Under the pieces are notes generated by a model, which was not told where the DNA came from, did no database searches, and worked only from the letters and a program-made list of their open reading frames with translations. Both the position numbers and the translations under genes were made by a program. This document shows positions 1-64,000 of a DNA stretch of 64,000 nucleotides, in pieces; within the stretch, counting starts at the first letter, position 1; every line of letters begins with the position of its first letter. This DNA is from an uncultured Lachnospiraceae bacterium (GTDB lineage: Bacteria > Bacillota > Clostridia > Lachnospirales > Lachnospiraceae), in NCBI GenBank assembly GCA_946616365.1, contig CAMOIX010000004.1, positions 17,555 through 81,554 on the forward strand, in the 5' to 3' direction.

Positions 1-1
1 G

Positions 2-1459
2 TACGGAGAGTATATCAGTGATAACGAGATCAAAGTGTCAAAGTTCCTTGCGGGACTTCCGGAGGAAACTGTTTGCACGATGGCAGATACCTTTACGGAA
101 GGATACCGCCTGGGATTCATCGCGACCAATGTCGACCTCTCCAAAAAGAGCAATGCATATCTTATCTATCCCATTGGATTTGAGAGGATGATGAGAAGAG
201 CTGTTGAGAATCTGAATAAGATCGGCGTCAAGTCATCGATAGTTCTCTCTTCTTCGGGAAGGTCATCGGTAGACTCGGTCGGCGCGAACAGACAATACTC
301 ATATGATCACAAGGATGACAGAGCGCTCTTCCTTGACGGTAATTTTGCCACAAGGCTCCTTGAGGCTGAGGAAGCCGTACTCAGGAAGTATGAAAAAGAA
401 GCGATACTCTATGCGGGCCCTGCGGTTGTGGAGAGATTCGGAGAGAAGAAATTCGATCCCAAGAATAAGCCCGAAGCTGCCAAACTTAGCGATGAGCAGA
501 ACAAGCTTTGGGTGGATTTCATCAACAAGAGAAATGTCATGGTCGACAAATATATCCCGGAGGATGAGACGAGTTTTACCATTATCTCTTTCCCCATTCC
601 CGAGATAACAGAGGCACTTCCGGACAAGACGGACAAGGGCTTTGCGGAATTCTTTGAGGAGATAATCAAAGTCAATACTCTGGATTACAAGCTCTATCAG
701 GGTATACAGCAGACGATCATCGATACTCTCGATCGTGCGTACTGGTGCGAGGTAAAGGGAATGAACGGCAACCGCACCGATATGCATGTGGAACTCTGGA
801 GACTTAAGGATGCATCTAAGGAGACCATCTTTGAAAACTGTGTGGCTGATGTAAATATTCCCGTGGGAGAGGTATTTACTTCACCCGTGCTCGAGGGCAC
901 GAACGGAACGCTCCATGTCAGCAAGGTATATCTGGAAGGACTCGAGTACCGTGACCTGGAGATCACATTCAAGGACGGAATGATAGATAAGTACTCCTGT
1001 GCAAACTTTGATGCAGAGGACGAAAACCTTAAGTTCATCAAGGAGAATGTTCTCTTCAGACACGATACACTTCCTCTCGGAGAGTTTGCCATAGGTACCA
1101 ATACGACCGCATTTGCACTCGCGAGAAAGTACGGTGTGGAGGATAAGCTTCCCATTCTTATAGCGGAGAAGACAGGACCTCACTTTGCAGTGGGTGATAC
1201 CTGCTACTCGAGATCTGAGGATACCGTGGTTCACAATCCCGACGGCAAGGAGATCGTAGCGCGGGAGAATTCCGTATCCGCACTCAGAAAGACGGATATG
1301 TCCAAGGCATATTTCAACTGCCATACGGACATCACGATCCCTTATGACGAACTCGGAAGCCTTGCGGCTGTGATGCCCGACGGCACCCGCGTACATATCA
1401 TCAAGGACGGAAGATTTGTACTTCCGGGAACCGAGGAACTCAATAAGCCCCTTGAGTGA
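2..1459 (+). CDS. M29-family (aminopeptidase T/S-like) metalloaminopeptidase, N-terminus off-window
   Basis: The frame is open from base 2 with no upstream stop, and the track start at 35 is GTG, so the gene very likely begins left of the window. EFAIGTN and GPHFAVGDTCY segments in the C-terminal half resemble M29 signatures. Family call is from memory. Confidence 0.6.
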   Translation, partial: YGEYISDNEIKVSKFLAGLPEETVCTMADTFTEGYRLGFIATNVDLSKKSNAYLIYPIGFERMMRRAVENLNKIGVKSSIVLSSSGRSSVDSVGANRQYSYDHKDDRALFLDGNFATRLLEAEEAVLRKYEKEAILYAGPAVVERFGEKKFDPKNKPEAAKLSDEQNKLWVDFINKRNVMVDKYIPEDETSFTIISFPIPEITEALPDKTDKGFAEFFEEIIKVNTLDYKLYQGIQQTIIDTLDRAYWCEVKGMNGNRTDMHVELWRLKDASKETIFENCVADVNIPVGEVFTSPVLEGTNGTLHVSKVYLEGLEYRDLEITFKDGMIDKYSCANFDAEDENLKFIKENVLFRHDTLPLGEFAIGTNTTAFALARKYGVEDKLPILIAEKTGPHFAVGDTCYSRSEDTVVHNPDGKEIVARENSVSALRKTDMSKAYFNCHTDITIPYDELGSLAAVMPDGTRVHIIKDGRFVLPGTEELNKPLE

Positions 1460-1597
1460 AGCAGATGTCAGCCGGAGATTCAAGAACGCTAGATATTGTA
1501 TTTTGAGTTGCAACTAAGACCAAGATTTAGTATTATAAATGTGTATGTTTTTTGCGTAAAAACGGATAAAACATATATTTGATACGGAGAATAAGAG

Positions 1598-2116
1598 ATG
1601 AGTAAAGAGATCAGGGTCGGAATAGTTATGGGCAGCGATTCCGATATGCCCGTTATGGCGAAAGCCGCGGACATATTGGAAGAACTCGGTATCGGATACG
1701 AGATGAGAATAATCAGCGCTCACAGAGAGCCGGATGTCTTTTTTGAGTATGCGAAGAGTGCCGAGGAGAGAGGTTTCAAGGTGATCATCGCAGGAGCAGG
1801 AATGGCGGCGCATCTTCCCGGTATGTGCGCGGCGATCTTCCCCATGCCGGTTATCGGCATACCGATGCATACCACTTCGCTTGGAGGAAGGGATTCACTC
1901 TATTCGATCGTTCAGATGCCGAGCGGTATCCCGGTTGCCACCGTGGCGATCAACGGCGGAGCAAATGCAGGACTTCTCGCAGCCAAGATCCTTGCGACAT
2001 CGGATGCGGAGCTTCTTGATAAGTTAAAGAAATACAGCGCTAAGCTGAAAGAGCAGGTGGAAGCCAAGGACGCCAGGCTTTCAGAAATTGGTTACAAAGC
2101 ATATATGGAGAAATGA
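1598..2116 (+). CDS. purE: N5-carboxyaminoimidazole ribonucleotide mutase
   Basis: 172 aa with GSDSDMPVM, ISAHREP and IIAGAGMAAHLPG motifs typical of PurE. GGAGAA Shine-Dalgarno lies upstream. First gene of a pur cluster. Confidence 0.95.
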   Translation: MSKEIRVGIVMGSDSDMPVMAKAADILEELGIGYEMRIISAHREPDVFFEYAKSAEERGFKVIIAGAGMAAHLPGMCAAIFPMPVIGIPMHTTSLGGRDSLYSIVQMPSGIPVATVAINGGANAGLLAAKILATSDAELLDKLKKYSAKLKEQVEAKDARLSEIGYKAYMEK

Positions 2117-2117
2117 T

Positions 2118-3149
2118 ATGGGACTTGATTACAAATCTGCAGGAGTTGACATCGAAGCCGGATACGCATCGGTAGAACTCATCAAAAAACATGTAGCGAG
2201 CACGATGAGACCCGAGGTGCTCGGAGGTATCGGAGGATTCTCCGGAGCATTCAGTGCAGCGGCACTCAAAGGAATGGAAGAGCCCATTCTCCTCTCCGGA
2301 ACCGATGGTGTAGGAACCAAGATCAAGCTTGCATTCCTCATGGACAAGCATGATACGATCGGTATCGACTGCGTAGCAATGTGCGTCAACGATGTGGCAT
2401 GTGCAGGAGGAGAGCCCCTCTTTTTCCTTGATTACATCGCATGCGGAAAGAATGAGCCCGAGAAGATCGCTCAGATAGTAAAGGGAGTAGCTGACGGCTG
2501 TAAGCAGGCAGGATGTGCACTCGTAGGCGGAGAGACCGCAGAGCACCCGGGACTTATGCCTGAGGATGAGTATGATCTCGCAGGATTCTCCGTAGGACTC
2601 GCAGACAGGAAGGATCTCATCACCGGAGAGAATATCAAGCCGGGAGATACGCTTATCGCGATTGCATCATCCGGCGTACACAGCAACGGATTCAGTCTTG
2701 TCAGAAAAGTATTTGATATGACGAAGGAAAGCCTTGCTACCGAATATGCCGAGCTCGGCACCACTCTCGGGGAGGCTCTCCTCGTTCCCACCAGGATATA
2801 TGTAAAGGCACTCAAGGCCGTAAAGGATGCAGGCCTTGTAATAAAGGGATGCTCGCACATAACCGGCGGCGGATTCTATGAGAATATCCCGAGGATGCTT
2901 CCCAACGGTATCAGAGCAGTCATCAGACGCGACAGTTACGATGTTCCCGCGATCTTTAAACTCATCGCCCAGGTTGGCGGAGTTGAGGAAAGCATGATGT
3001 ACAATACATTCAACATGGGTGTCGGAATGGTACTCGCTGTTGATTCCAAGGATGCGGCATCGGTTATCGAAGCACTTGATGCGGCAGGTGAGACCGCATT
3101 TGAGATCGGTTATACAGAGGAAGGTGAGAAGGGCATAGTAATATGCTGA
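2118..3149 (+). CDS. purM: phosphoribosylformylglycinamidine cyclo-ligase (AIR synthetase)
   Basis: The track ORF starts at 2088 inside purE. The ATG at 2118 gives the canonical MGLDYKSAGVDIEAG N-terminus 1 nt after the purE stop. DGVGTK and GGETAEHPG motifs are present. Confidence 0.94.
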   Translation: MGLDYKSAGVDIEAGYASVELIKKHVASTMRPEVLGGIGGFSGAFSAAALKGMEEPILLSGTDGVGTKIKLAFLMDKHDTIGIDCVAMCVNDVACAGGEPLFFLDYIACGKNEPEKIAQIVKGVADGCKQAGCALVGGETAEHPGLMPEDEYDLAGFSVGLADRKDLITGENIKPGDTLIAIASSGVHSNGFSLVRKVFDMTKESLATEYAELGTTLGEALLVPTRIYVKALKAVKDAGLVIKGCSHITGGGFYENIPRMLPNGIRAVIRRDSYDVPAIFKLIAQVGGVEESMMYNTFNMGVGMVLAVDSKDAASVIEALDAAGETAFEIGYTEEGEKGIVIC

Positions 3150-3775
3150 AAATAGTCGTAATGGTGAGCGGAGGCGGAACGAACCTCCAGGCGATCATCG
3201 ACGGAATTAAAAACGGAACGGTTACGAACACCGAGCTGATCGGTGTCATATCCAACAATAAAGGTGTAAAGAGCTTGGACCGCGCGGCGGCAGCAGGAGT
3301 TCCCGGGATAGTGATATCCCCCGCGGACTATCCTACGAGAGATGATTTCAACAAAGCAATGCTTGATAAACTCGAGGAGCTGGCCCCCGACCTTGTAGTA
3401 CTCGCGGGATTCCTCGTAAGGATTCCTGAGGAGATGGTTAAGAGATTCTCGAACAGGATCATCAATATCCATCCTTCCCTCATCCCTTCTTTCTGCGGAG
3501 TGGGGTGCTACGGACTTAAAGTTCATGAAAAGGCTCTTGCACGAGGCGTGAAGCTGACAGGTGCGACAGTACACTTTGTCAACGAAGGAATGGACGAAGG
3601 ACCGATCATCGCGCAGAGGGGCGTAGCGGTAGAGGACGGAGACACTCCCGAGATCCTGCAGAGAAGAGTCATGGAGCAGGCAGAGTGGGTGATACTGCCG
3701 CAGGCTATTGACGATATTGCAAACGACCGTATCGAAGTAAAGGACGGACATGTAGTCCGCAAGAAAGGAAACTGA
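3143..3775 (+). CDS. purN: phosphoribosylglycinamide formyltransferase
   Basis: 210 aa with VMVSGGGTNLQAI, NIHPSLIPSF and HFVNEGMDEGPII motifs. Overlaps the purM stop. Confidence 0.92.
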   Translation: MLKIVVMVSGGGTNLQAIIDGIKNGTVTNTELIGVISNNKGVKSLDRAAAAGVPGIVISPADYPTRDDFNKAMLDKLEELAPDLVVLAGFLVRIPEEMVKRFSNRIINIHPSLIPSFCGVGCYGLKVHEKALARGVKLTGATVHFVNEGMDEGPIIAQRGVAVEDGDTPEILQRRVMEQAEWVILPQAIDDIANDRIEVKDGHVVRKKGN

Positions 3776-5052
3776 TGAAAGTACTGATAGTCGGAAGTGG
3801 AGGGAGAGAGCATGCGATAGCGATGAGCGTCGCCAAGAGTCCCAAAGCCGAAAAGATATACTGCGCACCCGGCAATGCGGGCATCACAGGAGTAGCTGAA
3901 TGCGTGCCGATAGCAGCTATGGATTTTGACGGTATCGTTTCTTTCTGCAAGGAGAAGCAGATAGATCTCGTTGTAGTAGGAATGGACGATCCTCTTGTAG
4001 GAGGCCTCGTCGACAGACTTGATGAAGCGGGCATCCGCGCATTCGGACCCAGGAAAAACGCTGCGATCCTCGAGGGAAGCAAAGCTTTCTCCAAGGATCT
4101 CATGAAAAAGTACAACATCCCCACAGCTGCTTACGAGACTTTTGACAGTGCGGATGCAGCTCTGGATTACTTGAGAAATAAAGCTGAGTTTCCCATTGTC
4201 CTCAAGGCTGACGGACTCGCACTCGGCAAGGGCGTGCTCATATGCGGCGACCTCGCAGAGGCTGAGGAAGGCGTAAAGACGATAATGCAGGACCGCAAGT
4301 TCGGCGATGCGGGAAATAAGCTTGTAATAGAAGAGTTCATGACCGGACGCGAAGTGAGCGTGCTCTCATTCGTTGACGGCAAGACCATAAAGATCATGAG
4401 CTCCGCACAGGATCATAAGCGTGCGGGCGACGGAGACACCGGACTCAATACCGGCGGAATGGGTAACTTCTCACCCAGCCCCTTCTATACTGCAGAGGTT
4501 GATGAGTTCTGCCGCAAGTACATCTATCAGGCGACTGTTGATGCCATGGCAGCTGAAGGACGACCTTTCAAGGGAGTTATATTCTTCGGTCTGATGCTCA
4601 CTCCGAAGGGACCCAGAGTACTCGAGTACAATGCGAGATTCGGAGATCCCGAGGCGCAGGTCGTTCTCCCGAGGATGAAGAATGACTTTATAGAAGTGGC
4701 TGAGAGCTGTATCGACGGAACGCTGGATAAAGTAAATCTCGAGTTTGAGGATAATGCCGCAGTATGCGTAATACTTGCAAGCAACGGATACCCCGTAAGC
4801 TACGAAAAGGGATTCCCGATCTCGGGACTTGAGAGCTTTGAAGGAAAGAATGATTACTTCTGCTTCCATGCGGGAACAAAATTCGATGAGAGCGGAAGGA
4901 TAGTCACAAACGGCGGAAGAGTGCTCGGTATCACCGCACTCGGAAGCAACCTCAGGGAAGCGCGCTCCAAAGCGTACGAAGCTACGGAATGGGTATCCTT
5001 CGACAATAAATATATGAGACATGATATAGGCAAAGCTATAGATGAGGCTTAA
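3775..5052 (+). CDS. purD: phosphoribosylamine--glycine ligase
   Basis: 425 aa with MKVLIVGSGGREHA N-terminus and an ATP-grasp core. TGATG stop/start overlap with purN. Confidence 0.95.
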   Translation: MKVLIVGSGGREHAIAMSVAKSPKAEKIYCAPGNAGITGVAECVPIAAMDFDGIVSFCKEKQIDLVVVGMDDPLVGGLVDRLDEAGIRAFGPRKNAAILEGSKAFSKDLMKKYNIPTAAYETFDSADAALDYLRNKAEFPIVLKADGLALGKGVLICGDLAEAEEGVKTIMQDRKFGDAGNKLVIEEFMTGREVSVLSFVDGKTIKIMSSAQDHKRAGDGDTGLNTGGMGNFSPSPFYTAEVDEFCRKYIYQATVDAMAAEGRPFKGVIFFGLMLTPKGPRVLEYNARFGDPEAQVVLPRMKNDFIEVAESCIDGTLDKVNLEFEDNAAVCVILASNGYPVSYEKGFPISGLESFEGKNDYFCFHAGTKFDESGRIVTNGGRVLGITALGSNLREARSKAYEATEWVSFDNKYMRHDIGKAIDEA

Positions 5053-5073
5053 GGCCGAAAAGGAGAGTAAAAG

Positions 5074-6573
5074 ATGAGTGATTTGAAGTTGTTTGCAAAA
5101 AGGTTAAAGAAGTTTATCGCTCCGATAGCAGCAGTTCTCTCGGTTGCGATCCTTCTCATGAGCGACGGATTCTCGTTCGTCAGCTTTGCGGACACCGGTA
5201 AGATTACCGCGGATCCCGCAGCTAAGCTCAGAAAAGAAGCTTCGACGACCAGTGACCAGCTCGGAAGCATAACCAAGGATACTACCGTAACGGTCAACAG
5301 TTCCACGACCGGCACCGACGGCAAGACCTGGTATCAGATCACATACGGCGGACAGACCGGATATGTAAGAAGTGATCTCATAGAGGTATCCGCAGGCGGC
5401 GGAAACAGCGGCAACAGCAATTCCGGCAGCAGCACATCTTCCGGAACGACGACTACGACAGTAGCTCCTCCCAGCCTGGTAATGACCGGCATCACGGAAG
5501 TCAATCCCACTCCCGGATCGGTAACCGGAGGAAATCAGATAAATGTAAGAGCGGATGCATCAACCAAGATCAATCCCGCACTTGCTACCGTATCTACCGG
5601 AACGAGCGTAAACATCATCGCTACCAAGACCGGTGATGACGGACAGACCTGGTACCTTGTATCATTCACTCAGAACGGTAAGGACAATACCGGATATATC
5701 AGAAACGATTTCGTAAATGTAACCGGAGAGATCATTCCCGTAGGTCAGGAAGAGGAGCCCGCAGAGCAGACCGATACCACCCCCGAACCCGAGCCTGAAC
5801 CGGAACCTGAGAAGCCTGCCAATCTTAAATATGACATCCAGGTAGAGAAGAACGAGGCCGGAGAGGATGTTTACTCACTCCTCAACTATGAGCTCGGAAA
5901 GAAGCTTGACCTCGAGAAGATGCTCGGCGATCTTGAGACTTACAAGAGCACCACGGTTCCCGGACTTGAGAAAAAGGTAAAGACCCGCACCGTTATAATG
6001 GTAATCTTCCTTGTACTTGCGATCGCAGGCATCGGACTTGCAGCATTCTTCTTCCTCAAGTGGAGAGATATGGTAGATCAGATCGCCTTCGAGGAAGCAG
6101 AGAAGAACCGCAGAGCCAGAAGTGCAGGAAGACCCGCACAGGGAGAGAGAAGACCTGAAGGATCAAGACCTGTAAGACCTCAGGGAGACGGAGCTCGCAG
6201 ACCTCAGGGACAGGCAGGACGTCCGGAGGGACGCCCCGAGAGAAGACCCGAGGGAGCAAGACCTCAGGGAAGCCCCAGACCGAGACCCGCTGAGGACAGA
6301 AACGGAGCACCTGCCGAGAGGAGACGCCCCGAAGGAGCAAGACCCGAAGGCAGAAGACCTGAAGGAAGACCTGAGCCCGAGCGACGCGTGGAGCGTGAGG
6401 ATGCTGAAGCACCCGTAAGAGAGAGCGCACCTCAGGAGAGACCCAAGGCTCCCGTAAACCAGGGAGCACAGCCCCAGGCTAAGCCCCAGAGACCCAAGAG
6501 CAGGAATTTCTCGGATGACGATGACGAGTTCGAGTTTGGATTCCTCGGATGGGACGATGATGACGACAACTAA
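5074..6573 (+). CDS. bitopic membrane protein with two SH3b-like modules and an R/P/E/G-repeat cytoplasmic tail
   Basis: N-terminal hydrophobic signal/anchor. Two SH3_3-like segments (GKTWYQITYGGQTGYVRSDLI; GQTWYLVSFTQNGKDNTGYIRNDFV). PEPEPEPEPEKP linker and TM helix VIMVIFLVLAIAGIGLAAFFFL, followed by a low-complexity tail. Confidence 0.7.
   Translation: MSDLKLFAKRLKKFIAPIAAVLSVAILLMSDGFSFVSFADTGKITADPAAKLRKEASTTSDQLGSITKDTTVTVNSSTTGTDGKTWYQITYGGQTGYVRSDLIEVSAGGGNSGNSNSGSSTSSGTTTTTVAPPSLVMTGITEVNPTPGSVTGGNQINVRADASTKINPALATVSTGTSVNIIATKTGDDGQTWYLVSFTQNGKDNTGYIRNDFVNVTGEIIPVGQEEEPAEQTDTTPEPEPEPEPEKPANLKYDIQVEKNEAGEDVYSLLNYELGKKLDLEKMLGDLETYKSTTVPGLEKKVKTRTVIMVIFLVLAIAGIGLAAFFFLKWRDMVDQIAFEEAEKNRRARSAGRPAQGERRPEGSRPVRPQGDGARRPQGQAGRPEGRPERRPEGARPQGSPRPRPAEDRNGAPAERRRPEGARPEGRRPEGRPEPERRVEREDAEAPVRESAPQERPKAPVNQGAQPQAKPQRPKSRNFSDDDDEFEFGFLGWDDDDDN
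6109..6390 (+). repeat. degenerate in-frame tandem repeats encoding RPEG/RPQG units
   Basis: The translation reads RPAQGERRPEGSRPVRPQGDGARRPQGQAGRPEGRPERRPEGARPQG...RRPEGARPEGRRPEGRPEPERR. Repeated agacc(t/c)ga(a/g)gg units are visible in the DNA. Confidence 0.55.
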
Positions 6574-6588
6574 AAAAGACCGTATTCA

Positions 6589-6617
6589 TTGACACTTCAG
6601 AGCCTTTGTTATACAAT
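6589..6617 (+). promoter_or_regulatory. sigma-A-type promoter for the gntR-like/clpC operon
   Basis: TTGACA (6589-6594), a 17-nt spacer, then TACAAT (6612-6617). Predicted TSS is near 6624. Confidence 0.5.
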
Positions 6618-6634
6618 GAGTATAACAAAGGCTC
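6600..6634. promoter_or_regulatory. perfect 15-bp inverted repeat (candidate GntR operator, or terminator of the upstream gene)
   Basis: GAGCCTTTGTTATAC, then aatga, then GTATAACAAAGGCTC. Each arm contains a GT-N3-AC core of the kind reported for GntR-family operators. It overlaps the spacer, the -10 and the predicted +1, and is followed by CTTTTG. Confidence 0.45.
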
Positions 6635-6666
6635 CTTTTGCGAAAAGCAAAACCTGCCCGGAGATT

Positions 6667-7044
6667 ATGATCATAGAAATAGATTTCAACAGTAACGAAG
6701 CTCTCTATCTGCAGCTTTGCAATCAGATCATCATGGGGATCGCCACGTCGCAGTATCGTGACGGCGATGTCCTTCCGTCGGTTCGTCAACTGGCGGATTC
6801 CATTGGTATAAATATGCATACGGTCAACAAAGCATACACCGTCCTCAGACAGGAAGGGTATGTGAAAGTCGACAGAAGACGCGGAGCGGTGATAGCCGTT
6901 GATGCGGACAGAGCACAGGCGCTTGCGGGACTTAAGGATAATCTGAAAGTCATGCTTGCCAGATGTGCCTGCAAGAACATCACATGTGAGGAAGTACACA
7001 AGCTTATAGACGATATATACGCCGAATACAGGGAGGAACAGTAA
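6667..7044 (+). CDS. small GntR/YtrA-like winged-helix transcriptional regulator
   Basis: LPSVRQLADSIGINMHTVNKAYTVLRQEGYV is a GntR-type HTH, and there is no large effector domain. I place the start at ATG 6667 because the track start at 6589 lies inside the predicted promoter. The stop is 1 nt before the clpC GTG. Confidence 0.8.
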   Translation: MIIEIDFNSNEALYLQLCNQIIMGIATSQYRDGDVLPSVRQLADSIGINMHTVNKAYTVLRQEGYVKVDRRRGAVIAVDADRAQALAGLKDNLKVMLARCACKNITCEEVHKLIDDIYAEYREEQ

Positions 7045-7045
7045 G

Positions 7046-9490
7046 GTGCAGATCAAATTCACGAAAAAGGCTCAGGCAGCTCTGTACGAAGCCAGCAGAT
7101 GGGCGAAAAAGCTCCATCAGGGCTACGTAGGATCGGAGCATATACTTGCGGGCCTTCTGAGCGATCCCGAGACGCTTGCCTATAAAGTGCTGATAGCGAA
7201 CGGGACCAGCCCCGATAAATATATCGATATGATAAGGGAGATGATCTCCTTTGACACCGGTGTTTCAACGACTCAGAGAGATGAGTATTCACCCAGAGCC
7301 AAGACCGTGCTTGAGGAAGCACACAGACTTGCCGAGAGATTCGGTCAGGCTGAGACCGGCACGGAGCACCTGCTTCTCGCACTTATAAAAGAGGGTGAGA
7401 ATGTAGCGATCAGGCTCCTCGGAACTATGGATGTCAATCTCTCCAAGGTATATGCGGATACTCTCCAGGCAATAGGACAGGATCCCGCCCTGGTAAAAGA
7501 AGACCTCGCATCGAGGAATCCGAATAAAAAAGGATCGATGCTCTCCCAGTACAGCCGGGATCTGACGCAGCTGGCAAGAGAGGGTAAGCTCGACCCTGTA
7601 GTCGGCAGGAATGATGAGATAAAGCGAGTTGTTCAGATCTTAAGCCGTCGTACCAAGAACAATCCCTGTCTCATAGGAGAGCCCGGAGTCGGTAAGACCG
7701 CAGTCGTAGAGGGGCTTGCACAGAGGATAGTAACCGGTGATGTGCCCGAGACCGTACAGGACAAGAGACTCCTTACACTCGATCTCTCCGGCATGGTAGC
7801 GGGAAGTAAATACCGCGGTGAATTCGAGGAGAGGATAAAGAGAGTCATCAAGGAAGTGATAGATGACGGAAATGTCATTTTGTTCCTGGATGAGCTGCAT
7901 ACCTTAATAGGTGCAGGCGGAGCTGAGGGAGCGATAGATGCTTCGAATATCATGAAACCCAGCCTCGCCAGAGGAGAACTCCAGCTTATAGGCGCGACCA
8001 CGGTTGCAGAGTATAGGAAATATGTCGAGAAGGATGCCGCTCTCGAGAGGCGTTTCCAGCCTGTCACAATAGAGGAGCCTACCGAAGAGGAGGCGATCCG
8101 CATACTCGAAGGTGTCAAACACAAATACGAGGAGCATCACGGAGTCGAGATCACACCCGAAGCGATAGATGCTGCGGTAAGGCTCTCTGCGAGATATATC
8201 AACGACCGTAATCTCCCCGACAAAGCGATAGACCTTATAGATGAGGCTTCTGCGAGTGCGCGTATCCGCAGTATGGATGTCCCTGACAAGGTAAAGGAAC
8301 TCCTTGAGCAGATCGGCAAGATGGACCGTCAGATAGAACTTTCAATCCGTATGGAAGCCTTTATGCAGGCACATGAGATCAAGAAGCGCCAGGATGAACT
8401 CGTAAAGAAGTATGACAAGCTCATGAAAAAGCGTGAAAAGTCCGATACATACAGCAGTAAGATCAACGAGAACGATATAGCCGAAGTGGTAGCAATGTGG
8501 ACCAAGATCCCCGTTACCAAGCTCGCCGAGAAGGAAAGCGATCGTCTGCTTAAGCTTGAGAAGATCCTCCACAAGAGAGTCATCGGCCAGGAAGAAGCTG
8601 TCACAGGCGTAGCGAAGGCTATGAGACGTGGTCGTGTGGGACTCAAGGATCCCAAGAGACCTATCGGATCTTTCCTCTTCCTCGGACCTACAGGTGTGGG
8701 AAAGACTGAGCTTTCAAAGGCGCTCGCGGAGGCTATGTTCGGCTCGGAGGATGCACTTATCAGAGTCGATATGTCCGAGTATATGGAAGGACACTCGGTC
8801 TCCAAGATGATAGGATCCCCTCCGGGATATGTAGGATTTGAGGACGGGGGACAGCTTACCGACAAGATCAGACGCAATCCCTATTCCGTAGTTCTCTTTG
8901 ATGAGATAGAAAAGGCACATCCCGATGTGTTCAATATACTGCTCCAGGTGCTCGATGACGGACATATCACGGACTCTAAGGGCAGGAAAGTAAGCTTCAA
9001 GAATGCTATCCTCATCATGACTTCCAATGCCGGTGCGCAGAGGATAGTCGATCCTAAGAATCTCGGATTCGCAGCTGAGAAGAGCGAGAAGCAGGACTAC
9101 GAGAAGATGAAGTCACAGGTCATGGAGGAGGTAAAGAAATCCTTCAAGCCCGAGTTCATCAACCGTATTGACGATATAGTCGTGTTCCATCAGCTTAATG
9201 ATCAGAATATGAAGGAGATCACGGATCTTCTTGCAAAGCAGCTCGGAGCGCGCTGTGAGAGCCAGATGGATATACATCTGACGCTCTCTGCGGGACTGAA
9301 AGAGCATATCGTTAAGAAGTATGCCGACAATAAGATGGGAGCGAGACCCTTGAAACGTGCCATCCAGTCGGTGGTGGAGGATGCTCTCGCAGAGGAGATA
9401 CTGGCGAAGAAGGTATCGCCCGGAGATCATGTAACTGCCGGATATACAGGCGGTAAAGTGACATTTAAAGTAAAAGAAAAAACGGAATAA
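7046..9490 (+). CDS. clpC: ATP-dependent Clp protease ATP-binding subunit ClpC
   Basis: 814 aa with Clp_N repeats and two AAA+ modules (GEPGVGKTA and GPTGVGKTE Walker A, DEIEKAH Walker B). GTG start is 8 nt after GGGAGGA. Confidence 0.93.
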
Positions 9491-9557
9491 CAGATTCGGA
9501 AGACCAACATCAACAGATGCCGAAGGGCATCACAACCAACGAGAGGAAGGTAAGAAA

Positions 9558-9962
9558 ATGGGAGAATTACTTCGCACTGAGAACGACGGATCCGTGAGCT
9601 TCGGAGATTACACGCTCAGCGAGAAAAAGAAAGTAGAGGATTTTCCTCACGCAGGAGATCTCCTGAAGGTTAAGACCTACTGCGACATCACCAAGCTTGA
9701 GAAGAACGGAATGTTCGTTTACGAATCCGTTCCCGGAACGACGGTTAAGAATTTCAAAGAGAACGAGGGCGGAGTAGAGTTTACGGTATCCGGAGATAAG
9801 GAGACCCAGATCACTCTCGGACTTGCCGATGATACCGTATACGAGATAGAAGTGGACGGTGAGAGCACCGGTGCCGTACAGACCGGACTCGGCGGCAAGC
9901 TCAGCGTGAGTGTATCTCTCGCTGCAGGCAAGGAAGTATCCGTCAAGGTAGTAAAGGCATAA
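9558..9962 (+). CDS. hypothetical small beta-rich protein
   Basis: 134-aa ORF with GAGGAAGG Shine-Dalgarno and host-like codon usage, located between clpC and radA. No motif recognised. Confidence 0.6.
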   Translation: MGELLRTENDGSVSFGDYTLSEKKKVEDFPHAGDLLKVKTYCDITKLEKNGMFVYESVPGTTVKNFKENEGGVEFTVSGDKETQITLGLADDTVYEIEVDGESTGAVQTGLGGKLSVSVSLAAGKEVSVKVVKA

Positions 9963-9977
9963 GACAGGAAGGCATTA

Positions 9978-11387
9978 ATGGCAAAGTCCGCAAAGAGTAC
10001 AATCTTTTTCTGCCAGAACTGCGGCTATGAATCCGCCAAATGGATGGGTCAGTGCCCGGGCTGTAAGGAGTGGAATACATTTGTCGAGGAGCCCAAAAAG
10101 CCCGCAAAGAGTGCGGCGAGAGCCGGAGCCGGATATGCGGTGGCCGCAGGATTAAGGCCGTCATCGGGCGCTCTCGCAGGCCGGGGCAGGTCTGTGGCCA
10201 TATCCGAGGTGGAACTCTCCGATGAGGACAGGACAACCACCGGCATAGGCGAGATGGACCGAGTGATGGGCGGCGGTATAGTTCACGGATCGCTCACATT
10301 GGTAGGCGGTGATCCCGGTATCGGCAAATCGACTCTCCTTTTGCAGGTATGCAGAAATCTCTCTGCGGCCGGAGTCAGCGTGCTCTATGTATCGGGAGAG
10401 GAATCCGCCGGACAGATAAGGATGAGAGCGGAGAGGATAGGAACCTTTACCGACAAGATGCTCCTTCTTTGTGAGACTGATATTGATATCATCTCGGGCG
10501 AGATAAATGATAAGAAGCCCGATGTTGTAGTCATAGACTCCATACAGACGATGTTCAGCGAGGCTGTGGGATCTGCGCCCGGAAGCGTATCACAGGTACG
10601 CGAGATAACGGGAGCGCTGATGCAGATAGCAAAGGGACTTGGAATATCGATCTTTATCGTAGGTCACGTGACTAAGGAAGGTACCGTTGCGGGACCGAGA
10701 GTGCTTGAGCATATGGTCGATACCGTGCTCTATTTCGAAGGAGACAGGCAGTCGTCATACAGAGTGCTCAGAGGAGTTAAGAACAGATTCGGATCGACAA
10801 ATGAGATAGGCGTATTTGAGATGAGGGGAGAGGGCCTCAGGGAGGTCGAGAACCCTTCGGAATTCATGCTTGAGGGCAGACCCAAGGATGCCAGCGGATC
10901 TGTGGTTTCGTGCTCACTTGAGGGTACGAGGCCCCTGCTCGTTGAGATACAGAGCCTGGTTACGAGGACGAATTTCGGACTTCCCAGGCGCCAGGCTACG
11001 GGTACCGACTTTAACAGAGTCAATCTCCTCATGGCTGTACTTGAGAAAAGATGCGGAGAGCATCTGGGTGACTGCGATGCTTATGTGAATATCACGGGTG
11101 GTATCAAGATATCGGAGCCCGCGATAGACTTGGGAATGGTACTCGCGATACTGTCCAGCTTTACCGGCAAGCCGCTTCCTGCGGATATGGTCGCATTCGG
11201 TGAAGTGGGATTGTCGGGCGAGGTGAGGCGCGTGAGCCGTGCCGATATAAGAGCGGCCGAAGCGGCGAGACTTGGCTTTAAAACGGTCGTTGTCCCTGAG
11301 AGCTGCCTGTCCGATGTATCCAAAATAAAGGGTATCAAGGTGATCGGTGTTTCGAATGTGAGCGAAGCGAAAGATAAGTGTTTTTAG
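9978..11387 (+). CDS. radA: DNA repair protein RadA/Sms
   Basis: N-terminal zinc ribbon CQNCGYESAKWMGQCPGC, RecA-like GDPGIGKST, KNRFG motif and Lon-like C-terminal domain. Confidence 0.95.
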   Translation: MAKSAKSTIFFCQNCGYESAKWMGQCPGCKEWNTFVEEPKKPAKSAARAGAGYAVAAGLRPSSGALAGRGRSVAISEVELSDEDRTTTGIGEMDRVMGGGIVHGSLTLVGGDPGIGKSTLLLQVCRNLSAAGVSVLYVSGEESAGQIRMRAERIGTFTDKMLLLCETDIDIISGEINDKKPDVVVIDSIQTMFSEAVGSAPGSVSQVREITGALMQIAKGLGISIFIVGHVTKEGTVAGPRVLEHMVDTVLYFEGDRQSSYRVLRGVKNRFGSTNEIGVFEMRGEGLREVENPSEFMLEGRPKDASGSVVSCSLEGTRPLLVEIQSLVTRTNFGLPRRQATGTDFNRVNLLMAVLEKRCGEHLGDCDAYVNITGGIKISEPAIDLGMVLAILSSFTGKPLPADMVAFGEVGLSGEVRRVSRADIRAAEAARLGFKTVVVPESCLSDVSKIKGIKVIGVSNVSEAKDKCF

Positions 11388-11439
11388 GCTTGAAATGAGT
11401 AGTTCTTTCTGATATACTACCACTTGTTGTGACACAAAT

Positions 11440-11510
11440 AGGGGAATGGTCCAATGGTAGGGCAGCGGTCTCCAAAACCGCTAATGGGAGTTCGATCCTC
11501 TCTTCCCCTG
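11440..11510 (+). tRNA. tRNA-Trp (anticodon CCA)
   Basis: Cloverleaf folded by hand: acceptor AGGGGAA/TTCCCCT, anticodon stem GCGGT/ACCGC with loop CTCCAAA, T arm GGGAG-TTCGATC-CTCTC, discriminator G. CCA is not encoded. Confidence 0.9.
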
Positions 11511-11513
11511 CAC

Positions 11514-11547
11514 AAGAGATCGCCACTCTGAGGAGTGGCGATCTCTT
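11514..11547. terminator. 15-bp perfect hairpin between tRNA-Trp and the convergent kinase gene
   Basis: AAGAGATCGCCACTC, tgag, GAGTGGCGATCTCTT followed by AAATTTT. A second 9-bp hairpin lies at 11548-11574. Confidence 0.6.
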
Positions 11548-11649
11548 AAATTTTGCGCTTTTAGTGCAAAATTTGTGATATATGCAATTACGAAGTGGCG
11601 ATCTCTTATATATACAATTCTTTGAATCGCCCATCTCCTAAATTTTTAC

Positions 11650-14481
11650 CTATCTCCCCATCATCTTGTCGCAGATGTCTTTGTAGGTGGAGAGGAAGTC
11701 GTCAATGTCGCCTGCGATGAAAGCGGAGTCACCGTCCTTGCCGGCGAATTCGTGTTTCTTTGCACGCTCACTGAATGATGAGATACCTATCATGGCGGCA
11801 AGTCCCTTTATCGCATGAGCCTCGCGGCTGTAGGATTCCAGGTCGCCGTTTTCGTAGAGTTTTTTCAGCAGTTCGACCTTGCCGGGACAGTCCTCGGCGA
11901 TACTCTTTACGATCTCTTCGAGAGCTTCTTCATCTCCGCCGACATATCTCATGGCGGTGTCATAGTCCAATCCGTCCACTGTCGACATCCTGTACCTGAG
12001 AGAAGTGTCCTTGGGTGCTGCCGGAGCGAAGGTCATCACTGTGGTCCCGTTTCCGGATGTATCTTCCTGTTTAGGTTCCTGCTTGGGTTCGCCGCTCTCT
12101 GTAGTTATGACTTTTGAAGAAGGAAGGTATTCGCGTACTGTCTTCTCAAGAAGTCCTGAATTGATGGGCTTAGTGAGGTAATCCGCGAATCCCGCATCCA
12201 TATATATCTTGCGGCTTCCGGCAACTGCGTTGGCGGTGAGCACGATCGCGGGCGTGGTCTTGTTTACCGAAGCACCGCTCGATCTGATCAGCGACAGAGT
12301 TTCTATGCCGTCCTTGCCGGGCATCATATGGTCGAGGAGGATCAGATCGTAAGTCTTTTCCTTACACAGCTCGAATGCCTTCAGACCGCTGTCGCAGGTA
12401 TCGGGGATGATGCCTACGCGCTTGAGGAACAGGGATACGATCCTAAGGTTTGAATTATTGTCGTCAACTGCGAGGACCTTAGCGTCGGGAGCGGTATAGT
12501 CGCCGCCGTCCTTCTCCACATGGGTTTTGTGAGTGACCTTTTCATAGTCCGTGAGAGCAGGTGTCCTGTCGTAGACTCCGACAGGGATCTTTACGATGAA
12601 ATCGGATCCTTCTCCGAGCGTACTTATGACGTCTATGCTTCCTCCCATCGAATCTATGATATTCTTTACGATCGCAAGTCCCAGACCGGTGCCTTCTATG
12701 CTGCCGTTTTTCTTAAGGTCTGCTCTCGCAAATGCCTCGAACAGATTGGCCCGGCCTTCTTCGCTGATGCCTCGACCTGTGTCTTTTACGGAGAGTTCCA
12801 GCATAAATTTGTCATCAGAGATATAGTTTCCGGATACATCGAGCTTTACCGATCCGGTGTCGGTATATTTGATCGCATTGTTGATCAGGTTTATCAGGAT
12901 CTGCTTGATCCTGAACTCATCCGAGATCTGTCCGTCGGGGATCTCGTTTTTGAAGTTTACGCCGAGCGCCAGTGATTTCTCGTCAGCTCTCTCCTTGAGC
13001 ATAGGCATGATATCGTGCAGGAGCAGGCTGAAACTGTAATTGGCATCGGTTATCTCGAGCTTTCCGGCTTCTATCTTGGAGAAATCGAGCACATCGTTTA
13101 CGAGCATAAGCAGCATATTGCCCGCGCTCTTAACGCTTGAAGCATATTCATCTATCTCAGGGTCTTTATTTTCACGGAGGATCATCTCGTTCATTCCGAG
13201 GATAGAATTGATGGGAGTGCGGATCTCGTGAGACATGCTTGCGAGGAATTTGGTCTTGGCCTCGGAGAGGGCGATAGCCTTTCTCCTGTCATCGCTGAGC
13301 TGCTTGAGATCGTGGATCTGCTGAACCACGGACATGGTGAGCAGGACAGCCAGTCCGAGCAACATGGGAAGCTCATCGTGCAGTGTGACGAAGAAGTTGA
13401 GCAGTACGAGCTCGGAGAAAGCGCATACCAGGAAACCGACGAATCCAATCGCCGTGTAGATGTACTCTTTGATCTTTTTCTTAAAGAAATCCATGACGAT
13501 AACGCCCATAACGACGAGTATCTGTATGCCGAGTATGATATTGATAAAAGGAAGGGCGCGCGGGAAAGAGAGTATTCCGCTAAAATGAAGTCCTGACCAG
13601 AGAAAGAGGCTCAGGAATGAAAGCACACAGACGCCTATCATTATCTTGCGATAGCGGCCTTTCTGTAACGCATCAAGGTAAAAAAGCAGACTGAACGGGA
13701 TCATCATACAGTAGAGATAGTTCATGATGCCGTCTATATGATAATGATGATATATAAAGGGATACAGATATGAATTCGATATGATCCAACCGGATATGAC
13801 TACGATGGAGAAAGAGCCATAAGTCATAGCTATTTTGCTCTTATAGGATATACTCATTGCGATACTTATGATAAATAGGACGGATGAGAAGATGAGCAGT
13901 ATCTCAGCGAGCATAAGGGATAATGCATAATTTTCCATAAGGAAGTTGTAGAGACCGCTGGCAGTGCACAAGAACGCTTCCTGATAGACCTGGCCGTTAC
14001 GGGTTGTGCCCTCACGTACGATTTTAAGTTCCGCATTGGCATCTGAAGGATGCAGCGGTACGATCATGTAGAATCTCTTAACTATTCCGCCGGGCACGAT
14101 CATATCCCTGCGGGATACGAAATCTTTGCGAAGTACACCGTCTACATAAACGTATGCGTCACCGCCCGATATGAAGCAGAAGTAAGAGTCATCATATAGC
14201 TGGTCGGGAAGGGTGGTCCTGGCAACATATTCTCCATTGGAGTCGAGACCGGACTGGTATGAACTGCCTGCGGCAGAGACAGTCCCATTCGGATTGGTGA
14301 CTCTCCAATCCTCAAGATACATAGGATCGTCATACTCTAGGTAAAATGGAGCGTCCATACTGTTAAAAACAAAGAGTCCGATAGTTGATACAGCCATGAT
14401 CGTAAAAAAGATACATTTCGCGATCAGCATTATTTTTTCTGACAAAGGGGACGGTGCTACGGATCTGTTCTGATTCTTCAT
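11650..14481 (-). CDS. hybrid sensor histidine kinase/response regulator with Hpt (7TMR-DISM-like sensor)
   Basis: 943 aa. N-terminal anchor, ~150-aa extracytoplasmic domain and about 7 TM helices. H-box FLASMSHEIRTPINSILGMNEMIL, HATPase (GTGLGLAIVK), REC (VLAVDDNNSN...LLDHMMPGKDG) and Hpt (AHAIKGLAAMIG). Confidence 0.9.
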   Translation of the reverse strand: MKNQNRSVAPSPLSEKIMLIAKCIFFTIMAVSTIGLFVFNSMDAPFYLEYDDPMYLEDWRVTNPNGTVSAAGSSYQSGLDSNGEYVARTTLPDQLYDDSYFCFISGGDAYVYVDGVLRKDFVSRRDMIVPGGIVKRFYMIVPLHPSDANAELKIVREGTTRNGQVYQEAFLCTASGLYNFLMENYALSLMLAEILLIFSSVLFIISIAMSISYKSKIAMTYGSFSIVVISGWIISNSYLYPFIYHHYHIDGIMNYLYCMMIPFSLLFYLDALQKGRYRKIMIGVCVLSFLSLFLWSGLHFSGILSFPRALPFINIILGIQILVVMGVIVMDFFKKKIKEYIYTAIGFVGFLVCAFSELVLLNFFVTLHDELPMLLGLAVLLTMSVVQQIHDLKQLSDDRRKAIALSEAKTKFLASMSHEIRTPINSILGMNEMILRENKDPEIDEYASSVKSAGNMLLMLVNDVLDFSKIEAGKLEITDANYSFSLLLHDIMPMLKERADEKSLALGVNFKNEIPDGQISDEFRIKQILINLINNAIKYTDTGSVKLDVSGNYISDDKFMLELSVKDTGRGISEEGRANLFEAFARADLKKNGSIEGTGLGLAIVKNIIDSMGGSIDVISTLGEGSDFIVKIPVGVYDRTPALTDYEKVTHKTHVEKDGGDYTAPDAKVLAVDDNNSNLRIVSLFLKRVGIIPDTCDSGLKAFELCKEKTYDLILLDHMMPGKDGIETLSLIRSSGASVNKTTPAIVLTANAVAGSRKIYMDAGFADYLTKPINSGLLEKTVREYLPSSKVITTESGEPKQEPKQEDTSGNGTTVMTFAPAAPKDTSLRYRMSTVDGLDYDTAMRYVGGDEEALEEIVKSIAEDCPGKVELLKKLYENGDLESYSREAHAIKGLAAMIGISSFSERAKKHEFAGKDGDSAFIAGDIDDFLSTYKDICDKMMGR

Positions 14482-14692
14482 GATTACCTCCGTTGGAACG
14501 GTTTACGGTATCTTCTAATTATATGTCAACAAAGGGGATTGTTAAAGGGATATATTTGCTCAATTTGGGTTATTTGCGGGCTTTTTTCAGATTTGAGGTT
14601 ATATTTTGGGGAAATCAGTCCGATATACCATCCGTAAGGATAAATTTGCCGTGTTTCCGAAAGGATTCGGACAGGTGCGAAGGGAGTCGCGG

Positions 14693-15862
14693 ATGGCAAT
14701 TCATATGAATACCAAAATGAATATTGCCACGGGACTCGTGCCGAGCCGAACAGGCGGACAGAGCCGTGGTTTTTTGTTGCGTGGAAAAAGTGCGGCATAT
14801 GCGGGAACCGGTCGTGGCGCAAATACATCCGACGTAGGTGCTTTTGATTCCGGTGCGGGAGTAAGCGATGCCAGAGAAAGACGGCGGCTTGTAAATACAG
14901 GTTCATCTTCGAAGAAAAACGAATCGGTTGCGGATAGGATAATCGGTTTCAGCTCGTCATATGCGGAAAGCCTTCAAAAGTTGAGGACTAAGAAGGAAAA
15001 GACCGCACTCGATCTAAAGAAGCTGAATTATAATTTCAAAGGAATATCGTCAAAGATCATGAGGAGCAAGACTTCGACCGCGGCAAGACAGGCAGCAAGC
15101 AGTGCCAGACGTGAGATCCAGCGACTTAAGAGACTGAGGAGATCCGGCGATTACGACGATGAAGAACTTGAGATAGCAATTGAGCATGCGGAAAGCATGG
15201 AGAGAGTGGCTAAGAAAAAAGCGATCAACCTCAGAAAAGAAGAGATGGTAAAGGTTACGGATTCTGAAGGAGACGCAGACTATACCGAGGAGATAGAAGA
15301 GGATGATGCGAGGGATGATCAGGAAGAATTTGTCCCTGAAGATTACAGATTCCACAAGTTCACTGACGAGGAAAAAGCTTATTACGAGGAACTCATTAGA
15401 CAAAAGATAGAACAGACTCTAGAGGAACAGGACATCACAGTGGAAGCGGCCTCGGAAATTGCCGAAGATATGAACGTCCAGGCTGAAGAAATAATGGCCG
15501 ATCTGCAGGATATGCTGGAGGAGACCATGGAGGAGATGGAGATGCTGGAGATCCTCACGGCGCCGCCTCCCGAGATGAATAAGGAGGAATTCAAGGTCTA
15601 CTGTCAGAAGCACCGCAACAGTGAGCAGAAGGATATAGCGGAAGCGGATCGAGAATATCTCAAGGCAATGTTCGATAAGTTTGAGAGAGACAAGAAAGCT
15701 TCGACTGCCGGAATAAACATAGGAAGTGCCGGCGGCGGATCATCCGGGATTACAGGAATGTCGGGAGGACATATATCGGCAGGTCCTTCGGCAGCAGAGG
15801 TGGCAGGTGTGGCGATGACTGACACCGCGGGAGTAAGTACAAGTGTAAACTTATCTGTATAG
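14693..15862 (+). CDS. hypothetical highly charged protein
   Basis: ATG at 14693 follows AGGGAG by 6 nt (the track start at 14606 has no Shine-Dalgarno). S/G/T-rich N-terminus, basic coiled-coil-like middle, very acidic E/D-rich segment, G/S-rich tail. No known domain recognised. Confidence 0.55.
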   Translation: MAIHMNTKMNIATGLVPSRTGGQSRGFLLRGKSAAYAGTGRGANTSDVGAFDSGAGVSDARERRRLVNTGSSSKKNESVADRIIGFSSSYAESLQKLRTKKEKTALDLKKLNYNFKGISSKIMRSKTSTAARQAASSARREIQRLKRLRRSGDYDDEELEIAIEHAESMERVAKKKAINLRKEEMVKVTDSEGDADYTEEIEEDDARDDQEEFVPEDYRFHKFTDEEKAYYEELIRQKIEQTLEEQDITVEAASEIAEDMNVQAEEIMADLQDMLEETMEEMEMLEILTAPPPEMNKEEFKVYCQKHRNSEQKDIAEADREYLKAMFDKFERDKKASTAGINIGSAGGGSSGITGMSGGHISAGPSAAEVAGVAMTDTAGVSTSVNLSV

Positions 15863-15925
15863 ATATAAAAAAATGAAACGATCGATCTACGGGATCTATC
15901 AGGGAGATCCGGAAAGGAGTAACAA

Positions 15926-16681
15926 ATGAGTATCATCAGCGAGATAGCATCAGCTACTACGAAACAGACAACGGATGTTAAGGAGACAAAAACTTCCGCA
16001 TATACCGCAGATTACGGTAAGACTGTCGGAAAGCCGCAGCTCTCCGAGAAAGCTGCCAAGTATTATGAGTCGCTCAAGAAAAAGTACGGCAATATGGATT
16101 TCGTCCTTGTCAGCAAGGATATGAAAGAGACTGCAAAGTCCCAGGTCGGAAGCTATGCCAATCCGTACAGGATGGTAGTCCTTGTCGACGAGGAGAAGAT
16201 AGAGCGTATGGCTGAGGATGAGGCATACAGAGCGAAGTATGAAGGCCTGATCGAGAAGGCTTCATCGGGAATATCACAGCTTCGTGCCAAGACCGCAGAC
16301 AATCCGAACGTGAAAGGATTCGGAATGCAGGTCAACGACAACGGCACCGCTACATTCTTTGCAGTACTCAAGGATTCCTCCAAAGCGCAGAAGGCACGCA
16401 TCGAGAAAAAGGCTGCTGAGAATAAAGAAGCAAAGAAGGAAGCTGCAAAGAAAGCTGAAGAGAAACGTGCTGAAGAAGCCAAAGCCGAAAAAGCAGAGAA
16501 ATCTGATTGGAATGACGGAGGCATCTACATAGACGATGAAGCAGGCGACGTACTCATCCAGGCTTCGTCTGTTGAGGAACTCCTGCAGAAGATAAGTGAC
16601 TATGAGTACAATCTGCGCGCTGACAGCGTCATGACGGAAAGCGAGAAAGCCATCGGCGGACATATAGACTTCAAGGGATGA
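15926..16681 (+). CDS. hypothetical protein with K/E/A-rich central segment
   Basis: 251 aa with AAAGGAG Shine-Dalgarno. The segment GKPQLSEKAAKYYESLKKKYGNMDFVLVSKDM...MVVLVDEEKIERMAEDE looks like a conserved Clostridia DUF to me, but I cannot name it with confidence. Confidence 0.6.
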   Translation: MSIISEIASATTKQTTDVKETKTSAYTADYGKTVGKPQLSEKAAKYYESLKKKYGNMDFVLVSKDMKETAKSQVGSYANPYRMVVLVDEEKIERMAEDEAYRAKYEGLIEKASSGISQLRAKTADNPNVKGFGMQVNDNGTATFFAVLKDSSKAQKARIEKKAAENKEAKKEAAKKAEEKRAEEAKAEKAEKSDWNDGGIYIDDEAGDVLIQASSVEELLQKISDYEYNLRADSVMTESEKAIGGHIDFKG

Positions 16682-16694
16682 TCTATATCGAAAA

Positions 16695-17792
16695 TTAATA
16701 ATCGAAATGCGGCACGGTGACTTTTGTGTTGAGGGCGTGGAGGTACATCATCTGTACCTCCGCGTTCATGTTTATGGGCGTAAGAGTGGTTTCGGGATGT
16801 TTGTTTTTGAACACTCGGAATACTTCATCTGCAAATCCTTGCCCCATGATCTCTGCATTTTCAAAATCGAGGATTGCTTCATGAAAGTTTTCAAGACGGG
16901 AGCATATCCTCCTGGCCTGCGACCTGGCGATGGGATTTCTATCGAGACATGCCTCAAATACAGGAATCTTCGTTCTATAGAATCCATCATCGGGATTTGA
17001 GTATTCATTAAAAATTTTTAAAGGATTATGAGATGTATTGTTTTCCAACTGCATTGTAACCACTGTACCCTTCTTACTGATCTTCATAGCATATGCTAGT
17101 ATATGCGATTTTATGATTTCCGGATCTTCGGCAAATCCACATCGTAATACAATCCCATCAGATACGATAGACATTTTCTCTAGTAACCTCATTGAAAAGA
17201 AAATCCCCTCTCCACTGTGGTTTTCGGGTTTGCTGGAAAACTTTCCTTTATACAGTTCCGTTACCGCATCCTCCAAGCGTGGATCAGGTAAACCATATTT
17301 TTTCATCGATTCGGTAACATTTTTGTATATGCCTATACCGTCATCGACGATGCTGATTCTTGTGTATAAAGAATTAATTTCGCCGTATACGGTAACTGAT
17401 TTGCCGTCCGAATGTTCTATTGAGTTGTTGAATATTTCCGTAAGTGAATATTGCCATATTTTTTTTGCGTTTTCGTTTACTGTGAGCTTGGGAAGTATAT
17501 CGGTATAGACGATCATATCTTCGTGCTCACAGATTTCGCTGATAGAGTATTTTGTTCGTATTGTCTTTGAAACGAGTTTGTACCCGCATTTGCATTTATC
17601 ATTCGCAATAATATGCGCATCTTCAAGTTCTGCATTAATATATCTCTTAACACTTGTGAGCGATATTCCAAATGCATCTGCAACTTTTGATTGCATAAGA
17701 ATGTCATCCTCGTCAATCTTACGAAGAAGATATAATTTTATCTCATTTCTTTTCTCATCGGTAAATGACATGTACGACCTCATACTAACCAT
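16695..17792 (-). CDS. HTH / GHKL-ATPase (anti-sigma-kinase-like) / STAS-like DUF4325 protein
   Basis: 365 aa. N-terminal HTH (SKVADAFGISLTSVKRYI). GHKL N-box EIFNNSIEHS, G1 VDDGIGI and G2 GEGIFF. The C-terminal ILDFENAEIMGQGFADEVFRVF matches my memory of DUF4325. It is visibly AT-richer than its neighbours, with AAA/GAA/TTA codons. Confidence 0.72.
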   Translation of the reverse strand: MVSMRSYMSFTDEKRNEIKLYLLRKIDEDDILMQSKVADAFGISLTSVKRYINAELEDAHIIANDKCKCGYKLVSKTIRTKYSISEICEHEDMIVYTDILPKLTVNENAKKIWQYSLTEIFNNSIEHSDGKSVTVYGEINSLYTRISIVDDGIGIYKNVTESMKKYGLPDPRLEDAVTELYKGKFSSKPENHSGEGIFFSMRLLEKMSIVSDGIVLRCGFAEDPEIIKSHILAYAMKISKKGTVVTMQLENNTSHNPLKIFNEYSNPDDGFYRTKIPVFEACLDRNPIARSQARRICSRLENFHEAILDFENAEIMGQGFADEVFRVFKNKHPETTLTPINMNAEVQMMYLHALNTKVTVPHFDY

Positions 17793-17862
17793 AATATATT
17801 GACAACTAACTATAAAATATCATATACTGACTCGAAAGTCAATTTGAAAAATGGAGAAATCA

Positions 17863-17913
17863 ATGGATAAAATATTGGAATACAAGGGATTTCAGACTGA
17901 AATAGAATATGAT
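17863..17913 (+). pseudogene. N-terminal stub of a HicB-family-like antitoxin gene
   Basis: GGAGAAATCA then ATG, giving MDKILEYKGFQTEIEYD. This resembles the (I/L)EYKGY.G.(V/I)E(Y/F) start of one HicB antitoxin class. After codon 17 the frame runs into the antisense of the XRE remnant and stops at 17961. Confidence 0.35.
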
Positions 17914-17919
17914 CTTTTT

Positions 17920-18099
17920 TTATTTCATATATCGTTCCTTGTTCTTTGTTTGTCCAAGTAAGTAATCTATAGAACAGTTGTATATTTTGGAAAGCTTAAT
18001 AAGAATAGCGGTCGGAATGTCACGTTTTCCCAATTCATAATAGGAATACGCAACTTGTGAACAGTTAAGCTTTTGAGCAATGGGATAAAGAGAGATGAC
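17920..18099 (-). pseudogene. 5'-truncated XRE-family HTH gene remnant
   Basis: Minus-strand translation gives SLYPIAQKLNCSQVAYSYYELGKRDIPTAILIKLSKIYNCSIDYLLGQTKNKERYMK*. This covers helices 2-5 of an XRE HTH. There is an in-frame TGA immediately upstream at 18100-18102 and no start codon. Confidence 0.55.
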
Positions 18100-18165
18100 T
18101 CACGCATATGATGAACTGTATATCGGAAGATCCAGGATCACCTTTACAAATCCGCTGATTAACCC

Positions 18166-19527
18166 TTACTCCATCCCATCTTCCTTCGGGAGTTTACTGA
18201 AGAAGTGCAGGGCGAAGATGATCGAGGGGAAGAAGGAGAGGACATGCGCCAGAGGCTGAGCCTCCTGGATGCCCGGGAGTCCTCGCAGTTCTGAGAGTAT
18301 AAGCAAAGCGGGAATGAAAAAGAGTCCGCTTCTCATGCACGATAAAAGGGATGCCCCGAGCTTGTGTCCCGTGCTCTGATACATCATCTCCGTCATGATG
18401 GAGACCGGCAGGAAAGCCATCGATACGCACAGGAGTCTGAGGGCTCTTGTGCCTATTACTATTACGACATAATCATCTCTGAATATCCGGATCATCTGTC
18501 CCGACACCGCGAGCATACCGCTTATTACCACGAGTATGAGCGCTTCTGCGGTCATCCATGTAAACTTATATGCTTTGCGCACTCTGGAGTACTTCTTTGC
18601 ACCGTAATTAAATCCGCTCACAGGCTGGAATCCCTGGCCTATGCCGAGTGCTACGCTCAGCATCATAAATCCTATCCTTGATACTATACTCATTGCAGCG
18701 ACTGCAGCGTCTCCGTACACTGCCGCACGGTTATTCAGGATGATCGTAGCGACGCTGTTAAGTCCCTGGCGAAGGAGGCTGGGAAGACCCGTAGCACAGA
18801 TAAGCCCGACGGCACTCAGGTTCCCGGCAAAAAGCCTGTACGATATACGGCTGCTGGTCCTCTTGGCGACAAACATCGATATGAGGATGCAGAAGCTGAT
18901 GATCTGAGAGAGGCAGGTGGATAGTCCCGCACCGGATACTCCCATACCGCAGTAGAACATGAACACCGGATCGAGTGCCATATTAAGGATGCCGCCGGTC
19001 ATCATGCCGGCCATGCCGAGCGCTGCTTTTCCTTCATATCTGAGGATGTTGTTGAGTGTGAAACTCGATGCCATGAAAGGTGCCGAGATCATGATATAGA
19101 TAGTGTATTCTTTGGCATATGGGGCGATGGTCTCGGTACTTCCAAGGAAATACATGAGATCGTCGATCTGCGTATAGCTGAGCGCTGCTATCAGGGTCGC
19201 TATGATAAATGATGAAAAGAAAGAAACTGAAGCATATTTCGAAGCGCTGTCCGTGTCTTTGGCTCCGAGCATCCTCGAAACGATACTGCCTCCGCCCTGA
19301 CCGAAGAGAAATCCGCAGGCCTGGATTATCGACATATATCCAAAGACGATGCCTATCGCTCCGGATGCGGAATTGCCGAGTCTGCTCACGAAATAGGTAT
19401 CTACCATATTGTAGATATTCGATACCATCATCGTGATGATCGTCGGTATGGATAGAGAAATGATAAGACGGGGAATCGGAGTCCCCGTCATTTTTTCGTA
19501 TTGTGAAACTTTAATCTTGGTACTCAT
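18166..19527 (-). CDS. MATE family efflux transporter
   Basis: 453 aa with 12 predicted TM helices and the typical MATE N-terminus (PRLIISLSIPTIITMMVSNIYNMVDTYFVSRLG). Confidence 0.9.
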   Translation of the reverse strand: MSTKIKVSQYEKMTGTPIPRLIISLSIPTIITMMVSNIYNMVDTYFVSRLGNSASGAIGIVFGYMSIIQACGFLFGQGGGSIVSRMLGAKDTDSASKYASVSFFSSFIIATLIAALSYTQIDDLMYFLGSTETIAPYAKEYTIYIMISAPFMASSFTLNNILRYEGKAALGMAGMMTGGILNMALDPVFMFYCGMGVSGAGLSTCLSQIISFCILISMFVAKRTSSRISYRLFAGNLSAVGLICATGLPSLLRQGLNSVATIILNNRAAVYGDAAVAAMSIVSRIGFMMLSVALGIGQGFQPVSGFNYGAKKYSRVRKAYKFTWMTAEALILVVISGMLAVSGQMIRIFRDDYVVIVIGTRALRLLCVSMAFLPVSIMTEMMYQSTGHKLGASLLSCMRSGLFFIPALLILSELRGLPGIQEAQPLAHVLSFFPSIIFALHFFSKLPKEDGME

Positions 19528-19705
19528 GCAGTTAATTGTAAATTATTTCCAGACAGCGGTCAAATTGCCGATAGTTATCACGGGATCAACTTCATGCATG
19601 GCACGATGAAAAGCGTATGCATTTACGGAAAGCGCGCCGATCCATGCTGCTATCTCCGCATGCGGATAATACTCCCGTTTTTTGGTGTTTAATATGATTT
19701 ATTTA

Positions 19706-19733
19706 TTGAGTTTTGCCCATTTTTTGTTATCAT
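19706..19733 (+). promoter_or_regulatory. extended -10 promoter placed directly at the AraC start codon
   Basis: TTGAGT (19706-19711), a 16-nt spacer, then TGT-TATCAT (19725-19733). The ATG at 19740 is 7 nt after the -10 and no Shine-Dalgarno lies between. Confidence 0.4.
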
Positions 19734-19739
19734 ATAAGC

Positions 19740-20591
19740 ATGGTACAGGATTCAAAAGAAACACTGAAATTTAACGCACCGTCATCGATAATAGTGAACA
19801 ATGAAGAGGGTCCGGAGACTTTTCCTCTTCACTGGCATAATGCGGCCGAATTTACGGTAGCTCTTAAGGATGGTTGTAAGTACAAGGTGGCAGATACCGT
19901 CTATGAGATAAATAGGGGGGACATCCTCCTGGTGTGGCCCGGACAGATCCATGCCACGATAAAAATCCCTAAGAAGAGTGTCAGTTTCATACAGTTTCAG
20001 TCGATGATAATAGAGTGCAATCTCGACCTGGTGTCCGTGTCGAGATTTATGTACAGACTTCACAAGATATCTGCCAAGGAGACTCCGGAGCTGGCAGAGT
20101 ACCTGCACGAGAGACTGGATAGGATAAGGGAGATCCACAACAGCGGAGTTCGTTTTGCGGAGACTCAGTGCAAGCTCCTTATAAGCGAGATGCTCCTTAA
20201 ACTCGGACAATATGTCATGGCGGAGAATGATGAACTCCTTGAAGCCGAATCGGGATCCGATGCAGGATGGTCCTATATACACGCCGCCTGCAATTATATA
20301 GTCGAGAATGTGACTAATGAGATCACGCAGACCGAGGTTGCGGAGTATGTGGGTTTAAGCCCGTACTATTTCTCCAAACTTTTTAAGCAATATATGCATA
20401 TGTCGTTTCCGGTGTTTATCTCCGGAATAAGGATCAGGAAGGCAAAGTCGCTCCTTCTCGATACAAGCCTGTCCATAACGGACTGCGCATTTGCTTCGGG
20501 ATTTCAGTCGACTACGGCATTTAACAGGGTATTTCGCAATTCAACCGGATATTCGCCCAGAGAGTACAGAAAACTCTGTATTGTGGTATAA
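19740..20591 (+). CDS. AraC family transcriptional regulator (cupin + HTH_18)
   Basis: N-terminal cupin-like segment (HWHNAAEFTVALKDG) and C-terminal AraC HTH (ITQTEVAEYVGLSPYYFSKLFK...GFQSTTAFNRVFRNSTGYSPREYR). The track start at 19713 is a TTG inside the promoter spacer. Confidence 0.85.
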   Translation: MVQDSKETLKFNAPSSIIVNNEEGPETFPLHWHNAAEFTVALKDGCKYKVADTVYEINRGDILLVWPGQIHATIKIPKKSVSFIQFQSMIIECNLDLVSVSRFMYRLHKISAKETPELAEYLHERLDRIREIHNSGVRFAETQCKLLISEMLLKLGQYVMAENDELLEAESGSDAGWSYIHAACNYIVENVTNEITQTEVAEYVGLSPYYFSKLFKQYMHMSFPVFISGIRIRKAKSLLLDTSLSITDCAFASGFQSTTAFNRVFRNSTGYSPREYRKLCIVV

Positions 20592-20631
20592 TGTTCGGAG
20601 TTTGTGTTAATTTTAGATACGGTATTATGTA

Positions 20632-22887
20632 ATGGATGCATCAAAGGGACTTAGCAGAGACAGATTAAAGATTATCGCGATCATCGCCATGGTAATAGAT
20701 CATTTCGCATGGGGATTCGTCGACTTCCATACACCGCTCGGACAGGTGCTTCACATCATTGGCAGACTGACATTGCCGATCATGTGCTTCTTTATCGCCG
20801 AAGGTTTCAGAAAAACATCCGATCTTAAGAGATATATTCACAGAATGATAGGATTCTCCGTTGTTTCAGCCCTGCCTTTCTGGTATTTCTTCAAAGAACA
20901 GTACGGGTACAGGCAGAATGTCATATTCGACCTTACGCTCGGACTGATCATGCTCGCGGTACTCGAACATAAGGAAATAAAAAAGCCCGCCAAGGTCGTT
21001 CTCGCTGCAGTTATCTTTGCACTGTCGATCGTACTCGGAGGATGGCCCATCACCCCGATCCTCTTTATACTCAGCTTTTACTATGGGCAGACATTCGCCC
21101 GGAAGGCAATGTGGTTCATCATATCCGATGTGGCCACGATAGCATCCCTTGCCGTATTCATTTATTTAAACGGCATATATCATTTCATGCCCGGAATTGA
21201 TTCCTGGGTATGGCAGGATAAACTCTATTTCCTTGGATTCATCCTGGCGCTTCCTCTTCTTAAGAAATACAACGGAATCAGGGGAAGGAATGTCGGAGGG
21301 AGATTCTTCTTCTATGTATTCTATCCTGCACATTTTATTCTTCTCACTATGCTCAGATACTTCGCATTCGGGAATGTGTCACCTTATAAGGTATATCTCG
21401 GAGTGCATATCATATGCTTCATCATAGTTCTTGTCATCATGTTCCTCACTGCCATGGCGAGGAATTCCAAGGGACAGTCATCCGTTCTTATCATTACATT
21501 TGGCGGTATGATCTATGTGGCCGGATTCATACTTGAGGTCATGGCCAATACGGTCGAGGGCGTACATTTTGCCTGCATCGTACAGTATTTCGGTGAGTAT
21601 ACATTCTTCATAGCATTTATGTATTTCGTCAGCATCTTGTGTAATAAGAGAGCGCCTCTTTTTGTATATGTATTTCTTACAGTCGTGTCCCTTGTATTTT
21701 TGCACAGCCTCATGCATACATTGGAAACGGGCAATTTCTACAGAGAACTGGGCGTGGATCTGACCGGCGCCGTGAGCAGGACTGTCATAGTCTATGGTCC
21801 GATGTTTTATATTTCCATGGGCTTTCTCATATCGATGTCGATCGTCGCAGCGGTATTCTGCGTCATAGGATATTACAGCGGCAATGATGTGGAGAAGACG
21901 AGACTGATGTATGTCTTTACCGCGCTTGTCTTTGCATGGACTCCGTACTTTCTGACCAGAGTAGGACTGACGGGAGGATATGAGATCCCAGCACTCGGTG
22001 TGGCAGGAGGCGGCGTATGTATGTACCTGTGCCTGATGAGACACGGTTTCCTCGATTCCGTCACCCTTGCAAGTATCAATGCTCTCGATCATGGACGCGA
22101 AGGAATCCTCGTTGTCGACAATTTCTATAAGGTGCAGTACAGAAACAGCCGTATGACAGAGATATTCGGAGAGCTTCCCATAGGCTCGAGCGTCAGGGAC
22201 AATGCTACGATCATGGCTCTCTTTGACGGCAAGATCAAGAAGGATGAGATAGACCATCGTATATATGATTTCGCATGCGATTCACTTTTTGAAGGCGGAT
22301 TCGAGAGAGGCTTCATGCTCTGGGCTATAGACTCGACAGATCATTATGTCGCTATGGAGAAGATCCGCGAAGTAGCAACCAGAGATCCTCTTACAGGACT
22401 CTACAACAGAAATCAGTTCCAGAATAAGGTTGAAGAGCATTTAAAGAGTGGTCATCGCGGAACCATGGTCATGATAGACATGGATAATTTCAAGCGCGTC
22501 AATGATGAGAACGGACATCAGACCGGAGACGCGGTACTCAATACCCTCGCAGGTATCCTGATGGCTATGCCGGACAGCGTCATGATATGCGGAAGGATCG
22601 GAGGAGACGAGTTCTGCGGATTCATCCGCGGATGGGAAACCGATGAGAGAGTAGGCTCGATCCTCTCCGATATAATGAGAGACTTCGCGAGAGCGCTCGA
22701 TAAACAGGGCCGTGCGGGCATTACATCGCTTTCCATAGGAGCCGTTCCCGCATCCAAGGTAGAGAATCACGATTTCAAGACGCTGTATGCGATGGCGGAT
22801 AGAGTCCTGTACGAAGCCAAGACTTCCGGTAAAGGAAAGTACGTCATATACGATCCTGCAAGGTCTGCATCACAGGAGAGCAAGTGA
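20632..22887 (+). CDS. TraX-like acyltransferase domain / 7-TM / PAS-like / GGDEF diguanylate cyclase fusion
   Basis: 751 aa. Residues 1-245 have the TraX signature LKIIAIIAMVIDHFAW plus 6-7 TM helices. Residues 250-470 add about 7 more TM helices. A PAS-like segment follows (GREGILVVDNFYKVQYRN). The C-terminus has RDPLTGLYNRNQF and an intact RIGGDEFCGF active site. Confidence 0.85.
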   Translation: MDASKGLSRDRLKIIAIIAMVIDHFAWGFVDFHTPLGQVLHIIGRLTLPIMCFFIAEGFRKTSDLKRYIHRMIGFSVVSALPFWYFFKEQYGYRQNVIFDLTLGLIMLAVLEHKEIKKPAKVVLAAVIFALSIVLGGWPITPILFILSFYYGQTFARKAMWFIISDVATIASLAVFIYLNGIYHFMPGIDSWVWQDKLYFLGFILALPLLKKYNGIRGRNVGGRFFFYVFYPAHFILLTMLRYFAFGNVSPYKVYLGVHIICFIIVLVIMFLTAMARNSKGQSSVLIITFGGMIYVAGFILEVMANTVEGVHFACIVQYFGEYTFFIAFMYFVSILCNKRAPLFVYVFLTVVSLVFLHSLMHTLETGNFYRELGVDLTGAVSRTVIVYGPMFYISMGFLISMSIVAAVFCVIGYYSGNDVEKTRLMYVFTALVFAWTPYFLTRVGLTGGYEIPALGVAGGGVCMYLCLMRHGFLDSVTLASINALDHGREGILVVDNFYKVQYRNSRMTEIFGELPIGSSVRDNATIMALFDGKIKKDEIDHRIYDFACDSLFEGGFERGFMLWAIDSTDHYVAMEKIREVATRDPLTGLYNRNQFQNKVEEHLKSGHRGTMVMIDMDNFKRVNDENGHQTGDAVLNTLAGILMAMPDSVMICGRIGGDEFCGFIRGWETDERVGSILSDIMRDFARALDKQGRAGITSLSIGAVPASKVENHDFKTLYAMADRVLYEAKTSGKGKYVIYDPARSASQESK

Positions 22888-24095
22888 TGGACTTCGCGTT
22901 AAGGGTGGCAGGGAAGCCCATAAAGGCCGTGGTTACGGATCTGGACGGTACGCTCTTTCAGACCAAGGGAGCGGAAAAGCCCGAGCCTCATGTACTGAAA
23001 TATATAGAGAACATCATAGATTCCGGCATCTTCTTTGCGATAGCAACGGGCAGACAGTACAGAAATGTACGTGATATGTTCGGAAAGCTTGGAGCGAAGA
23101 TGGGCTTCATCGTAGAGAACGGGACCTATGTCACATACCGGGATGAGACGGTATCGATGGATCATCTTCCGAGAGATATAGCCGATGAGTTGATCGCGGA
23201 TATGAAGGATATAGCCGGCTCAGAGATGATGGTCAGCTGTGCGGATGTCAATTACACCGTGACGGATAACATCCCATTCGTCGAGCACTTAAGACAGGAT
23301 GTAAAGTATGTCACTGAGATCATAAATGATTACAGCGAGATAAAGACACCGATCCTCAAGATATCGATCAACTTCCCGGAAGGGATACCCGATGATAAGA
23401 ATGAGTTCTTCCATAAGAAATACGACGGAAGAGCACTGGTTCAAAAAGGCGGCCCCAAGTGGCTGGACATCATGCCGCTGGGGAGCGGTAAGGGAGAGGG
23501 ATTAAAGCATCTTGCGGACAAAGTCGGAATGGACCTTGCGCAGACGCTTACACTTGGAGACAGCGAGAATGATCTGGAGATGATGAAGATCTCGGGACTG
23601 TCGCTCGCTATGGCAACCGGATTTGATATAGTAAAAGAAAACGCAGATGCTGTCGTGGAGAGTGCGGAGGAGATCATAAGACTCTGTGCCGCTCAGAGCG
23701 AGAAGTACCTTGAGTATGAAAACTCGGAGAACGAGAAGATATATGCTGCGATAAGGCAGCTGGCAGCAGGCACCGACTGGGACGAAGGCAGGACGGAGAG
23801 GTTCATAGAAGGTCTTCGCTCGGACAGGAGCGTACGAAAGGAAGTCAGACACTTCCTGAAGACGGGAAATATACTCGGAGAGTATCGCATAAGCGGGATA
23901 TCTCTTTCCGATGTGATAGTATGGCAGGTAGATCATTTCAAGGCATATATGGACAGGCATGACAGGATGAACCGCTACAGACAGGAGAGACTTTTCCTTG
24001 AGTCGGCGGAGGTCATGCTGGAGGCAACCGGGGATCCGGAACCTTTTATCAGGAAATTCCATGAGGAAAGCGGTACGGACAGGGAGGATTTGTGA
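22884..24095 (+). CDS. Cof-type HAD-IIB hydrolase with ~130-aa C-terminal extension
   Basis: Motif I VVTDLDGTLF, motif IV GDSENDLEMM. ATGA overlap with the upstream gene. Residues ~275-403 have no recognisable domain. Confidence 0.85.
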   Translation: MMDFALRVAGKPIKAVVTDLDGTLFQTKGAEKPEPHVLKYIENIIDSGIFFAIATGRQYRNVRDMFGKLGAKMGFIVENGTYVTYRDETVSMDHLPRDIADELIADMKDIAGSEMMVSCADVNYTVTDNIPFVEHLRQDVKYVTEIINDYSEIKTPILKISINFPEGIPDDKNEFFHKKYDGRALVQKGGPKWLDIMPLGSGKGEGLKHLADKVGMDLAQTLTLGDSENDLEMMKISGLSLAMATGFDIVKENADAVVESAEEIIRLCAAQSEKYLEYENSENEKIYAAIRQLAAGTDWDEGRTERFIEGLRSDRSVRKEVRHFLKTGNILGEYRISGISLSDVIVWQVDHFKAYMDRHDRMNRYRQERLFLESAEVMLEATGDPEPFIRKFHEESGTDREDL

Positions 24096-26047
24096 TTATG
24101 AAAAAGAGAATTCTGATGCTGATGATGTCGTTTACGCTTGCGGCAGGAGCTCTCGCGGGACTCTCCGCGTGCGGAGGAAAGGGAAGCGGCCCTGCCAGGA
24201 TGCGCACGGAGCAGGATGCGGAAAAGGATAAGGAGAAGGAAGATGATATTCCCGATGCCGTAACGATGCCCGATAACAAGGATGATAATGCGGATGAAAA
24301 GAAGGTCGGAACGGGTGAGTACATGCTCATATACAGTTCGTATACGGGTGATGCATTTACCGTGGACTCCGCCGGAAACAAGATAAATGAATTTAAGAGA
24401 GACGAGATATTCCCTAAGTTCAAGGACAAAGGATATAACCTTGATAATGCACAGATCATCGGAGCTGTAGGAAAGGTGATGTTCGTTATCTACTCTTACT
24501 ATGATGAAGCCGAGGGTGTATCGACGACTTATCTCGAAGCTCTTGATACCGAGAATATCGAAGCCCATGTTCTCTGGACCAAGGTGGGATATGGCGACGA
24601 TGAGTACCTCACTGCGTATGAAGTCTATGACGGAGCATTATATTATGCGCTCAGCGGAGGCGTGAAGCCCTGCAGGGAGATAAAGGTAGAAGTCGCAGAC
24701 GGATTTACCTTCAAGGAGTCAGAGCCCGGACTTGAGAAAGCTTTTGATACGATCTTTTCACACGGACAGACCAATTCCCCCGACAGAGTTGACAGCTACG
24801 GATATAACGGCTGCTTTACCCATATGATGGACACCGCCGGATATCTCATTTCCCGTGACGAGGCAGGCAGGTATTATACCGTAAATAAAGAGGGAGAGGA
24901 GACTGTACTCCGTAACTTCCCTGAGAGTTATGTAAACCTGTTATATGCCGACAAGGATTACATTGTGTTCAATCAGTCGACCGAGATGAGCGGCAACAGT
25001 ACCTATAAATACGAGATCGCTACTTCGATCTATGAAAAACTCCCCGTAGTTATAGAGACTTATGATTCATTCCTGGCGAGTGATGACGGCAAGATCTATT
25101 ACTTCATTAATGAATCGGAGGAGTTTGGACATGCTGTCAGAGTCGTATACAGCCTGGATCTTAAAAATAACAGATGTGAGCCTTTGTACAGACAGGCCGA
25201 TGTTCCCGGTTCGGGATACGGCATGAGACCGGGGGTGGATGGCTTTAAAATACTGGACGGAGACATCTATTGCCTTACTGTCATTGACGAAAAGTTAGAG
25301 TATGCAAGGGTCACTTATGATGGTTCGGCCCCCACTTATTCTGCGATTGATTGTGTGTTCGGCAAAACGAATGTCCTCAGTATGGGAAATGTCGAATACT
25401 TCTCCAAGAATTATTACTGCCCTCACTGCGGTGCGGTCGTTCAGCAGGTTTACCTCGAGCATTTCATCCTTAACAGCGATGTCAGCCCTGCGGCCGACGA
25501 GATCAACAGAGAGCTCGAGGACTCTTATACCAATGCCATAGCTATGTACGATAGCGCAAATTACGATCATGGTGAGGATGAATGCGAGTATCACAAAGAG
25601 CATCCCGAGTATTACTGCATCACTGAGGAGTTTAACATCGGACAGGTCAGCACCATCCTTGATAAGTTCCTCGTTGTTGATACTTCCGGATACTGGTACG
25701 GAGGCGGTGCACACGGCATGCCGTTAAGAAGCCAGGTCATATTTGATATAAAGACCGGCGAACAGCTTTTCCTGGAGGACCTCTATAATGGAACCGAGGA
25801 GGACTTTAAGAAGCTCTGCGCGGAGAAGACGGTAGAGAACTACAAGGAGGACAGCATGCCCTATTTCTCGGACGATGCACAGCTTGTATATGATCAGGCT
25901 TATGAGTATGCTTCCATTACGGGCTCTTATGTAGAGTTCTGTGAGGATGCCGCTTATCTCGTATATGCACCCTATGAGATGGGTCCTTATGCTTCGGGAT
26001 TTATCGAGGTTAAGATCCCTTACGACGAGCTTCTCGGAAGCAACTGA
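24092..26047 (+). CDS. lipoprotein with beta-propeller-like repeats and a DUF3298/RsiV-like C-terminal domain
   Basis: Signal peptide with lipobox LSAC-GG. Repeated G(K/A)(I/L)YY(F/A) segments. C-terminal YWYGGGAHGM motif as in DUF3298. 4-nt overlap with the HAD gene. Confidence 0.75.
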   Translation: MIMKKRILMLMMSFTLAAGALAGLSACGGKGSGPARMRTEQDAEKDKEKEDDIPDAVTMPDNKDDNADEKKVGTGEYMLIYSSYTGDAFTVDSAGNKINEFKRDEIFPKFKDKGYNLDNAQIIGAVGKVMFVIYSYYDEAEGVSTTYLEALDTENIEAHVLWTKVGYGDDEYLTAYEVYDGALYYALSGGVKPCREIKVEVADGFTFKESEPGLEKAFDTIFSHGQTNSPDRVDSYGYNGCFTHMMDTAGYLISRDEAGRYYTVNKEGEETVLRNFPESYVNLLYADKDYIVFNQSTEMSGNSTYKYEIATSIYEKLPVVIETYDSFLASDDGKIYYFINESEEFGHAVRVVYSLDLKNNRCEPLYRQADVPGSGYGMRPGVDGFKILDGDIYCLTVIDEKLEYARVTYDGSAPTYSAIDCVFGKTNVLSMGNVEYFSKNYYCPHCGAVVQQVYLEHFILNSDVSPAADEINRELEDSYTNAIAMYDSANYDHGEDECEYHKEHPEYYCITEEFNIGQVSTILDKFLVVDTSGYWYGGGAHGMPLRSQVIFDIKTGEQLFLEDLYNGTEEDFKKLCAEKTVENYKEDSMPYFSDDAQLVYDQAYEYASITGSYVEFCEDAAYLVYAPYEMGPYASGFIEVKIPYDELLGSN

Positions 26048-26086
26048 TCAAAGGGAAAATCCGTATATATTTACCCGAAAAATCTT

Positions 26087-26115
26087 TTGACCGTAGTGTC
26101 ATAATATGTTAAAAT
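26087..26115 (+). promoter_or_regulatory. sigma-A-type promoter upstream of the hypothetical/TetR pair
   Basis: TTGACC (26087-26092), a 17-nt spacer, then TAAAAT (26110-26115). It is bracketed by inverted 9-mers TACCCGAAA (26072-26080) and TTTCGGGTA (26115-26123). Confidence 0.45.
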
Positions 26116-26145
26116 TTCGGGTAGCGTTAAACGTCTGGAGATACA

Positions 26146-26613
26146 ATGGATAATTCCGCAGAACACCTGCGTACACTCATGCAGGAGAATAAAAAAATAA
26201 TCGCACCGCTGCTTAAGTATCTTCCGTATCTCGGAAATGCGGCCGAGAAATCTGCGGTCACCACATACAAAGGTGACGGAATAGAGGCCAGTTCAGTGCC
26301 TTTCCCCGTCTATGACAGCACTCTCCTTGCGTTCATAAAAGAGGCCGACAGATCGGTCCTCATGGACAGAAATTACCCTTATACATACACGAGAAACAAT
26401 CTCAAAACCCACGATCAGGAGCGCAGGTTTATACTTGCTGCGGATTGGAGACAGTGGGATGCATTGAGAGGGATCCTCTCCAAGTATGTACTCGGAGGCC
26501 GCACCAGATCGGTACTCTGGAGCGAGGGTGTATCGGAACAGATTTTTTACCTGGTCCTCTCCCGTATGCAGGAGATTACGGAATTCTGGACCAGTAAGGA
26601 CAATAATCAGTAA
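26146..26613 (+). CDS. hypothetical protein
   Basis: 155-aa ORF with GGAGATACA Shine-Dalgarno, 12 nt upstream of the TetR gene. No motif I can name confidently. Confidence 0.6.
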   Translation: MDNSAEHLRTLMQENKKIIAPLLKYLPYLGNAAEKSAVTTYKGDGIEASSVPFPVYDSTLLAFIKEADRSVLMDRNYPYTYTRNNLKTHDQERRFILAADWRQWDALRGILSKYVLGGRTRSVLWSEGVSEQIFYLVLSRMQEITEFWTSKDNNQ

Positions 26614-26625
26614 AGAGGTACTACG

Positions 26626-27213
26626 ATGGGCGAGAAAGCCAAGATCAAGAAGCAGCTCATACTCGGCAAGGCCAGAGAGGTCTTCGTTGAGAAAGGATAT
26701 AAGAGAACGACGATGAAGGATATCGTCGAGAAGAGCGAGATAAGCCGCGGTGGACTCTATCTCTATTATGAGAATCCCGCACAGATCTTCCTTGATGTGC
26801 TCAAGTCCGACAGCGCCGTCGGCGAGGACAGTTTCGAGGGAGAGATCCCCGAGGATGCTACCGCAGCAGATATACTCCTTATGTTCCTCCAGGAGGAGAA
26901 GAAGGAGATCCTCAGGAAGAAGGACAGTCTCGTTCAGGCTACCTATGAGTATTATTTCGAGAACAAGCCGCCCAAGAGGGACAATATCCTTAAGAGAGAT
27001 TTCGAAACCGCGGTGGCTATGCTTGAGAAGCTGATCGCATCGGGAGTAAGGAGCAAGGAGTTCGTCTGCAAGACCCCGGCGGAAGCCGCTCGCAGCATCA
27101 TGTACACTCTCGAAGGATTGAGGATATCGGCACAGACGATCGGTATCACGGGAGATGCAATAGACAGACAGATCTACTACATTTTATTGTCATTGGGAGT
27201 CAGTGAAAAGTGA
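26626..27213 (+). CDS. TetR/AcrR family transcriptional regulator
   Basis: N-terminal TetR HTH (ILGKAREVFVEKGYKRTTMKDIVEKSEISRGGLYLYY) with a helical C-terminal ligand domain. Confidence 0.85.
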   Translation: MGEKAKIKKQLILGKAREVFVEKGYKRTTMKDIVEKSEISRGGLYLYYENPAQIFLDVLKSDSAVGEDSFEGEIPEDATAADILLMFLQEEKKEILRKKDSLVQATYEYYFENKPPKRDNILKRDFETAVAMLEKLIASGVRSKEFVCKTPAEAARSIMYTLEGLRISAQTIGITGDAIDRQIYYILLSLGVSEK

Positions 27214-27243
27214 TCGCGACCGAATATTTAAAATGAATCGGCA

Positions 27244-27281
27244 GAGCTTCAAAGGAGAAGACTTCTTTGGGGCTCTTTTTC
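27244..27281 (+). terminator. intrinsic terminator after the TetR gene
   Basis: GAGCTTCAAAG pairs with CTTTGGGGCTC (11 bp including two G-U pairs), a 10-nt loop, then TTTTTCT. Confidence 0.55.
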
Positions 27282-27325
27282 TGAAAAGGAATTAAGAAAC
27301 ACATAGTATTGAAAGGAGTTCATAT

Positions 27326-30300
27326 ATGGTCAGGCGAATTTATGTGGAGAAAAAGAAACCCTTCGATGTCAAGGCACACGAGTTAAAGCACGAACTTAAG
27401 AGCTATCTCGGTATCGTGACTGAGGATGTCAGGGTTTTTATCAGATATGATGTCGAGGATATATCCGACAAAGTATTCGAGGAGGCATGCAGGACAGTCT
27501 TTTCGGAGCCTCCCGTAGATATCCTCTATCATGAGACTCTCGATATCCCTGCCGGTGCGAGAGTATTCTCCGTAGAGTTTCTCCCCGGACAGTTCGATCA
27601 GAGAGCGGACTCCGCAGTTCAGTGCGTGCAGTTCCTCGACGAGAAGGAGCAGCCCACCATCCGCACTGCCGTTACATATATGATCATCGGCAATATCTCC
27701 GATGCCGACATGGAGAAGATAGAAGGCTACTGTATCAACCCCGTTGACTCGAGAATGACGGGACTGGATAAGCCCGAAACTCTGCAGGTTAAGTATGACG
27801 AGCCCGGAGATATCAAGATATTTGACGGATTCACCAAGATGAGTGAGGCTGAGCTTAAGGAGCTCTACGATTCACTCTCACTCGCCATGACCTTCAAGGA
27901 TTTCCTCCATATCAGGAATTACTACGAGAACGAAGAAAAGAGAGATCCCAGTCTCACCGAGATCAGGGTGCTTGATACATACTGGTCCGACCACTGCCGT
28001 CACACCACTTTCTCGACCGAGCTTAAGAATGTGGAGTTCGGCGAGGGCGCATACAGAGCGGTATTTGAGAGAGCATTTGCCGATTATATGGCTACGAGAG
28101 CTGATCTCTTTAAGGACAGACCCGAGAAATTCCCCTGTCTCATGGATCTCGGAACCATCGCAGCCAGACGCCTCAGAAAAGAGGGAGTGCTCGACGACGA
28201 GGAAGTATCCGATGAGATCAACGCCTGCTCGATCGTAGTTCCTGTCGAGATGGATTACGGCGATCACAAGGAGACTGAGGAGTGGCTCGTATTCTTTAAG
28301 AACGAGACTCACAATCACCCGACCGAGATAGAGCCTTTCGGAGGCGCAGCAACCTGCCTGGGAGGAGCGATAAGAGATCCCCTTTCGGGAAGAGGATATG
28401 TATATCAGGCAATGAGAGTTACCGGTGCCGCGGATCCTACCGTAAGCGTATCGGAGACCATGAAGGGCAAGCTCCCTCAGAAGAAACTCGTACGTACCGC
28501 AGCAGCAGGATATTCGTCCTACGGCAACCAGATAGGACTTGCGACCGGATATGTAAAAGAGATATATCATCCCGACTATGTAGCCAAGAGAATGGAGATA
28601 GGTGCCGTCATGGGCGCCGCTCCCAGAAAGCATGTAAAGCGTGAGAATTCCGATCCCGGAGATATCATCATCCTCCTCGGCGGAAGAACCGGAAGAGACG
28701 GATGCGGCGGAGCAACCGGATCATCCAAGGCTCACAATGTCAAATCGATAGATACCTGCGGAGCAGAGGTTCAGAAGGGTAACGCACCCACCGAGAGAAA
28801 GATACAGAGACTCTTCAGACGCCCCGAGGTAACGAGACTTATAAAGAAATGTAACGACTTCGGCGCAGGCGGAGTATCAGTTGCGATAGGAGAGCTTGCT
28901 GACGGACTTACCGTTGATCTCGACAAGGTACCCAAGAAGTACGCAGGACTTGACGGCACCGAGCTTGCTATCTCTGAGTCACAGGAGAGAATGGCTGTAG
29001 TTGTTTCTCCTGCTGATGTAAAAGAATTTCTCGGCTATGCCGCAGAGGAAAACCTCGAAGCGGTAGAGGTAGCCGTGGTAACCAAGGAGCCCAGACTCGT
29101 ACTCAACTGGAGGGGCAAGGATATCGTTAATCTCTCGAGAGCATTCCTTGATACCAACGGAGCTCATCAGGAGACCGATGTATATGTGGAGATTCCCGAT
29201 GTGGATGCTAACCCCCGCAAGGGATTCATGAATAAAAATGTCGCTGCTGCGGTAGCTGCGGGAGATACCGCCGCTGCATGGAAAGCATCGCTGGCAGATC
29301 TTAACGAGTGCTCACAGAAGGGACTCGTCGAGATGTTCGACTCCTCGATAGGAGCCGGATCCGTGACGATGCCTTACGGCGGAGTGACTCAGCTCACCGA
29401 GACACAGAGCATGATCGCCAAGCTTCCCGTTATGAAGGGAGAGACAGATACCGTTACGATGATGGCATTCGGATTTGATCCGTATATCTCATCCTGGAGC
29501 CCTTACCACGGAGCTGTATATGCAGTTACCGAGTCCGTGGCCAGAATCACTGCATCGGGCGGAGATCCCGCAAGGATCAGACTTACCTTTCAGGAGTACT
29601 TCCGCAGGATGAGCGAGGATCCCAAGCGCTGGAGCCAGCCTTTTGCCGCACTCCTCGGAGCATATGAGGCACAGATAAGATACAAGCTTCCTTCGATAGG
29701 CGGTAAGGACTCGATGTCCGGAACCTTCGGAGATATCGATGTTCCTCCGACACTTGTATCATTCGCTGTTGATATCGCCAAGGGCAAGAATGTTGTTACG
29801 CCTGAGTTAAAGAAAGCCGGAGACAAACTCGTACTCTTCAGGATCCCTATGGGAGATTATGACCTTCCCGATTACGAAGGTACAATGAAGGCTTACGGAG
29901 AGATCCACAAACTTATAGAGAAAGGTGTGATCGCTGCCGCATACGTGGCTGATGCGAGAGGATGTGCACCTGCACTTTCCAAGATGGCATTCGGTAACAG
30001 ACTCGGTGTGAAGCTGGGCGACAAGGCTGATGATGCGGTACTCTTCGGATGGAATGTCGGATGCATCATCGCAGAGATCGCAGCAGGTCATGAGACTGAA
30101 GCTGAGAATGCAGCCATCGAGAAGGTATTTATCGGAGAGGTGACCGCAGAGGCAGTGATAGAGGCTAAGGGAGTAAAGATCAACCTTTCCGATGCGCTGA
30201 CCGCTTGGAAGGAGCCTTTGAACAGAGTATTTGCCACCAAGGCATCAGATGGCACCGAGAGCGTTGACTGTCCTCTTTACGATGCTAAGGACATCTACGT

Positions 30301-31117
30301 CTGCAAGAATAAAGTGGCTAAGCCGAAGGTATTCATCCCGGTATTCCCCGGCACGAACTGCGAGTACGACACGGCGGCTGCATTTGAGAGAGCGGGAGCC
30401 GAGACCAGCGTAAGGATATTCAGAAACCGCGATGCACAGGACATCAGAGAGTCTGTAGAGGCCTTTGCGAAGGAGATCGCCGGAGCACAGATCATCATGT
30501 TCCCCGGAGGATTCTCGGCAGGTGATGAACCCGACGGAAGTGCCAAGTTCTTCGCAACCGCGTTCAGAAACGAGAAGATCAAGGAAGAGGTGGAGAAGCT
30601 CCTCGGAGAAAGAGACGGACTTGCACTTGGTATCTGTAACGGATTCCAGGCACTCATTAAGCTCGGTCTCGTACCTACGGGCAAGATAGTGGGTCAGGAT
30701 GAGAATTCACCGACTCTTACATTTAACACGATAAACCGTCATATATCCAAGATGGCTTATATCAAGGTGACTTCCAACAAGTCGCCCTGGCTCAGAAAGG
30801 CACAGCTCGGCGGAGTATACTGCAATCCCGCTTCACACGGAGAGGGAAGATTCGTAGCTCCGGATGCAGTGCTTAAGGCTCTCATCGAGAACGGCCAGGT
30901 GGCAACGAGATACTGCTCGCCCGACGGCACAGTTTCCATGGATGAGGAATACAATATCAACGGATCATTCCTTTCGATCGAGGGTATCACTTCACCCGAC
31001 GGACGAGTCCTCGGCAAGATGGCTCACTCCGAGAGAATCGGAAAGGGCGTAGCTGTAAATATCTACGGCCGGCAGGATCTTAAGATATTTGAGTCGGGCA
31101 TAGAGTATTTCAGATAA
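27326..31117 (+). CDS. purL: phosphoribosylformylglycinamidine synthase, single-chain large form
   Basis: 1263 aa with the FGAM synthetase core (ETHNHPTEIEPFGGAATCLGG) and a C-terminal glutaminase (GICNGFQAL, and a His in HGEGRF). Confidence 0.95.
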   Translation: MVRRIYVEKKKPFDVKAHELKHELKSYLGIVTEDVRVFIRYDVEDISDKVFEEACRTVFSEPPVDILYHETLDIPAGARVFSVEFLPGQFDQRADSAVQCVQFLDEKEQPTIRTAVTYMIIGNISDADMEKIEGYCINPVDSRMTGLDKPETLQVKYDEPGDIKIFDGFTKMSEAELKELYDSLSLAMTFKDFLHIRNYYENEEKRDPSLTEIRVLDTYWSDHCRHTTFSTELKNVEFGEGAYRAVFERAFADYMATRADLFKDRPEKFPCLMDLGTIAARRLRKEGVLDDEEVSDEINACSIVVPVEMDYGDHKETEEWLVFFKNETHNHPTEIEPFGGAATCLGGAIRDPLSGRGYVYQAMRVTGAADPTVSVSETMKGKLPQKKLVRTAAAGYSSYGNQIGLATGYVKEIYHPDYVAKRMEIGAVMGAAPRKHVKRENSDPGDIIILLGGRTGRDGCGGATGSSKAHNVKSIDTCGAEVQKGNAPTERKIQRLFRRPEVTRLIKKCNDFGAGGVSVAIGELADGLTVDLDKVPKKYAGLDGTELAISESQERMAVVVSPADVKEFLGYAAEENLEAVEVAVVTKEPRLVLNWRGKDIVNLSRAFLDTNGAHQETDVYVEIPDVDANPRKGFMNKNVAAAVAAGDTAAAWKASLADLNECSQKGLVEMFDSSIGAGSVTMPYGGVTQLTETQSMIAKLPVMKGETDTVTMMAFGFDPYISSWSPYHGAVYAVTESVARITASGGDPARIRLTFQEYFRRMSEDPKRWSQPFAALLGAYEAQIRYKLPSIGGKDSMSGTFGDIDVPPTLVSFAVDIAKGKNVVTPELKKAGDKLVLFRIPMGDYDLPDYEGTMKAYGEIHKLIEKGVIAAAYVADARGCAPALSKMAFGNRLGVKLGDKADDAVLFGWNVGCIIAEIAAGHETEAENAAIEKVFIGEVTAEAVIEAKGVKINLSDALTAWKEPLNRVFATKASDGTESVDCPLYDAKDIYVCKNKVAKPKVFIPVFPGTNCEYDTAAAFERAGAETSVRIFRNRDAQDIRESVEAFAKEIAGAQIIMFPGGFSAGDEPDGSAKFFATAFRNEKIKEEVEKLLGERDGLALGICNGFQALIKLGLVPTGKIVGQDENSPTLTFNTINRHISKMAYIKVTSNKSPWLRKAQLGGVYCNPASHGEGRFVAPDAVLKALIENGQVATRYCSPDGTVSMDEEYNINGSFLSIEGITSPDGRVLGKMAHSERIGKGVAVNIYGRQDLKIFESGIEYFR

Positions 31118-31147
31118 TACAGATCTTAATCATTGAAGGTGGAAAGT

Positions 31148-32287
31148 ATGAAAGCTTATCTGATCCTTGAGGACGGAACGGTCTTTGAAGGAGAACACAT
31201 AGGAGCGGAAAAGGAAGTAATAAGCGAGATCGTCTTCAATACTTCCATGGCGGGATATCCCGAGGTCTTGACGGACCCCTCCTACGCAGGACAGGCGGTA
31301 TGCATGACATATCCGCTCATAGGCAATTACGGAGTGTGCAGAGCCGATCTGGAGTCGGGCAGAGCATGGCCGGATGCCTTTATAGTGCGCGAGATGTCGA
31401 GAGTCGCGAGCAATTTCAGATGCGATGTGACATTGCCCGAGTACCTCGCAGAGCAGGGTATACCCGGACTGCAGGGCATCGATACCAGAGCACTCACAAG
31501 GATCTTGAGAGAGCGCGGAACGATGAACGGCTGCATCACAACCAGGGAATACAATGGCACAGAGCTCGAGGAACTCCTTAAGAGAGTCAAAGCATACACC
31601 TGCGGACGCGTCGTGGACAAGGTAACCTGCGACAAGGCATATGAAGTAAAGGGTGCGGATGCACTTCCTGACAGTACCGCATTTATGACGGTCAACGAGC
31701 TTAACGGCAAGGGGCTCAAGATAGCGCTCCTCGACTTCGGAACCAAATCAAACATAGCCAGAAGCCTTGCTGCAAGAGGATGCGATGTCACGGTATATCC
31801 GGCACATACACCCGCAAGCGAGATCCTGTCGGGTGGATATGACGGTATCATGCTTTCCAACGGCCCCGGCGATCCCAAGGAGAACACCGAGATCATCGCT
31901 GAGGTTAAGAAACTCTATGAGTCGGATGTCACGATATTTGCGATATGCTTGGGTCACCAGCTCATGGCACTTGCTACCGGAGCGGATACGCATAAGCTTA
32001 AGTACGGACACAGAGGAGGAAACCACCCCGTAAAGGACCTCGATACGGGTAAGGTATATATCTCATCACAGAACCACGGATATGTAGTTGATACGGATGC
32101 GCTCAATGCGAATGTTGCCGTCCCCGCTTTCGTTAATGTAAACGACGGAACGAATGAAGGACTCAAGTACACGGGCAAGAATATATTCACAGTACAGTTC
32201 CATCCCGAGAGCTGCCCCGGACCGAGGGATTCCGGAGATCTGTTTGACAAGTTTATAGGTATGATAAAGGAAGCGAAAAATGCCTAA
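31148..32287 (+). CDS. carA: carbamoyl-phosphate synthase small (glutaminase) subunit
   Basis: ATG at 31148 follows GAAGGTGGAAAG. MKAYLILEDGTVFEGEHIGA N-terminus, active site ICLGHQL, and HRGGNHPV. Confidence 0.93.
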   Translation: MKAYLILEDGTVFEGEHIGAEKEVISEIVFNTSMAGYPEVLTDPSYAGQAVCMTYPLIGNYGVCRADLESGRAWPDAFIVREMSRVASNFRCDVTLPEYLAEQGIPGLQGIDTRALTRILRERGTMNGCITTREYNGTELEELLKRVKAYTCGRVVDKVTCDKAYEVKGADALPDSTAFMTVNELNGKGLKIALLDFGTKSNIARSLAARGCDVTVYPAHTPASEILSGGYDGIMLSNGPGDPKENTEIIAEVKKLYESDVTIFAICLGHQLMALATGADTHKLKYGHRGGNHPVKDLDTGKVYISSQNHGYVVDTDALNANVAVPAFVNVNDGTNEGLKYTGKNIFTVQFHPESCPGPRDSGDLFDKFIGMIKEAKNA

Positions 32288-35200
32288 GAATAAAGACGTT
32301 AAAAGAGTAATGGTAATAGGCTCCGGCCCGATCGTCATAGGACAGGCTGCAGAGTTTGACTATGCGGGAACGCAGGCGTGCAGAGCGCTTAAGGAAGAAG
32401 GAGTCGAGGTCATTCTCGTCAACTCCAACCCCGCTACTATCATGACGGACCGTGACATAGCGGATAAGGTCTTTATAGAGCCGCTCGATGTCAAAGTCCT
32501 CGAGGATATCATTGAGAGGGAGAAGCCCGACTCCATACTTCCGACACTCGGAGGCCAGGCGGGACTTAATCTCGGCATGGAGCTCGAAGAGAGCGGATTC
32601 TTAAAGAGCCATAATGTAAAGCTACTCGGAACCAGCGCATGGACGATAAGGAGCGCAGAGGGACGTCAGGAATTTAAGGACCTCATGGAGAGGATAGGAG
32701 AGCCCTGTGCCGCATCGACAGTCGTTACCTCGGTAAAGGACGGTGAGGATTTCGCTGACCAGATAGGCTACCCGGTAGTGCTTCGCCCCGCATATACCCT
32801 CGGAGGAAGCGGAGGCGGAATAGCGCACAACAGAACGGAGCTCGATGAGATACTCGAGAACGGACTCAGACTATCCCGTACATCCGAAGTACTCGTAGAG
32901 AGATGTATAGCGGGATGGAAAGAGATCGAGTATGAGGTGATGAGAGACAGCGCCGGCAGCTGCATCACCGTATGTAACATGGAGAATATCGACCCCGTAG
33001 GAGTTCACACAGGAGATTCCATCGTAGTCGCTCCCTCACAGACTCTCATGGACAAGGAGTACCAGATGCTCCGTACGTCCGCATTAAAGATAATAAATGA
33101 ACTTAAGATCACGGGAGGATGTAATGTACAGTTTGCACTTCATCCCGAGAGTTTTGAATACTGTGTAATAGAGGTTAACCCCAGAGTCAGCCGTTCTTCG
33201 GCACTCGCATCCAAGGCTACAGGATATCCTATAGCAAAGGTTGCAGCCAAGATCGCACTTGGATATACGCTCGATGAGATACCAAATGCGATAACGGGAA
33301 AGACCTTCGCCAGCTTCGAGCCTGCGCTTGATTATTGCGTAGTCAAGATGCCCAGACTTCCTTTCGACAAATTCCTCACCGCCAAGAGAACCCTCACGAC
33401 TCAGATGAAGGCGACCGGTGAGGTTATGAGTATATGCAATAATTTCGGCGGCGCTCTCATGAAGGCCATAAGGAGTCTTGAGCAGCATGTAGACTGTCTG
33501 AGAAGCTATGATTTCACTGCGCTTACGGATGAGGAACTTGAGGCCCAGCTTAATGTCATAGATGACAGACGCATATGGGTCATCGCGGAAGCGCTTCGAC
33601 GCGGAGTATCCGAAGAGCATATCCATGAGATCACCAAGATCGATATCTGGTTCATCGATCAGATAGCGATACTTACGGAGATGGAAGGCGCACTTGAGAA
33701 ATCGGGAAAGAGTTTGGATGAGGATCTCTTAAGAGAAGCCAAGAGACTCGAATTCCCCGACAGCGTCATCGCGAGACTTACAGGTCTATCCGAGAAGGAA
33801 GTTCACGACAAGAGATATGAACTCGGCATTCATACCGCTTACAAGATGGTAGATACCTGCGCAGCTGAGTTTGCTGCGGCTACGCCTTACTACTACTCGG
33901 TATACGGTAAGTGCGAGGAGAACGAAGCCAGGGAGACCTGCGACCGCAAGAAAGTCCTCGTATTAGGTTCCGGTCCTATCAGAATAGGTCAGGGTATAGA
34001 GTTTGACTATTGCTCCGTACATGCGACCTGGTCTTTCTCCAAAGCCGGATACGAGACCATCATAGTAAACAATAACCCCGAGACGGTTTCTACCGATTTC
34101 GATATTGCAGATAAGCTCTACTTCGAACCTCTGACCGATGAGGATGTCGAGGAGATCGTCAGACTCGAGAAGCCCGACGGAGCAGTCGTACAGTTCGGCG
34201 GACAGACTGCGATCAAACTCACAGAGCACCTCATGAGGATAGGAGTACCCATCCTCGGAACCAAAGCAGAAGATGTCGATGCTGCCGAGGACAGAGAGCT
34301 CTTTGATCAGATACTCCAGAAGACCGGTATACCGCGCGCTGCGGGAGGTACCGTATTTACCGCAGAGGAAGCCAAGAAGATCGCCAATGAACTCGGATAT
34401 CCCGTGCTCGTGCGTCCCAGCTACGTACTCGGCGGACAGGGAATGCAGATCGCAACCTGTGACAAAGAGATCGAAGAGTTTATGGAGATCATCAACCGCA
34501 TTGCGCAGGATCACCCCATACTCGTAGATAAATATCTCATGGGCAAGGAGATAGAGGTTGATGCCGTATGTGACGGAGAGGATATACTCATCCCCGGTAT
34601 CATGGAACATATAGAGCGTACCGGAGTACACTCAGGAGACTCGATCTCCGTATATCCCGCACCGACTATCGGTAAACTCATCAAGGACAAGATCGCGGAC
34701 TATACACATCGTCTTGCGACTGCACTCCACGTCAAAGGACTTATCAATATACAGTTCATCGCCATAGATGAGGATGTATATGTCATAGAGGTCAACCCCA
34801 GATCCTCACGTACCGTACCTTACATCAGCAAGGTAACCGGTATCCCCATCGTAGATCTTGCGACCAAGGTCATACTGGGATCTAAGATAAAGGATCTCGG
34901 ATACAAGCCCGGACTTGCACCCGAAGCAGAGTACTATGCGATCAAGATGCCCGTATTCTCCTTTGAGAAGATCCGCGGAGCTGAGATAAGCTTAGGACCT
35001 GAGATGAAGTCCACCGGTGAGTGCCTCGGTATAGCCAAGACTTTCCACGAGGCTCTCTACAAGGCATTCCTCGGAGCCGGAGTAAAGCTTCCCAAGTATA
35101 AGCAGATGATCATCACCGTCAAGGATGCGGATAAGGGCGAAGCGATAGGCATAGCCAAGAGATACGAGAAACTCGGATATACGATCTATGCGACGAGAAG

Positions 35201-35492
35201 TACCGCCGCAGCTCTTAACGAAGCCGGCGTAAAGGCTCGTAAGGTCAACAAGATATCTCAGGAGAGCCCCACCGTCATGGACCTTATCCTGGGACATAAG
35301 ATAGACCTCGTAATAGACACTCCCACTCAGGGACGCGACAAGTCCAGGGATGGATTCCTCATCAGACGAAATGCCATCGAGACAGGCGTATACTGTATCA
35401 CGGCGATGGACACCGCGCGTGCTCTCGTCAACAGTATGGAACATGTCAATGAGAACGGTAAGCTTGAACCTGTAGATATTGCGGCCCTGTAG
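32280..35492 (+). CDS. carB: carbamoyl-phosphate synthase large subunit
   Basis: 1070 aa with duplicated ATP-grasp halves (VMVIGSGPIVIGQAAEFDYAG and VLVLGSGPIRIGQGIEFDY) and an MGS-like C-terminus. Overlaps the carA stop. Confidence 0.96.
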   Translation: MPKNKDVKRVMVIGSGPIVIGQAAEFDYAGTQACRALKEEGVEVILVNSNPATIMTDRDIADKVFIEPLDVKVLEDIIEREKPDSILPTLGGQAGLNLGMELEESGFLKSHNVKLLGTSAWTIRSAEGRQEFKDLMERIGEPCAASTVVTSVKDGEDFADQIGYPVVLRPAYTLGGSGGGIAHNRTELDEILENGLRLSRTSEVLVERCIAGWKEIEYEVMRDSAGSCITVCNMENIDPVGVHTGDSIVVAPSQTLMDKEYQMLRTSALKIINELKITGGCNVQFALHPESFEYCVIEVNPRVSRSSALASKATGYPIAKVAAKIALGYTLDEIPNAITGKTFASFEPALDYCVVKMPRLPFDKFLTAKRTLTTQMKATGEVMSICNNFGGALMKAIRSLEQHVDCLRSYDFTALTDEELEAQLNVIDDRRIWVIAEALRRGVSEEHIHEITKIDIWFIDQIAILTEMEGALEKSGKSLDEDLLREAKRLEFPDSVIARLTGLSEKEVHDKRYELGIHTAYKMVDTCAAEFAAATPYYYSVYGKCEENEARETCDRKKVLVLGSGPIRIGQGIEFDYCSVHATWSFSKAGYETIIVNNNPETVSTDFDIADKLYFEPLTDEDVEEIVRLEKPDGAVVQFGGQTAIKLTEHLMRIGVPILGTKAEDVDAAEDRELFDQILQKTGIPRAAGGTVFTAEEAKKIANELGYPVLVRPSYVLGGQGMQIATCDKEIEEFMEIINRIAQDHPILVDKYLMGKEIEVDAVCDGEDILIPGIMEHIERTGVHSGDSISVYPAPTIGKLIKDKIADYTHRLATALHVKGLINIQFIAIDEDVYVIEVNPRSSRTVPYISKVTGIPIVDLATKVILGSKIKDLGYKPGLAPEAEYYAIKMPVFSFEKIRGAEISLGPEMKSTGECLGIAKTFHEALYKAFLGAGVKLPKYKQMIITVKDADKGEAIGIAKRYEKLGYTIYATRSTAAALNEAGVKARKVNKISQESPTVMDLILGHKIDLVIDTPTQGRDKSRDGFLIRRNAIETGVYCITAMDTARALVNSMEHVNENGKLEPVDIAAL

Positions 35493-35539
35493 TATAAATG
35501 ATACCATTAAGGGCAGTTGGCAGCGCAAGGTGAGGACAG

Positions 35540-38500
35540 ATGAGCATAGTATATACCAGCGAAAAGTGTATAGGTTGCAATAAGTGCATCAAAGTATGCA
35601 GTGCTGTCGGTGCGTGCATTTCCGAGGAAAAAGACGGAAAGGCACGCATTATTGTAGACGGAGCTAAATGCGTAGCCTGCGGAAGCTGTATCGACGTATG
35701 CGCCCACGGAGCCAGAGAATTCGAGGACGATACCGGGAGATTCTTTGCAGACCTTAAGAAGGGCGAGAAGATATCGCTCCTTCTTGCACCTGCTTTCAAA
35801 GCAAACTATCCCGACGAGTACGAGAGCGTGCTCGGAGGATTAAAGCAGCTCGGAGTAAACCGCATCATAAGCGTGTCCTTCGGAGCTGATATAACGACCT
35901 GGGGCTATCTTAACTATATCAAAGAGCATGATTTCGTCGGAGGCATCTCGCAGCCCTGCCCCGCGCTCGTTTCATTTATCGAGAAATATATTCCCAAACT
36001 CATAGATAAGCTTTTCCCCGTGCAGAGTCCCCTTATGTGCGCAGCCATATATGCGAGAAAACAGATGGGGATCACGGACAAGTTTGCTTTTATCAGTCCT
36101 TGTATAGCAAAGAAAGTAGAGATAGATGATCCTCATAATGAAGGGCTCGTTCAGTACAATGTCACTTTTGAGCATCTCATGAAGTACATTCGTGATAATG
36201 ATATCAAAGGACCTTCCATACACAGTGAGATAGAGTACGGACTCGGATCCTTCTACCCTACGCCGGGCGGACTCGCAGAGAATGTCAGATGGTTCCTCGG
36301 AGACAGTGTATATATCAGACAGATAGAGGGTGAGAGACATCTCTACGAATGGCTCTATTCTAATGCGGACAGGATAAAGGATAACAAGACGCCTTTCCTC
36401 TTTATCGACGCGCTTAACTGCAAGAAGGGATGTATCTGCGGTACGGCGGTTAATCCCGATAAGGCAAAGACTGATGATGCGCTCTACGCGCTTCTCGATA
36501 TCAGAGAGAAATCCAAGAAGGCAGAGAAGGGCGATGCCTGGTCCAAGGCTGAGACACCCGAAGAGAGGCTCAGACTGTTTAACGAGCAGTTTGCTGACCT
36601 TGACCTGAATGATTATATCAGGGGATATACAGACAGATCCGCTGATTGTAAATTCAAGATACCTACCGAGGAAGAGTTCGACGAGATCTTTAAGAGCATG
36701 AACAAATTCACGGAGGAATCCAGAAATATCGACTGTACCTGCTGCGGATATGACCGCTGCAAGCACATGGCCCTCGCTATATACAATGGCTTCAACCATA
36801 AAGAGAACTGTATCTACTATGAGAAGACGATGGTACGTGAACTCGAAGTGGAGAAGGCTGTCGCAGAGGAAGCAAACCGTGCAAAGAGTTCTTTCCTTGC
36901 AAATATGAGCCACGAGATACGTACGCCTATCAATGCTGTCCTCGGTATGAACGAGATGATACTGCGTGAGAGCAATGAATCCGGCATCACATCGTATGCC
37001 GAATCGATAAGGAGTGCGGGCAATACGCTCCTCGGTCTGGTCAATAACATACTCGACTTCTCCAAGATAGAAGCCGGCAAGATGGATATCGTGGAGGTTA
37101 ATTACGACCTGTCCTCCGTCATCAACGATCTCGTCAATATGATCGCCATCAAAGCGCAGGATAAGGGCCTCGAGCTTGAGATGAGCTTTGATCAGCATAT
37201 TCCGAAGTCACTCTTCGGAGATGAGATCCGCATCAAGCAGATCATCACCAATATCCTTACGAATGCAGTCAAGTATACCGAGAAGGGTAAGGTTTCGTTT
37301 AATCTGGGATTTGAGAAGATTGAGTCGGATCCTGAACATATTGAGCTGAAGGTATCGGTAAAGGACACCGGTATAGGAATAAAGCAGGAAGATATCTCCA
37401 GACTCTTTGAGAAGTTTGACCGCATAGAGGAGGAGAGAAACAGAAATATCGAGGGTACCGGTCTCGGTATGAACATTACTCAGAGGCTTCTCGAGATGAT
37501 GGGATCGTCTCTGCAGGTGGAGAGTGTTTACGGCGAGGGTTCTACATTTAAGTTCTCTCTGAAGCAGAGAGTCGTCAAATGGGATGAACTCGGAGACTTC
37601 GAGTCCGCTTACAAGCAGTACGTCTCACAGAGAGAAAGTTATAAAGAGAAATTCACGGCACCTGAGGCGGAGGTTCTCGTCATCGATGATAACCCGATGA
37701 ACCTTATGGTATTTAAGAGTCTCCTCAAGCAGACGCTGATCAAGGTCGATGCGGCCAATGACGGATACGAGGGACTTGAATTCGCACAGAAAAAGAAATA
37801 TGACATCATATTCTTTGATCATATGATGCCCGGTATGGATGGTATAGAGACTCTGCACAGGATGCGCGCGGAAGACGGCCCCAATAAGGGTACTGTCTCC
37901 GTATGCCTCACGGCCAATGCAATATCCGGAGCGAGAGAGGAATACATCAAAGCGGGATTTGACGATTATCTCACCAAGCCCGTAGATCCTCCCAAGATAG
38001 AGAGCATGCTCGTCATGTATCTCCCGAAGGATAAGGTCATCATAACCACCGACACCGGAGAGGACAGCGCTGAAGATGAGAAGTATCCCGAGTATCTTGA
38101 GATGCTTGGCAAGTTCCCCGGTATAGATCTGAAGACCGGAATAAGCATCAGCGGCGGAGTGGATGAGTATGTATCCGTGCTCAAGATATTCGATGAATTC
38201 TTTGATGATAAGTATAACGAACTTCAGGGATTCTACGATACCGATGATATAACCGACTACACGATCAAGGTCCATGCCATGAAGAGCTCTCTCAAGATCA
38301 TCGGTGCAGGCAGATTTGCAGAGAAGGCACAGGCTCTTGAGAACGCGGGTAAGAGCGGAGATATTGCCTATATCAAAGAAAATCATGCTCCTTTCATGGA
38401 TGAACTGAAGACATACAAGAACCCCGTATCGGAAGCGCTGGCTGCGGAAGCGGAAGCGAATGCACCTGCACCTCCGGAGGCAGAATCCATCGATCTCGAG

Positions 38501-38686
38501 TGGATGGATGAGATCTACGGAGAGATGAAGGATGCGGCACAGTGCAAGGAGATGAACCGTATCACGAGCATCCTTGATGAACTTCGCGATTTCGATGTCC
38601 CGGCCGGAGAACGCGAGAAACTCGACCAGATAGAAAACTGCGCAGAGGCAGGAGATTTCGAAGCAATATTGGCAGTGATAGGATAA
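35540..38686 (+). CDS. hybrid histidine kinase with ferredoxin + [FeFe]-hydrogenase-like + FeS-motif sensor, REC and Hpt
   Basis: 1048 aa. 2x[4Fe-4S] motifs (CIGCNKCIKVC; CVACGSCIDVC). Fe_hyd_lg_C-like region with SQPCP (C140), SPCIAKKVE (C188) and NCKKGCICG (C294/C298/C300). DCTCCGYDRCKHMALAIYNG...C (399-424). H-box FLANMSHEIRTPINAVLGMNEMIL, HATPase, REC (VLVIDDNPMN...FFDHMMPGMDG) and Hpt (VHAMKSSLKIIG). Confidence 0.88.
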   Translation: MSIVYTSEKCIGCNKCIKVCSAVGACISEEKDGKARIIVDGAKCVACGSCIDVCAHGAREFEDDTGRFFADLKKGEKISLLLAPAFKANYPDEYESVLGGLKQLGVNRIISVSFGADITTWGYLNYIKEHDFVGGISQPCPALVSFIEKYIPKLIDKLFPVQSPLMCAAIYARKQMGITDKFAFISPCIAKKVEIDDPHNEGLVQYNVTFEHLMKYIRDNDIKGPSIHSEIEYGLGSFYPTPGGLAENVRWFLGDSVYIRQIEGERHLYEWLYSNADRIKDNKTPFLFIDALNCKKGCICGTAVNPDKAKTDDALYALLDIREKSKKAEKGDAWSKAETPEERLRLFNEQFADLDLNDYIRGYTDRSADCKFKIPTEEEFDEIFKSMNKFTEESRNIDCTCCGYDRCKHMALAIYNGFNHKENCIYYEKTMVRELEVEKAVAEEANRAKSSFLANMSHEIRTPINAVLGMNEMILRESNESGITSYAESIRSAGNTLLGLVNNILDFSKIEAGKMDIVEVNYDLSSVINDLVNMIAIKAQDKGLELEMSFDQHIPKSLFGDEIRIKQIITNILTNAVKYTEKGKVSFNLGFEKIESDPEHIELKVSVKDTGIGIKQEDISRLFEKFDRIEEERNRNIEGTGLGMNITQRLLEMMGSSLQVESVYGEGSTFKFSLKQRVVKWDELGDFESAYKQYVSQRESYKEKFTAPEAEVLVIDDNPMNLMVFKSLLKQTLIKVDAANDGYEGLEFAQKKKYDIIFFDHMMPGMDGIETLHRMRAEDGPNKGTVSVCLTANAISGAREEYIKAGFDDYLTKPVDPPKIESMLVMYLPKDKVIITTDTGEDSAEDEKYPEYLEMLGKFPGIDLKTGISISGGVDEYVSVLKIFDEFFDDKYNELQGFYDTDDITDYTIKVHAMKSSLKIIGAGRFAEKAQALENAGKSGDIAYIKENHAPFMDELKTYKNPVSEALAAEAEANAPAPPEAESIDLEWMDEIYGEMKDAAQCKEMNRITSILDELRDFDVPAGEREKLDQIENCAEAGDFEAILAVIG

Positions 38687-38732
38687 AAGTATGGGATATT
38701 GCATGAGCAGGGAATATGTGATGAGGTTTGGC

Positions 38733-38767
38733 ACGCCATGATCAGAAGTGATCGTTGACCATGGCGT
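38733..38767. terminator. imperfect hairpin between convergent genes (weak terminator candidate)
   Basis: ACGCCATGATC pairs with GACCATGGCGT (10 of 11 bp) with a 13-nt loop. The flanks are only modestly T/A-rich. Confidence 0.35.
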
Positions 38768-38783
38768 TTAATATCAAGGATTA

Positions 38784-41261
38784 TTAGTTAACCTTCTTTA
38801 CCAATGCCATCTCCATTATCTTATCGCACAGATCGCCGAAGCTCCTGCCGTCCGCTTTTGCGGAGAGGACAAGGTGGGAGTCGGGATAGAGCTGAGGGAG
38901 TGAGTCACACTCCAAGCATACGAATTCTTTGAGGTCCTTGTCGACCATGAAATCCATCTTAGCATATGCATTAACGCCGAGGGCAAAGGCAGCGTCCTCG
39001 GCTGCTTTCATTAATCTCTTTGAGAGTTCTTCGGGGATATCTGCGGGGCACTTGGTAGCCTGCTCTCCGGTCAGAGTCATGCCCTTTTCTTTATCCTTGG
39101 TCTCGAGGGGAAGCTTTTCAAGTACGGGGAGAGCTTTGCCTCCTACGGTACATACAGCGAATTCGCGTCCTGCGAAGTATTCCTCGACGAGTACTTCGGT
39201 ATCCCATCTGAAAGCATTGTTCACAGCCTGACGGTAAGCGGCCGGGTCGCCTGCTACGCTTATTCCGAGTCCTATACCACCGTTATTGGGCTTAACGATC
39301 ACAGGATAGCTAAGTCCCTTTTCTGTAGGATCGGGGATAGGAGCGCCCTTTCTGATGCAGTATCCGTCGGGGACGGGTACGCCGGCGTCGGTCATTACGA
39401 GCTTAGCCGATATCTTGTTGGAAGTGATAGCGGATGAGAATGAGTCGCATCCGGTGTAGTCTATTCCAAGCAGGTCTAATGCAGCCTGTACCTTACCGTT
39501 CTCGCCGTTAGCTCCGTGAAGAGCAACGAAGACGAGATCGGCCTGTTTGCATATCTGGAGTACATTGGGACCGAAGTAAGAGTCGGACTGGTCCGTACGG
39601 CGCTTTCTCGTAGCCCAGAGATCGGGAATCTCATCGGGGATATCCTTGGGAGCGAGAGAGTACTTAACAGGATCCTTAAATACATCGGGCAGGAGTTCCT
39701 CGGTTTCTCCGTATCCGAAGAATACATCGAGAAGTACGACATTGTTGCCACGGTTTCTGAGGACCTCCGCAACAGTGACACCGGTCTTTAATGAGAGGTT
39801 TCTCTCGTTGGAAAGACCTCCTGCGAGAACGACTATGTTGAGATTGCCGGGAAGTATGAATTCCCTGAGTTCGTCATCACTTATATATTCGTCCTTAACG
39901 ATGAGGTCGGAACCGTCCATATTGAGCTCCAGAGTGCCGAGCATCTCACGGGTGAGGGATGCGATCTGGAGTATACGCTGTATCTGATCAGGCTTTAAGT
40001 CGACATCATACTTCTTCTTGACGAAAGCCTGGATGCGCCTGGTGATGGGCTTATTTACATGCACGATAAGGAAGTTCGTCACGCCGAGGAGTGCGTTAAG
40101 CTTCTTGGAGTTGACGAGATCGTCGAGCATATCTATTACTTTTAATATCTCGCCCGCGCGGAATGCAGTCATGATGGACTTGAGCGAATCGAGGAGATTC
40201 GGATTCTGACGCGAGTAGAGTATGCAGTACGCGAGGAGATATGCAACATTGTCGGAGTACTTGGGATCTCCGATCATATCGCAGAGGAATGCTATGAATT
40301 CCGATATATCGCAGCCGCTTCCGAGAGAGAATGCCTTCTCTACGAGCATACCTACGAGACGGTTGGTCTCGGATTTTTCTTTTTCACTGACAGCAGAGCG
40401 GATCATACTGTTGATGAACTGATCGAGGATCTGCATCTCAGGACGCTGGCCGGCGGGATTTACACGGATGTTGTACTCGCCGTTCTCTCCGAAGTCAAAG
40501 AATGTATTGGGAGCATGGCTCTCGGAGAATCCGAATTTACCGTAGTCATATCCGATGTAGTATGTCTTCTCGCCGATATCGTTCATGAGGATATTGACGT
40601 AATCGTAGTCGATATTGTGATTCTCGATGACCTTCTGACGGTCGATGATACGGCGCTTATAGTGCTCGATGAATTTATCGGAGAATCCCTGACCGTCAAA
40701 GGATACGCAGCGGTCGGGAGTATCGTTCAGGATGGTGACATATTTTGCTTTGTTGCCGCCCTTGGAGTGACCGATGACTGTGACGAAATACTTGTTTAAA
40801 CCAAGCTGATCATAGGCTCTCTTGTACCACTCGAGTGCATTGATCTGCTGGAGTGAATCTATCTGATTGGCACCTTCGAAGTCGTCGGTCCATTCGTTGT
40901 CCGCAGTTCCGCGGTAAGCAACCACCGCTTCGTGCTTTCCGTTCTCGTCGGGCTCGCCGGCATCGTTCTTTATGACAATAGAGATACCGCCGCCGGCACC
41001 GTATGCCGTATCGAGGTGAGCCTCTGCGATAAGCGAGTTTGAGATAGCCGGGTTTTTCAGGATGGCGAGGATGACATTACGGAAATCGAATCCGTTCATC
41101 TGCGTTGTGTATGTGCGCTCATTATCGAGAGCATCCAAATCTATCGCACCCAGGTATTCGCCGACGGTCTTTCCCTCTGCATGAAGGATAGATACGAGCG
41201 GAGCCATATCCGGCATATATGTGAGGTGTTCTATAAGCAGCAGTTCGTCGGTACGGTACAT
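38784..41261 (-). CDS. fusion protein: DUF2974/Mbeg1-like serine hydrolase + helical linker + D-alanine--D-alanine ligase-like ATP-grasp
   Basis: 825 aa. Residues ~100-260 carry VVAYRGTADNEW...VIGHSKGGNKAKY (GHSKGG nucleophile elbow, Ser166). Residues ~473-825 carry VVLAGGLSNERNLSLKTG, VALHGANGENGKVQAALDLLGIDYTG, YPVIVKPNNGG, VLVEEYFAGREF and MDFMVD...LECDSLP. GGAGG Shine-Dalgarno lies 19 nt after the upstream stop. Confidence 0.85.
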   Translation of the reverse strand: MYRTDELLLIEHLTYMPDMAPLVSILHAEGKTVGEYLGAIDLDALDNERTYTTQMNGFDFRNVILAILKNPAISNSLIAEAHLDTAYGAGGGISIVIKNDAGEPDENGKHEAVVAYRGTADNEWTDDFEGANQIDSLQQINALEWYKRAYDQLGLNKYFVTVIGHSKGGNKAKYVTILNDTPDRCVSFDGQGFSDKFIEHYKRRIIDRQKVIENHNIDYDYVNILMNDIGEKTYYIGYDYGKFGFSESHAPNTFFDFGENGEYNIRVNPAGQRPEMQILDQFINSMIRSAVSEKEKSETNRLVGMLVEKAFSLGSGCDISEFIAFLCDMIGDPKYSDNVAYLLAYCILYSRQNPNLLDSLKSIMTAFRAGEILKVIDMLDDLVNSKKLNALLGVTNFLIVHVNKPITRRIQAFVKKKYDVDLKPDQIQRILQIASLTREMLGTLELNMDGSDLIVKDEYISDDELREFILPGNLNIVVLAGGLSNERNLSLKTGVTVAEVLRNRGNNVVLLDVFFGYGETEELLPDVFKDPVKYSLAPKDIPDEIPDLWATRKRRTDQSDSYFGPNVLQICKQADLVFVALHGANGENGKVQAALDLLGIDYTGCDSFSSAITSNKISAKLVMTDAGVPVPDGYCIRKGAPIPDPTEKGLSYPVIVKPNNGGIGLGISVAGDPAAYRQAVNNAFRWDTEVLVEEYFAGREFAVCTVGGKALPVLEKLPLETKDKEKGMTLTGEQATKCPADIPEELSKRLMKAAEDAAFALGVNAYAKMDFMVDKDLKEFVCLECDSLPQLYPDSHLVLSAKADGRSFGDLCDKIMEMALVKKVN

Positions 41262-41280
41262 CTTTAAGCCTCCGTGTTAA

Positions 41281-41763
41281 CTAGTTGGATTCGATCTCTT
41301 CGATGAGAGCCTGATATACGAGGTTTAAGTTCTCGTTTTCTTTTCTTATGTTGCGGACGAGGTTTACTCCTATGAAACGCAGGAGTGATACGCCTGCAGC
41401 GGGGTGAGAGTCTGCGTATGCGTCAAAGTCTTTCCTTGAGATGGATACGCAGGTGCAGTCCGATTTGGCGCGCACTGTAGCGGAACGCTTGTCGCTGTCT
41501 ATGAGAGCCATCTCGCCGAATACGCAGTGCATATCGGATTTGAGGGAAGCGCAGACAAATTTATCTCCGAAGACGGTGGTCTTGATGATATCTACATCAC
41601 CGTCTATGAGGAAGTACATATCCGATCCGGTATCACCTTCCGTGATGATATCAGTGCCCGCGGAAAAGTCGGACGGCTTGAGGAGCTTTGCAAAGTCCTC
41701 GAGATCGCTGCCGGAGATGGAGCTTAAGAGCGGGAAAGTTTTAAGCTTTTCGGTGTATTCCAT
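41281..41763 (-). CDS. stand-alone cyclic nucleotide-binding (CAP/CRP effector-type) domain protein
   Basis: 160 aa. The phosphate-binding cassette-like FGEMALIDSDKRSATVRA sits within a beta-roll, and no DNA-binding HTH follows. The start overlaps the channel gene stop (TGATG). Confidence 0.85.
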   Translation of the reverse strand: MEYTEKLKTFPLLSSISGSDLEDFAKLLKPSDFSAGTDIITEGDTGSDMYFLIDGDVDIIKTTVFGDKFVCASLKSDMHCVFGEMALIDSDKRSATVRAKSDCTCVSISRKDFDAYADSHPAAGVSLLRFIGVNLVRNIRKENENLNLVYQALIEEIESN

Positions 41764-42950
41764 CAGATCTCCTCCCCGAGTATTATCGCACCGCAGTTAC
41801 CCGGGATGATATAGTCATCGCCGGGATTTAAGCGGGGTTCGTTGGTTTCCATTTCTTTTACTGACTTAAGGCGCTGTATGATCTCACCGTAGTTGGTTGA
41901 TTTCTGGGCCTCGGAGAGGATGTTGTGCTTGATCTCTTTCTCAACTCCCATGTTCTCCAGGATGCCGAGGAGGAGGAAGTTCTTCTCCGATTTATACCAG
42001 TCAAAGAGTTCGCCGTATCTCCTGCCGATCCAGGACTCGCTGATGGGCTCTATCTGGACGGAGGTACCGTCACCGTTGTCGAGGAAGGAACTCATGACCT
42101 TGCTCATTCCGCTGTAATTGGTAGAGGTAGTGAGGATGTATCTGGTGTATTCTTCGGTGTATATGATCTCTGCACAGTTCTGGGCTTCGAGGTAATTGCG
42201 GTATCTTTCTGTCCTGATCTGTGCACATATATGGCATTTGGAATTGAGGTTTCTTGCGAGGAGAGCAGTTACGAATACTCTGGAGTCGATAAGCTCTTCG
42301 TCAAGGTTCTCGCCGCTCTCACCGATGATGAGAACTTTGGAAGCCTCTTTGATATTGGCGTTCTTGAGGGTCTGCTCCTCGGTGAAGTCACCCTTGAGGA
42401 TGTTTAATCCTTTGAGTTCCGCATCGTCGCGAAGAGTCTGGAGCCTGACGTCCTCGGCTCCGGTGATAAGGATTATGTCGGCTACAGAGAGGTTTTTGTT
42501 TTTATGAAGGATGCCGACAATGAGACTCTTTATGTCGTTTTTCCATCCGCATACGATGATATGTTTTTTCATATTTTGCATTTTCTTGATACCTCTCTCA
42601 GCATTTAATCTGCGCGCGACGAGCGCGGACGATATGTAACCTGTGATGGTGGAAAGTCCTACTACTCCGAGTGAGAGGACTATGAGACCGAGGATTCGCC
42701 CGCCCGGAGTGCCGGTGAATTCGTAATCGTTGCCGGCGAGAGCGAGCATATTGTAGACGAAGACGTCGATGAACGAGAGCCCGTCATCCTTGCCTCCGCC
42801 GTAGATATAGCAGGCATAGCAGACGAGCAGGACGAGCACGAGGATAAGTGTGATGGTATCTGCATGTGCGTCCCGCAGGATCCGGAGGAGGTTTTTCTTC
42901 TTTTCCGGAGTCTTCTGTATTTTCTTGTTTTTATCGGAATTTTTGCCCAT
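41763..42950 (-). CDS. 2-TM ion channel with C-terminal RCK/TrkA-N domain (MthK-like), non-canonical pore loop
   Basis: 395 aa. TM1 ITLILVLVLLVCYACYIY. Pore-helix-like FIDVFVYNMLALAGNDYEFTGTP. TM2 ILGLIVLSLGVVGLSTITGYISSAL. RCK start HIIVCGWKNDIKSLIVGIL resembles the CGW-type Rossmann start of MthK. Confidence 0.8.
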   Translation of the reverse strand: MGKNSDKNKKIQKTPEKKKNLLRILRDAHADTITLILVLVLLVCYACYIYGGGKDDGLSFIDVFVYNMLALAGNDYEFTGTPGGRILGLIVLSLGVVGLSTITGYISSALVARRLNAERGIKKMQNMKKHIIVCGWKNDIKSLIVGILHKNKNLSVADIILITGAEDVRLQTLRDDAELKGLNILKGDFTEEQTLKNANIKEASKVLIIGESGENLDEELIDSRVFVTALLARNLNSKCHICAQIRTERYRNYLEAQNCAEIIYTEEYTRYILTTSTNYSGMSKVMSSFLDNGDGTSVQIEPISESWIGRRYGELFDWYKSEKNFLLLGILENMGVEKEIKHNILSEAQKSTNYGEIIQRLKSVKEMETNEPRLNPGDDYIIPGNCGAIILGEEI

Positions 42951-43024
42951 ACACGGGTTATTTTACTATATTATGCTGTTTTTTGGCAAATCCTTTGAAA
43001 ATCGGCGTATAGAGGGTGTTTTCC

Positions 43025-43054
43025 TTGATTTATCCGAGGAGGGTATGGCATAAT
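43025..43054 (+). promoter_or_regulatory. candidate promoter of the giant surface protein gene
   Basis: TTGATT (43025-43030), an 18-nt spacer ending in TGG, then CATAAT (43049-43054). Confidence 0.4.
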
Positions 43055-43136
43055 GAGAAGAAGAATAAGGTCCTGCAAAAAGGGGCTTATTGTTTGTTGT
43101 GTAAAGAAAAGACAACCGGTTTAAAGGAAGGTTTTT

Positions 43137-46100
43137 ATGTCGCAGAGCATCACGGCTGATAACGGAAAGAAAAAGAAACTTCTGATCATCATTCTGGGAG
43201 TGTTACTTCTCATAGGTATCATCATAGGTATCATAATCTACACAAATGCGATAACCGCAATAACGATGCGTATCCAGAGGCTCGTCGGAACGGTCAATCT
43301 CTACAACGATGACAAGGAAGTAGAGCTCAGGGAAAAGATGAAGCTTGGCGCCGGACAGACTGTAACGACGGCGGGAGAGAGCCTCATCATGGTTTCGCTC
43401 GACGATACGAAGCTTATGACGATGGAGGAGAGCAGCCGCGCGGATATCAAGGCGAGAGGAAAGAAGCTCGAATTCGACCTCATAGACGGGAATCTCTTTT
43501 TCAATGTAACCAAGAAGCTTGGAAAGAAGGAAAGCTTTGAAGTATGCACATCTACCATGGTCTGCGGTATCCGCGGAACCAGTGCATATGTCGGAAAGGA
43601 CTCGACTCGCCATGAGACTCTCATGGTTACGGACGGTATAGTCCATGTGCTCGCGACCAACCCCAGGACGCTCGAGACGACGGAAGTGGATGTATATGCC
43701 GGAGAGATGATCACGATATATCTCGATGAAGAGGCTGAAGGTGACAAGACCATATCCATCGTTAAGAGAAAGTTCAGGGAAGAGGATCTTCCTTCACTTG
43801 CTCTCGATGCGATACGTAAGAGTCCGGAACTGCAAAAGAGGATCGCTGATGCAACGGGATTTAGTGTGGAGAGACTTACGGCCCTGGCAGATGCTACGAG
43901 TAGGGACGGTATCTCGATGTACGGAAGCGCAGCGGACAAGCTCAGCGCAGACGGTATCAAAGATGCGATCCCCATCATGGGAACCAAGGCTCACATCATG
44001 GTAAGCACTGCCAATAATGCGGCAGATACCGCAGGCGAGAACCTTCCCCTTGAGATAGCGATAATAAAGGGGCTTAACGGCACTATGAATGCAGGTGCCG
44101 ATGCGGGATACGGCGATGAGCAGCTCAGTGCGATGGTTGAGAGTTCTTCGGGATGTGTCGACAAATGTATATCTGACGCGCGTGATGCCGGACTCTCTGA
44201 TGAGGAACTTGTAACGGTGGCAAACAGCATCATCGGAGCGCTTCAGTCTTCTGTCGGCGAGATGGCAAAGGCGGACCTTACCACATCCGAGATCGGTCAG
44301 GTAGTTGATGCGATAGAGATCGTATATACGGATGCCATTAAAGATACCGTAGCGGCTGCTTCGGGAACCAATACGGGCGCTAATGCAGGTGCAGGTACGG
44401 AGACCGGTTCGGGCGATGGAACAAGCGCGGGCTCAGGTGAAGATCAGGTAGCGCCGGCACCGTCTTTATCAAGTGCGGGAATACTTGAGGCTGTAAGGAA
44501 TGCCTCTGATTATATCACGAGTACCGTGGACAGTGAGATGATAAAGAAGTCCACGGGAGAGCAGACAGCTGAGGAACTTCTGAGAAAGAGACCTCAGACT
44601 GCGAGCGGAAATGACGGTAACGTCAATGGCGCGGGAAATGATGGTGCTACGACCGGAAACGGTACAGGTAACGGAACCGGCGATGCAAACGGTGGCAACG
44701 GGAATGGTAATGGCGCAGGCGGAAACGGAAATGCAGGGACTGCGGCTGGTGCAGCTAATGCAGGCACAGGTGCTGCAGCTACAGGAACCGGTGCAGGCGC
44801 TACAGGTGCCGGGGATCAGAGTAATTCATCCGGAGACGGTGGAAGCACATCGAGCAACTCATCGAGCAACACGCCGGCAGATACCACGCAGAGAGCAGTT
44901 TCTATCGCAGGCAATATTTCGGGCGGAACCGTAACGGCTTCGAGGACCACTGCAGCTCAGGGTCAGACAGTCACTCTTACTGCTACTCCCGACCAGGGTA
45001 ATGTATTACGGCAGATCACGGTAAATAAGCTTGATGCGAGTGGAAATGTCACCGGCACAGTATCTCTTACCGAAGTAAGTGCGGGCAGCAGCTATTCATT
45101 CAGCATGCCTGCTAATGAAGTTGCGGTAGATGCTGCTTTTGCTCCGTCAATCAGCGGAACACTTTCTATCACGGGTAATACTATAGTCGATTCGGTACTT
45201 ACCGCAACAGTTACCGGAGGATCCAATACGGGTACGCTCAGCTATGTGTGGAAGAGGGGCGGAACTGTTATAGCAGGTGCGACAAGCAGTACATATACGC
45301 TGGTTGCGGCCGATAAGAATAATATCATTTCATGCGAAGTTGTAAGTTCTGTGGAAGCAGGAAAGCTGACAGCTCAGACTGCATCCGCTGTTCAGCCACA
45401 TACATTTGAGGTGACAACGTTATACACTTCCTCAAGAGGAAATGTGGTGACCAAGCTGGGTGATACCGCGGCAACCCGATTTGAAGCAGGAGCGACGGTC
45501 AGAGTATATGTTACCTGCACGGAAGGCTGGGAGGAGCAGAGACCTACCACCGACCAGACCGGTACGACTGTATGGTATGATGCGAACGGTGGATATTACT
45601 ACTTTACGATGCCTGATCCTTCGCCCAATACGCTCGTGTCTCTTGGCGTTACCTTCACTGCGAAGTCGTATGCTGTAACACTGAATGCAGCAGGCGGAAC
45701 GATAAATGCGGGCAATGTCACGACATATACGTACGGAACCGGTGCAACCTTGCCTACAAATGTTACGAAAGCGGACGATGCAACCTTCAGTTACACATTC
45801 GCCGGCTGGTTTGATGCGGCTACGGGCGGAAATCAGGTTACATCGATATCCACTACAGATACCGGAGCGAAGACATTATATGCTCATTGGACAGCAACAC
45901 CCCTGACTACAACGCATACGCTTGATCTCCGGATTGGTATCTGGAATGGTGATATGAATTTGATGCCAATAGTGTATATGGGAATACCATTTGTAACTAT
46001 GACCGATGCGAACGGAAACACCATATTGAGTGGCGGGGATGTACCTGTGGGCGCGGTTGTTACGATTACATATGATCTCTCTGTAGTTAATACCGCTACT

Positions 46101-47810
46101 GCACAGACCACCATAAGTTATGATTCCTGCTGGGTTAATTACGGAAGTGCGCATACTTCGCTAAATTCTTCAGATATTACTACCGGGACCAATTCCGTAT
46201 CATTCGCAATGCCGGATGGCGATGCGGAGGTTGATCTGATATTCCTTGAGGCAGCATCGACAACAGTCACGTACCCTATCAGTACCGTATTTCAGAGAGG
46301 AAATATTATCGCAGTACCGGATCCTTCACAGGGCTTTGGCTCATCGCTTATTAACGAGGAATCAAGCGTGGACGGTATCACGGTTTCCGTAAAGATAAAC
46401 GGTACAACGCCTACGGGAGTTCAGGTGGCTGCTGAGGAAAATGATGCTGTCGAGATCACAATATCATCGGATGAATTGAATATTAATCTGCTTCAATGCT
46501 GGAAACCGGGATCTGCTGGAGGAAAGACCAGTATGGGAGCCCCGCCGCAGCAGCTGACATCTGCGACAGTGACTAATATTTCGGCAAAGTCGAAAAAGAT
46601 ATCATTTACGATGCCGGCTTATGGAGTGGTGATCTATACCGCTTACTCAGGTACAGGATATGCAATATCCTGTGAGCCCGCTCTCGGCGGAACGGTCACT
46701 GCGACACCTTCCGCTCCTTCACAGTATATCTCTAATGTGGCAGCAGGTAATCTCGTAACGATAACGGGTAACCCGGATCAGAACTTTGCACTTGCATCCG
46801 TCGAAGTATTTGATTCGTCGAACAGCAGTGTTACTGTAAGCAACGTTGTATCCAATACCGCCACATTTACGATGCCTTCATCGCCGGTGGTTGTTGTACC
46901 GACATTTACAGTTCCCGGGCCCAATGCGGAGATAACTTTGGATACGGATGAAGTTGATGATATGATGTCACTTCTTGCCCTGCCTGGAGTTTCGAAACTG
47001 ACAATTACGTATACGGCGGGTGACATAGATATATCTTCCGGATCTGATCTTCATATCCCTGCAGGAAAGACATTGGAGATTGCATCAGGTGTTACTCTTT
47101 ATGATAACGGTGGAGTATTTACCAATGATGGAACTATGATCATTGATGCAGGCGGAGCTTTTGAAAACCATAGGCTTATCAGAAATGACGGAACAATTGT
47201 CAATAATGGTACATATACTATCGGTGATTCGTGGGGAGGCGTGCTGTATAATTATGGAACGTTTACAAACAATGCGGATGTTACATACATGCAGACATCT
47301 AATCATGTAGACTGCTTTATGGTTAATTACGGCACTGTGGATGGTAGCGCTGCAAGTGATGTGTATCCCAGACAGCCGAATACAGTGCTTGAGGGATATG
47401 ATGATTCGGGATCGAGCTGGCAGCTTACATGTGGAGGTATTCTTTCAATCTCAAGTGATAATGCGTGGAGCGGTAACAGCTGGCAGTGGAACCCGAGAAA
47501 TACAAATGGGGGAAACAGAGAGAAGTACGGACCGTTTACAAGAGGCGTTGTTATAAATGATGGAGTCACATATATCGGCCAGGGAGCATTCCAGGGTGAC
47601 ACGAGATTGGAGTATATCGTTATACCCACGAGTGTAACTTCTATAGAAGAATACGCTTTCGCGGGAGCAAGTAAACTGACGGATATATATTATGCCGGAA
47701 CTCAGGAACAGTGGGCTACTGTGATAGCAAATACTGACTTTAGCAATGCCGGAAATGGTGCGCTGAGTCGAGATACAGTAACTGTTCACTATAACAGTAC
47801 CGGACCCTGA
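43137..47810 (+). CDS. giant membrane-anchored surface protein: FecR domain, G/N/A/T low-complexity spacer, Ig-like/Listeria-Bacteroides repeats, BspA-type LRR C-terminus
   Basis: 1557 aa. N-terminal TM KKLLIIILGVLLLIGIIIGIIIY. FecR-like VGTVNLYNDDKEVELREKMKLGAGQTVTTAGESLIMVSLDD. GNG/GAG-rich region. Flg_new-type repeat SYAVTLNAAGGTINAG...YTFAGWFDAATGGNQV...LYAHWT. LRR_5-like IGQGAFQGDTRLEYIVIPTSVTSIEEYAFAGASKLTDIYYAGTQEQW. Confidence 0.85.
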   Translation: MSQSITADNGKKKKLLIIILGVLLLIGIIIGIIIYTNAITAITMRIQRLVGTVNLYNDDKEVELREKMKLGAGQTVTTAGESLIMVSLDDTKLMTMEESSRADIKARGKKLEFDLIDGNLFFNVTKKLGKKESFEVCTSTMVCGIRGTSAYVGKDSTRHETLMVTDGIVHVLATNPRTLETTEVDVYAGEMITIYLDEEAEGDKTISIVKRKFREEDLPSLALDAIRKSPELQKRIADATGFSVERLTALADATSRDGISMYGSAADKLSADGIKDAIPIMGTKAHIMVSTANNAADTAGENLPLEIAIIKGLNGTMNAGADAGYGDEQLSAMVESSSGCVDKCISDARDAGLSDEELVTVANSIIGALQSSVGEMAKADLTTSEIGQVVDAIEIVYTDAIKDTVAAASGTNTGANAGAGTETGSGDGTSAGSGEDQVAPAPSLSSAGILEAVRNASDYITSTVDSEMIKKSTGEQTAEELLRKRPQTASGNDGNVNGAGNDGATTGNGTGNGTGDANGGNGNGNGAGGNGNAGTAAGAANAGTGAAATGTGAGATGAGDQSNSSGDGGSTSSNSSSNTPADTTQRAVSIAGNISGGTVTASRTTAAQGQTVTLTATPDQGNVLRQITVNKLDASGNVTGTVSLTEVSAGSSYSFSMPANEVAVDAAFAPSISGTLSITGNTIVDSVLTATVTGGSNTGTLSYVWKRGGTVIAGATSSTYTLVAADKNNIISCEVVSSVEAGKLTAQTASAVQPHTFEVTTLYTSSRGNVVTKLGDTAATRFEAGATVRVYVTCTEGWEEQRPTTDQTGTTVWYDANGGYYYFTMPDPSPNTLVSLGVTFTAKSYAVTLNAAGGTINAGNVTTYTYGTGATLPTNVTKADDATFSYTFAGWFDAATGGNQVTSISTTDTGAKTLYAHWTATPLTTTHTLDLRIGIWNGDMNLMPIVYMGIPFVTMTDANGNTILSGGDVPVGAVVTITYDLSVVNTATAQTTISYDSCWVNYGSAHTSLNSSDITTGTNSVSFAMPDGDAEVDLIFLEAASTTVTYPISTVFQRGNIIAVPDPSQGFGSSLINEESSVDGITVSVKINGTTPTGVQVAAEENDAVEITISSDELNINLLQCWKPGSAGGKTSMGAPPQQLTSATVTNISAKSKKISFTMPAYGVVIYTAYSGTGYAISCEPALGGTVTATPSAPSQYISNVAAGNLVTITGNPDQNFALASVEVFDSSNSSVTVSNVVSNTATFTMPSSPVVVVPTFTVPGPNAEITLDTDEVDDMMSLLALPGVSKLTITYTAGDIDISSGSDLHIPAGKTLEIASGVTLYDNGGVFTNDGTMIIDAGGAFENHRLIRNDGTIVNNGTYTIGDSWGGVLYNYGTFTNNADVTYMQTSNHVDCFMVNYGTVDGSAASDVYPRQPNTVLEGYDDSGSSWQLTCGGILSISSDNAWSGNSWQWNPRNTNGGNREKYGPFTRGVVINDGVTYIGQGAFQGDTRLEYIVIPTSVTSIEEYAFAGASKLTDIYYAGTQEQWATVIANTDFSNAGNGALSRDTVTVHYNSTGP

Positions 47811-47905
47811 TAGGAATCTGACCGGAAATCAAAAGGCAGTATGAACGCCTTTTGGCGGAGATGGAACTTAAGAGACATCAAGGTGAAAACCGGATCAATC
47901 CCTAG

Positions 47906-48007
47906 TTTTTCGCGGAGTGGAACGATCTTATAACCAATCATACGGGTACGGGAAATAGCGCACTTACAGCCCAGACAGTAACTGTTCACACATCGGATAA
48001 CCCGTAA
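47906..48007 (+). pseudogene. 3'-terminal remnant of a paralogous LRR surface-protein gene
   Basis: The translation FFAEWNDLITNHTGTGNSALTAQTVTVHTSDNP* aligns with the end of the upstream gene (YYAGTQEQWATVIANTDFSNAGNGALSRDTVTVHYNSTGP*). It is preceded by an in-frame TAG at 47903-47905. Confidence 0.5.
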
Positions 48008-48058
48008 AGCTTATCAGCGCCGGACCTTGATCTGAATTCAAGATCGAACATGCGAAAC

Positions 48059-48088
48059 AAAAAGAGCAGCCCTGTGGCTGCTCTTTTT
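48059..48088. terminator. bidirectional intrinsic terminator
   Basis: AAAAA-GAGCAGCC, ctgt, GGCTGCTC-TTTTTGT, between convergent transcription units. Confidence 0.7.
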
Positions 48089-48114
48089 GTAATTGATAAA
48101 CAAAAGCCTTTAGT

Positions 48115-50685
48115 TTATTTTTTCGCCAACTCTCTGCTGATGAGGAGGATTACATCCTGATACATGCCGCGCATGGTCTCGTGCTCTGCTTCGATGGCGG
48201 ATTCGTCACCTGCATCGGCAGCTTTTTCAAGTCTTGCTGCGATCTCGGAGAGTTTGGTCGCACCGACCATCTTGGATGTGCTCTTGAGTGAATGTACGAA
48301 GACACCGTAATTATGCCAGTCTCTTGCGGCATAGCTTTCGTCTATAGCTTCTGATTTTTTCTTGGATTCGCGAAGGTAGCCGGAGAGGATCTCGGCATAA
48401 AGCTCCGCATCGCCTTCGCAGTAAGTCATACCGGTCTCTTTGTCTATGATATCGGGTTTATCGAATGAAGGCCCCGTCTCTTCGGAGTGGACTTTTGTGC
48501 TTTCATCGGATGTATATATCACCTTAGATGCGGGGAGATACTTGATCAGGAGCTCCTCGAGCCTGCCGCTGTCAATAGGCTTGGAGAGGTAATCATTGAA
48601 GCCCTCGTTTAAGTATCTGTCCTCGGCACCGGATACGGCATCGGCTGTCAGAGCTATGAAAGGTGTGGTCTTGTTGATGGACTCGGGGTCTTTCTTTATC
48701 CTGTTCATAGCGGTGGTGCCGTCCATCTCGGGCATGCGCTGATCCATGAGTATAAGATCATAGGTCTTGATCTTACACATCTCAATGGAATGCAGACCGC
48801 TGGTTGCGGTATCGATATTTATCATCGTATTCTTAAGGAGTCCCTTGGCTACGACGAGGTTGGTCATGGTATCATCGACTATGAGTATGAGAGCATCCTT
48901 GGCATGGAAAGGTTCCTTCTTGGCGTGGAGAGCCTTGATACTCTTTTCGAATTTGTCACGGAAGTCTCCGATGGGCTCGTTGGAGAGTTTCTTTTGAGGA
49001 ATGGTTACTGTAAATACAGAGCCTAATCCGTACTGGGACTGTACATCTATCTTTCCGCCCATCATCTCAAGCAGGCTGACTGTGATCGCCAGACCAAGTC
49101 CCGTGCCTTCGATAGTGCTGTTCTTCTCGAGGTCTATTCTCTGGAATTTCTTGAAGAGCTTTTCCTTATCCTCATCCTTTATACCCATACCGGTGTCTTT
49201 GACGGAGATAACGAGTGCAAACTCCGGCTCGCCATCCGCCTTGTCCAGCATAGTTTTTTTGACATAGAGGACGATGCTGCCCTTCTGGGTGTACTTGACT
49301 GCGTTGTTTAATATATTGGTGATGATCTGGCGGACTCTTACTTCGTCGCCCATAAGCAGGTCGGGCACGGTGCTGTCCACGTCCACATCGAACTTAAGAC
49401 CCTTTGATTCCGCTTTGAAGGAGATCATGTTGCTGACGTCGTTGAGCACGGAACTTAAGCGGTATTCCTTGTTTACGAGCTCCATCTTGCCGGACTCTAT
49501 CTTGGAGAAGTCGAGTATGTCGTTAATGATCGAGAGGAGATTCTTTCCGGCACTGTCGATATTTCCGGCATAGTTGCATATCTCAGAGAATACGTCCCTG
49601 ATCTCGGATTTATTGGATGGTGTATTATCCCTCGCCTTAAGGCTCTCCCTGAAGATGATCTCGTTCATGCCGAGTACGGCATTGATGGGAGTCCTGATCT
49701 CGTGCGACATATTGGCGAGGAAGTCACTCTTGGCGGCATTTGATCTCTCTGCGAGCTCCTTTGCCTTTTCCATTTCCTCATTCTCGAGCTGCTTCTGCTC
49801 GGAACTAACGATGAGGAGCATGGTAACGGTGAAGGATATGATGACGAATGAAATGACAAAGAGCATAACAGCGATGACGCTGTAGGGATCGGCTTCGCCG
49901 ACTTCGCCGATGCTGGCAGCCAGAGTATCGCGCATCCAGAAAGCGAGGAAGAATCCGCCGACGCAGAAGACGATAACGATGGCAACATAGACGGGCCTGA
50001 ATATCCTGATCAGACGGCTCCTCTTTGAGTGGTCAAACTTGGTGATCTCATCATCGTATTCCTTAACGACAAGGAGCGGGATGAAGACAAAGAAAAGCGA
50101 AGCGAGGATGCTGAAGGGGTAATAGGGATCAACCCAGTCTGACGGCCAGTCGAAGCAGGATGCCACCCAAGTGATCATCTCAAAGATGATATAGAGCATG
50201 AAGCCTATGTTTATATAAGGGAACTTGGCTCCTTTATCACGATATTTCCTGTAATTGGCGATGGCATTGATAGAGAGACTCAAAGTAAGAGTAGCCCAGA
50301 ATACCTGCCATATATTGTTGAATATGCCTCCGAACTGAAGGTACAGAGCAAGCTGTGCAATGCCGAAAGGTATGGGGATGAGTGAGAGGGGAGAGAATCT
50401 CTTTACCCCGTGATCGCGCATCATGTTTAATTGGATATGTGCCGGCATCACGAAAGCAAGGTTCCAACCGATATAAGCGAAGAAGGATGAGAGATTGGGA
50501 TCTTCACCCATAACCAGGGCATATACGGCCCAGTAGTAATTGGAAAGCAGATATCCCAATAGGAATATTGCCAAATATGTAAGAGTTTTGCGGGCTTTTT
50601 TGAAATATCCGAACAGACACAGGAGCAGGCCTCCGATATTAAGGAGGATCGAGAGGATATTGACCAGGTTATCGAGATTTATCAT
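48115..50685 (-). CDS. hybrid sensor histidine kinase/response regulator with Hpt (polytopic N-terminal sensor)
   Basis: Start moved to ATG 50685 (MINLDNLVNILS...) because the track extension overlaps tRNA-Leu. About 9 TM helices, H-box FLANMSHEIRTPINAVLGMNEIIF, HATPase (GTGLGLAITVS), REC (ILIVDDTMTN...LMDQRMPEMDG) and Hpt (VHSLKSTSKMVG). Confidence 0.88.
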   Translation of the reverse strand: MINLDNLVNILSILLNIGGLLLCLFGYFKKARKTLTYLAIFLLGYLLSNYYWAVYALVMGEDPNLSSFFAYIGWNLAFVMPAHIQLNMMRDHGVKRFSPLSLIPIPFGIAQLALYLQFGGIFNNIWQVFWATLTLSLSINAIANYRKYRDKGAKFPYINIGFMLYIIFEMITWVASCFDWPSDWVDPYYPFSILASLFFVFIPLLVVKEYDDEITKFDHSKRSRLIRIFRPVYVAIVIVFCVGGFFLAFWMRDTLAASIGEVGEADPYSVIAVMLFVISFVIISFTVTMLLIVSSEQKQLENEEMEKAKELAERSNAAKSDFLANMSHEIRTPINAVLGMNEIIFRESLKARDNTPSNKSEIRDVFSEICNYAGNIDSAGKNLLSIINDILDFSKIESGKMELVNKEYRLSSVLNDVSNMISFKAESKGLKFDVDVDSTVPDLLMGDEVRVRQIITNILNNAVKYTQKGSIVLYVKKTMLDKADGEPEFALVISVKDTGMGIKDEDKEKLFKKFQRIDLEKNSTIEGTGLGLAITVSLLEMMGGKIDVQSQYGLGSVFTVTIPQKKLSNEPIGDFRDKFEKSIKALHAKKEPFHAKDALILIVDDTMTNLVVAKGLLKNTMINIDTATSGLHSIEMCKIKTYDLILMDQRMPEMDGTTAMNRIKKDPESINKTTPFIALTADAVSGAEDRYLNEGFNDYLSKPIDSGRLEELLIKYLPASKVIYTSDESTKVHSEETGPSFDKPDIIDKETGMTYCEGDAELYAEILSGYLRESKKKSEAIDESYAARDWHNYGVFVHSLKSTSKMVGATKLSEIAARLEKAADAGDESAIEAEHETMRGMYQDVILLISRELAKK

Positions 50686-50730
50686 ATGTTTACCCCGTGA
50701 AAGACCGTAAAAGGTATAGCCCGGTTCCGA

Positions 50731-50810
50731 TGCGGATAGAGGGACTCGAACCCTCACGCTTGCGCACAAGAACCTAAATCTTGCATGTCTACCAATTCCA
50801 TCATATCCGC
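50731..50810 (-). tRNA. tRNA-Leu (anticodon TAG)
   Basis: The minus-strand sequence GCGGATATGATGGAATTGGTAGACATGCAAGATTTAGGTTCTTGTGCGCAAGCGTGAGGGTTCGAGTCCCTCTATCCGCA folds by hand. Acceptor GCGGATA/TATCCGC, anticodon stem CAAGA/TCTTG with loop TTTAGGT, an 11-nt variable arm, and T arm GAGGG-TTCGAGT-CCCTC. Confidence 0.88.
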
Positions 50811-50867
50811 GAGTGCTAAAAGCCTATAAACATAGGTAATTTATTATAAGATAAGGCGGTTTTAATG

Positions 50868-51731
50868 TCAAAGGGGAGCGCGGCGGAGCCTGTTCCAGCG
50901 AATGACTGCAACGCCTATTATTATTACGTATCCGACTATGCTCAGGGGAGCGGGGGTCTCTGCGAGGAAAAGCATGCCCCAGATAGCTGCAAATATGACC
51001 TGAGTGTAGTCAAAGACTGAGATGTCCTTGGCCGGAGCAAATCTGTATGCGGTGGTGATGCCGAACTGTCCGAGCGCAGCGGAAACTCCGGCGAGAATGA
51101 GACAGAGGAGCTGGCGTCCGCTCATCGGAGCATAGTTAAAGATAAGGAAGGGCAGCGTGACCGCCGATGAGACAAATGAAAACCAAAATACGATGATAGG
51201 TGTATGGACGCCCTTTTTGCCGAGACGCCTCACAAAGACGTAAGCGGTACCGGCACCGAAGCCTCCGTAGAGACCGATGAGAGCGGGGATAAGCAGGAGA
51301 TTGGCACCGGGCCTGATGATAAAGAGCGCACCGATAAAGGCTATTACGGTCGCTGTGATATCAAGCTTGGACGGTTTCTCCTTGAGGATGAATATGGAAC
51401 CTATGATCGCGAAAAAGGGAGAGAGTTTATTGAGCATATTGGCATCGGCGAGACCGAGTCTGCCGATGGCATAGAAGTTTGCTATAAGTCCTGATGTGCC
51501 GAAAAGACAACGAAGTGCGATGTCGGGGATAGCTTTTTTCTCAGGGATGATGGTCTGATGATCTTTAAAGAGGACAGAGAGTGCTATGACTAATGCTACG
51601 GCATTTCTGAAAAAGGCCTTCTGCATGGTGGGAAGGTCCCCTGAAATGCGAACAAAGAATGTCATGAAAGAGAAGCCGAACGCAGCAGCTATGATACAGG
51701 CGATACCTTTTTGCTTATCGCTCATCTTCAC
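50868..51731 (-). CDS. DMT superfamily (EamA-type) transporter
   Basis: 287 aa with 10 TM helices in two EamA-like halves. Confidence 0.85.
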   Translation of the reverse strand: MKMSDKQKGIACIIAAAFGFSFMTFFVRISGDLPTMQKAFFRNAVALVIALSVLFKDHQTIIPEKKAIPDIALRCLFGTSGLIANFYAIGRLGLADANMLNKLSPFFAIIGSIFILKEKPSKLDITATVIAFIGALFIIRPGANLLLIPALIGLYGGFGAGTAYVFVRRLGKKGVHTPIIVFWFSFVSSAVTLPFLIFNYAPMSGRQLLCLILAGVSAALGQFGITTAYRFAPAKDISVFDYTQVIFAAIWGMLFLAETPAPLSIVGYVIIIGVAVIRWNRLRRAPL

Positions 51732-52114
51732 TCCCAGTAGCCCTGCGTTTTAGGGGTAAGCCTGCCCTTACAGATGGGGCAGAGGAGTTCCTCCGTATCG
51801 ATGTTATAGATCAGTTGGATGTCGTCCGGTTTATCTCCGCAGTCGGTCTTTCCGATGAAACGGTCACTGTAACTGCCTACCATAGTCTCGAATACGGGAG
51901 CAGTGATGTAGTCTGAACAGGCACGGCAAAAAGCCGGATAATGGCTGAAACTGTATCCGGAATCTTTTTCGTACGCCAAATGGATCGCGGGATGGTGCGC
52001 CGTTGCGAAAAAGTTGATGATATTGTCTTTTTCAGATTCTTTTTGCCCCGTTCCTATGCGCAGGGTCTTGCGATAGTCCCCGTTCTCGCATTCGAGGCAG
52101 ACAATGCGGCCCAT
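51728..52114 (-). CDS. hypothetical Cys-rich (zinc-ribbon-like) protein
   Basis: 128 aa with CLEC near the N-terminus and CPIC near the C-terminus, plus CRAC. 4-nt overlap with the DMT gene downstream. Confidence 0.55.
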   Translation of the reverse strand: MGRIVCLECENGDYRKTLRIGTGQKESEKDNIINFFATAHHPAIHLAYEKDSGYSFSHYPAFCRACSDYITAPVFETMVGSYSDRFIGKTDCGDKPDDIQLIYNIDTEELLCPICKGRLTPKTQGYWE

Positions 52115-52200
52115 TTCGTTCTTCTTTTCCTCCTTTTCTATTTTATAATAAATCTGCCGAAAAGTGGAAGAATATTTTCAAAATATGATATAATACCATT

Positions 52201-53190
52201 ATGTGTGACTTTTTGATAAAAAGTGCGGATTCGGTCCGCATAAGTTCTTTATTGGGACTCGGCGGAGTCCTGGTTTCGTTTATCCTGACATTATTACTCA
52301 CGGGCAAACTGATGAACAAGCTCCCCAGGGACGGAGGAAGGGCTTTTGCCGTAGAGGGCAGCAAGTCCGTAGGAAAACCGAGGGGTGCCGGCATCATATT
52401 CGTTTTTGTATTTATCTTTACGGTGCTCGTATTTGCACCCATAAAGGTTGAGTATCTGCTGTATCTGGCACTGATTGCAGTTTCCATGTTTACGGGCTAT
52501 CTCGATGATGCGGCTGCGGCTCCGTGGGGAGGTCTCAAGAAGGGCTTGCTCGATCTTGCCGTGTCTGTCCTTACTGCTGCGGCTTTTCTCTACAATAATG
52601 AGCCCGTCATAAATCTTTCAATGTTAAATGCAAGCATCAGGATCCCTGTGATACTGTACTTCATCCTTGCTTCTGCGCTTGTGTGGGGCAGTATAAATGT
52701 GACTAACTGTGCGGACGGAGTGGACGGACTTTCCGGTACGCTCACGATCATTTCGCTTATGGGATTCTACGGTGTGATGAAGATAACGGGAGCTTCTCCC
52801 GACTTCGTTCCCCAGATCATGTTCCTCATATTCGCTGTACTGGCTTATCTTTGGTACAATTCAAACCCTTCAAAGTGCCTGATGGGAGATGCGGGCAGCA
52901 GAGCACTCGGACTCTTTATCGCTGTTACGGCTCTTAAGTCGGGGGATCCCCTTTTGTACCCCCTGCTTGTGATGGTAATAGCCCTCGACGGAGGACTCGG
53001 ACTGTTAAAGGTATTCCTTATCAGGGCTTTCAAGATCTATATTTTCAAAAAGACAACGATGCCCCTCCATGATCATGTGAGAAAGAATCTGGAGGACAAG
53101 TGGTCGAATCCCCAGGTTGTTTTCAGATTTGCGATAATACAGGCGGTCCTGGTCGCATTGGTGCTGTATCTGGTCGTGGCCGCGAGATAG
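52201..53190 (+). CDS. MraY-family polyprenyl-phosphate phospho-sugar transferase (glycosyltransferase family 4)
   Basis: 329 aa with ~10 TM helices. GYLDDAAA, NVTNCADGVDGLSG, MGDAGSRALG and MPLHDHVRK align with the MraY motifs DD, N-x-x-N-x-x-DG-x-DGL, MGD-x-GS and P-x-HHH. Confidence 0.8.
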   Translation: MCDFLIKSADSVRISSLLGLGGVLVSFILTLLLTGKLMNKLPRDGGRAFAVEGSKSVGKPRGAGIIFVFVFIFTVLVFAPIKVEYLLYLALIAVSMFTGYLDDAAAAPWGGLKKGLLDLAVSVLTAAAFLYNNEPVINLSMLNASIRIPVILYFILASALVWGSINVTNCADGVDGLSGTLTIISLMGFYGVMKITGASPDFVPQIMFLIFAVLAYLWYNSNPSKCLMGDAGSRALGLFIAVTALKSGDPLLYPLLVMVIALDGGLGLLKVFLIRAFKIYIFKKTTMPLHDHVRKNLEDKWSNPQVVFRFAIIQAVLVALVLYLVVAAR

Positions 53191-53199
53191 GATAGATAT

Positions 53200-53700
53200 A
53201 TGTTTGATAAACTGACTAAATCCGACATCCGCAAGATGGAGGAGGAGATAGAACACAGAAAACTCGTGGTAAGGCCCCAGGCGCTTGAGGATTTAAAGGC
53301 GGCAAGGGCTCAGGGGGACCTGTCTGAGAATTTTGAGTATTATGCGGCTAAGAAATTCAAAAATCAGAATGAGAGCCGGATCAGATACCTTGAGAAGATG
53401 ATCAGGACGGCCGAGATCATTGATGATTCGTCAGCAGATGACGAGGTCGGGATGAATAACACCGTAACTGTGGAGTTTTCCGATGACGGATCCGTGGAGG
53501 TCTTCAAGATCGTTACGACCATCCGTGCGAATTCCATCGGAGGTATGATCACGGGAGAGTCGCCCCTGGGCAAGGCTCTGCTTGGTAAGAAGGTGGGCGA
53601 TATCGCTCATGTGGAGCTCGAGAATGGGGCAGGATATGATGTTAAGATCCTGAAACTGGAAAATACGGACGGGGACGACGATGCAATCAGAAGCTTTTGA
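53200..53700 (+). CDS. greA: transcription elongation factor GreA
   Basis: 166 aa with the GDLSENFEYYAAK acidic-tip motif and a GreA/B C-terminal domain (PLGKALLGKKVGD). Confidence 0.92.
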   Translation: MFDKLTKSDIRKMEEEIEHRKLVVRPQALEDLKAARAQGDLSENFEYYAAKKFKNQNESRIRYLEKMIRTAEIIDDSSADDEVGMNNTVTVEFSDDGSVEVFKIVTTIRANSIGGMITGESPLGKALLGKKVGDIAHVELENGAGYDVKILKLENTDGDDDAIRSF

Positions 53701-54616
53701 ACTGCAGTCAAAAGGACTGAAATTAAAGAAATTCACATTCAGGGATGCATGGACGATGATGTTCATCTTCCTTCTTTTTGTATTTGTGAGGACTTTCGGT
53801 GAGGCATTGGTGGCCATGTTCATGTCACTGATGGAGCCCCATCTTCCGGAGGCGATGAAACAGGCCATATATATCTATACCGACGGAGTGGCTACCGGTT
53901 TTACCGGGAATGCGACTGTTGTTATGACCGGCATTGGCTTTATCATAGGATCGGCAGCAGTATTAAAAAAGAGCCTTCAGCTGATATCGGAGGACAGGAA
54001 GAGAAGAGAAGAACTTGCCAGGTTTAAGCCCATAGAAGTCAATGCAGAGCCGAAAAAGGGCATTGAGGGATATATGGGAAAAGCCCCCGTCTATGTGGAT
54101 ATCATCCTCTTTGTACTGGCAACTATCGGAGCGGCGCTGGGAATCGGGATGCTTTTTGACCTCTCCGGTGTGACTTCTTCGGAGAGCTATCAGGCAGTGG
54201 CTAAGCTTCAGTACTCATGCGCTCCTGTGATAGGCGTCATCGTCTATGGACTGATCGCACCGGCAGCGGAGGAGATAGTCTTCAGAGGAGGGATTTTCAA
54301 CTATTTAAAGAGACATTTCCCTATCAGGCTGGCTGCGCTCTTTGCAGTATTCATATTTGCCTTTTATCATGGGAATTCGGCGCAGACGGGATATGCTTTC
54401 ATAATGGGAAGCTTCATCTGCTACGGATATGAGTATTTTGAGGATTTCAGGGCGGCGCTCTTCATACATATGGGAGCAAATACCGCTGCATATATCATGA
54501 CCTATGTGTCCAAGGCTTACCCCGCAGTCAGAAACTGGGGCACGGCACTGGTGCTTGTGGTTGTCGCAGGAGTTTGCGTATACCTGCTTAATAAGAAAAA
54601 GCCCGGGATTGTATAA
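53681..54616 (+). CDS. CPBP family intramembrane glutamic endopeptidase (CAAX protease-like)
   Basis: AAEEIVFRGGIF (EExxxR), FYHG and HMGAN motifs in a polytopic protein. Overlaps the greA 3' end by 20 nt. Confidence 0.8.
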   Translation: MQSEAFELQSKGLKLKKFTFRDAWTMMFIFLLFVFVRTFGEALVAMFMSLMEPHLPEAMKQAIYIYTDGVATGFTGNATVVMTGIGFIIGSAAVLKKSLQLISEDRKRREELARFKPIEVNAEPKKGIEGYMGKAPVYVDIILFVLATIGAALGIGMLFDLSGVTSSESYQAVAKLQYSCAPVIGVIVYGLIAPAAEEIVFRGGIFNYLKRHFPIRLAALFAVFIFAFYHGNSAQTGYAFIMGSFICYGYEYFEDFRAALFIHMGANTAAYIMTYVSKAYPAVRNWGTALVLVVVAGVCVYLLNKKKPGIV

Positions 54617-54620
54617 GCGG

Positions 54621-54686
54621 TTATGTAAACTAATGCGGTGCGGCTTCAAATGACAGTCAGGGCGTTCAAAGTAAAGTTATGTAAAC
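54621..54686 (+). repeat. two direct copies of GTTATGTAAAC, starts 56 bp apart, upstream of the acyltransferase gene
   Basis: TTATGTAAAC occurs at 54621-54630 and 54677-54686. The same 10-mer recurs at 57383-57392 and 60505-60514. Confidence 0.4.
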
Positions 54687-54710
54687 CGATAAACCCGGAG
54701 AATATGAATC

Positions 54711-55835
54711 ATGTCAACCAACAGGGAAAGAGAAGTCTGGCCCGACCTGCTTAAGTGCATAGCGATGATGATGATAGTGGTGCTCCATTTCCTCGGAAAG
54801 GGAGGGCTGCTTGAGATGCGTGAAGGCGGCGCGACCGATCCGGTCTTTCTGACTGCGTGGTTAATGGAGTCTCTCTCCATCTGCGCGGTAAATGTTTATA
54901 TGCTCATAAGCGGATATTTCCTGTCGGAGTCGGGATTTAAGCTCAGCAAGCTGATTTCCCTCTATCTCAGGCTGTGGTTCTTTTCTGCTGTGCTGGGACT
55001 GGTATTTCTCGCCTGCGGCTTTGAGACGACTGAGCCGATCGACAAGCACTTCCTTTTAAGACTGCTCGCCCCTGTATCCATGGAGCATTACTGGTTTATG
55101 ACGGCTTACATATTCATGTATGTCATGCTTCCTGTACTTACGACGGCTGTAAAGCATATGACGGACAGACAGTTAAAAATCTGCACTCTTGTCCTTCTGG
55201 CTGTTCATTCCTTTATCAAGTCGGTGATCATCATCGGATTTGATCTGGATGCTCACGGATATAATGTGATCTGGTATATATGCGTATTTATGGTAGCAGC
55301 CAATATCAGAAGAAGTGGGCCGGGGATTCTTGGCCGAAAGGGTGTCAGCCTGATCGCGTTCCTTGCAGGAGTCCTCTCCGTATTCGGGGAGAGTGTGGTC
55401 TTGAGGATCCTCTATGCACGCACCGGACATTTTAAATATGTAATCGGACTTCCGCTTGATTATAATAATGTATTTGTACTCCTGGCAGCTCTCGGACTCT
55501 TCGGACTCCTGATGAAAGTGGAGATAAAGGGAAAGATTGCGAGTGTTATCAAATGGGCGGGACCATATACTTTGGGAGCGTATCTCCTTCATGAGAACTT
55601 CGTTATCAGGTATTCGTGGTTTAAGTGGTTTGGTTCTGAAAGAATAACAGGTGCGTTACAATTGGTGGGATGCACGCTGATTGCGATGATTGCTGTTTTT
55701 ATAACAGGTGTACTTATTGATTTTGTTCGTGGGCTTTTGGCCGGATTATTAAATAACATATTAAAGAAAATTAAGCCCTATAAGAAAATATCAGATGCAA
55801 TTTATTCAGTTGATACCGTCTTTGCGGAGAAGTAA
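54711..55835 (+). CDS. acyltransferase family 3 (OatA/WecH-like) membrane protein
   Basis: 374 aa, polytopic, with the Acyl_transf_3-type start VWPDLLKCIAMMMIVVLHF. Confidence 0.8.
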   Translation: MSTNREREVWPDLLKCIAMMMIVVLHFLGKGGLLEMREGGATDPVFLTAWLMESLSICAVNVYMLISGYFLSESGFKLSKLISLYLRLWFFSAVLGLVFLACGFETTEPIDKHFLLRLLAPVSMEHYWFMTAYIFMYVMLPVLTTAVKHMTDRQLKICTLVLLAVHSFIKSVIIIGFDLDAHGYNVIWYICVFMVAANIRRSGPGILGRKGVSLIAFLAGVLSVFGESVVLRILYARTGHFKYVIGLPLDYNNVFVLLAALGLFGLLMKVEIKGKIASVIKWAGPYTLGAYLLHENFVIRYSWFKWFGSERITGALQLVGCTLIAMIAVFITGVLIDFVRGLLAGLLNNILKKIKPYKKISDAIYSVDTVFAEK

Positions 55836-57731
55836 ATGGACAGGACAAGGCTGAAGAATATAATAGCGAATCACAAATATGAGATTCTTGATAGTATAGC
55901 AATCGTTATTCTTGCTCTTTTTCCTTTAAGACATATCCATATAGGAGGAGATCTCGGCGACACGGGATATAATTATGCGAACTTCCTCTATATGGGAATG
56001 GATCATATGGATCCCATGTGGATGTTCTCCACATATATATCCAATATCGTTGGACATTTCATGACTGTGCTCCCCTTCGGAGATACGGTCCTGGGACTTA
56101 ATTTCTACACGGCACTCACTGAGACCGTGATCGCCATATCGGGTTATCTGTTCTATACCAGGCTGGTCAAGATCCCCGGGATATATGCTTTCCTGGGTGA
56201 GTTCTTTGCACTTTGCCTCTGCTGGTGCCCGACAGCTCTTCTGTATAACTATCTGACATACTTTTTCCTTTTTGTTGCCTGCGTGCTCGTAAGGCAGGGA
56301 CTTGTGATGGGAAGGAACAGGTATCTGGCCGGGGCGGGAGCGCTCCTGGGGCTCAATGTATTCGTCAGGTTCTCAAATCTTCCTGAAGTCGTGCTGATAC
56401 TGATCGTCTGGATATACTGCATATATGAGTATAAGGACAGGGTACGCGGTGAAGCTCCTGCCATCAGGGGCAGGGAGAGAAGAAATGCCCTTGCCTCCAT
56501 GGGAATTCGGACCGGACTCTGTATCGGCGGCTATCTGGCCGCAGCGGGAATTGTGCTTTTGTATATCGGACTCAGATACGGGTTCCCGGTATACTTCGAC
56601 TCGATCAACAGACTGATGGATATGCCGGAGTCGGCTGCGGACTATTCGGCGGTCGCCATGATAAAGTCCATAATCCATGAATATATCGATATTTTCTATT
56701 GGATCATAAGGGGAGCGATATTCGTGATAGCAGGCGTTATTATATCAATCCCGGTAAGGAATTACACCGGACATGTCAGCGCCAGACTCAAGAATATCTG
56801 CATATCTCTGGCCGGAGTCTTTTTCGCGGGACTCATGATCTTCTGGTGGATCGTAGGCATAAACGGAAGCGGCGGGCATTTTTGTTCTACGGCATATTAC
56901 AGCTACGACTCCATGTACAGGTGCGGAGTCATCTGTCTCGTTCTTATGCTTGTGACCGCCCTGATCATTATGGTCAGGCCCGGAGTTGCCAAGGAGGACA
57001 GACTGACAGCCATGATAATGGCGGGAGTGATACTCGTTACACCTCTTGGCAGCAATAACAGGCTCATGCCGGCGCTCAACAATCTGTTCTTCGCGCTTCC
57101 TTTCTTTATCTACAAGGTGCGTGTGGTTGCCTTTTTCAAGGATCCTGTCATCAGATTTAAGAAGAGAGATTTCTCTTTTGCCATACCGACACTCCCGGGC
57201 AAGATAGCCGGAGGATTCTTCCTGGTGCTCTGTGTCATTCAGTTCTTTGGATTCGGAGCAAAGTTCGTATTCCAGGAAGGGACCGGAGTTCGAAGTGCGC
57301 ACAGCTACGTTGAGAACTGCGAGGCTATGGATAAGATCAGAGCTGATGAAAAGAGAGCTTCCGAGATATCGTTCGCGGCAGATTATGTAAACCAAAACGG
57401 GCTTGAGGGCAGAGAGGTCATCATAGTCGGAAATGTCCCTGCGCTCAGCTTTTATCTGAGGATGCCGGCAGCGTTCAACCCTTGGAGCATATTAGATTCG
57501 TACGATCCCGATATATACGAGGAGAAACTCACAGAAGCACTTGAAAAGAGCGTGAATGATCCGGATCTTCGTCCCGTTATCATAGTGGATACCAAATACC
57601 TCTATACCGATGGGGAGAAAGCTCCGATGAAGAGTACGGAAGAGAGAAAGTGGCTCTTTACCGAGAAAATGATCACGGAATACGGATATAAGATGACCTG
57701 GGGAGGTGAGCTCTTTGCAATTTACGAGTGA
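55836..57731 (+). CDS. large polytopic membrane protein with C-terminal soluble domain (possible GT-C-type glycosyltransferase)
   Basis: 631 aa. The start abuts the upstream stop. About 12 TM helices and a ~170-aa extracytoplasmic C-terminal domain. The function guess rests on architecture only. Confidence 0.6.
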   Translation: MDRTRLKNIIANHKYEILDSIAIVILALFPLRHIHIGGDLGDTGYNYANFLYMGMDHMDPMWMFSTYISNIVGHFMTVLPFGDTVLGLNFYTALTETVIAISGYLFYTRLVKIPGIYAFLGEFFALCLCWCPTALLYNYLTYFFLFVACVLVRQGLVMGRNRYLAGAGALLGLNVFVRFSNLPEVVLILIVWIYCIYEYKDRVRGEAPAIRGRERRNALASMGIRTGLCIGGYLAAAGIVLLYIGLRYGFPVYFDSINRLMDMPESAADYSAVAMIKSIIHEYIDIFYWIIRGAIFVIAGVIISIPVRNYTGHVSARLKNICISLAGVFFAGLMIFWWIVGINGSGGHFCSTAYYSYDSMYRCGVICLVLMLVTALIIMVRPGVAKEDRLTAMIMAGVILVTPLGSNNRLMPALNNLFFALPFFIYKVRVVAFFKDPVIRFKKRDFSFAIPTLPGKIAGGFFLVLCVIQFFGFGAKFVFQEGTGVRSAHSYVENCEAMDKIRADEKRASEISFAADYVNQNGLEGREVIIVGNVPALSFYLRMPAAFNPWSILDSYDPDIYEEKLTEALEKSVNDPDLRPVIIVDTKYLYTDGEKAPMKSTEERKWLFTEKMITEYGYKMTWGGELFAIYE

Positions 57732-60318
57732 AGAAACCCCTGAGATCAGAGTATCCGTAAGGACACTGGTCGAATTCATCCTAAGGAGCGGCGATATAGA
57801 TAACCGCAGCAGCGGCGGAGCCGAGACAGCCATGATCGAAGGCACCAGGATCCATAAGAAGCTCCAGTCCTCCATGGGAGGGAACTACCGGGCGGAGGTA
57901 CCTCTCAGCTGCTTTGTGGATACTGGAAAATACCGCTTATGCATAGACGGACGCGCCGACGGGATAATAGAAGATGATAACGGTGTCACGATTGACGAGA
58001 TAAAAGGTACTTACAGAAATATCGAACGCATGCAGGAGCCTGTGCCGATCCATTTGGCACAGGCTAAATGTTATGCATATATGTACGGGAAGGATACGGG
58101 AGCGGATGAGATAAGGGTCCGCATGACCTACTGCAACCTCGAAAACGAGGATGTGAGGATGTTTTTCAGCGATTATACCTTTGAGGAGCTGGAAAGCTGG
58201 TTTGACGGACTGGTATGCGAGTATCAGAAATGGACAGACCTTAAGTGGGAATGGATGAAGACCTGCCGGGCCTCGATAGAGGGACTGGAGTTTCCATATG
58301 AGTACAGACGAGGACAGAGGAAACTGATAAGCCAGGTATATCAAGCTTTTATAGAGAAACGTAAGTTATTTTTAGAAGCTCCGACGGGCGTCGGCAAGAC
58401 GATATCCACACTCTTTCCTGCCATTCATGCCATGGGAGCGGGACTGGCGGACAGGGTCTTTTATCTGACGGCCAAGACCATAACGAGGACTGCTCCGGTG
58501 GAGGAGATAGCCGGTCTCAGGGAGAAGGGACTCAGGTGCAGGGATATAGTGATCACTGCCAAGGACAGGATCTGCCCTATCTGTGAGGGCGGGGAGAGGC
58601 CTGAGTGCAATCCCGAGAGCTGTCCCTATGCGAAAGGTCACTTTGACAGGGTAAATGCAGCTCTGTACGAGATGCTGGAGACCGAGGAGGAACTGACCAG
58701 GCAGACTGTTATGGACTATGCCGGGAAGTATACCGTCTGTCCCTTTGAGATGAGCCTGGATGCCTCTATGTTCTGTGATGTGATCATTTGCGATTACAAC
58801 TATCTATTTGACCCAAAGGTGGCTCTGAAGCGATACTTTGAGGGCAGCTCTGACGTATCCAATATATTCCTTATCGATGAGGCCCATAATCTGGTGGACC
58901 GGGGAAGGGAAATGTACAGCGCTCTTCTCCTGAAAAGTTCCGTAAGTAACCTGACACGAGTGTTAAAAAAGACAATCCTGTCGGAAACATATACAGGGGG
59001 TAAAAAGAAGCCTAACGACGGGCAATTGACATTACTCTTGACGGAGCAGACGCAAAGTGATGAGCAGACAGATATAATTGCACTCGATTCAATATCGGAC
59101 GACATCGAAAAGGCGTATGATACGCTCTACAGGAAGGGTAAAAAAGGAAAAAGATCCAAGGGAAAGTCAGTCCTCGTAAGAGAGGGGTATGCCCAGAGAA
59201 TGGTCCACCATCTTGAGAAATTAAATTCGCTCATGCTGGAGATGAAGAGAGAGTCGGAAGGCGGAAAAGTACTGGGCGGAGCGGATGATCTGAACCTGCT
59301 CGTGTCTAAAATCACGGGTGTTATCAAAGAGTATCTGGAAGAGAGAGAGGAGAAGAGGCCGGATGTAGTCGATGATATTCTCTCGTTCTATTTTGATGCA
59401 TCATTCTTTAATGAGATATATGATGAGCTGGATGAGAATTATACCATATATGATAATATTGGGGACGATGGGGACTTTTCGGTAAAGCTTCTCTGCGTTG
59501 ATCCGTCCGTCAAACTCCGGGAGAGGATGGCAAACGGTATCAGCAGTATCCTCTTTTCGGCGACTTTACTTCCTATTAAGTATTATAAGCAGCTCCTCGG
59601 CGGGACGGATGAGGACTATGAGGTATATGCCGAGAGCGTATTTGAGAAGGATCAGTACGGTGTTTTCATAGCCGGAGATGTCAGCACGAGATATAAAAGA
59701 AGAAACTACGAAGAGTATAAACGAATTTCGGTTTACATAAAATCTGTCACAGAGGCAAGGAAGGGCAACTATATGGTCTTTTTCCCTTCATACAGTGTGA
59801 TGGAAGCTGTCTATGATATCTATACGGCGGAATTTGAAAAAAATGAGTCACATTCGGGTTTGCCGGGCAGCACAGTGATCATGCAGTCTCCCAACATGAA
59901 GGAGGAGGAGAGGGAGAAATTCCTGTCCTATTTTGACGGAAACGGGACTGTAGCATTCTGTGTTCTCGGTGGTATATTCGGAGAGGGTATAGACCTGAGG
60001 GGAGATAAGCTCATCGGAGTAATAATAGTAGGAACAGGCCTGCCCATGGTGGGCTTTGAACGCGAACTTCTCAAGGATCATTTCGATAATGAAGGCATAA
60101 ACGGGTTCGATTATGCTTACAGATTCCCAGGAATGAACAAAGTATGCCAGGCTGCGGGTCGGGTTATCCGCACTGTGGACGATAAAGGGGTGATAGTGCT
60201 CCTTGATGATCGCTTCCGGGAACCTTCCAACCAAAAGATTTTCCCTTCTGAATGGCAAAATTATCTTATTTCGGATCAAAACGGGATTGATTTTCTTCTG
60301 CGTGATTTCTGGTCTTAG
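57706..60318 (+). CDS. PD-(D/E)XK nuclease domain fused to an XPD/DinG-type Fe-S DNA helicase
   Basis: N-terminus has GTRIH, IDGRADGII, IDEIKG (D...ExK) and QAKCYAYMY. Helicase has Walker A APTGVGKT, a 4-Cys cluster CPICEGGERPECNPESCPYAKGH, DEAH box LIDEAHNL and Helicase_C_2-like QAAGRVIR. The start is ambiguous: GTG 57706, or TTG 57715 which lies 8 nt after GGAGG. Confidence 0.85.
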   Translation: MSSLQFTSEETPEIRVSVRTLVEFILRSGDIDNRSSGGAETAMIEGTRIHKKLQSSMGGNYRAEVPLSCFVDTGKYRLCIDGRADGIIEDDNGVTIDEIKGTYRNIERMQEPVPIHLAQAKCYAYMYGKDTGADEIRVRMTYCNLENEDVRMFFSDYTFEELESWFDGLVCEYQKWTDLKWEWMKTCRASIEGLEFPYEYRRGQRKLISQVYQAFIEKRKLFLEAPTGVGKTISTLFPAIHAMGAGLADRVFYLTAKTITRTAPVEEIAGLREKGLRCRDIVITAKDRICPICEGGERPECNPESCPYAKGHFDRVNAALYEMLETEEELTRQTVMDYAGKYTVCPFEMSLDASMFCDVIICDYNYLFDPKVALKRYFEGSSDVSNIFLIDEAHNLVDRGREMYSALLLKSSVSNLTRVLKKTILSETYTGGKKKPNDGQLTLLLTEQTQSDEQTDIIALDSISDDIEKAYDTLYRKGKKGKRSKGKSVLVREGYAQRMVHHLEKLNSLMLEMKRESEGGKVLGGADDLNLLVSKITGVIKEYLEEREEKRPDVVDDILSFYFDASFFNEIYDELDENYTIYDNIGDDGDFSVKLLCVDPSVKLRERMANGISSILFSATLLPIKYYKQLLGGTDEDYEVYAESVFEKDQYGVFIAGDVSTRYKRRNYEEYKRISVYIKSVTEARKGNYMVFFPSYSVMEAVYDIYTAEFEKNESHSGLPGSTVIMQSPNMKEEEREKFLSYFDGNGTVAFCVLGGIFGEGIDLRGDKLIGVIIVGTGLPMVGFERELLKDHFDNEGINGFDYAYRFPGMNKVCQAAGRVIRTVDDKGVIVLLDDRFREPSNQKIFPSEWQNYLISDQNGIDFLLRDFWS

Positions 60319-60351
60319 GTAAATCTCACTTTTCTATATTTTGTGTTTTTC

Positions 60352-60381
60352 AAGTGCTCCTACACAAGAGCACTTTTTTTC
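60352..60381 (+). terminator. intrinsic terminator after the helicase gene
   Basis: AAGTGCTC, ctacacaa, GAGCACTT followed by TTTTTT. Confidence 0.7.
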
Positions 60382-60814
60382 TGCAAAAATGCGTTTTTTT
60401 GCGACTTTTTCGTATCAGTTTAATGAGATAATATGCGAATGCGGTTAACATAAAGTAAAATAATTCATGTGATTTTTCATTAAATAACACATTAAAATTT
60501 GCGATTATGTAAACAAAATATGTCAGAAATGAAGGAAAAGCAGTCGATATTTAACCTTAAAACAAGTGTTAGGAATAGTGCTTGACACATTTGTCATATT
60601 GTGGATAAGCAGGTGGAAATCGTGGAAATGTAAATCAAAATTTCGATAGATCCAGCAGAAAGGACTGAATATGACAGGAGAGTTTGCGAATTTCATTTTA
60701 GGCATAAAATTGCAACCACCCGCTATAGAAAAGTGATCAAAAAAAATTTTATGGAAATTCTGAAATCAACAAATATTTTAGTTGACGTAAAACACGAAAA
60801 ATCATCGAATAATT

Positions 60815-60940
60815 GTTCTCCGGACCCTTTCCGGTTCCCTCAGGGACGATTTTTCCTCCCGGAAAATGTGACACATGTTTCGGAAATGAGATCCCGGTCC
60901 TGCCAATGATCCCTTCCGGATGCCTTCGCATGCATATTTT
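60815..60940 (+). other. GC-rich, CCGG-motif-dense island inside an AT-rich 720-bp spacer (possible structured leader RNA)
   Basis: CCGGAAA (60859-60865) can pair either with upstream TTTCCGG (60827-60833) or with downstream TTTCGG (60878-60883). A TTGACG-N18-GAATAAT promoter-like element sits just upstream (60782-60812). No family recognised. Confidence 0.25.
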
Positions 60941-61040
60941 GGAAAAAAAACTATTCGAAATATGCCAAAAAGTCTTTTGAATACTGAGTTTTTGTGGTAG
61001 AATATCTCTTTAATTGCGAAAGAAATGAGGTGGAGCATCT

Positions 61041-62351
61041 ATGTGGGCTTACGAAAGCGTTTTTTATCAGATCTATCCGCTTGGATTCTGCGGTGCACCC
61101 TTTGAAAACGACGGGGTTTGCGAGCATCGCATACTCAAAGTGATCGATTGGATCCCTCACATGACCAAGCTCGGGATAAATGCCATTTATTTCTCCCCTG
61201 TGTTCGAATCGGACACTCATGGCTACAATACCAGGGATTTTTCGAAGATAGATGTCAGACTCGGTACAAACGAGGACTTTGCCAAGGTCTGCAAGGCGCT
61301 CCATGAGAACGGTATAAAGGTTGTCCTCGACGGTGTATTTAACCATGTGGGACGCGGATTCTGGGCATTCAGGGATGTCCTCGAGAAGAGGGAGGCTTCA
61401 CCCTATGTGAGCTGGTTTCAGCGCATCGATTTCGGAGGCAATTCCAACTACAACGACGGCCTCTGGTATGAAGGCTGGGAGGGCAATTACGACCTGGTCA
61501 AGCTCAATCTCTGGAACAATGATGTCGTCGAGCATATTTTCAGCTGCATCAAGGGCTGGGTCGACGAGTTCGATATAGACGGATTAAGACTTGATGTTGC
61601 GTATTGCCTTAGCGACGATTTCTGCCGGAGACTCAGAGGCTTCACAGACGGCCTCAAGGAGGATTTCTTCCTGGTGGGAGAGATGCTTCATGGGGACTAC
61701 AACAGACTCATGAATGCCGGCCTCCACGCCACGACCAATTACGAGTGTTATAAGGGCCTCTTCAGCAGCTTGAACAGCTACAATCTCTTTGAGATAGTCC
61801 ACTCGCTCTTAAGGCAGTTCGGCCCCGAAAACTGGACACTTTACAAAGGAAAACACCTGTTATCATTTGCGGATAACCACGATGTTACCCGAGTGGCCAG
61901 CATACTAAATAACAAGTGTCATATTCCAGTGATTTACGGGCTGGTTTTCGGAATGCCCGGTATCCCCTGCGTCTACTACGGCAGCGAATGGGGGACTGAG
62001 GCCAGGAAAGAGGAGGGAGATCCCGCACTAAGAGCCTGCTTTGATCAGCCCGAATGGAATGAACTCACTGACTTTATCTCCAAGCTTGCCAAAGCGAAAA
62101 CCGGTTCCGAGGCACTTAACTACGGTGATTTCAGATCGATAGTCCTCACGAACAGGCAGTGCATATTCCAGAGATGCTCGGAGCACGAGAGAGTGCTCGT
62201 GGCGATAAATGCCGATGAGAACCCGTACACCGCTCATTTTGATGCAGGATGCGGTATGGCTGTAGATCTTATAGACGGATCAAACCATGATTTCGGTGGC
62301 GGCAGCGTACTTGAGCCGTACAGCGTACACTTCTGGAAGTGTGAGAGATAA
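61041..62351 (+). CDS. GH13 alpha-amylase family glycoside hydrolase (cytoplasmic, no signal peptide)
   Basis: GH13 regions I-IV: VLDGVFNHVG, GLRLDVAYCL, FLVGEMLH and SFADNHDVTR. GAGGTGGAG Shine-Dalgarno. Confidence 0.9.
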   Translation: MWAYESVFYQIYPLGFCGAPFENDGVCEHRILKVIDWIPHMTKLGINAIYFSPVFESDTHGYNTRDFSKIDVRLGTNEDFAKVCKALHENGIKVVLDGVFNHVGRGFWAFRDVLEKREASPYVSWFQRIDFGGNSNYNDGLWYEGWEGNYDLVKLNLWNNDVVEHIFSCIKGWVDEFDIDGLRLDVAYCLSDDFCRRLRGFTDGLKEDFFLVGEMLHGDYNRLMNAGLHATTNYECYKGLFSSLNSYNLFEIVHSLLRQFGPENWTLYKGKHLLSFADNHDVTRVASILNNKCHIPVIYGLVFGMPGIPCVYYGSEWGTEARKEEGDPALRACFDQPEWNELTDFISKLAKAKTGSEALNYGDFRSIVLTNRQCIFQRCSEHERVLVAINADENPYTAHFDAGCGMAVDLIDGSNHDFGGGSVLEPYSVHFWKCER

Positions 62352-62398
62352 CAACGAAGGCAGCTTTTAAGCGGCCCGAAGATAAATAGGAGACTTGT

Positions 62399-64000
62399 AT
62401 GAAAAAGGAACTTGCAAAAACCTACGATCCGAAAGGGATCGAGGACAGACTTTATCAGAAATGGCTTGATAAGAAATACTTTCACGCCGAGGTAGACAGA
62501 TCGAAGAAACCCTTCACGATCGTCATCCCGCCCCCGAATATAACCGGACAGCTCCACATGGGACATGCACTTGACAATACCATGCAGGATATCCTTATCC
62601 GCTGGAAGAGAATGCAGGGATATAATGCCCTCTGGCAGCCCGGAACCGACCACGCTTCCATAGCCACCGAGGTCAAGATCATCGAGAAACTCAAGGAAGA
62701 GGGCATAGACAAGCATGACCTCGGACGCGAGAAGTTCCTCGAGAGAGCGTGGGATTGGAGACGCGAGTACGGCGGAAGGATCGTTTCCCAGCTCAAGAAG
62801 CTTGGCTCATCCTGTGATTGGGACAGAGAGAGATTCACGATGGATGAGGGCTGTAACCGTGCGGTTACCGAAGTCTTCGTAAAGATGCACGAAAAAGGAT
62901 ATATCTACAAGGGCGCAAGGATGATCAACTGGTGTCCTGTATGTAATACCTCGATCTCCGATGCGGAGGTTCTCTATGAGGAGCAGGCCGGACATTTCTG
63001 GCATATCAAATACCCCCTCATCGATGAGGCTACAGGAGAGCCCAGCACGACCGAGTTCCTTACCTTTGCTACCACCAGACCCGAGACCATGCTCGGAGAT
63101 ACGGCCGTTGCGATCAATCCGGATGACGAGCGTTATCATAACCTGAGAGGCCGTAAAGTCCTGCTTCCGCTCATGAACAGAGTGATCCCCATCGTAGAGG
63201 ATTCCTACGTAGATATGGATTTCGGAACAGGTGTTGTTAAAATAACTCCCGCTCATGATCCCAACGATTTCGAGGTAGGAAAGAGACATGACCTGCCCGT
63301 TATCAATATCATGAACGACGATGCAACGATCAATGAGAACGGCGGAAAGTACGCCGGCATGGATCGCTATGAGGCTAGAAAAGCCATCGTCAGCGAGTTG
63401 GATGCCCTCGGACTCTTGGTTAAGATCGAGGATCATGTTCACAACGTAGGTACTCACGACAGATGTAAGACCACCATAGAGCCCCTCGTTAAGGAACAGT
63501 GGTTCGTCAGGATGGACGAGCTTATCAAGCCTGCGAGAAAGGCCGTAGCTGACGGCGAGATAAAGCTTGTTCCCGAGAGAATGGACAAGATCTATTACAA
63601 CTGGACTGACAATATCAGAGACTGGTGCATCAGCAGACAGCTCTGGTGGGGCCACAGGATCCCCGCATACTACTGCGACGAGTGCGGAGAGACTGTTGTT
63701 GCGGCGCAGGAGCCCTGCAAATGTCCTAAGTGCGGAGGCAGCAAGTTCACACAGGATCCTGATACGCTCGATACCTGGTTCTCATCGGCGCTTTGGCCTT
63801 TTGAGACTCTCGGCTGGCCTGACAAGACCGAGGACCTTGATTACTTCTATCCGACCGATGTACTCGTTACCGGATATGACATAATCTTCTTCTGGGTTAT
63901 CAGAATGATATTCTCGGGATACGAGCATATGGGCAAGAAGCCCTTCAGCACCGTATTCTTCCATGGACTTGTACGCGACTCCCAGGGCCGCAAGATGAGT
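62399..64000 (+). CDS. valS: valine--tRNA ligase, C-terminus off-window
   Basis: Not in the ORF track because there is no stop within the window. ATG at 62399 follows [28 protein letters not shown]..., the HIGH motif [15 protein letters not shown], and [13 protein letters not shown]. The frame stays open for 534 codons to base 64000. Confidence 0.95.

What the first reader, a model, noticed from the sequence alone, without database searches (positions are those of the whole stretch)
35540..36811. Hybrid histidine kinase whose sensor is an [FeFe]-hydrogenase-like module lacking the proton-relay cysteine
The first ~330 residues align motif by motif with [FeFe]-hydrogenase: two ferredoxin CxxCxxCxxxC motifs, then H-domain signatures. 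P1 is SQPCP where the canonical motif is TSCCP, so the first Cys (the proton-transfer residue in catalytic enzymes) is Pro while the cluster-ligand Cys is kept. P2 is SPCIAKKVE, which fits MPCxxKxxE. P3 is NCKKGCICG, which fits CxxGCxxG. A further C-x-CC-G-x3-C-x15-C stretch (399-424) resembles the RnfB-type putative Fe-S domain. The output is HisKA-HATPase-REC-Hpt. Loss of the proton-relay Cys is the hallmark reported for sensory rather than catalytic hydrogenases. Hydrogenase classifications recognise putative kinase-linked sensory [FeFe] enzymes, but to my knowledge none has been characterised. In a fermentative gut or rumen anaerobe an H2- or redox-sensing phosphorelay would be physiologically central.
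Basis: partly seen in the sequence, partly recalled or inferred. Interest (0 to 1): 0.65.

Follow-up and report, generated by a model that had tools for sequence, protein, structure and literature searches.

The report
Hydrogenase-like sensor fused to histidine kinase
A rumen Lachnospiraceae bacterium encodes a cytoplasmic hybrid histidine kinase whose input domain is a complete but non-catalytic-type [FeFe]-hydrogenase module. This belongs to a large, already recognised but biochemically untested class of putative H2 sensors, so it is a good test object rather than a new kind of system.

Summary
ORF 35540-38686 (+) encodes 1048 aa. Its parts are two ferredoxin-type [4Fe-4S] motifs, an [FeFe]-hydrogenase H-domain (Pfam E 2e-27), an exact Cx2Cx4Cx16C cluster motif (aa 399-424), then HisKA-HATPase-REC-Hpt. 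All four H-cluster cysteines and the 2Fe-pocket Lys and Glu are present. The Group A proton pathway is absent: C299 is Pro, E279-E282 are deleted, R286 is Tyr and S319 is Phe.

An AlphaFold model (pLDDT 93.9) matches only [FeFe]-hydrogenases in the PDB. It shows one continuous helix from cluster ligand C424 to phospho-acceptor His458.

HydDB has listed "histidine kinase-linked" and "chemotactic" Group C [FeFe]-hydrogenases since 2016. The module has over 3000 representative relatives. It is fused interchangeably to kinase, chemoreceptor, GGDEF, HD-GYP, phosphatase, STAS and PAS outputs. Orthologous kinase fusions occur in more than 20 rumen Lachnospiraceae species, some of them cultured.

New details found here:
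- A family-wide Pro/Ser/Leu pocket that no characterised enzyme has.
- Conservation of three acidic residues of the Group D alternative proton path.
- No genomic linkage to catalytic hydrogenases.
- Embedding in multi-kinase clusters in relatives.

H2 responsiveness and HydEFG presence remain untested.

The parts
35540..38686 (+). Whole gene: hybrid histidine kinase with an [FeFe]-hydrogenase-type sensor, 1048 aa, no predicted transmembrane segment
   Evidence: max Kyte-Doolittle 19-residue window 1.5; exact protein on record in GCA_002373595.1
35546..35713 (+). N-terminal 2x[4Fe-4S] ferredoxin-like domain (aa 3-58; CxxCxxCxxxC at 10-20 and 44-54)
   Evidence: all eight Cys invariant or >=90% conserved in 114 relatives
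35780..36442 (+). H-domain (Pfam Fe_hyd_lg_C, aa 81-301)
   Evidence: E 2.3e-27; Foldseek top 50 PDB matches are all [FeFe]-hydrogenases
35948..35962 (+). P1 motif SQPCP (aa 137-141): P139 at the CpI C299 proton-relay position; C140 is the C300 ligand
   Evidence: Pro in 116/150 representatives, Cys in none
36095..36121 (+). P2 motif SPCIAKKVE (aa 186-194): S186 = M353, C188 = C355, K191 = K358, E194 = E361
   Evidence: K in 141/150, E in 144/150
36407..36442 (+). P3 motif DALNCKKGCICG (aa 290-301): D290 = E495, L292 = M497, C294 = C499, C298 = the bridging C503
36734..36811 (+). C-terminal accessory [4Fe-4S] motif Cx2Cx4Cx16C (C399, C402, C407, C424)
   Evidence: all four Cys invariant; aligns colinearly with the TamHydS C-terminal cluster; motif defined in PMC8163306
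36812..36910 (+). Signalling helix linking C424 to His458 (34 residues); part of the continuous helix 425-477 in the model
   Evidence: DSSP H425-477, pLDDT 82-97; 34-residue linker in 26/46 direct kinase fusions
36881..37078 (+). HisKA (DHp) domain, aa 448-513; phospho-acceptor His458 (nt 36911-36913)
37217..37567 (+). HATPase_c catalytic domain, aa 560-676 (G1 DTGIG at 609, G2 GTGLGM at 639)
37673..38008 (+). Receiver (REC) domain, aa 712-823 (DD716-717, phospho-acceptor D760, K813)
38186..38362 (+). Hpt domain, aa 883-941 (His912 in HAMKSSLKIIG)
   Evidence: weak, E 0.016; motif; paralogues in the window have significant Hpt hits
38417..38683 (+). Acidic C-terminal extension after Hpt (aa 960-1048), unassigned; shared with related hybrid kinases

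Best explanation
The gene encodes a soluble hybrid sensor kinase whose input is a complete Group C-type (putatively sensory) [FeFe]-hydrogenase module. That module comprises two ferredoxin-type [4Fe-4S] clusters, an H-cluster-binding domain with a Pro/Ser/Leu pocket and no Group A proton pathway, and a C-terminal Cx2Cx4Cx16C [4Fe-4S] domain. Shown here: the architecture, positional equivalence of the ligands, the fold, family membership and portability of the module. Inferred mechanism: H2 binds and is slowly and reversibly split at the H-cluster. Protons may leave by the conserved acidic residues E247, D290 and E263, and electrons are parked on the N-terminal clusters. The resulting redox or conformational state passes through the C-terminal cluster domain, whose last ligand C424 caps the helix carrying His458. 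This changes the autokinase/phosphatase balance. Phosphate then moves from His458 to Asp760 to His912 and on to an unidentified response regulator. The kinase therefore reports the H2 partial pressure, or H2 poised against the ferredoxin pool, in the rumen. In related species it is one of several kinases in a multi-input phosphorelay.
For: Domain hits and motifs. HMMER alignment to solved hydrogenases with ligand equivalence. AF2 model with pLDDT 93.9 and pTM 0.85 and helix 425-477. Foldseek top 50 are all [FeFe]-hydrogenases, E about 1e-17. End-to-end colinear match to TamHydS, E 1e-29, including the C-terminal cluster. TamHydS and TmHydS, with similarly altered pockets, bind a genuine H-cluster and turn over H2 slowly (PMC8163306, PMC10055695). 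Ligand Cys, K358, E361, P231 and S323-P324 equivalents are >=90% conserved across 114-150 relatives, which argues for selection on a 2Fe-binding pocket. The same module (65-73% identical) is fused at a fixed junction (about aa 428) to MCP, GGDEF and kinase outputs, and also to HD-GYP, SpoIIE, STAS and PAS. That is the behaviour of a self-contained sensor domain. Linker C424-to-His is 34 aa in 26/46 direct fusions, with other discrete classes. E247, D290 and E263 match the TamHydS alternative proton path E252, E289 and D265 (PMC10407848). Group C genes are abundant and expressed in the rumen (PMC6776011). Near-identical fragments occur in a bovine metatranscriptome (weak).
Against: There is no direct evidence that this protein carries the 2Fe subcluster or responds to H2. 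HydE/F/G were not found in the 64-kb window, and the rest of the genome could not be searched. Pro at the C299 position has not been studied in any enzyme and might affect cofactor insertion. Unlike TmHydS, TamHydS and R. albus HydS, neither this gene nor 76 relatives in 80 loci lie within 10 kb of another hydrogenase gene, so the regulated target is unknown. In TamHydS the C-terminal cluster is not reduced by H2 (PMC13104023), so the transmission step is structural at best and remains speculative. The linker-length pattern rests on a small, partly orthologous sample. No model coordinates were available to measure distances.
Confidence: 0.6

Rival explanations
1. It is a redox sensor rather than an H2 sensor. 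The N-terminal ferredoxin-like clusters, with or without a 2Fe subcluster in the H-domain, equilibrate with the reduced-ferredoxin or NADH pool, and the kinase reports intracellular redox poise. H2 would be at most an indirect input.
For: Sixteen conserved cluster cysteines form a plausible electron wire. There is no genomic link to hydrogenase genes. In TamHydS, H2 reduces an N-terminal cluster, which shows these clusters are redox-active under physiological conditions (PMC13104023). HydEFG presence is unverified.
Against: A simple redox sensor would not need the residues that hold the 2Fe subcluster, yet K191, E194, A83-P84, S163-P164 and bridging C298 are conserved at >=90%. The closest characterised relatives bind a true H-cluster (PMC8163306, PMC10055695). 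With an H-cluster present, H2 and the redox pool are coupled anyway, so this rival partly merges with the main explanation.
Confidence: 0.2
2. It senses another small ligand of the H-cluster, such as CO or O2, rather than H2. Ligand binding or oxidative conversion of the 2Fe site would switch the kinase.
For: H-clusters bind CO and react with O2. TamHydS forms a distinct stable O2 product (Hair) and is unusually CO-tolerant (PMC8163306), so altered pockets do change ligand reactivity. The Pro/Ser/Leu pocket is untested.
Against: No evidence here points to CO or O2. The rumen is H2-rich and strictly anoxic, and H2 is the natural substrate of the fold. Conserved acidic residues matching a proton path suit H2 heterolysis rather than CO binding.
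Confidence: 0.08
3. The hydrogenase-like module is a degenerate structural scaffold holding Fe-S clusters only, with no signal-specific role, and the kinase is controlled by partner proteins.
For: The proton-relay Cys and the whole Group A proton pathway are lost. There are no maturase or hydrogenase neighbours.
Against: The pocket is under strong purifying selection in relatives down to 31% identity. The module is recruited repeatedly to at least eight different output types at one fixed junction, which is typical of an active input domain.
Confidence: 0.05

Closest known systems
HydDB [FeFe] Group C putative sensory hydrogenases, subclasses C1 'histidine kinase-linked' and C2 'chemotactic' (Sondergaard, Pedersen and Greening 2016, PMC5037454)
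   Same: Hydrogenase H-domain with all cluster ligands, loss of the proton-relay Cys, small or hydroxyl residue at M353, and linkage to two-component or chemotaxis signalling. Pro at C299 is reported for about 10% of Group C and Ser at M353 for about 32% (PMC10055695). Relatives 65-70% identical are MCP fusions.
   Different: HydDB describes the subclasses as 'transcribed with' regulatory elements. Here the kinase is covalently fused with no PAS domain between. The HydDB classifier could not be run, so the C1 versus C2 call is not made.
TmHydS, Thermotoga maritima (Group C, M2f; Chongdar et al. 2018; PMC10055695)
   Same: 2x[4Fe-4S] N-terminus, H-domain lacking the Group A proton pathway, C-terminal Cx2Cx4Cx16C cluster and a presumed sensory role. 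PAS-bearing relatives of our module exist at 42% identity (P0164).
   Different: The TmHydS pocket is Ala/Gly/Ser at C299/M353/M497, whereas ours is Pro/Ser/Leu. TmHydS ends in a PAS domain and sits in a hydrogenase operon. Ours goes straight into a DHp helix and has no hydrogenase neighbour. No TmHydS sequence was available for a direct alignment.
TamHydS, Thermoanaerobacter mathranii (Group D, M2e; PMC8163306, PMC10407848, PMC13104023)
   Same: Colinear over the whole module (aa 2-438 against 6-418, E 1e-29). Same Ser at M353 and Leu at M497. The same Cx2Cx4Cx16C motif. Acidic residues at three of the four positions of its proposed alternative proton path.
   Different: Only 24% identical. 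TamHydS has Ala, not Pro, at C299. It has no fused output domain and lies next to a bifurcating hydrogenase. The S249 position is Pro in our family.
Regulatory [NiFe]-hydrogenase HoxBC with the HoxJ kinase (Group 2b; Lenz and Friedrich 1998, cited in PMC6776011)
   Same: The logic is the same: a low-activity hydrogenase reports H2 to a histidine kinase.
   Different: It is an unrelated metallocentre and fold. Sensor and kinase are separate subunits. That system is experimentally proven and found in aerobic H2 oxidisers.

Membership tests
[FeFe]-hydrogenase H-domain superfamily (PF02906) | Significant match to the H-domain profile and fold | tested here: met
   Pfam 96.6 bits against a cutoff of 22.1; Foldseek top 50 are all [FeFe]-hydrogenases, with TM normalised to target up to 0.67
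[FeFe]-hydrogenase H-domain superfamily (PF02906) | Four Cys ligands of the [4Fe-4S]H subcluster, including the bridging Cys (CpI C300, C355, C499, C503), at equivalent positions | tested here: met
   C140, C188, C294 and C298 by HMMER alignment; invariant or 113/114 conserved in the family
[FeFe]-hydrogenase H-domain superfamily (PF02906) | Residues that hold the 2Fe subcluster (K358, E361, A230-P231, S323-P324) | tested here: met
   K191, E194, A83-P84 and S163-P164 are present and >=90% conserved
[FeFe]-hydrogenase H-domain superfamily (PF02906) | H-cluster actually assembled: HydE/F/G in the genome and spectroscopic signature | not testable with these tools
   No maturase in the 64-kb window; the rest of GCA_002373595.1 could not be searched; no wet-lab data
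Prototypical catalytic Group A [FeFe]-hydrogenase | Proton-transfer pathway C299-E279-S319-E282-R286 | tested here: not met
   P139 at C299; E279-E282 fall in a 4-residue deletion; Y126 at R286; F159 at S319 (alignment to TmHydA; family counts). NCBIfam Group A and B models score far below their cutoffs
Group C/D putative sensory [FeFe]-hydrogenases (M2f/M2e) | N-terminal two [4Fe-4S] motifs plus a C-terminal Cx2Cx4Cx16C motif flanking the H-domain | tested here: met
   Exact motifs at aa 10-54 and 399-424; colinear with TamHydS; definition in PMC8163306
Group C/D putative sensory [FeFe]-hydrogenases (M2f/M2e) | C299 not Cys; M353 replaced by Gly, Ser or Thr; M497 variable | tested here: met
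   Pro, Ser and Leu here; 101/150 representatives share this triad
Group C/D putative sensory [FeFe]-hydrogenases (M2f/M2e) | PAS domain after the C-terminal cluster (defines M2f / Group C in the strict sense) | tested here: not met
   No PAS hit. HisKA starts 24 residues after C424. Relatives with PAS exist (P0164, P0213, P0210)
Group C/D putative sensory [FeFe]-hydrogenases (M2f/M2e) | Encoded next to or with a catalytic hydrogenase operon | tested here: not met
   None in the window, and none within 10 kb in 80 relatives' loci
Group C/D putative sensory [FeFe]-hydrogenases (M2f/M2e) | Assignment by the HydDB classifier or a curated phylogeny | not testable with these tools
   HydDB and its reference set are not available here. 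Indirect evidence: the best characterised relative by sequence is TamHydS (107 bits), against 69 bits for the best solved Group A enzyme
Hybrid histidine kinase (HisKA-type phosphorelay) | H-box His in a DHp domain, N/G1/G2 boxes in the ATPase, and a receiver with acidic pocket, Asp and Lys | tested here: met
   HEIRTP at 458, DTGIG at 609, GTGLGM at 639, DD at 716, D760, K813; Pfam E 1e-18 to 1e-25
Hybrid histidine kinase (HisKA-type phosphorelay) | C-terminal Hpt domain with a conserved His | tested here: inconclusive
   Pfam Hpt E 0.016, below the gathering score. The motif HAMKSSLKIIG at H912 resembles that of paralogues with significant Hpt hits

The most novel reading that the evidence does not exclude
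The Pro/Ser/Leu-type hydrogenase module is a self-contained, PAS-independent converter of H2 into conformational change. It drives a kinase helix directly through its C-terminal [4Fe-4S] domain. The same module drives chemoreceptors, c-di-GMP enzymes and phosphatases in rumen and gut Lachnospiraceae. H2 would then act as a general behavioural and interspecies signal (motility, biofilm, gene expression) rather than only as a feedback regulator of hydrogenase operons. This fusion would give the first direct biochemical read-out (autophosphorylation) of [FeFe]-type H2 sensing.
Probability: 0.35. Interest if true: 0.7.

Novelty: new member of a known kind. Interest (0 to 1): 0.42.

Why it matters
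Whether Group C/D [FeFe]-hydrogenases really sense H2, and how the signal leaves the protein, is still open. Only two members (TmHydS, TamHydS) have been characterised, neither with a measurable signalling output. The 2026 TamHydS study undermines the idea that signalling works through a redox change of the C-terminal cluster (PMC13104023). A direct fusion to a histidine kinase supplies an intrinsic assayable output, and cultured rumen strains carry orthologues. H2 partial pressure governs fermentation balance and methane yield in ruminants, so knowing how dominant fibre- and butyrate-associated Lachnospiraceae perceive H2 has applied relevance. For annotation, thousands of these proteins are currently named '4Fe-4S binding protein', 'transcriptional regulator' or 'diguanylate cyclase'.

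Tried and rejected
1. Conserved operon partners from the window: carA/carB upstream and the Mbeg1-Ddl gene downstream are not syntenic with orthologues, so no functional link is inferred.

2. Search for maturases or hydrogenases in the window: none found. An H-domain HMM against 989 neighbouring ORFs of 80 loci found only family members.

3. The Greening et al. 2016 ISME J paper could not be retrieved, so the original definition of the Group C subclasses comes only from the HydDB paper.

It was replaced by local phmmer probes and a 10-protein Pfam scan.

5. Model coordinates are not exposed, so S-S distances at the cluster sites and the E247-to-pocket distance could not be measured.

6. The promoter/terminator scan was uninformative, with counts no higher than in shuffles.

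7. Nar1-like grouping: no Nar1/NARFL reference was available to test directly. It was rejected indirectly, because the nearest characterised relative is a true hydrogenase and the pocket residues are conserved.

8. A first mapping of pocket residues was off by one because hmmalign trimmed the initial Met. It was corrected.

9. The TamHydS reference was rebuilt by hand from an OCR-damaged coding sequence. It agrees with published numbering at 11 of 11 checkpoints, but residues at the repaired frameshifts are uncertain.
Full report
**1. What is in the sequence.**

The finding's span (35540-36811) is the first 424 codons of a 1048-codon ORF, 35540-38686 on the + strand. A Shine-Dalgarno-like AGGTGAGGA precedes it.

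Pfam finds these domains:
- two 4Fe-4S ferredoxin motifs (aa 3-58)
- Fe_hyd_lg_C (aa 81-301, E 2.3e-27, 96.6 bits against a cutoff of 22.1)
- a weak 'FeS' PF04060 hit (aa 397-426, E 0.007)
- HisKA (448-513), HATPase_c (560-676) and Response_reg (712-823)
- a weak Hpt (883-941, E 0.016)

The phosphorelay residues are all present: His458 (HEIRTP), G1 and G2 boxes, DD716-717, Asp760, Lys813 and His912 in HAMKSSLKIIG. No hydrophobic stretch is long enough for a membrane helix. The protein is therefore a soluble, cytoplasmic hybrid kinase.

**2. Is the sensor really hydrogenase-like, position by position?**

phmmer against all PDB sequences gives only [FeFe]-hydrogenases as strong hits: T. maritima HydA at 3e-18 and CpI at about 1e-13. 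The printed alignments put SQPCP on TSCCP, SPCIAKK on MPCTAKK/MPCIGKK, and NCKKGC on ACPGGC.

From that alignment, the Group A proton pathway maps as follows:
- C299 is P139.
- E279-E282 fall in a four-residue deletion.
- R286 is Y126.
- S319 is F159.

The residues that hold the 2Fe subcluster are retained: K358 as K191, E361 as E194, A230-P231 as A83-P84, and S323-P324 as S163-P164.

An AlphaFold2 model of aa 1-530, built on a 114-sequence alignment, is very confident (mean pLDDT 93.9, pTM 0.85). Its 50 best Foldseek matches in the PDB are all [FeFe]-hydrogenases: DdH, CbA5H, CpI and the HydABC alpha subunits, at E about 1e-17 and with TM normalised to target up to 0.67. Coordinates were not exposed, so I could not measure the geometry of the cluster sites.

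**3. Which hydrogenase group?**

The literature defines the putatively sensory Groups C (M2f) and D (M2e) by three features (PMC8163306). These are an N-terminal pair of [4Fe-4S] motifs, an H-domain lacking C299 and the rest of the Group A proton pathway, and a C-terminal Cx2Cx4Cx16C cluster. Group C additionally has a PAS domain. Our module has all three features.

I rebuilt the TamHydS protein from the OCR-damaged coding sequence in the supplement of PMC13104023. The reconstruction agrees with published residue numbers at 11 of 11 checkpoints. Our sensor aligns with it end to end (aa 2-438 against 6-418, 24% identity, 107 bits, E 1e-29), including the C-terminal cluster. That is a stronger match than to any solved Group A enzyme (69 bits).

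NCBIfam has no model for this class. The Group B1 and Group A models match far below their cutoffs.

Among the 150 best cluster representatives, some have the classical HydS architecture of module plus PAS. One example is P0164, 567 aa and 42% identical. I therefore file the module under Group C in the broad HydDB sense.

The pocket is Pro/Ser/Leu at the C299/M353/M497 positions. By published description, TmHydS is Ala/Gly/Ser and TamHydS is Ala/Ser/Leu (PMC8163306, PMC10055695). The Pro/Ser/Leu triad is found in 101 of 150 representatives and in every output class, and none has Cys at the relay position. PMC10055695 reports Pro at this position in about 10% of HydDB Group C, so it is a known but uncharacterised state.

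One further point was not in the finding. Three of the four residues of the alternative proton path proposed for TamHydS (E252, E289, D265) are conserved as acidic residues in our family:
- E247, Glu in 112/150
- D290, Asp in 138/150
- E263, Glu in 115/150

PMC10407848 described that path as exclusive to Group D apart from E289. This rests on a 24%-identity alignment with a nearby two-residue indel, so it is a lead and not a result.

**4. How common is it, and is the kinase fusion unusual?**

A word-indexed search found 5984 relatives. The best 120, at 65-73% identity over the 440-aa module, are all GGDEF or MCP fusions from Oscillospiraceae or Lachnospiraceae MAGs. They carry names such as '4Fe-4S binding protein', 'transcriptional regulator' or 'diguanylate cyclase'.

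The exhaustive search of 50%-identity representatives found 3371 clusters at E <= 0.001 and 715 at E <= 1e-30. Using local domain probes on the top 150:
- 45 are kinase fusions, 14 of them with the full HisKA-HATPase-REC-Hpt set.
- 44 are MCP fusions.
- 31 are GGDEF fusions.
- 29 matched none of the probes.

A Pfam scan of ten of these 29 showed HD-GYP, GGDEF-EAL, SpoIIE phosphatase, STAS, PAS only, PAS-HisKA and PAS-SpoIIE-HATPase_c_2 outputs. The module has also been noted in sigma-54 enhancer-binding proteins of Clostridiales (PMC6615313).

In the multiple alignment, conservation runs to about residue 428, four residues past the last cluster Cys. The sequences then diverge into their different outputs. 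This is a portable input domain with a fixed junction.

In the GTDB species representatives, more than 585 stretches encode relatives. The best 80 loci are almost all rumen or gut Lachnospiraceae. Of 76 complete family ORFs in those loci, 22 are kinase fusions, and orthologues are 59-76% identical over the full length. The carriers include the cultured strains Lachnospiraceae bacterium AB2028 and P6B14.

The exact protein is on record only in assembly GCA_002373595.1, contig DFKT01000009.1. The kinase fusion is thus a well-populated architecture. It corresponds to what HydDB has called 'C1, histidine kinase-linked (putative)' since 2016.

**5. Context.**

In the window, the gene follows purL, carA and carB with a 48-bp gap and is followed by convergent genes. 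No hydrogenase, maturase or obvious cognate regulator occurs anywhere in the 64 kb. This synteny is not conserved in orthologues. The promoter and terminator scans are uninformative.

An H-domain HMM found no second hydrogenase-like ORF within 10 kb in any of the 80 loci, apart from one pair of tandem paralogues. This differs from TmHydS, TamHydS and R. albus HydS, which sit in hydrogenase operons (PMC8163306, PMC6776011).

In at least eight related species, the orthologue lies instead in a co-directional cluster. Its members are:
- a dCache-HK-REC-Hpt kinase whose core is 49-54% identical to ours
- a membrane HK-REC kinase
- a membrane HK-REC-DegV-Hpt kinase
- a Na:alanine symporter
- a 260-aa receiver-only protein

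That arrangement suggests a multi-input phosphorelay in which the hydrogenase-kinase is one input.

The window itself holds two more paralogous hybrid kinases.

A bovine gut metatranscriptome contains fragments at least 99% identical over the kinase half of the gene, at low depth. This is weak evidence of expression.

**6. Mechanism.**

Shown here: the architecture, ligand equivalence, the fold, family membership, the fixed junction, and a modelled continuous helix 425-477 that begins right after cluster ligand C424 and carries His458.

In 46 direct kinase fusions, the distance from the last Cys to the His is 34 residues in 26 cases. Otherwise it falls in discrete classes of 23, 31, 38, 42, 45, 55, 58 and 72-74. 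The 23/34/45 and 31/38/45 series fit a helical-register constraint. However, the sample is small and many of the 34-residue cases are orthologues.

Inferred steps:
- H2 is bound and slowly split at the H-cluster.
- The proton leaves via the conserved acidic residues, and electrons reach the N-terminal clusters.
- The state change passes through the C-terminal cluster domain into the DHp helix and modulates autophosphorylation.
- Phosphate then passes from His458 to Asp760 to His912, and on to an unknown regulator.

The 2026 TamHydS work found that the C-terminal cluster is not reduced by H2 (PMC13104023). I therefore favour a structural rather than a redox role for that domain.

The main rival is a ferredoxin-pool or redox sensor. 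With an H-cluster present, the two readings overlap. CO or O2 sensing and a degenerate scaffold are less likely, for the reasons given under the rival explanations.

**7. Novelty and verdict.**

The class is known and abundant, so this is a new member of a known kind.

What remains open for the whole class is whether, and how, H2 is transduced. A PAS-less direct fusion with cultured orthologues is a convenient system for testing that. I found no paper reporting such a test. Absence from this library is not proof of absence, because subscription journals are largely missing.

I score interest at 0.42. It is not surprising to a specialist, but it makes a long-standing question directly testable.

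Noticed in passing
window 38784-41261 (-): An 825-aa protein fuses an N-terminal Mbeg1-like domain (PF11187) to a complete D-Ala-D-Ala ligase (Dala_Dala_lig_N and _C). This is an unusual architecture.
   Followed up: no
window 20632-22887 (+): A 751-aa protein combines TraX, a 7TM kinase-type sensor region (HisKA_7TM) and a GGDEF domain.
   Followed up: no
window 11650-14481 (-) and 48115-50685 (-): Two further hybrid kinases with the same HisKA-HATPase-REC-Hpt core lie in the window. Their cores are 38-41% identical to orthologues of the hydrogenase-kinase and to the dCache-kinase that neighbours it in relatives. This points to a lineage-specific expansion of the kinase core with swapped sensors.
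   Followed up: partly
L011:15229-18675 (also L002, L007, L009, L010, L013, L016, L018): Next to the orthologous hydrogenase-kinase lies a membrane hybrid kinase with a DegV (fatty-acid-binding) domain inserted between REC and Hpt. The conserved cluster also holds a dCache kinase, a third kinase, a Na:alanine symporter and a 260-aa receiver-only protein.
   Followed up: partly
L019:7679-12163, L020:7676-12163 (strain P6B14), L006:7379-13162; protein P0124: In some relatives the dCache-HK-REC gene and the hydrogenase module form one ORF of about 1495 aa or more. In P0124 the layout is HisKA-HATPase-REC-[hydrogenase module]-DHp-like-Hpt, so the module sits between REC and Hpt. This could be a real fusion or a gene-call or assembly effect.
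   Followed up: partly
L067:9980-11968 and 12009-13964: Two tandem paralogues of the hydrogenase-type sensor, 662 and 651 aa, sit side by side.
   Followed up: no
window 38417-38683 (aa 960-1048 of the kinase): An acidic extension of about 90 aa follows the Hpt domain. It has no Pfam match and resembles the C-terminus of the DegV-containing kinase of related species.
   Followed up: no
window 36969-37256: One DNA contig of run X3 skips 286 bases inside the HisKA/linker region. This may be a strain variant or an assembly artefact. Only a single contig shows it.
   Followed up: no
window 43137-47810 (+): A 1557-aa putative surface protein carries FecR, Listeria-Bacteroides repeat and BspA-type LRR domains.
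   Followed up: no

What the first reader, a model, noticed from the sequence alone, without database searches (positions are those of the whole stretch)
38784..42950. Candidate undescribed three-gene module: atypical channel, cNMP sensor, hydrolase/ATP-grasp fusion
All three genes are on the minus strand with a 1-nt stop/start overlap, then a 19-nt gap containing GGAGG. The unit is bounded by a divergent promoter region (42951-43136) and a convergent hairpin (38733-38767), so it looks like one transcription unit. It would link a small-molecule second-messenger receptor, a membrane conductance and an enzyme able to both ligate and hydrolyse D-aminoacyl-type bonds. Possible roles are envelope-stress or osmotic signalling into cell-wall precursor editing, or an abortive-infection-like membrane/cell-wall effector pair. 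I cannot match it to any named system.
Basis: inference. Interest (0 to 1): 0.7.

Follow-up and report, generated by a model that had tools for sequence, protein, structure and literature searches.

The report
Channel, cNMP sensor, lipase-ligase operon
A three-gene operon conserved in rumen Lachnospiraceae joins a potassium-channel relative that has lost its potassium filter, its own small cyclic-nucleotide sensor, and an uncharacterised intracellular enzyme built from a secreted lipase-toxin scaffold fused to a divergent D-Ala-D-Ala-ligase-type domain.

Summary
There are three minus-strand genes of 395, 160 and 825 aa, with a 1-nt overlap and then a 19-nt gap containing GGAGG. The order is conserved: 45 of 53 species genomes that carry the fusion, and 40 of 41 metagenome loci whose channel is at least 59% identical.

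The module is made of two separable units.

- **Channel plus sensor.** This is an MthK-type 2TM+RCK pore whose TVGYGD filter is replaced by an invariant GNDY. It is always followed by a 160-aa cNMP-binding protein with an intact cAMP/cGMP-binding cassette. A sister clade has this pair without the fusion.
- **The fusion.** Its first ~455 aa are homologous to lipase proteins found in type VII secretion loci. In the fusion, their C-terminal WXG100-like export hairpin is replaced by a Ddl-type ATP-grasp domain.

That ATP-grasp domain keeps its ATP/Mg residues but has conserved changes at D-Ala and catalytic positions (S150I, R255K, N272D). It scores below the curated Ddl cut-offs and also occurs in an Anaeroplasma genome (a wall-less genus, from general knowledge).

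A membrane-directed role is more likely but untested. No adjacent cyclic-mononucleotide cyclase, defence signature or plasmid copy was found. The module matches no described system.

The parts
42951..43136 (.). Divergent intergenic region. It carries a promoter-like site for the operon (-35 TTGCCA, -10 TAAAAT at 42989-42960, minus strand).
   Evidence: This is a consensus match only. No Rfam element was found.
41763..42950 (-). Gene 1: a 395-aa pore subunit with TM1, pore helix, TM2 and an RCK domain. It derives from MthK-type K+ channels.
   Evidence: (MthK E = 3e-6 across pore and RCK).
42723..42752 (-). Filter-equivalent segment, aa 67-76 (NMLALAGNDY), which replaces T(V/I)GYGD. N67, L69, G73, N74 and D75 are invariant in the subfamily.
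42159..42575 (-). RCK N-lobe (aa 126-264).
   Evidence: Slo-like_RCK 8.3e-13, TrkA_N 3.7e-8.
41281..41763 (-). Gene 2: a 160-aa stand-alone cyclic-nucleotide-binding protein, translationally coupled to gene 1.
41470..41520 (-). Phosphate-binding cassette, aa 82-98 (FGEMALIDSDKRSATVR), with the canonical G-E and R-S-A residues.
   Evidence: (aligned to CRP E72/R82/S83; conserved in 41 homologues).
41290..41364 (-). Conserved C-terminal helix, aa 134-158 (NLVRNIRKENENLNLVYQALIEEIE). It is a candidate docking element for the channel.
   Evidence: Searches show it is conserved even in the sister clade at about 50% identity. The docking role is inferred.
41262..41280 (-). 19-nt spacer with the GGAGG ribosome-binding site for gene 3.
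38784..41261 (-). Gene 3: an 825-aa fusion of a lipase-like domain, a helical domain and a Ddl-type ATP-grasp domain.
40452..41261 (-). Mbeg1-like/DUF2974 alpha/beta-hydrolase (lipase-like) domain, aa 1-270. The nucleophile elbow GHSKGG is at aa 164-169 (nt 40755-40772). D220/D228 and H249 are candidate triad partners.
   Evidence: S166 in 169/169 fused and 21/21 unfused sequences. One search gave only a weak fold match to class-3 lipase-like enzymes.
39897..40451 (-). Helical middle domain (aa 271-455), shared with the unfused paralogues from T7SS loci.
   Evidence: all helical, low model confidence.
38787..39845 (-). Divergent Ddl-type ATP-grasp domain (aa 473-825). It occupies the position of the WXG100-like hairpin of the unfused paralogues.
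38735..38767 (.). Stable hairpin between the convergent genes. It is a likely terminator, with its T-run on the plus-strand side.

Best explanation
The region is one conserved operon that joins two units which also exist separately.

**Unit A (genes 1 and 2)** is a two-subunit channel regulated by cyclic nucleotide.
- The pore subunit descends from MthK-type 2TM/RCK K+ channels. It has lost the K+ selectivity filter (TVGYGD replaced by LAGNDY), so it is probably a non-K+-selective cation pathway.
- The small soluble partner keeps an intact cAMP/cGMP-type binding cassette. It probably docks on the channel through its conserved C-terminal helix.

**Unit B (gene 3)** is a cytoplasmic bifunctional enzyme.
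- It has a catalytically intact Ser-lipase plus a helical domain of the kind used as a T7SS-exported lipase toxin.
- The WXG100-like export hairpin has been replaced by a divergent Ddl-type ATP-grasp domain. That domain still binds ATP/Mg but has a remodelled substrate site.

Most likely the enzyme acts on membrane lipids rather than on peptidoglycan precursors, through deacylation and an ATP-dependent ligation. The operon would then co-express it with a cNMP-controlled cation conductance as one membrane and ion-homeostasis response.

**Shown:** gene structure, domain identities, synteny, the domain swap, the loss of the filter and the active-site changes.

**Inferred:** cNMP gating in trans, ion selectivity, the lipid substrate and the functional coupling.
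For: **Synteny**
- 45 of 53 fused loci have the channel and cNMP genes in the same order.
- 40 of 41 metagenome loci with a channel at least 59% identical and at least 1.2 kb of downstream sequence have the fusion.
- Intergenic gaps run from -4 to 63 nt.
- The pair is present on the deepest branches of the fusion tree.

**The pair is a unit**
- Every channel locus with enough sequence has the cNMP gene next to it.
- A sister clade (channel 46-52% identical) has the pair without the fusion.
- Where the pair is missing next to the fusion, both genes are missing.

**Channel**
- It aligns to MthK across the pore and RCK domain.
- GNDY is invariant in the subfamily.
- Most relatives at 22-34% identity whose pore region aligned carry (T/I)(V/T)GYGD.

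**Sensor**
- FGE...RSA is conserved, and so is the C-terminal helix.

**Fusion**
- Paralogues at 35-45% identity sit beside EssC, YukD and WXG100 genes.
- Homology ends at ...DGSD. After that point the paralogues carry a WXG100-like hairpin (hhalign probability 96.3%, E = 1.6e-9), whereas the fusion carries the ATP-grasp domain.
- S166 and H249 are invariant.
- DUF2974 is also reported as a domain of T4SS and T6SS antibacterial effectors (PMC6536674, PMC11854122).

**Not a canonical Ddl**
- 205 bits against an NCBIfam cut-off of 243.
- S150I, S151G, R255K, N272D, G276Q and L282H are conserved across 170 sequences, while K97, K144, E180, E187, D257 and E270 are kept.
- The fusion is present in Anaeroplasma bactoclasticum. 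That genus is wall-less, which is general knowledge of Mollicutes.

**Lipid and cation hints from fusion-only loci**
- AMP-binding and GDPD genes lie directly upstream in L053.
- A P-type cation ATPase lies directly downstream in Anaeroplasma.
Against: - No biochemical or expression data exist.
- The substrates of both enzyme domains are unknown.
- The ATP-grasp changes (R255K, N272D, no K215 in register) could equally mean a non-catalytic, nucleotide-sensing domain.
- No cyclic-mononucleotide cyclase was found nearby, so the ligand and its source are unproven.
- The channel may not conduct ions at all.
- The lipid and cation context hints come from single loci.
- Eight fused loci lack unit A, and a sister clade has unit A without unit B. 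The two units clearly can work independently, so co-transcription may reflect co-regulation rather than physical coupling.
- I could not check whether these genomes carry a separate canonical ddl.
Confidence: 0.45

Rival explanations
1. A chromosomally fixed suicide or abortive-infection-like effector module. A cyclic nucleotide made elsewhere in the genome, for example on phage infection, binds the 160-aa sensor. This opens a non-selective pore and/or unleashes the toxin-derived phospholipase, and the cell dies.
For: - The lipase scaffold comes from interbacterial toxins (PMC10730906, PMC13560087).
- The sensor resembles the cNMP-binding domain of Pycsar effectors (PycTIR 2.6e-17; PDB 8jsk).
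- The pore has lost K+ selectivity.
- In 13 fused genome loci (12 with the pair; the Anaeroplasma locus L043 without it) an immunity-like 'cluster 3' gene without a signal peptide precedes the fusion, which looks like a cytoplasmic antitoxin.
Against: - No cyclase is adjacent, and no PADLOC system or effector model matches beyond the generic cNMP-binding domain.
- The flanks are housekeeping genes with no integrases.
- There are no plasmid copies.
- The location is stable within genus-level groups, and the three proteins diverge in step, as in vertical inheritance.
- The channel-sensor pair stands alone in a sister clade.
Confidence: 0.15
2. An operon of convenience. The channel-sensor pair and the fusion are independent functions that happen to share a promoter in one lineage, with no mechanistic link.
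For: Each unit exists without the other. The flanking genes differ between clades.
Against: The association has been kept, with the same order and short or overlapping junctions, through divergence to about 50% identity and across many different flanking contexts. Chance adjacency would normally be broken over that distance.
Confidence: 0.2
3. One reading: envelope-stress signalling into peptidoglycan-precursor editing. The fusion would synthesise D-Ala-D-Ala and hydrolyse D-aminoacyl bonds.
For: The C-terminal domain is clearly of the Ddl family (PDB Ddl hits down to 1e-37). ATP and Mg ligands are conserved.
Against: - It scores below all curated Ddl cut-offs.
- Conserved replacements occur at S150, K215/Y216, R255, N272, G276 and L282, residues that bind D-Ala or stabilise the transition state in DdlB (the residue roles come from established DdlB literature).
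- The N-terminal domain is a lipase-type hydrolase with paralogues in T7SS loci.
- The fusion occurs in Anaeroplasma, a genus that is wall-less by general knowledge.
- There are no mur or fts genes around it.
Confidence: 0.07
4. Still a secreted T7SS antibacterial toxin, now with two warheads (lipase and ATP-grasp).
For: It is homologous over about 455 aa to proteins embedded in T7SSb loci.
Against: - The WXG100-like targeting hairpin is exactly the part that was replaced.
- There are no EssC, YukD or WXG100 genes in the 64-kb window, or within about 8 kb in 53 fused loci.
- The cluster-3 partner has lost its signal peptide in every fused locus that has it.
- Conservation is high and uniform, unlike polymorphic toxins.
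Confidence: 0.05

Closest known systems
MthK and other 2TM RCK-gated K+ channels
   Same: TM1, pore helix, TM2 followed by an RCK domain. It aligns to MthK over pore and RCK (E = 3e-6). A conserved Met lies just before the RCK domain.
   Different: The signature TVGYGD is replaced by an invariant GNDY that is one residue shorter. The channel is always paired with a separate cNMP-binding protein. The ligand of the RCK domain is unknown.
Bacterial cyclic-nucleotide-gated channels MloK1 and SthK
   Same: A K+-channel-type pore is associated with a canonical cNMP-binding domain. The sensor matches the SthK and MloK1 binding domains at 1e-7 to 1e-10.
   Different: There the binding domain is fused to a 6TM pore through a C-linker. 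Here it is a separate 160-aa polypeptide, the pore is 2TM with its own RCK domain, and the filter is not K+-type. Gating in trans is inferred, not shown.
CASTOR/POLLUX/DMI1 RCK channels of plants
   Same: RCK-bearing channels with a non-canonical filter containing A-G-N (ADAGNH/ADSGNH, from my own knowledge) compared with LAGNDY here. There is a weak sequence match to the CASTOR RCK domain (E = 0.015).
   Different: The match is insignificant and limited to the RCK domain. CASTOR-type channels are eukaryotic, have tandem RCK domains and have no cNMP-binding partner. The filter resemblance may be convergent.
TslA / TslM 'reverse' lipase toxins of the S. aureus T7SS (PMC10730906, PMC13560087)
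   Same: The architecture of the unfused paralogues matches: N-terminal GxSxG lipase, then a helical region, then a C-terminal WXG/LXG-like targeting hairpin. They are encoded beside WXG100 genes and a putative extracytoplasmic immunity protein.
   Different: The window protein lacks the hairpin and has an ATP-grasp domain in its place. No T7SS genes are nearby. The putative immunity family (cluster 3) has no Pfam hit, whereas the published immunity proteins are DUF576 and DUF1433.
D-alanine--D-alanine ligase (DdlA/DdlB) and VanA-type ligases
   Same: Both Pfam Ddl domains are present. It aligns full-length to P. aeruginosa DdlA (2e-37). ATP and Mg ligands are conserved.
   Different: It scores below the curated cut-offs. 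It has conserved replacements S150I, S151G, R255K, N272D, G276Q/H and L282H/Q, and no K215-Y216 in register. It is fused behind a 470-aa lipase/helical module and is not in a cell-wall gene cluster.
Pycsar effectors (PycTM / PycTIR)
   Same: A cNMP-binding domain coupled to a membrane or toxic effector. The sensor gives a PADLOC PycTIR hit of 2.6e-17.
   Different: No cyclase gene is adjacent, the sensor is not fused to the effector, and the locus is not a defence island.
Aminoacyl-lipid synthase/hydrolase operons (MprF/LpiA with AcvB or PA0919)
   Same: This is a functional analogy only. One locus encodes both a ligating activity and an alpha/beta-hydrolase-type hydrolysing activity directed at membrane lipids (PMC13197417, PMC6103681).
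   Different: Those synthases use aminoacyl-tRNA and are membrane proteins. Here the ligase would be an ATP-grasp enzyme. No lipid product has been demonstrated.

Membership tests
D-alanine--D-alanine ligase (EC 6.3.2.4) | Score at or above the curated family cut-off (NCBIfam PRK01372 / TIGR01205) | tested here: not met
   205.2 bits against a cut-off of 243, and 189.5 against 245.65.
D-alanine--D-alanine ligase (EC 6.3.2.4) | ATP-grasp fold with ATP and Mg ligands (K97, K144, E180, E187, D257, E270 in DdlB numbering) | tested here: met
   Conserved in 163-170 of 170 family members. Pfam Dala_Dala_lig_N and _C are above their cut-offs.
D-alanine--D-alanine ligase (EC 6.3.2.4) | Substrate and catalytic residues E15-S150-Y216, K215, R255, N272, G276, S281-L282 | tested here: not met
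   E15 is kept. S150 becomes I (158/170), S151 becomes G, R255 becomes K (159/170), N272 becomes D (168/170), G276 becomes Q/H and L282 becomes H/Q. K215 and Y216 are not conserved in register.
D-alanine--D-alanine ligase (EC 6.3.2.4) | Formation of D-Ala-D-Ala, or complementation of a ddl mutant | not testable with these tools
   Needs an enzyme assay or genetics.
K+ channel (pore-loop family) | Two TM helices flanking a pore helix | tested here: met
   It aligns to the MthK TM1, pore helix and TM2.
K+ channel (pore-loop family) | Selectivity-filter signature T-(V/I)-G-(Y/F)-G-D | tested here: not met
   The segment reads LAGNDY in the window. GNDY is invariant in the subfamily, and the sister clade has FGQDY or FSRG(F/Y)TD.
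RCK-regulated channel | Cytoplasmic RCK/TrkA_N domain after the inner helix | tested here: met
   Slo-like_RCK 48.5 bits (cut-off 24) and TrkA_N 34.1 bits (cut-off 23.8).
Cyclic-nucleotide-binding domain proteins (CAP_ED) | Pfam cNMP_binding above cut-off, and a phosphate-binding cassette with G-E ... R-(S/T)-A | tested here: met
   64.8 bits against a cut-off of 27.5. FGEMAL...RSATV aligns to CRP E72/R82/S83 and is conserved in all homologues. Actual ligand binding was not tested.
T7SSb 'reverse' lipase toxins (TslA/TslM-like) | N-terminal lipase domain with a GxSxG nucleophile | tested here: met
   GHSKGG is present in 166 of 170 fused and 20 of 21 unfused sequences.
T7SSb 'reverse' lipase toxins (TslA/TslM-like) | C-terminal helical LXG/WXG100-like targeting domain | tested here: not met
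   It is present in the unfused paralogues (hhalign 96.3%). In the window protein it is replaced by the ATP-grasp domain.
T7SSb 'reverse' lipase toxins (TslA/TslM-like) | Encoded beside WXG100 partner, EssC or YukD genes and an immunity gene | tested here: not met
   None is present in the window or within about 8 kb in the fused loci. This feature is met only by the unfused paralogues.
Pycsar / CBASS-type cyclic-nucleotide defence systems | Adjacent nucleotide cyclase gene | tested here: not met
   No cyclic-mononucleotide cyclase appears in the Pfam-annotated flanks of four contexts. One clade has a PAS-GGDEF gene divergently upstream, and GGDEF makes c-di-GMP.
Pycsar / CBASS-type cyclic-nucleotide defence systems | Match to the defence-system protein models | tested here: not met
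   PADLOC gives no hit for the channel, the fusion or cluster 3. Only the generic cNMP-binding domain of the sensor hits PycTIR and TIR-effector models.
Mbeg1-like / DUF2974 alpha/beta hydrolases | Pfam PF11187 above cut-off | tested here: met
   33.6 bits against a cut-off of 21.1, aa 110-207.

The most novel reading that the evidence does not exclude
Gene 3 would encode a previously unknown, tRNA-independent lipid-modifying enzyme.

- The remodelled Ddl-type ATP-grasp domain would use VanA-like acyl-phosphate and ester chemistry to attach D-alanine, or another small acid, to a membrane-lipid head group or lysolipid.
- The lipase/helical scaffold, domesticated from a T7SS toxin, would bind or generate that lipid.
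- The two-subunit cNMP-gated, non-K+-selective channel would couple this change in membrane charge to cation flux.

This could identify the enzyme behind the ATP-dependent D-alanyl-phosphatidylglycerol synthesis reported long ago in Acholeplasma. That report is my own recollection of Koostra & Smith 1969, and I could not verify it in the library. It would also fit the aaPGS-independent D-Ala-PG noted in PMC6103681.
Probability: 0.1. Interest if true: 0.85.

Novelty: new variant of a known kind. Interest (0 to 1): 0.6.

Why it matters
If the reading holds, it would document three things.

- **A new channel design.** A K+-channel-derived pore has given up K+ selectivity and takes its cyclic-nucleotide sensor as a separate subunit. 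This design has not been described among bacterial CNG or RCK channels.
- **Domestication of a weapon.** An interbacterial lipase toxin scaffold has been turned into an intracellular enzyme by swapping its export signal for an ATP-grasp domain.
- **A mis-annotation risk.** A Ddl-family domain, possibly with a new substrate, is easily labelled D-Ala-D-Ala ligase. One source already names a relative that way.

The module is widespread in rumen Lachnospiraceae and related Acholeplasmatales. It includes cultured Hungate strains (AC2028, P6A3) and Anaeroplasma bactoclasticum, so it can be tested experimentally.

Tried and rejected
- **Structure of the N-terminal 470 aa.** The AlphaFold2 model was built from a 9-sequence alignment and reached only mean pLDDT 61, below 50 for most of residues 200-470. 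Foldseek against the PDB gave no hit with E below 0.001. The best hits were class-3-lipase-like FaeA and MDLA at E = 0.03-0.08. I use this only as weak support.
- **PADLOC.** No system-level hit.
- **Rfam.** No riboswitch or other RNA in or around the operon. The window has only two tRNAs.
- **Plasmids.** No copy of the channel. Only plain Ddl genes match the fusion.
- **Exact look-up of the window's fusion protein.** Not on record. I used the 99%-identical channel instead.
- **PDB sequence search.** Nothing found for the lipase/helical part.
- **Pfam on cluster 3.** No family.
- **Literature.** Searches for D-alanyl-phosphatidylglycerol in Acholeplasma found nothing usable. No paper on DUF2974-Ddl fusions or on channels with a separate cNMP-binding subunit turned up.
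- **Recurrent neighbours.** I looked for a conserved cyclase or other recurrent neighbour by clustering all flank ORFs. Beyond cluster 3, nothing recurs across clades.
- **Readings considered and rejected.** These are a housekeeping Ddl, a secreted two-headed toxin and a chance adjacency. See the rival explanations.

Full report
**Observation.**
- The first junction reads ...GGGGAGGAGATCTGATGG. The channel stop TGA shares its A with the next ATG, and a Shine-Dalgarno sequence is embedded in the channel's last codons.
- The second junction is a 19-nt spacer containing GGAGG.
- A promoter-like site lies immediately upstream of the first gene.
- A stable hairpin (-20.8 kcal/mol, z = -4.0) lies between the operon and the convergent kinase gene. 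Its T-run is on the plus-strand side, so it may primarily serve the neighbouring gene.
- No Rfam element lies in or around the operon.

**Domain identities.**
- Gene 1 carries an RCK domain (Slo-like_RCK and TrkA_N). Its N-terminal third aligns to the TM1, pore helix and TM2 of MthK.
- Gene 2 is a bare cyclic-nucleotide-binding domain. Its best PDB relatives are PKA and PKG regulatory domains, and it also matches SthK, MloK1 and PycTIR.
- Gene 3 combines an Mbeg1-like/DUF2974 alpha/beta-hydrolase, an all-helical middle region and both halves of the Ddl fold.

**Synteny.** A scan of one genome per species with the N-terminal 470 aa of gene 3 returned 80 loci.
- Among loci that carry the fused form and have at least 1.7 kb of upstream sequence, 45 of 53 have channel, cNMP gene and fusion in that order.
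- 8 of 53 have neither upstream gene. These are mostly Acholeplasmatales, including Anaeroplasma bactoclasticum.
- None of the 22 loci with an unfused paralogue has them.
- Intergenic gaps are -4 to 63 nt, unless an extra gene is inserted.
- On a neighbour-joining tree of the fusion, the pair is present on the deepest branches and missing from a few subclades, which suggests loss.
- A reciprocal metagenome scan with the channel gave 80 more loci. Every locus with enough sequence has the cNMP gene directly downstream. Of 41 loci with a channel at least 59% identical and at least 1.2 kb of downstream sequence, all but one (L135) continue into the fusion.

**Two separable units.** A sister clade of channels at 46-52% identity (L143-L162, some from human gut) keeps the channel-sensor pair but has unrelated, variable genes downstream. 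Conversely, the fusion occurs alone in eight species. Where the pair is missing next to the fusion, both of its genes are missing. The pair is therefore one functional unit and the fusion another. Their linkage arose once and has persisted down to about 50% identity.

**The channel.** In 163 aligned sequences the MthK filter T-V-G-Y-G-D-Y corresponds to L-A-x-x-G-N-D-Y, with N67, L69, G73, N74 and D75 invariant. An exhaustive search of 1.84 billion representative proteins found only a handful of representatives with this motif. Most relatives at 22-34% identity whose pore region aligned carry (T/I)(V/T)GYGD. The sister clade is even more degenerate (FGQDYADHYP, FSRG(F/Y)TD(F/Y)(I/V)P). This is a K+-channel descendant that has abandoned the K+ filter. 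What it conducts cannot be told from sequence. Its flanks in the window are housekeeping genes (carAB, a hybrid kinase, a FecR/LRR surface protein).

**The sensor.** The phosphate-binding cassette FGEMALIDSDKRSATV has the Gly-Glu and Arg-Ser-Ala residues that contact ribose and phosphate in CRP and PKA. The residue roles come from established knowledge of those proteins. The cassette is conserved in all homologues, including the sister clade. The last 25 residues (NLVRNIRxENENLxLVYQALIEEIE) are the most conserved part of the protein across the whole family. I interpret them, by inference, as the surface that docks on the channel.

**The fusion's N-terminal two-thirds.** Clustering all ORFs in the 80 genome loci showed that the unfused paralogues (35-45% identical over aa 4-455; 536-593 aa) lie in loci with an FHA-FtsK/SpoIIIE ATPase of EssC type, YukD and several WXG100 genes.
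- An unannotated 'cluster 3' gene precedes almost all of these paralogues. In most of those loci it carries a signal peptide or lipobox.
- The alignment shows that homology runs to ...NMDGSD (aa ~452). After that, the unfused proteins carry a ~100-aa helical hairpin and the fused ones carry the ATP-grasp domain.
- The hairpin is WXG100-like (hhalign probability 96.3%, E = 1.6e-9).
- This is the 'reverse' architecture published for the T7SS lipase toxins TslA and TslM (PMC10730906, PMC13560087).
- DUF2974 is also listed as a domain of T4SS and T6SS antibacterial effectors (PMC6536674, PMC11854122).
- The nucleophile Ser166 (GHSKGG), D220/D228 and H249 are invariant in both fused and unfused proteins, so the lipase is probably active.
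- In 12 fused genome loci a cluster-3 gene sits between the sensor gene and the fusion, and it precedes the fusion in Anaeroplasma. All 13 full-length copies lack a signal peptide. The window has no cluster-3 gene and no T7SS gene.
- The simplest reading is that an exported lipase toxin scaffold was converted into a cytoplasmic protein by exchanging its export hairpin for an ATP-grasp domain. The opposite direction of evolution is not excluded.

**The Ddl-type domain.** It aligns end to end with P. aeruginosa DdlA and with E. coli DdlB but scores below every curated Ddl threshold.
- In 170 family members the ATP and Mg ligands K97, K144, E180, E187, D257 and E270 are 96-100% conserved.
- S150 is Ile, S151 is Gly, R255 is Lys, N272 is Asp, G276 is Gln/His and L282 is His/Gln. 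The omega-loop K215-Y216 pair has no conserved counterpart.
- Conserved deviations at positions that bind D-Ala or stabilise the transition state argue for a different substrate, or possibly a sensing role, under purifying selection.
- A genus that is wall-less by general knowledge carries the fusion, which also argues against a peptidoglycan function.
- I could not test whether the carrier genomes have a separate ddl.

**Context clues.**
- No cyclic-mononucleotide cyclase, integrase or defence gene recurs near the module.
- PADLOC recognises only the generic cNMP-binding domain.
- No plasmid carries the channel or the fusion.
- In one clade a PAS-GGDEF gene lies divergently upstream, with TrkA plus a Na+/H+ exchanger nearby.
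- In Anaeroplasma the fusion is flanked by HD and HD-GYP-type proteins and a P-type cation ATPase.
- In L053 it follows an AMP-binding (acyl-activating-type) gene and a glycerophosphodiesterase gene.
- These are single-locus hints that point to cation transport, nucleotide signalling and phospholipid turnover.

**Mechanism.**
- My best explanation (0.45) is a composite operon. A cNMP-regulated, non-K+-selective channel made of two polypeptides is co-expressed with a cytoplasmic lipase/ATP-grasp enzyme that acts on the membrane rather than on the wall.
- The steps shown are the anatomy, the homologies, the domain swap and the synteny.
- The steps inferred are ligand binding, gating in trans, ion selectivity, the lipid substrate and the coupling.

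**Comparison and novelty.**
- Each part is a variant of a known kind: RCK channel, cNMP-binding domain, DUF2974 lipase, Ddl-type ATP-grasp.
- Each part also fails at least one defining feature of its nearest family. The channel has no K+ filter. The sensor is not fused. The lipase has no export hairpin. The ligase lacks the Ddl substrate residues and falls below the cut-offs.
- No paper in the searched library describes the combination.
- I rate it a new variant of known kinds, with moderately high interest. The function remains untested, and the most exciting reading, an ATP-grasp lipid aminoacylase, is only about 10% likely.

Noticed in passing
window 35540-38686 (+): The convergent neighbour is a 1048-aa hybrid histidine kinase. 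Its N-terminal sensor is a 4Fe-4S plus [FeFe]-hydrogenase large-subunit-like domain (Fe_hyd_lg_C), followed by HisKA, HATPase_c and a receiver domain. This looks like a possible H2 or redox sensor.
   Followed up: no
window 43137-47810 (+); L143, L145, L153, L156, L157 (about 4750-5900); L050, L054, L120: The divergent neighbour is a 1557-aa FecR / Flg_new / LRR_5 surface protein. A FecR-domain gene also lies directly upstream of the channel, on the same strand, in five sister-clade loci, and within about 5 kb in three other loci. The adjacency recurs but is not general.
   Followed up: partly
window 42570-42581 (minus strand; channel codons M124 and M127): Two nearly invariant Met codons lie just before the RCK domain. 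MthK uses an internal start at the equivalent position to make soluble RCK subunits (my own knowledge of MthK). GAGAGG lies about 11 nt upstream of the first Met codon. An internal translation start is possible but untested.
   Followed up: partly
L004 (7226-7474) and L008 (6402-7497): In two species the channel gene is truncated or frameshifted, while the cNMP gene and the fusion stay intact. This is either recent decay of the channel or an assembly error.
   Followed up: no
L043 105-7180 and 10469-13234; L039 5608-7053 (cluster 31 also in L040, L054, L055): HD and HD-GYP-type (HD_5) signalling proteins, some with a GAF domain, recur next to the fusion in Acholeplasmatales. In Anaeroplasma a P-type cation ATPase starts 18 nt after the fusion. 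This may be chance, because HD_5 proteins are abundant.
   Followed up: partly
L053 5590-7955: In an Anaerovoracaceae MAG the fusion is directly preceded by an AMP-binding (acyl-activating-type) enzyme and a glycerophosphodiester phosphodiesterase. This context fits phospholipid turnover.
   Followed up: no
L079 7102-12010 (Anaerosporobacter faecicola): Two tandem cluster-3/lipase pairs lie in one T7SS locus. The second lipase has a degenerate nucleophile motif (GFSSGG), and its cluster-3 partner lacks a signal peptide.
   Followed up: no
window 11440-11510 (+) and 50731-50810 (-): Two tRNA genes are the only Rfam matches in the window. The second overlaps the start of the mechanically listed ORF 48115-50769, so that ORF's true start is probably further downstream.
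   Followed up: no
window 31133-35492 (+): The carbamoyl-phosphate synthase small and large subunit genes (carA, carB) lie just beyond the kinase gene. This shows the operon sits in ordinary chromosomal surroundings.
   Followed up: no
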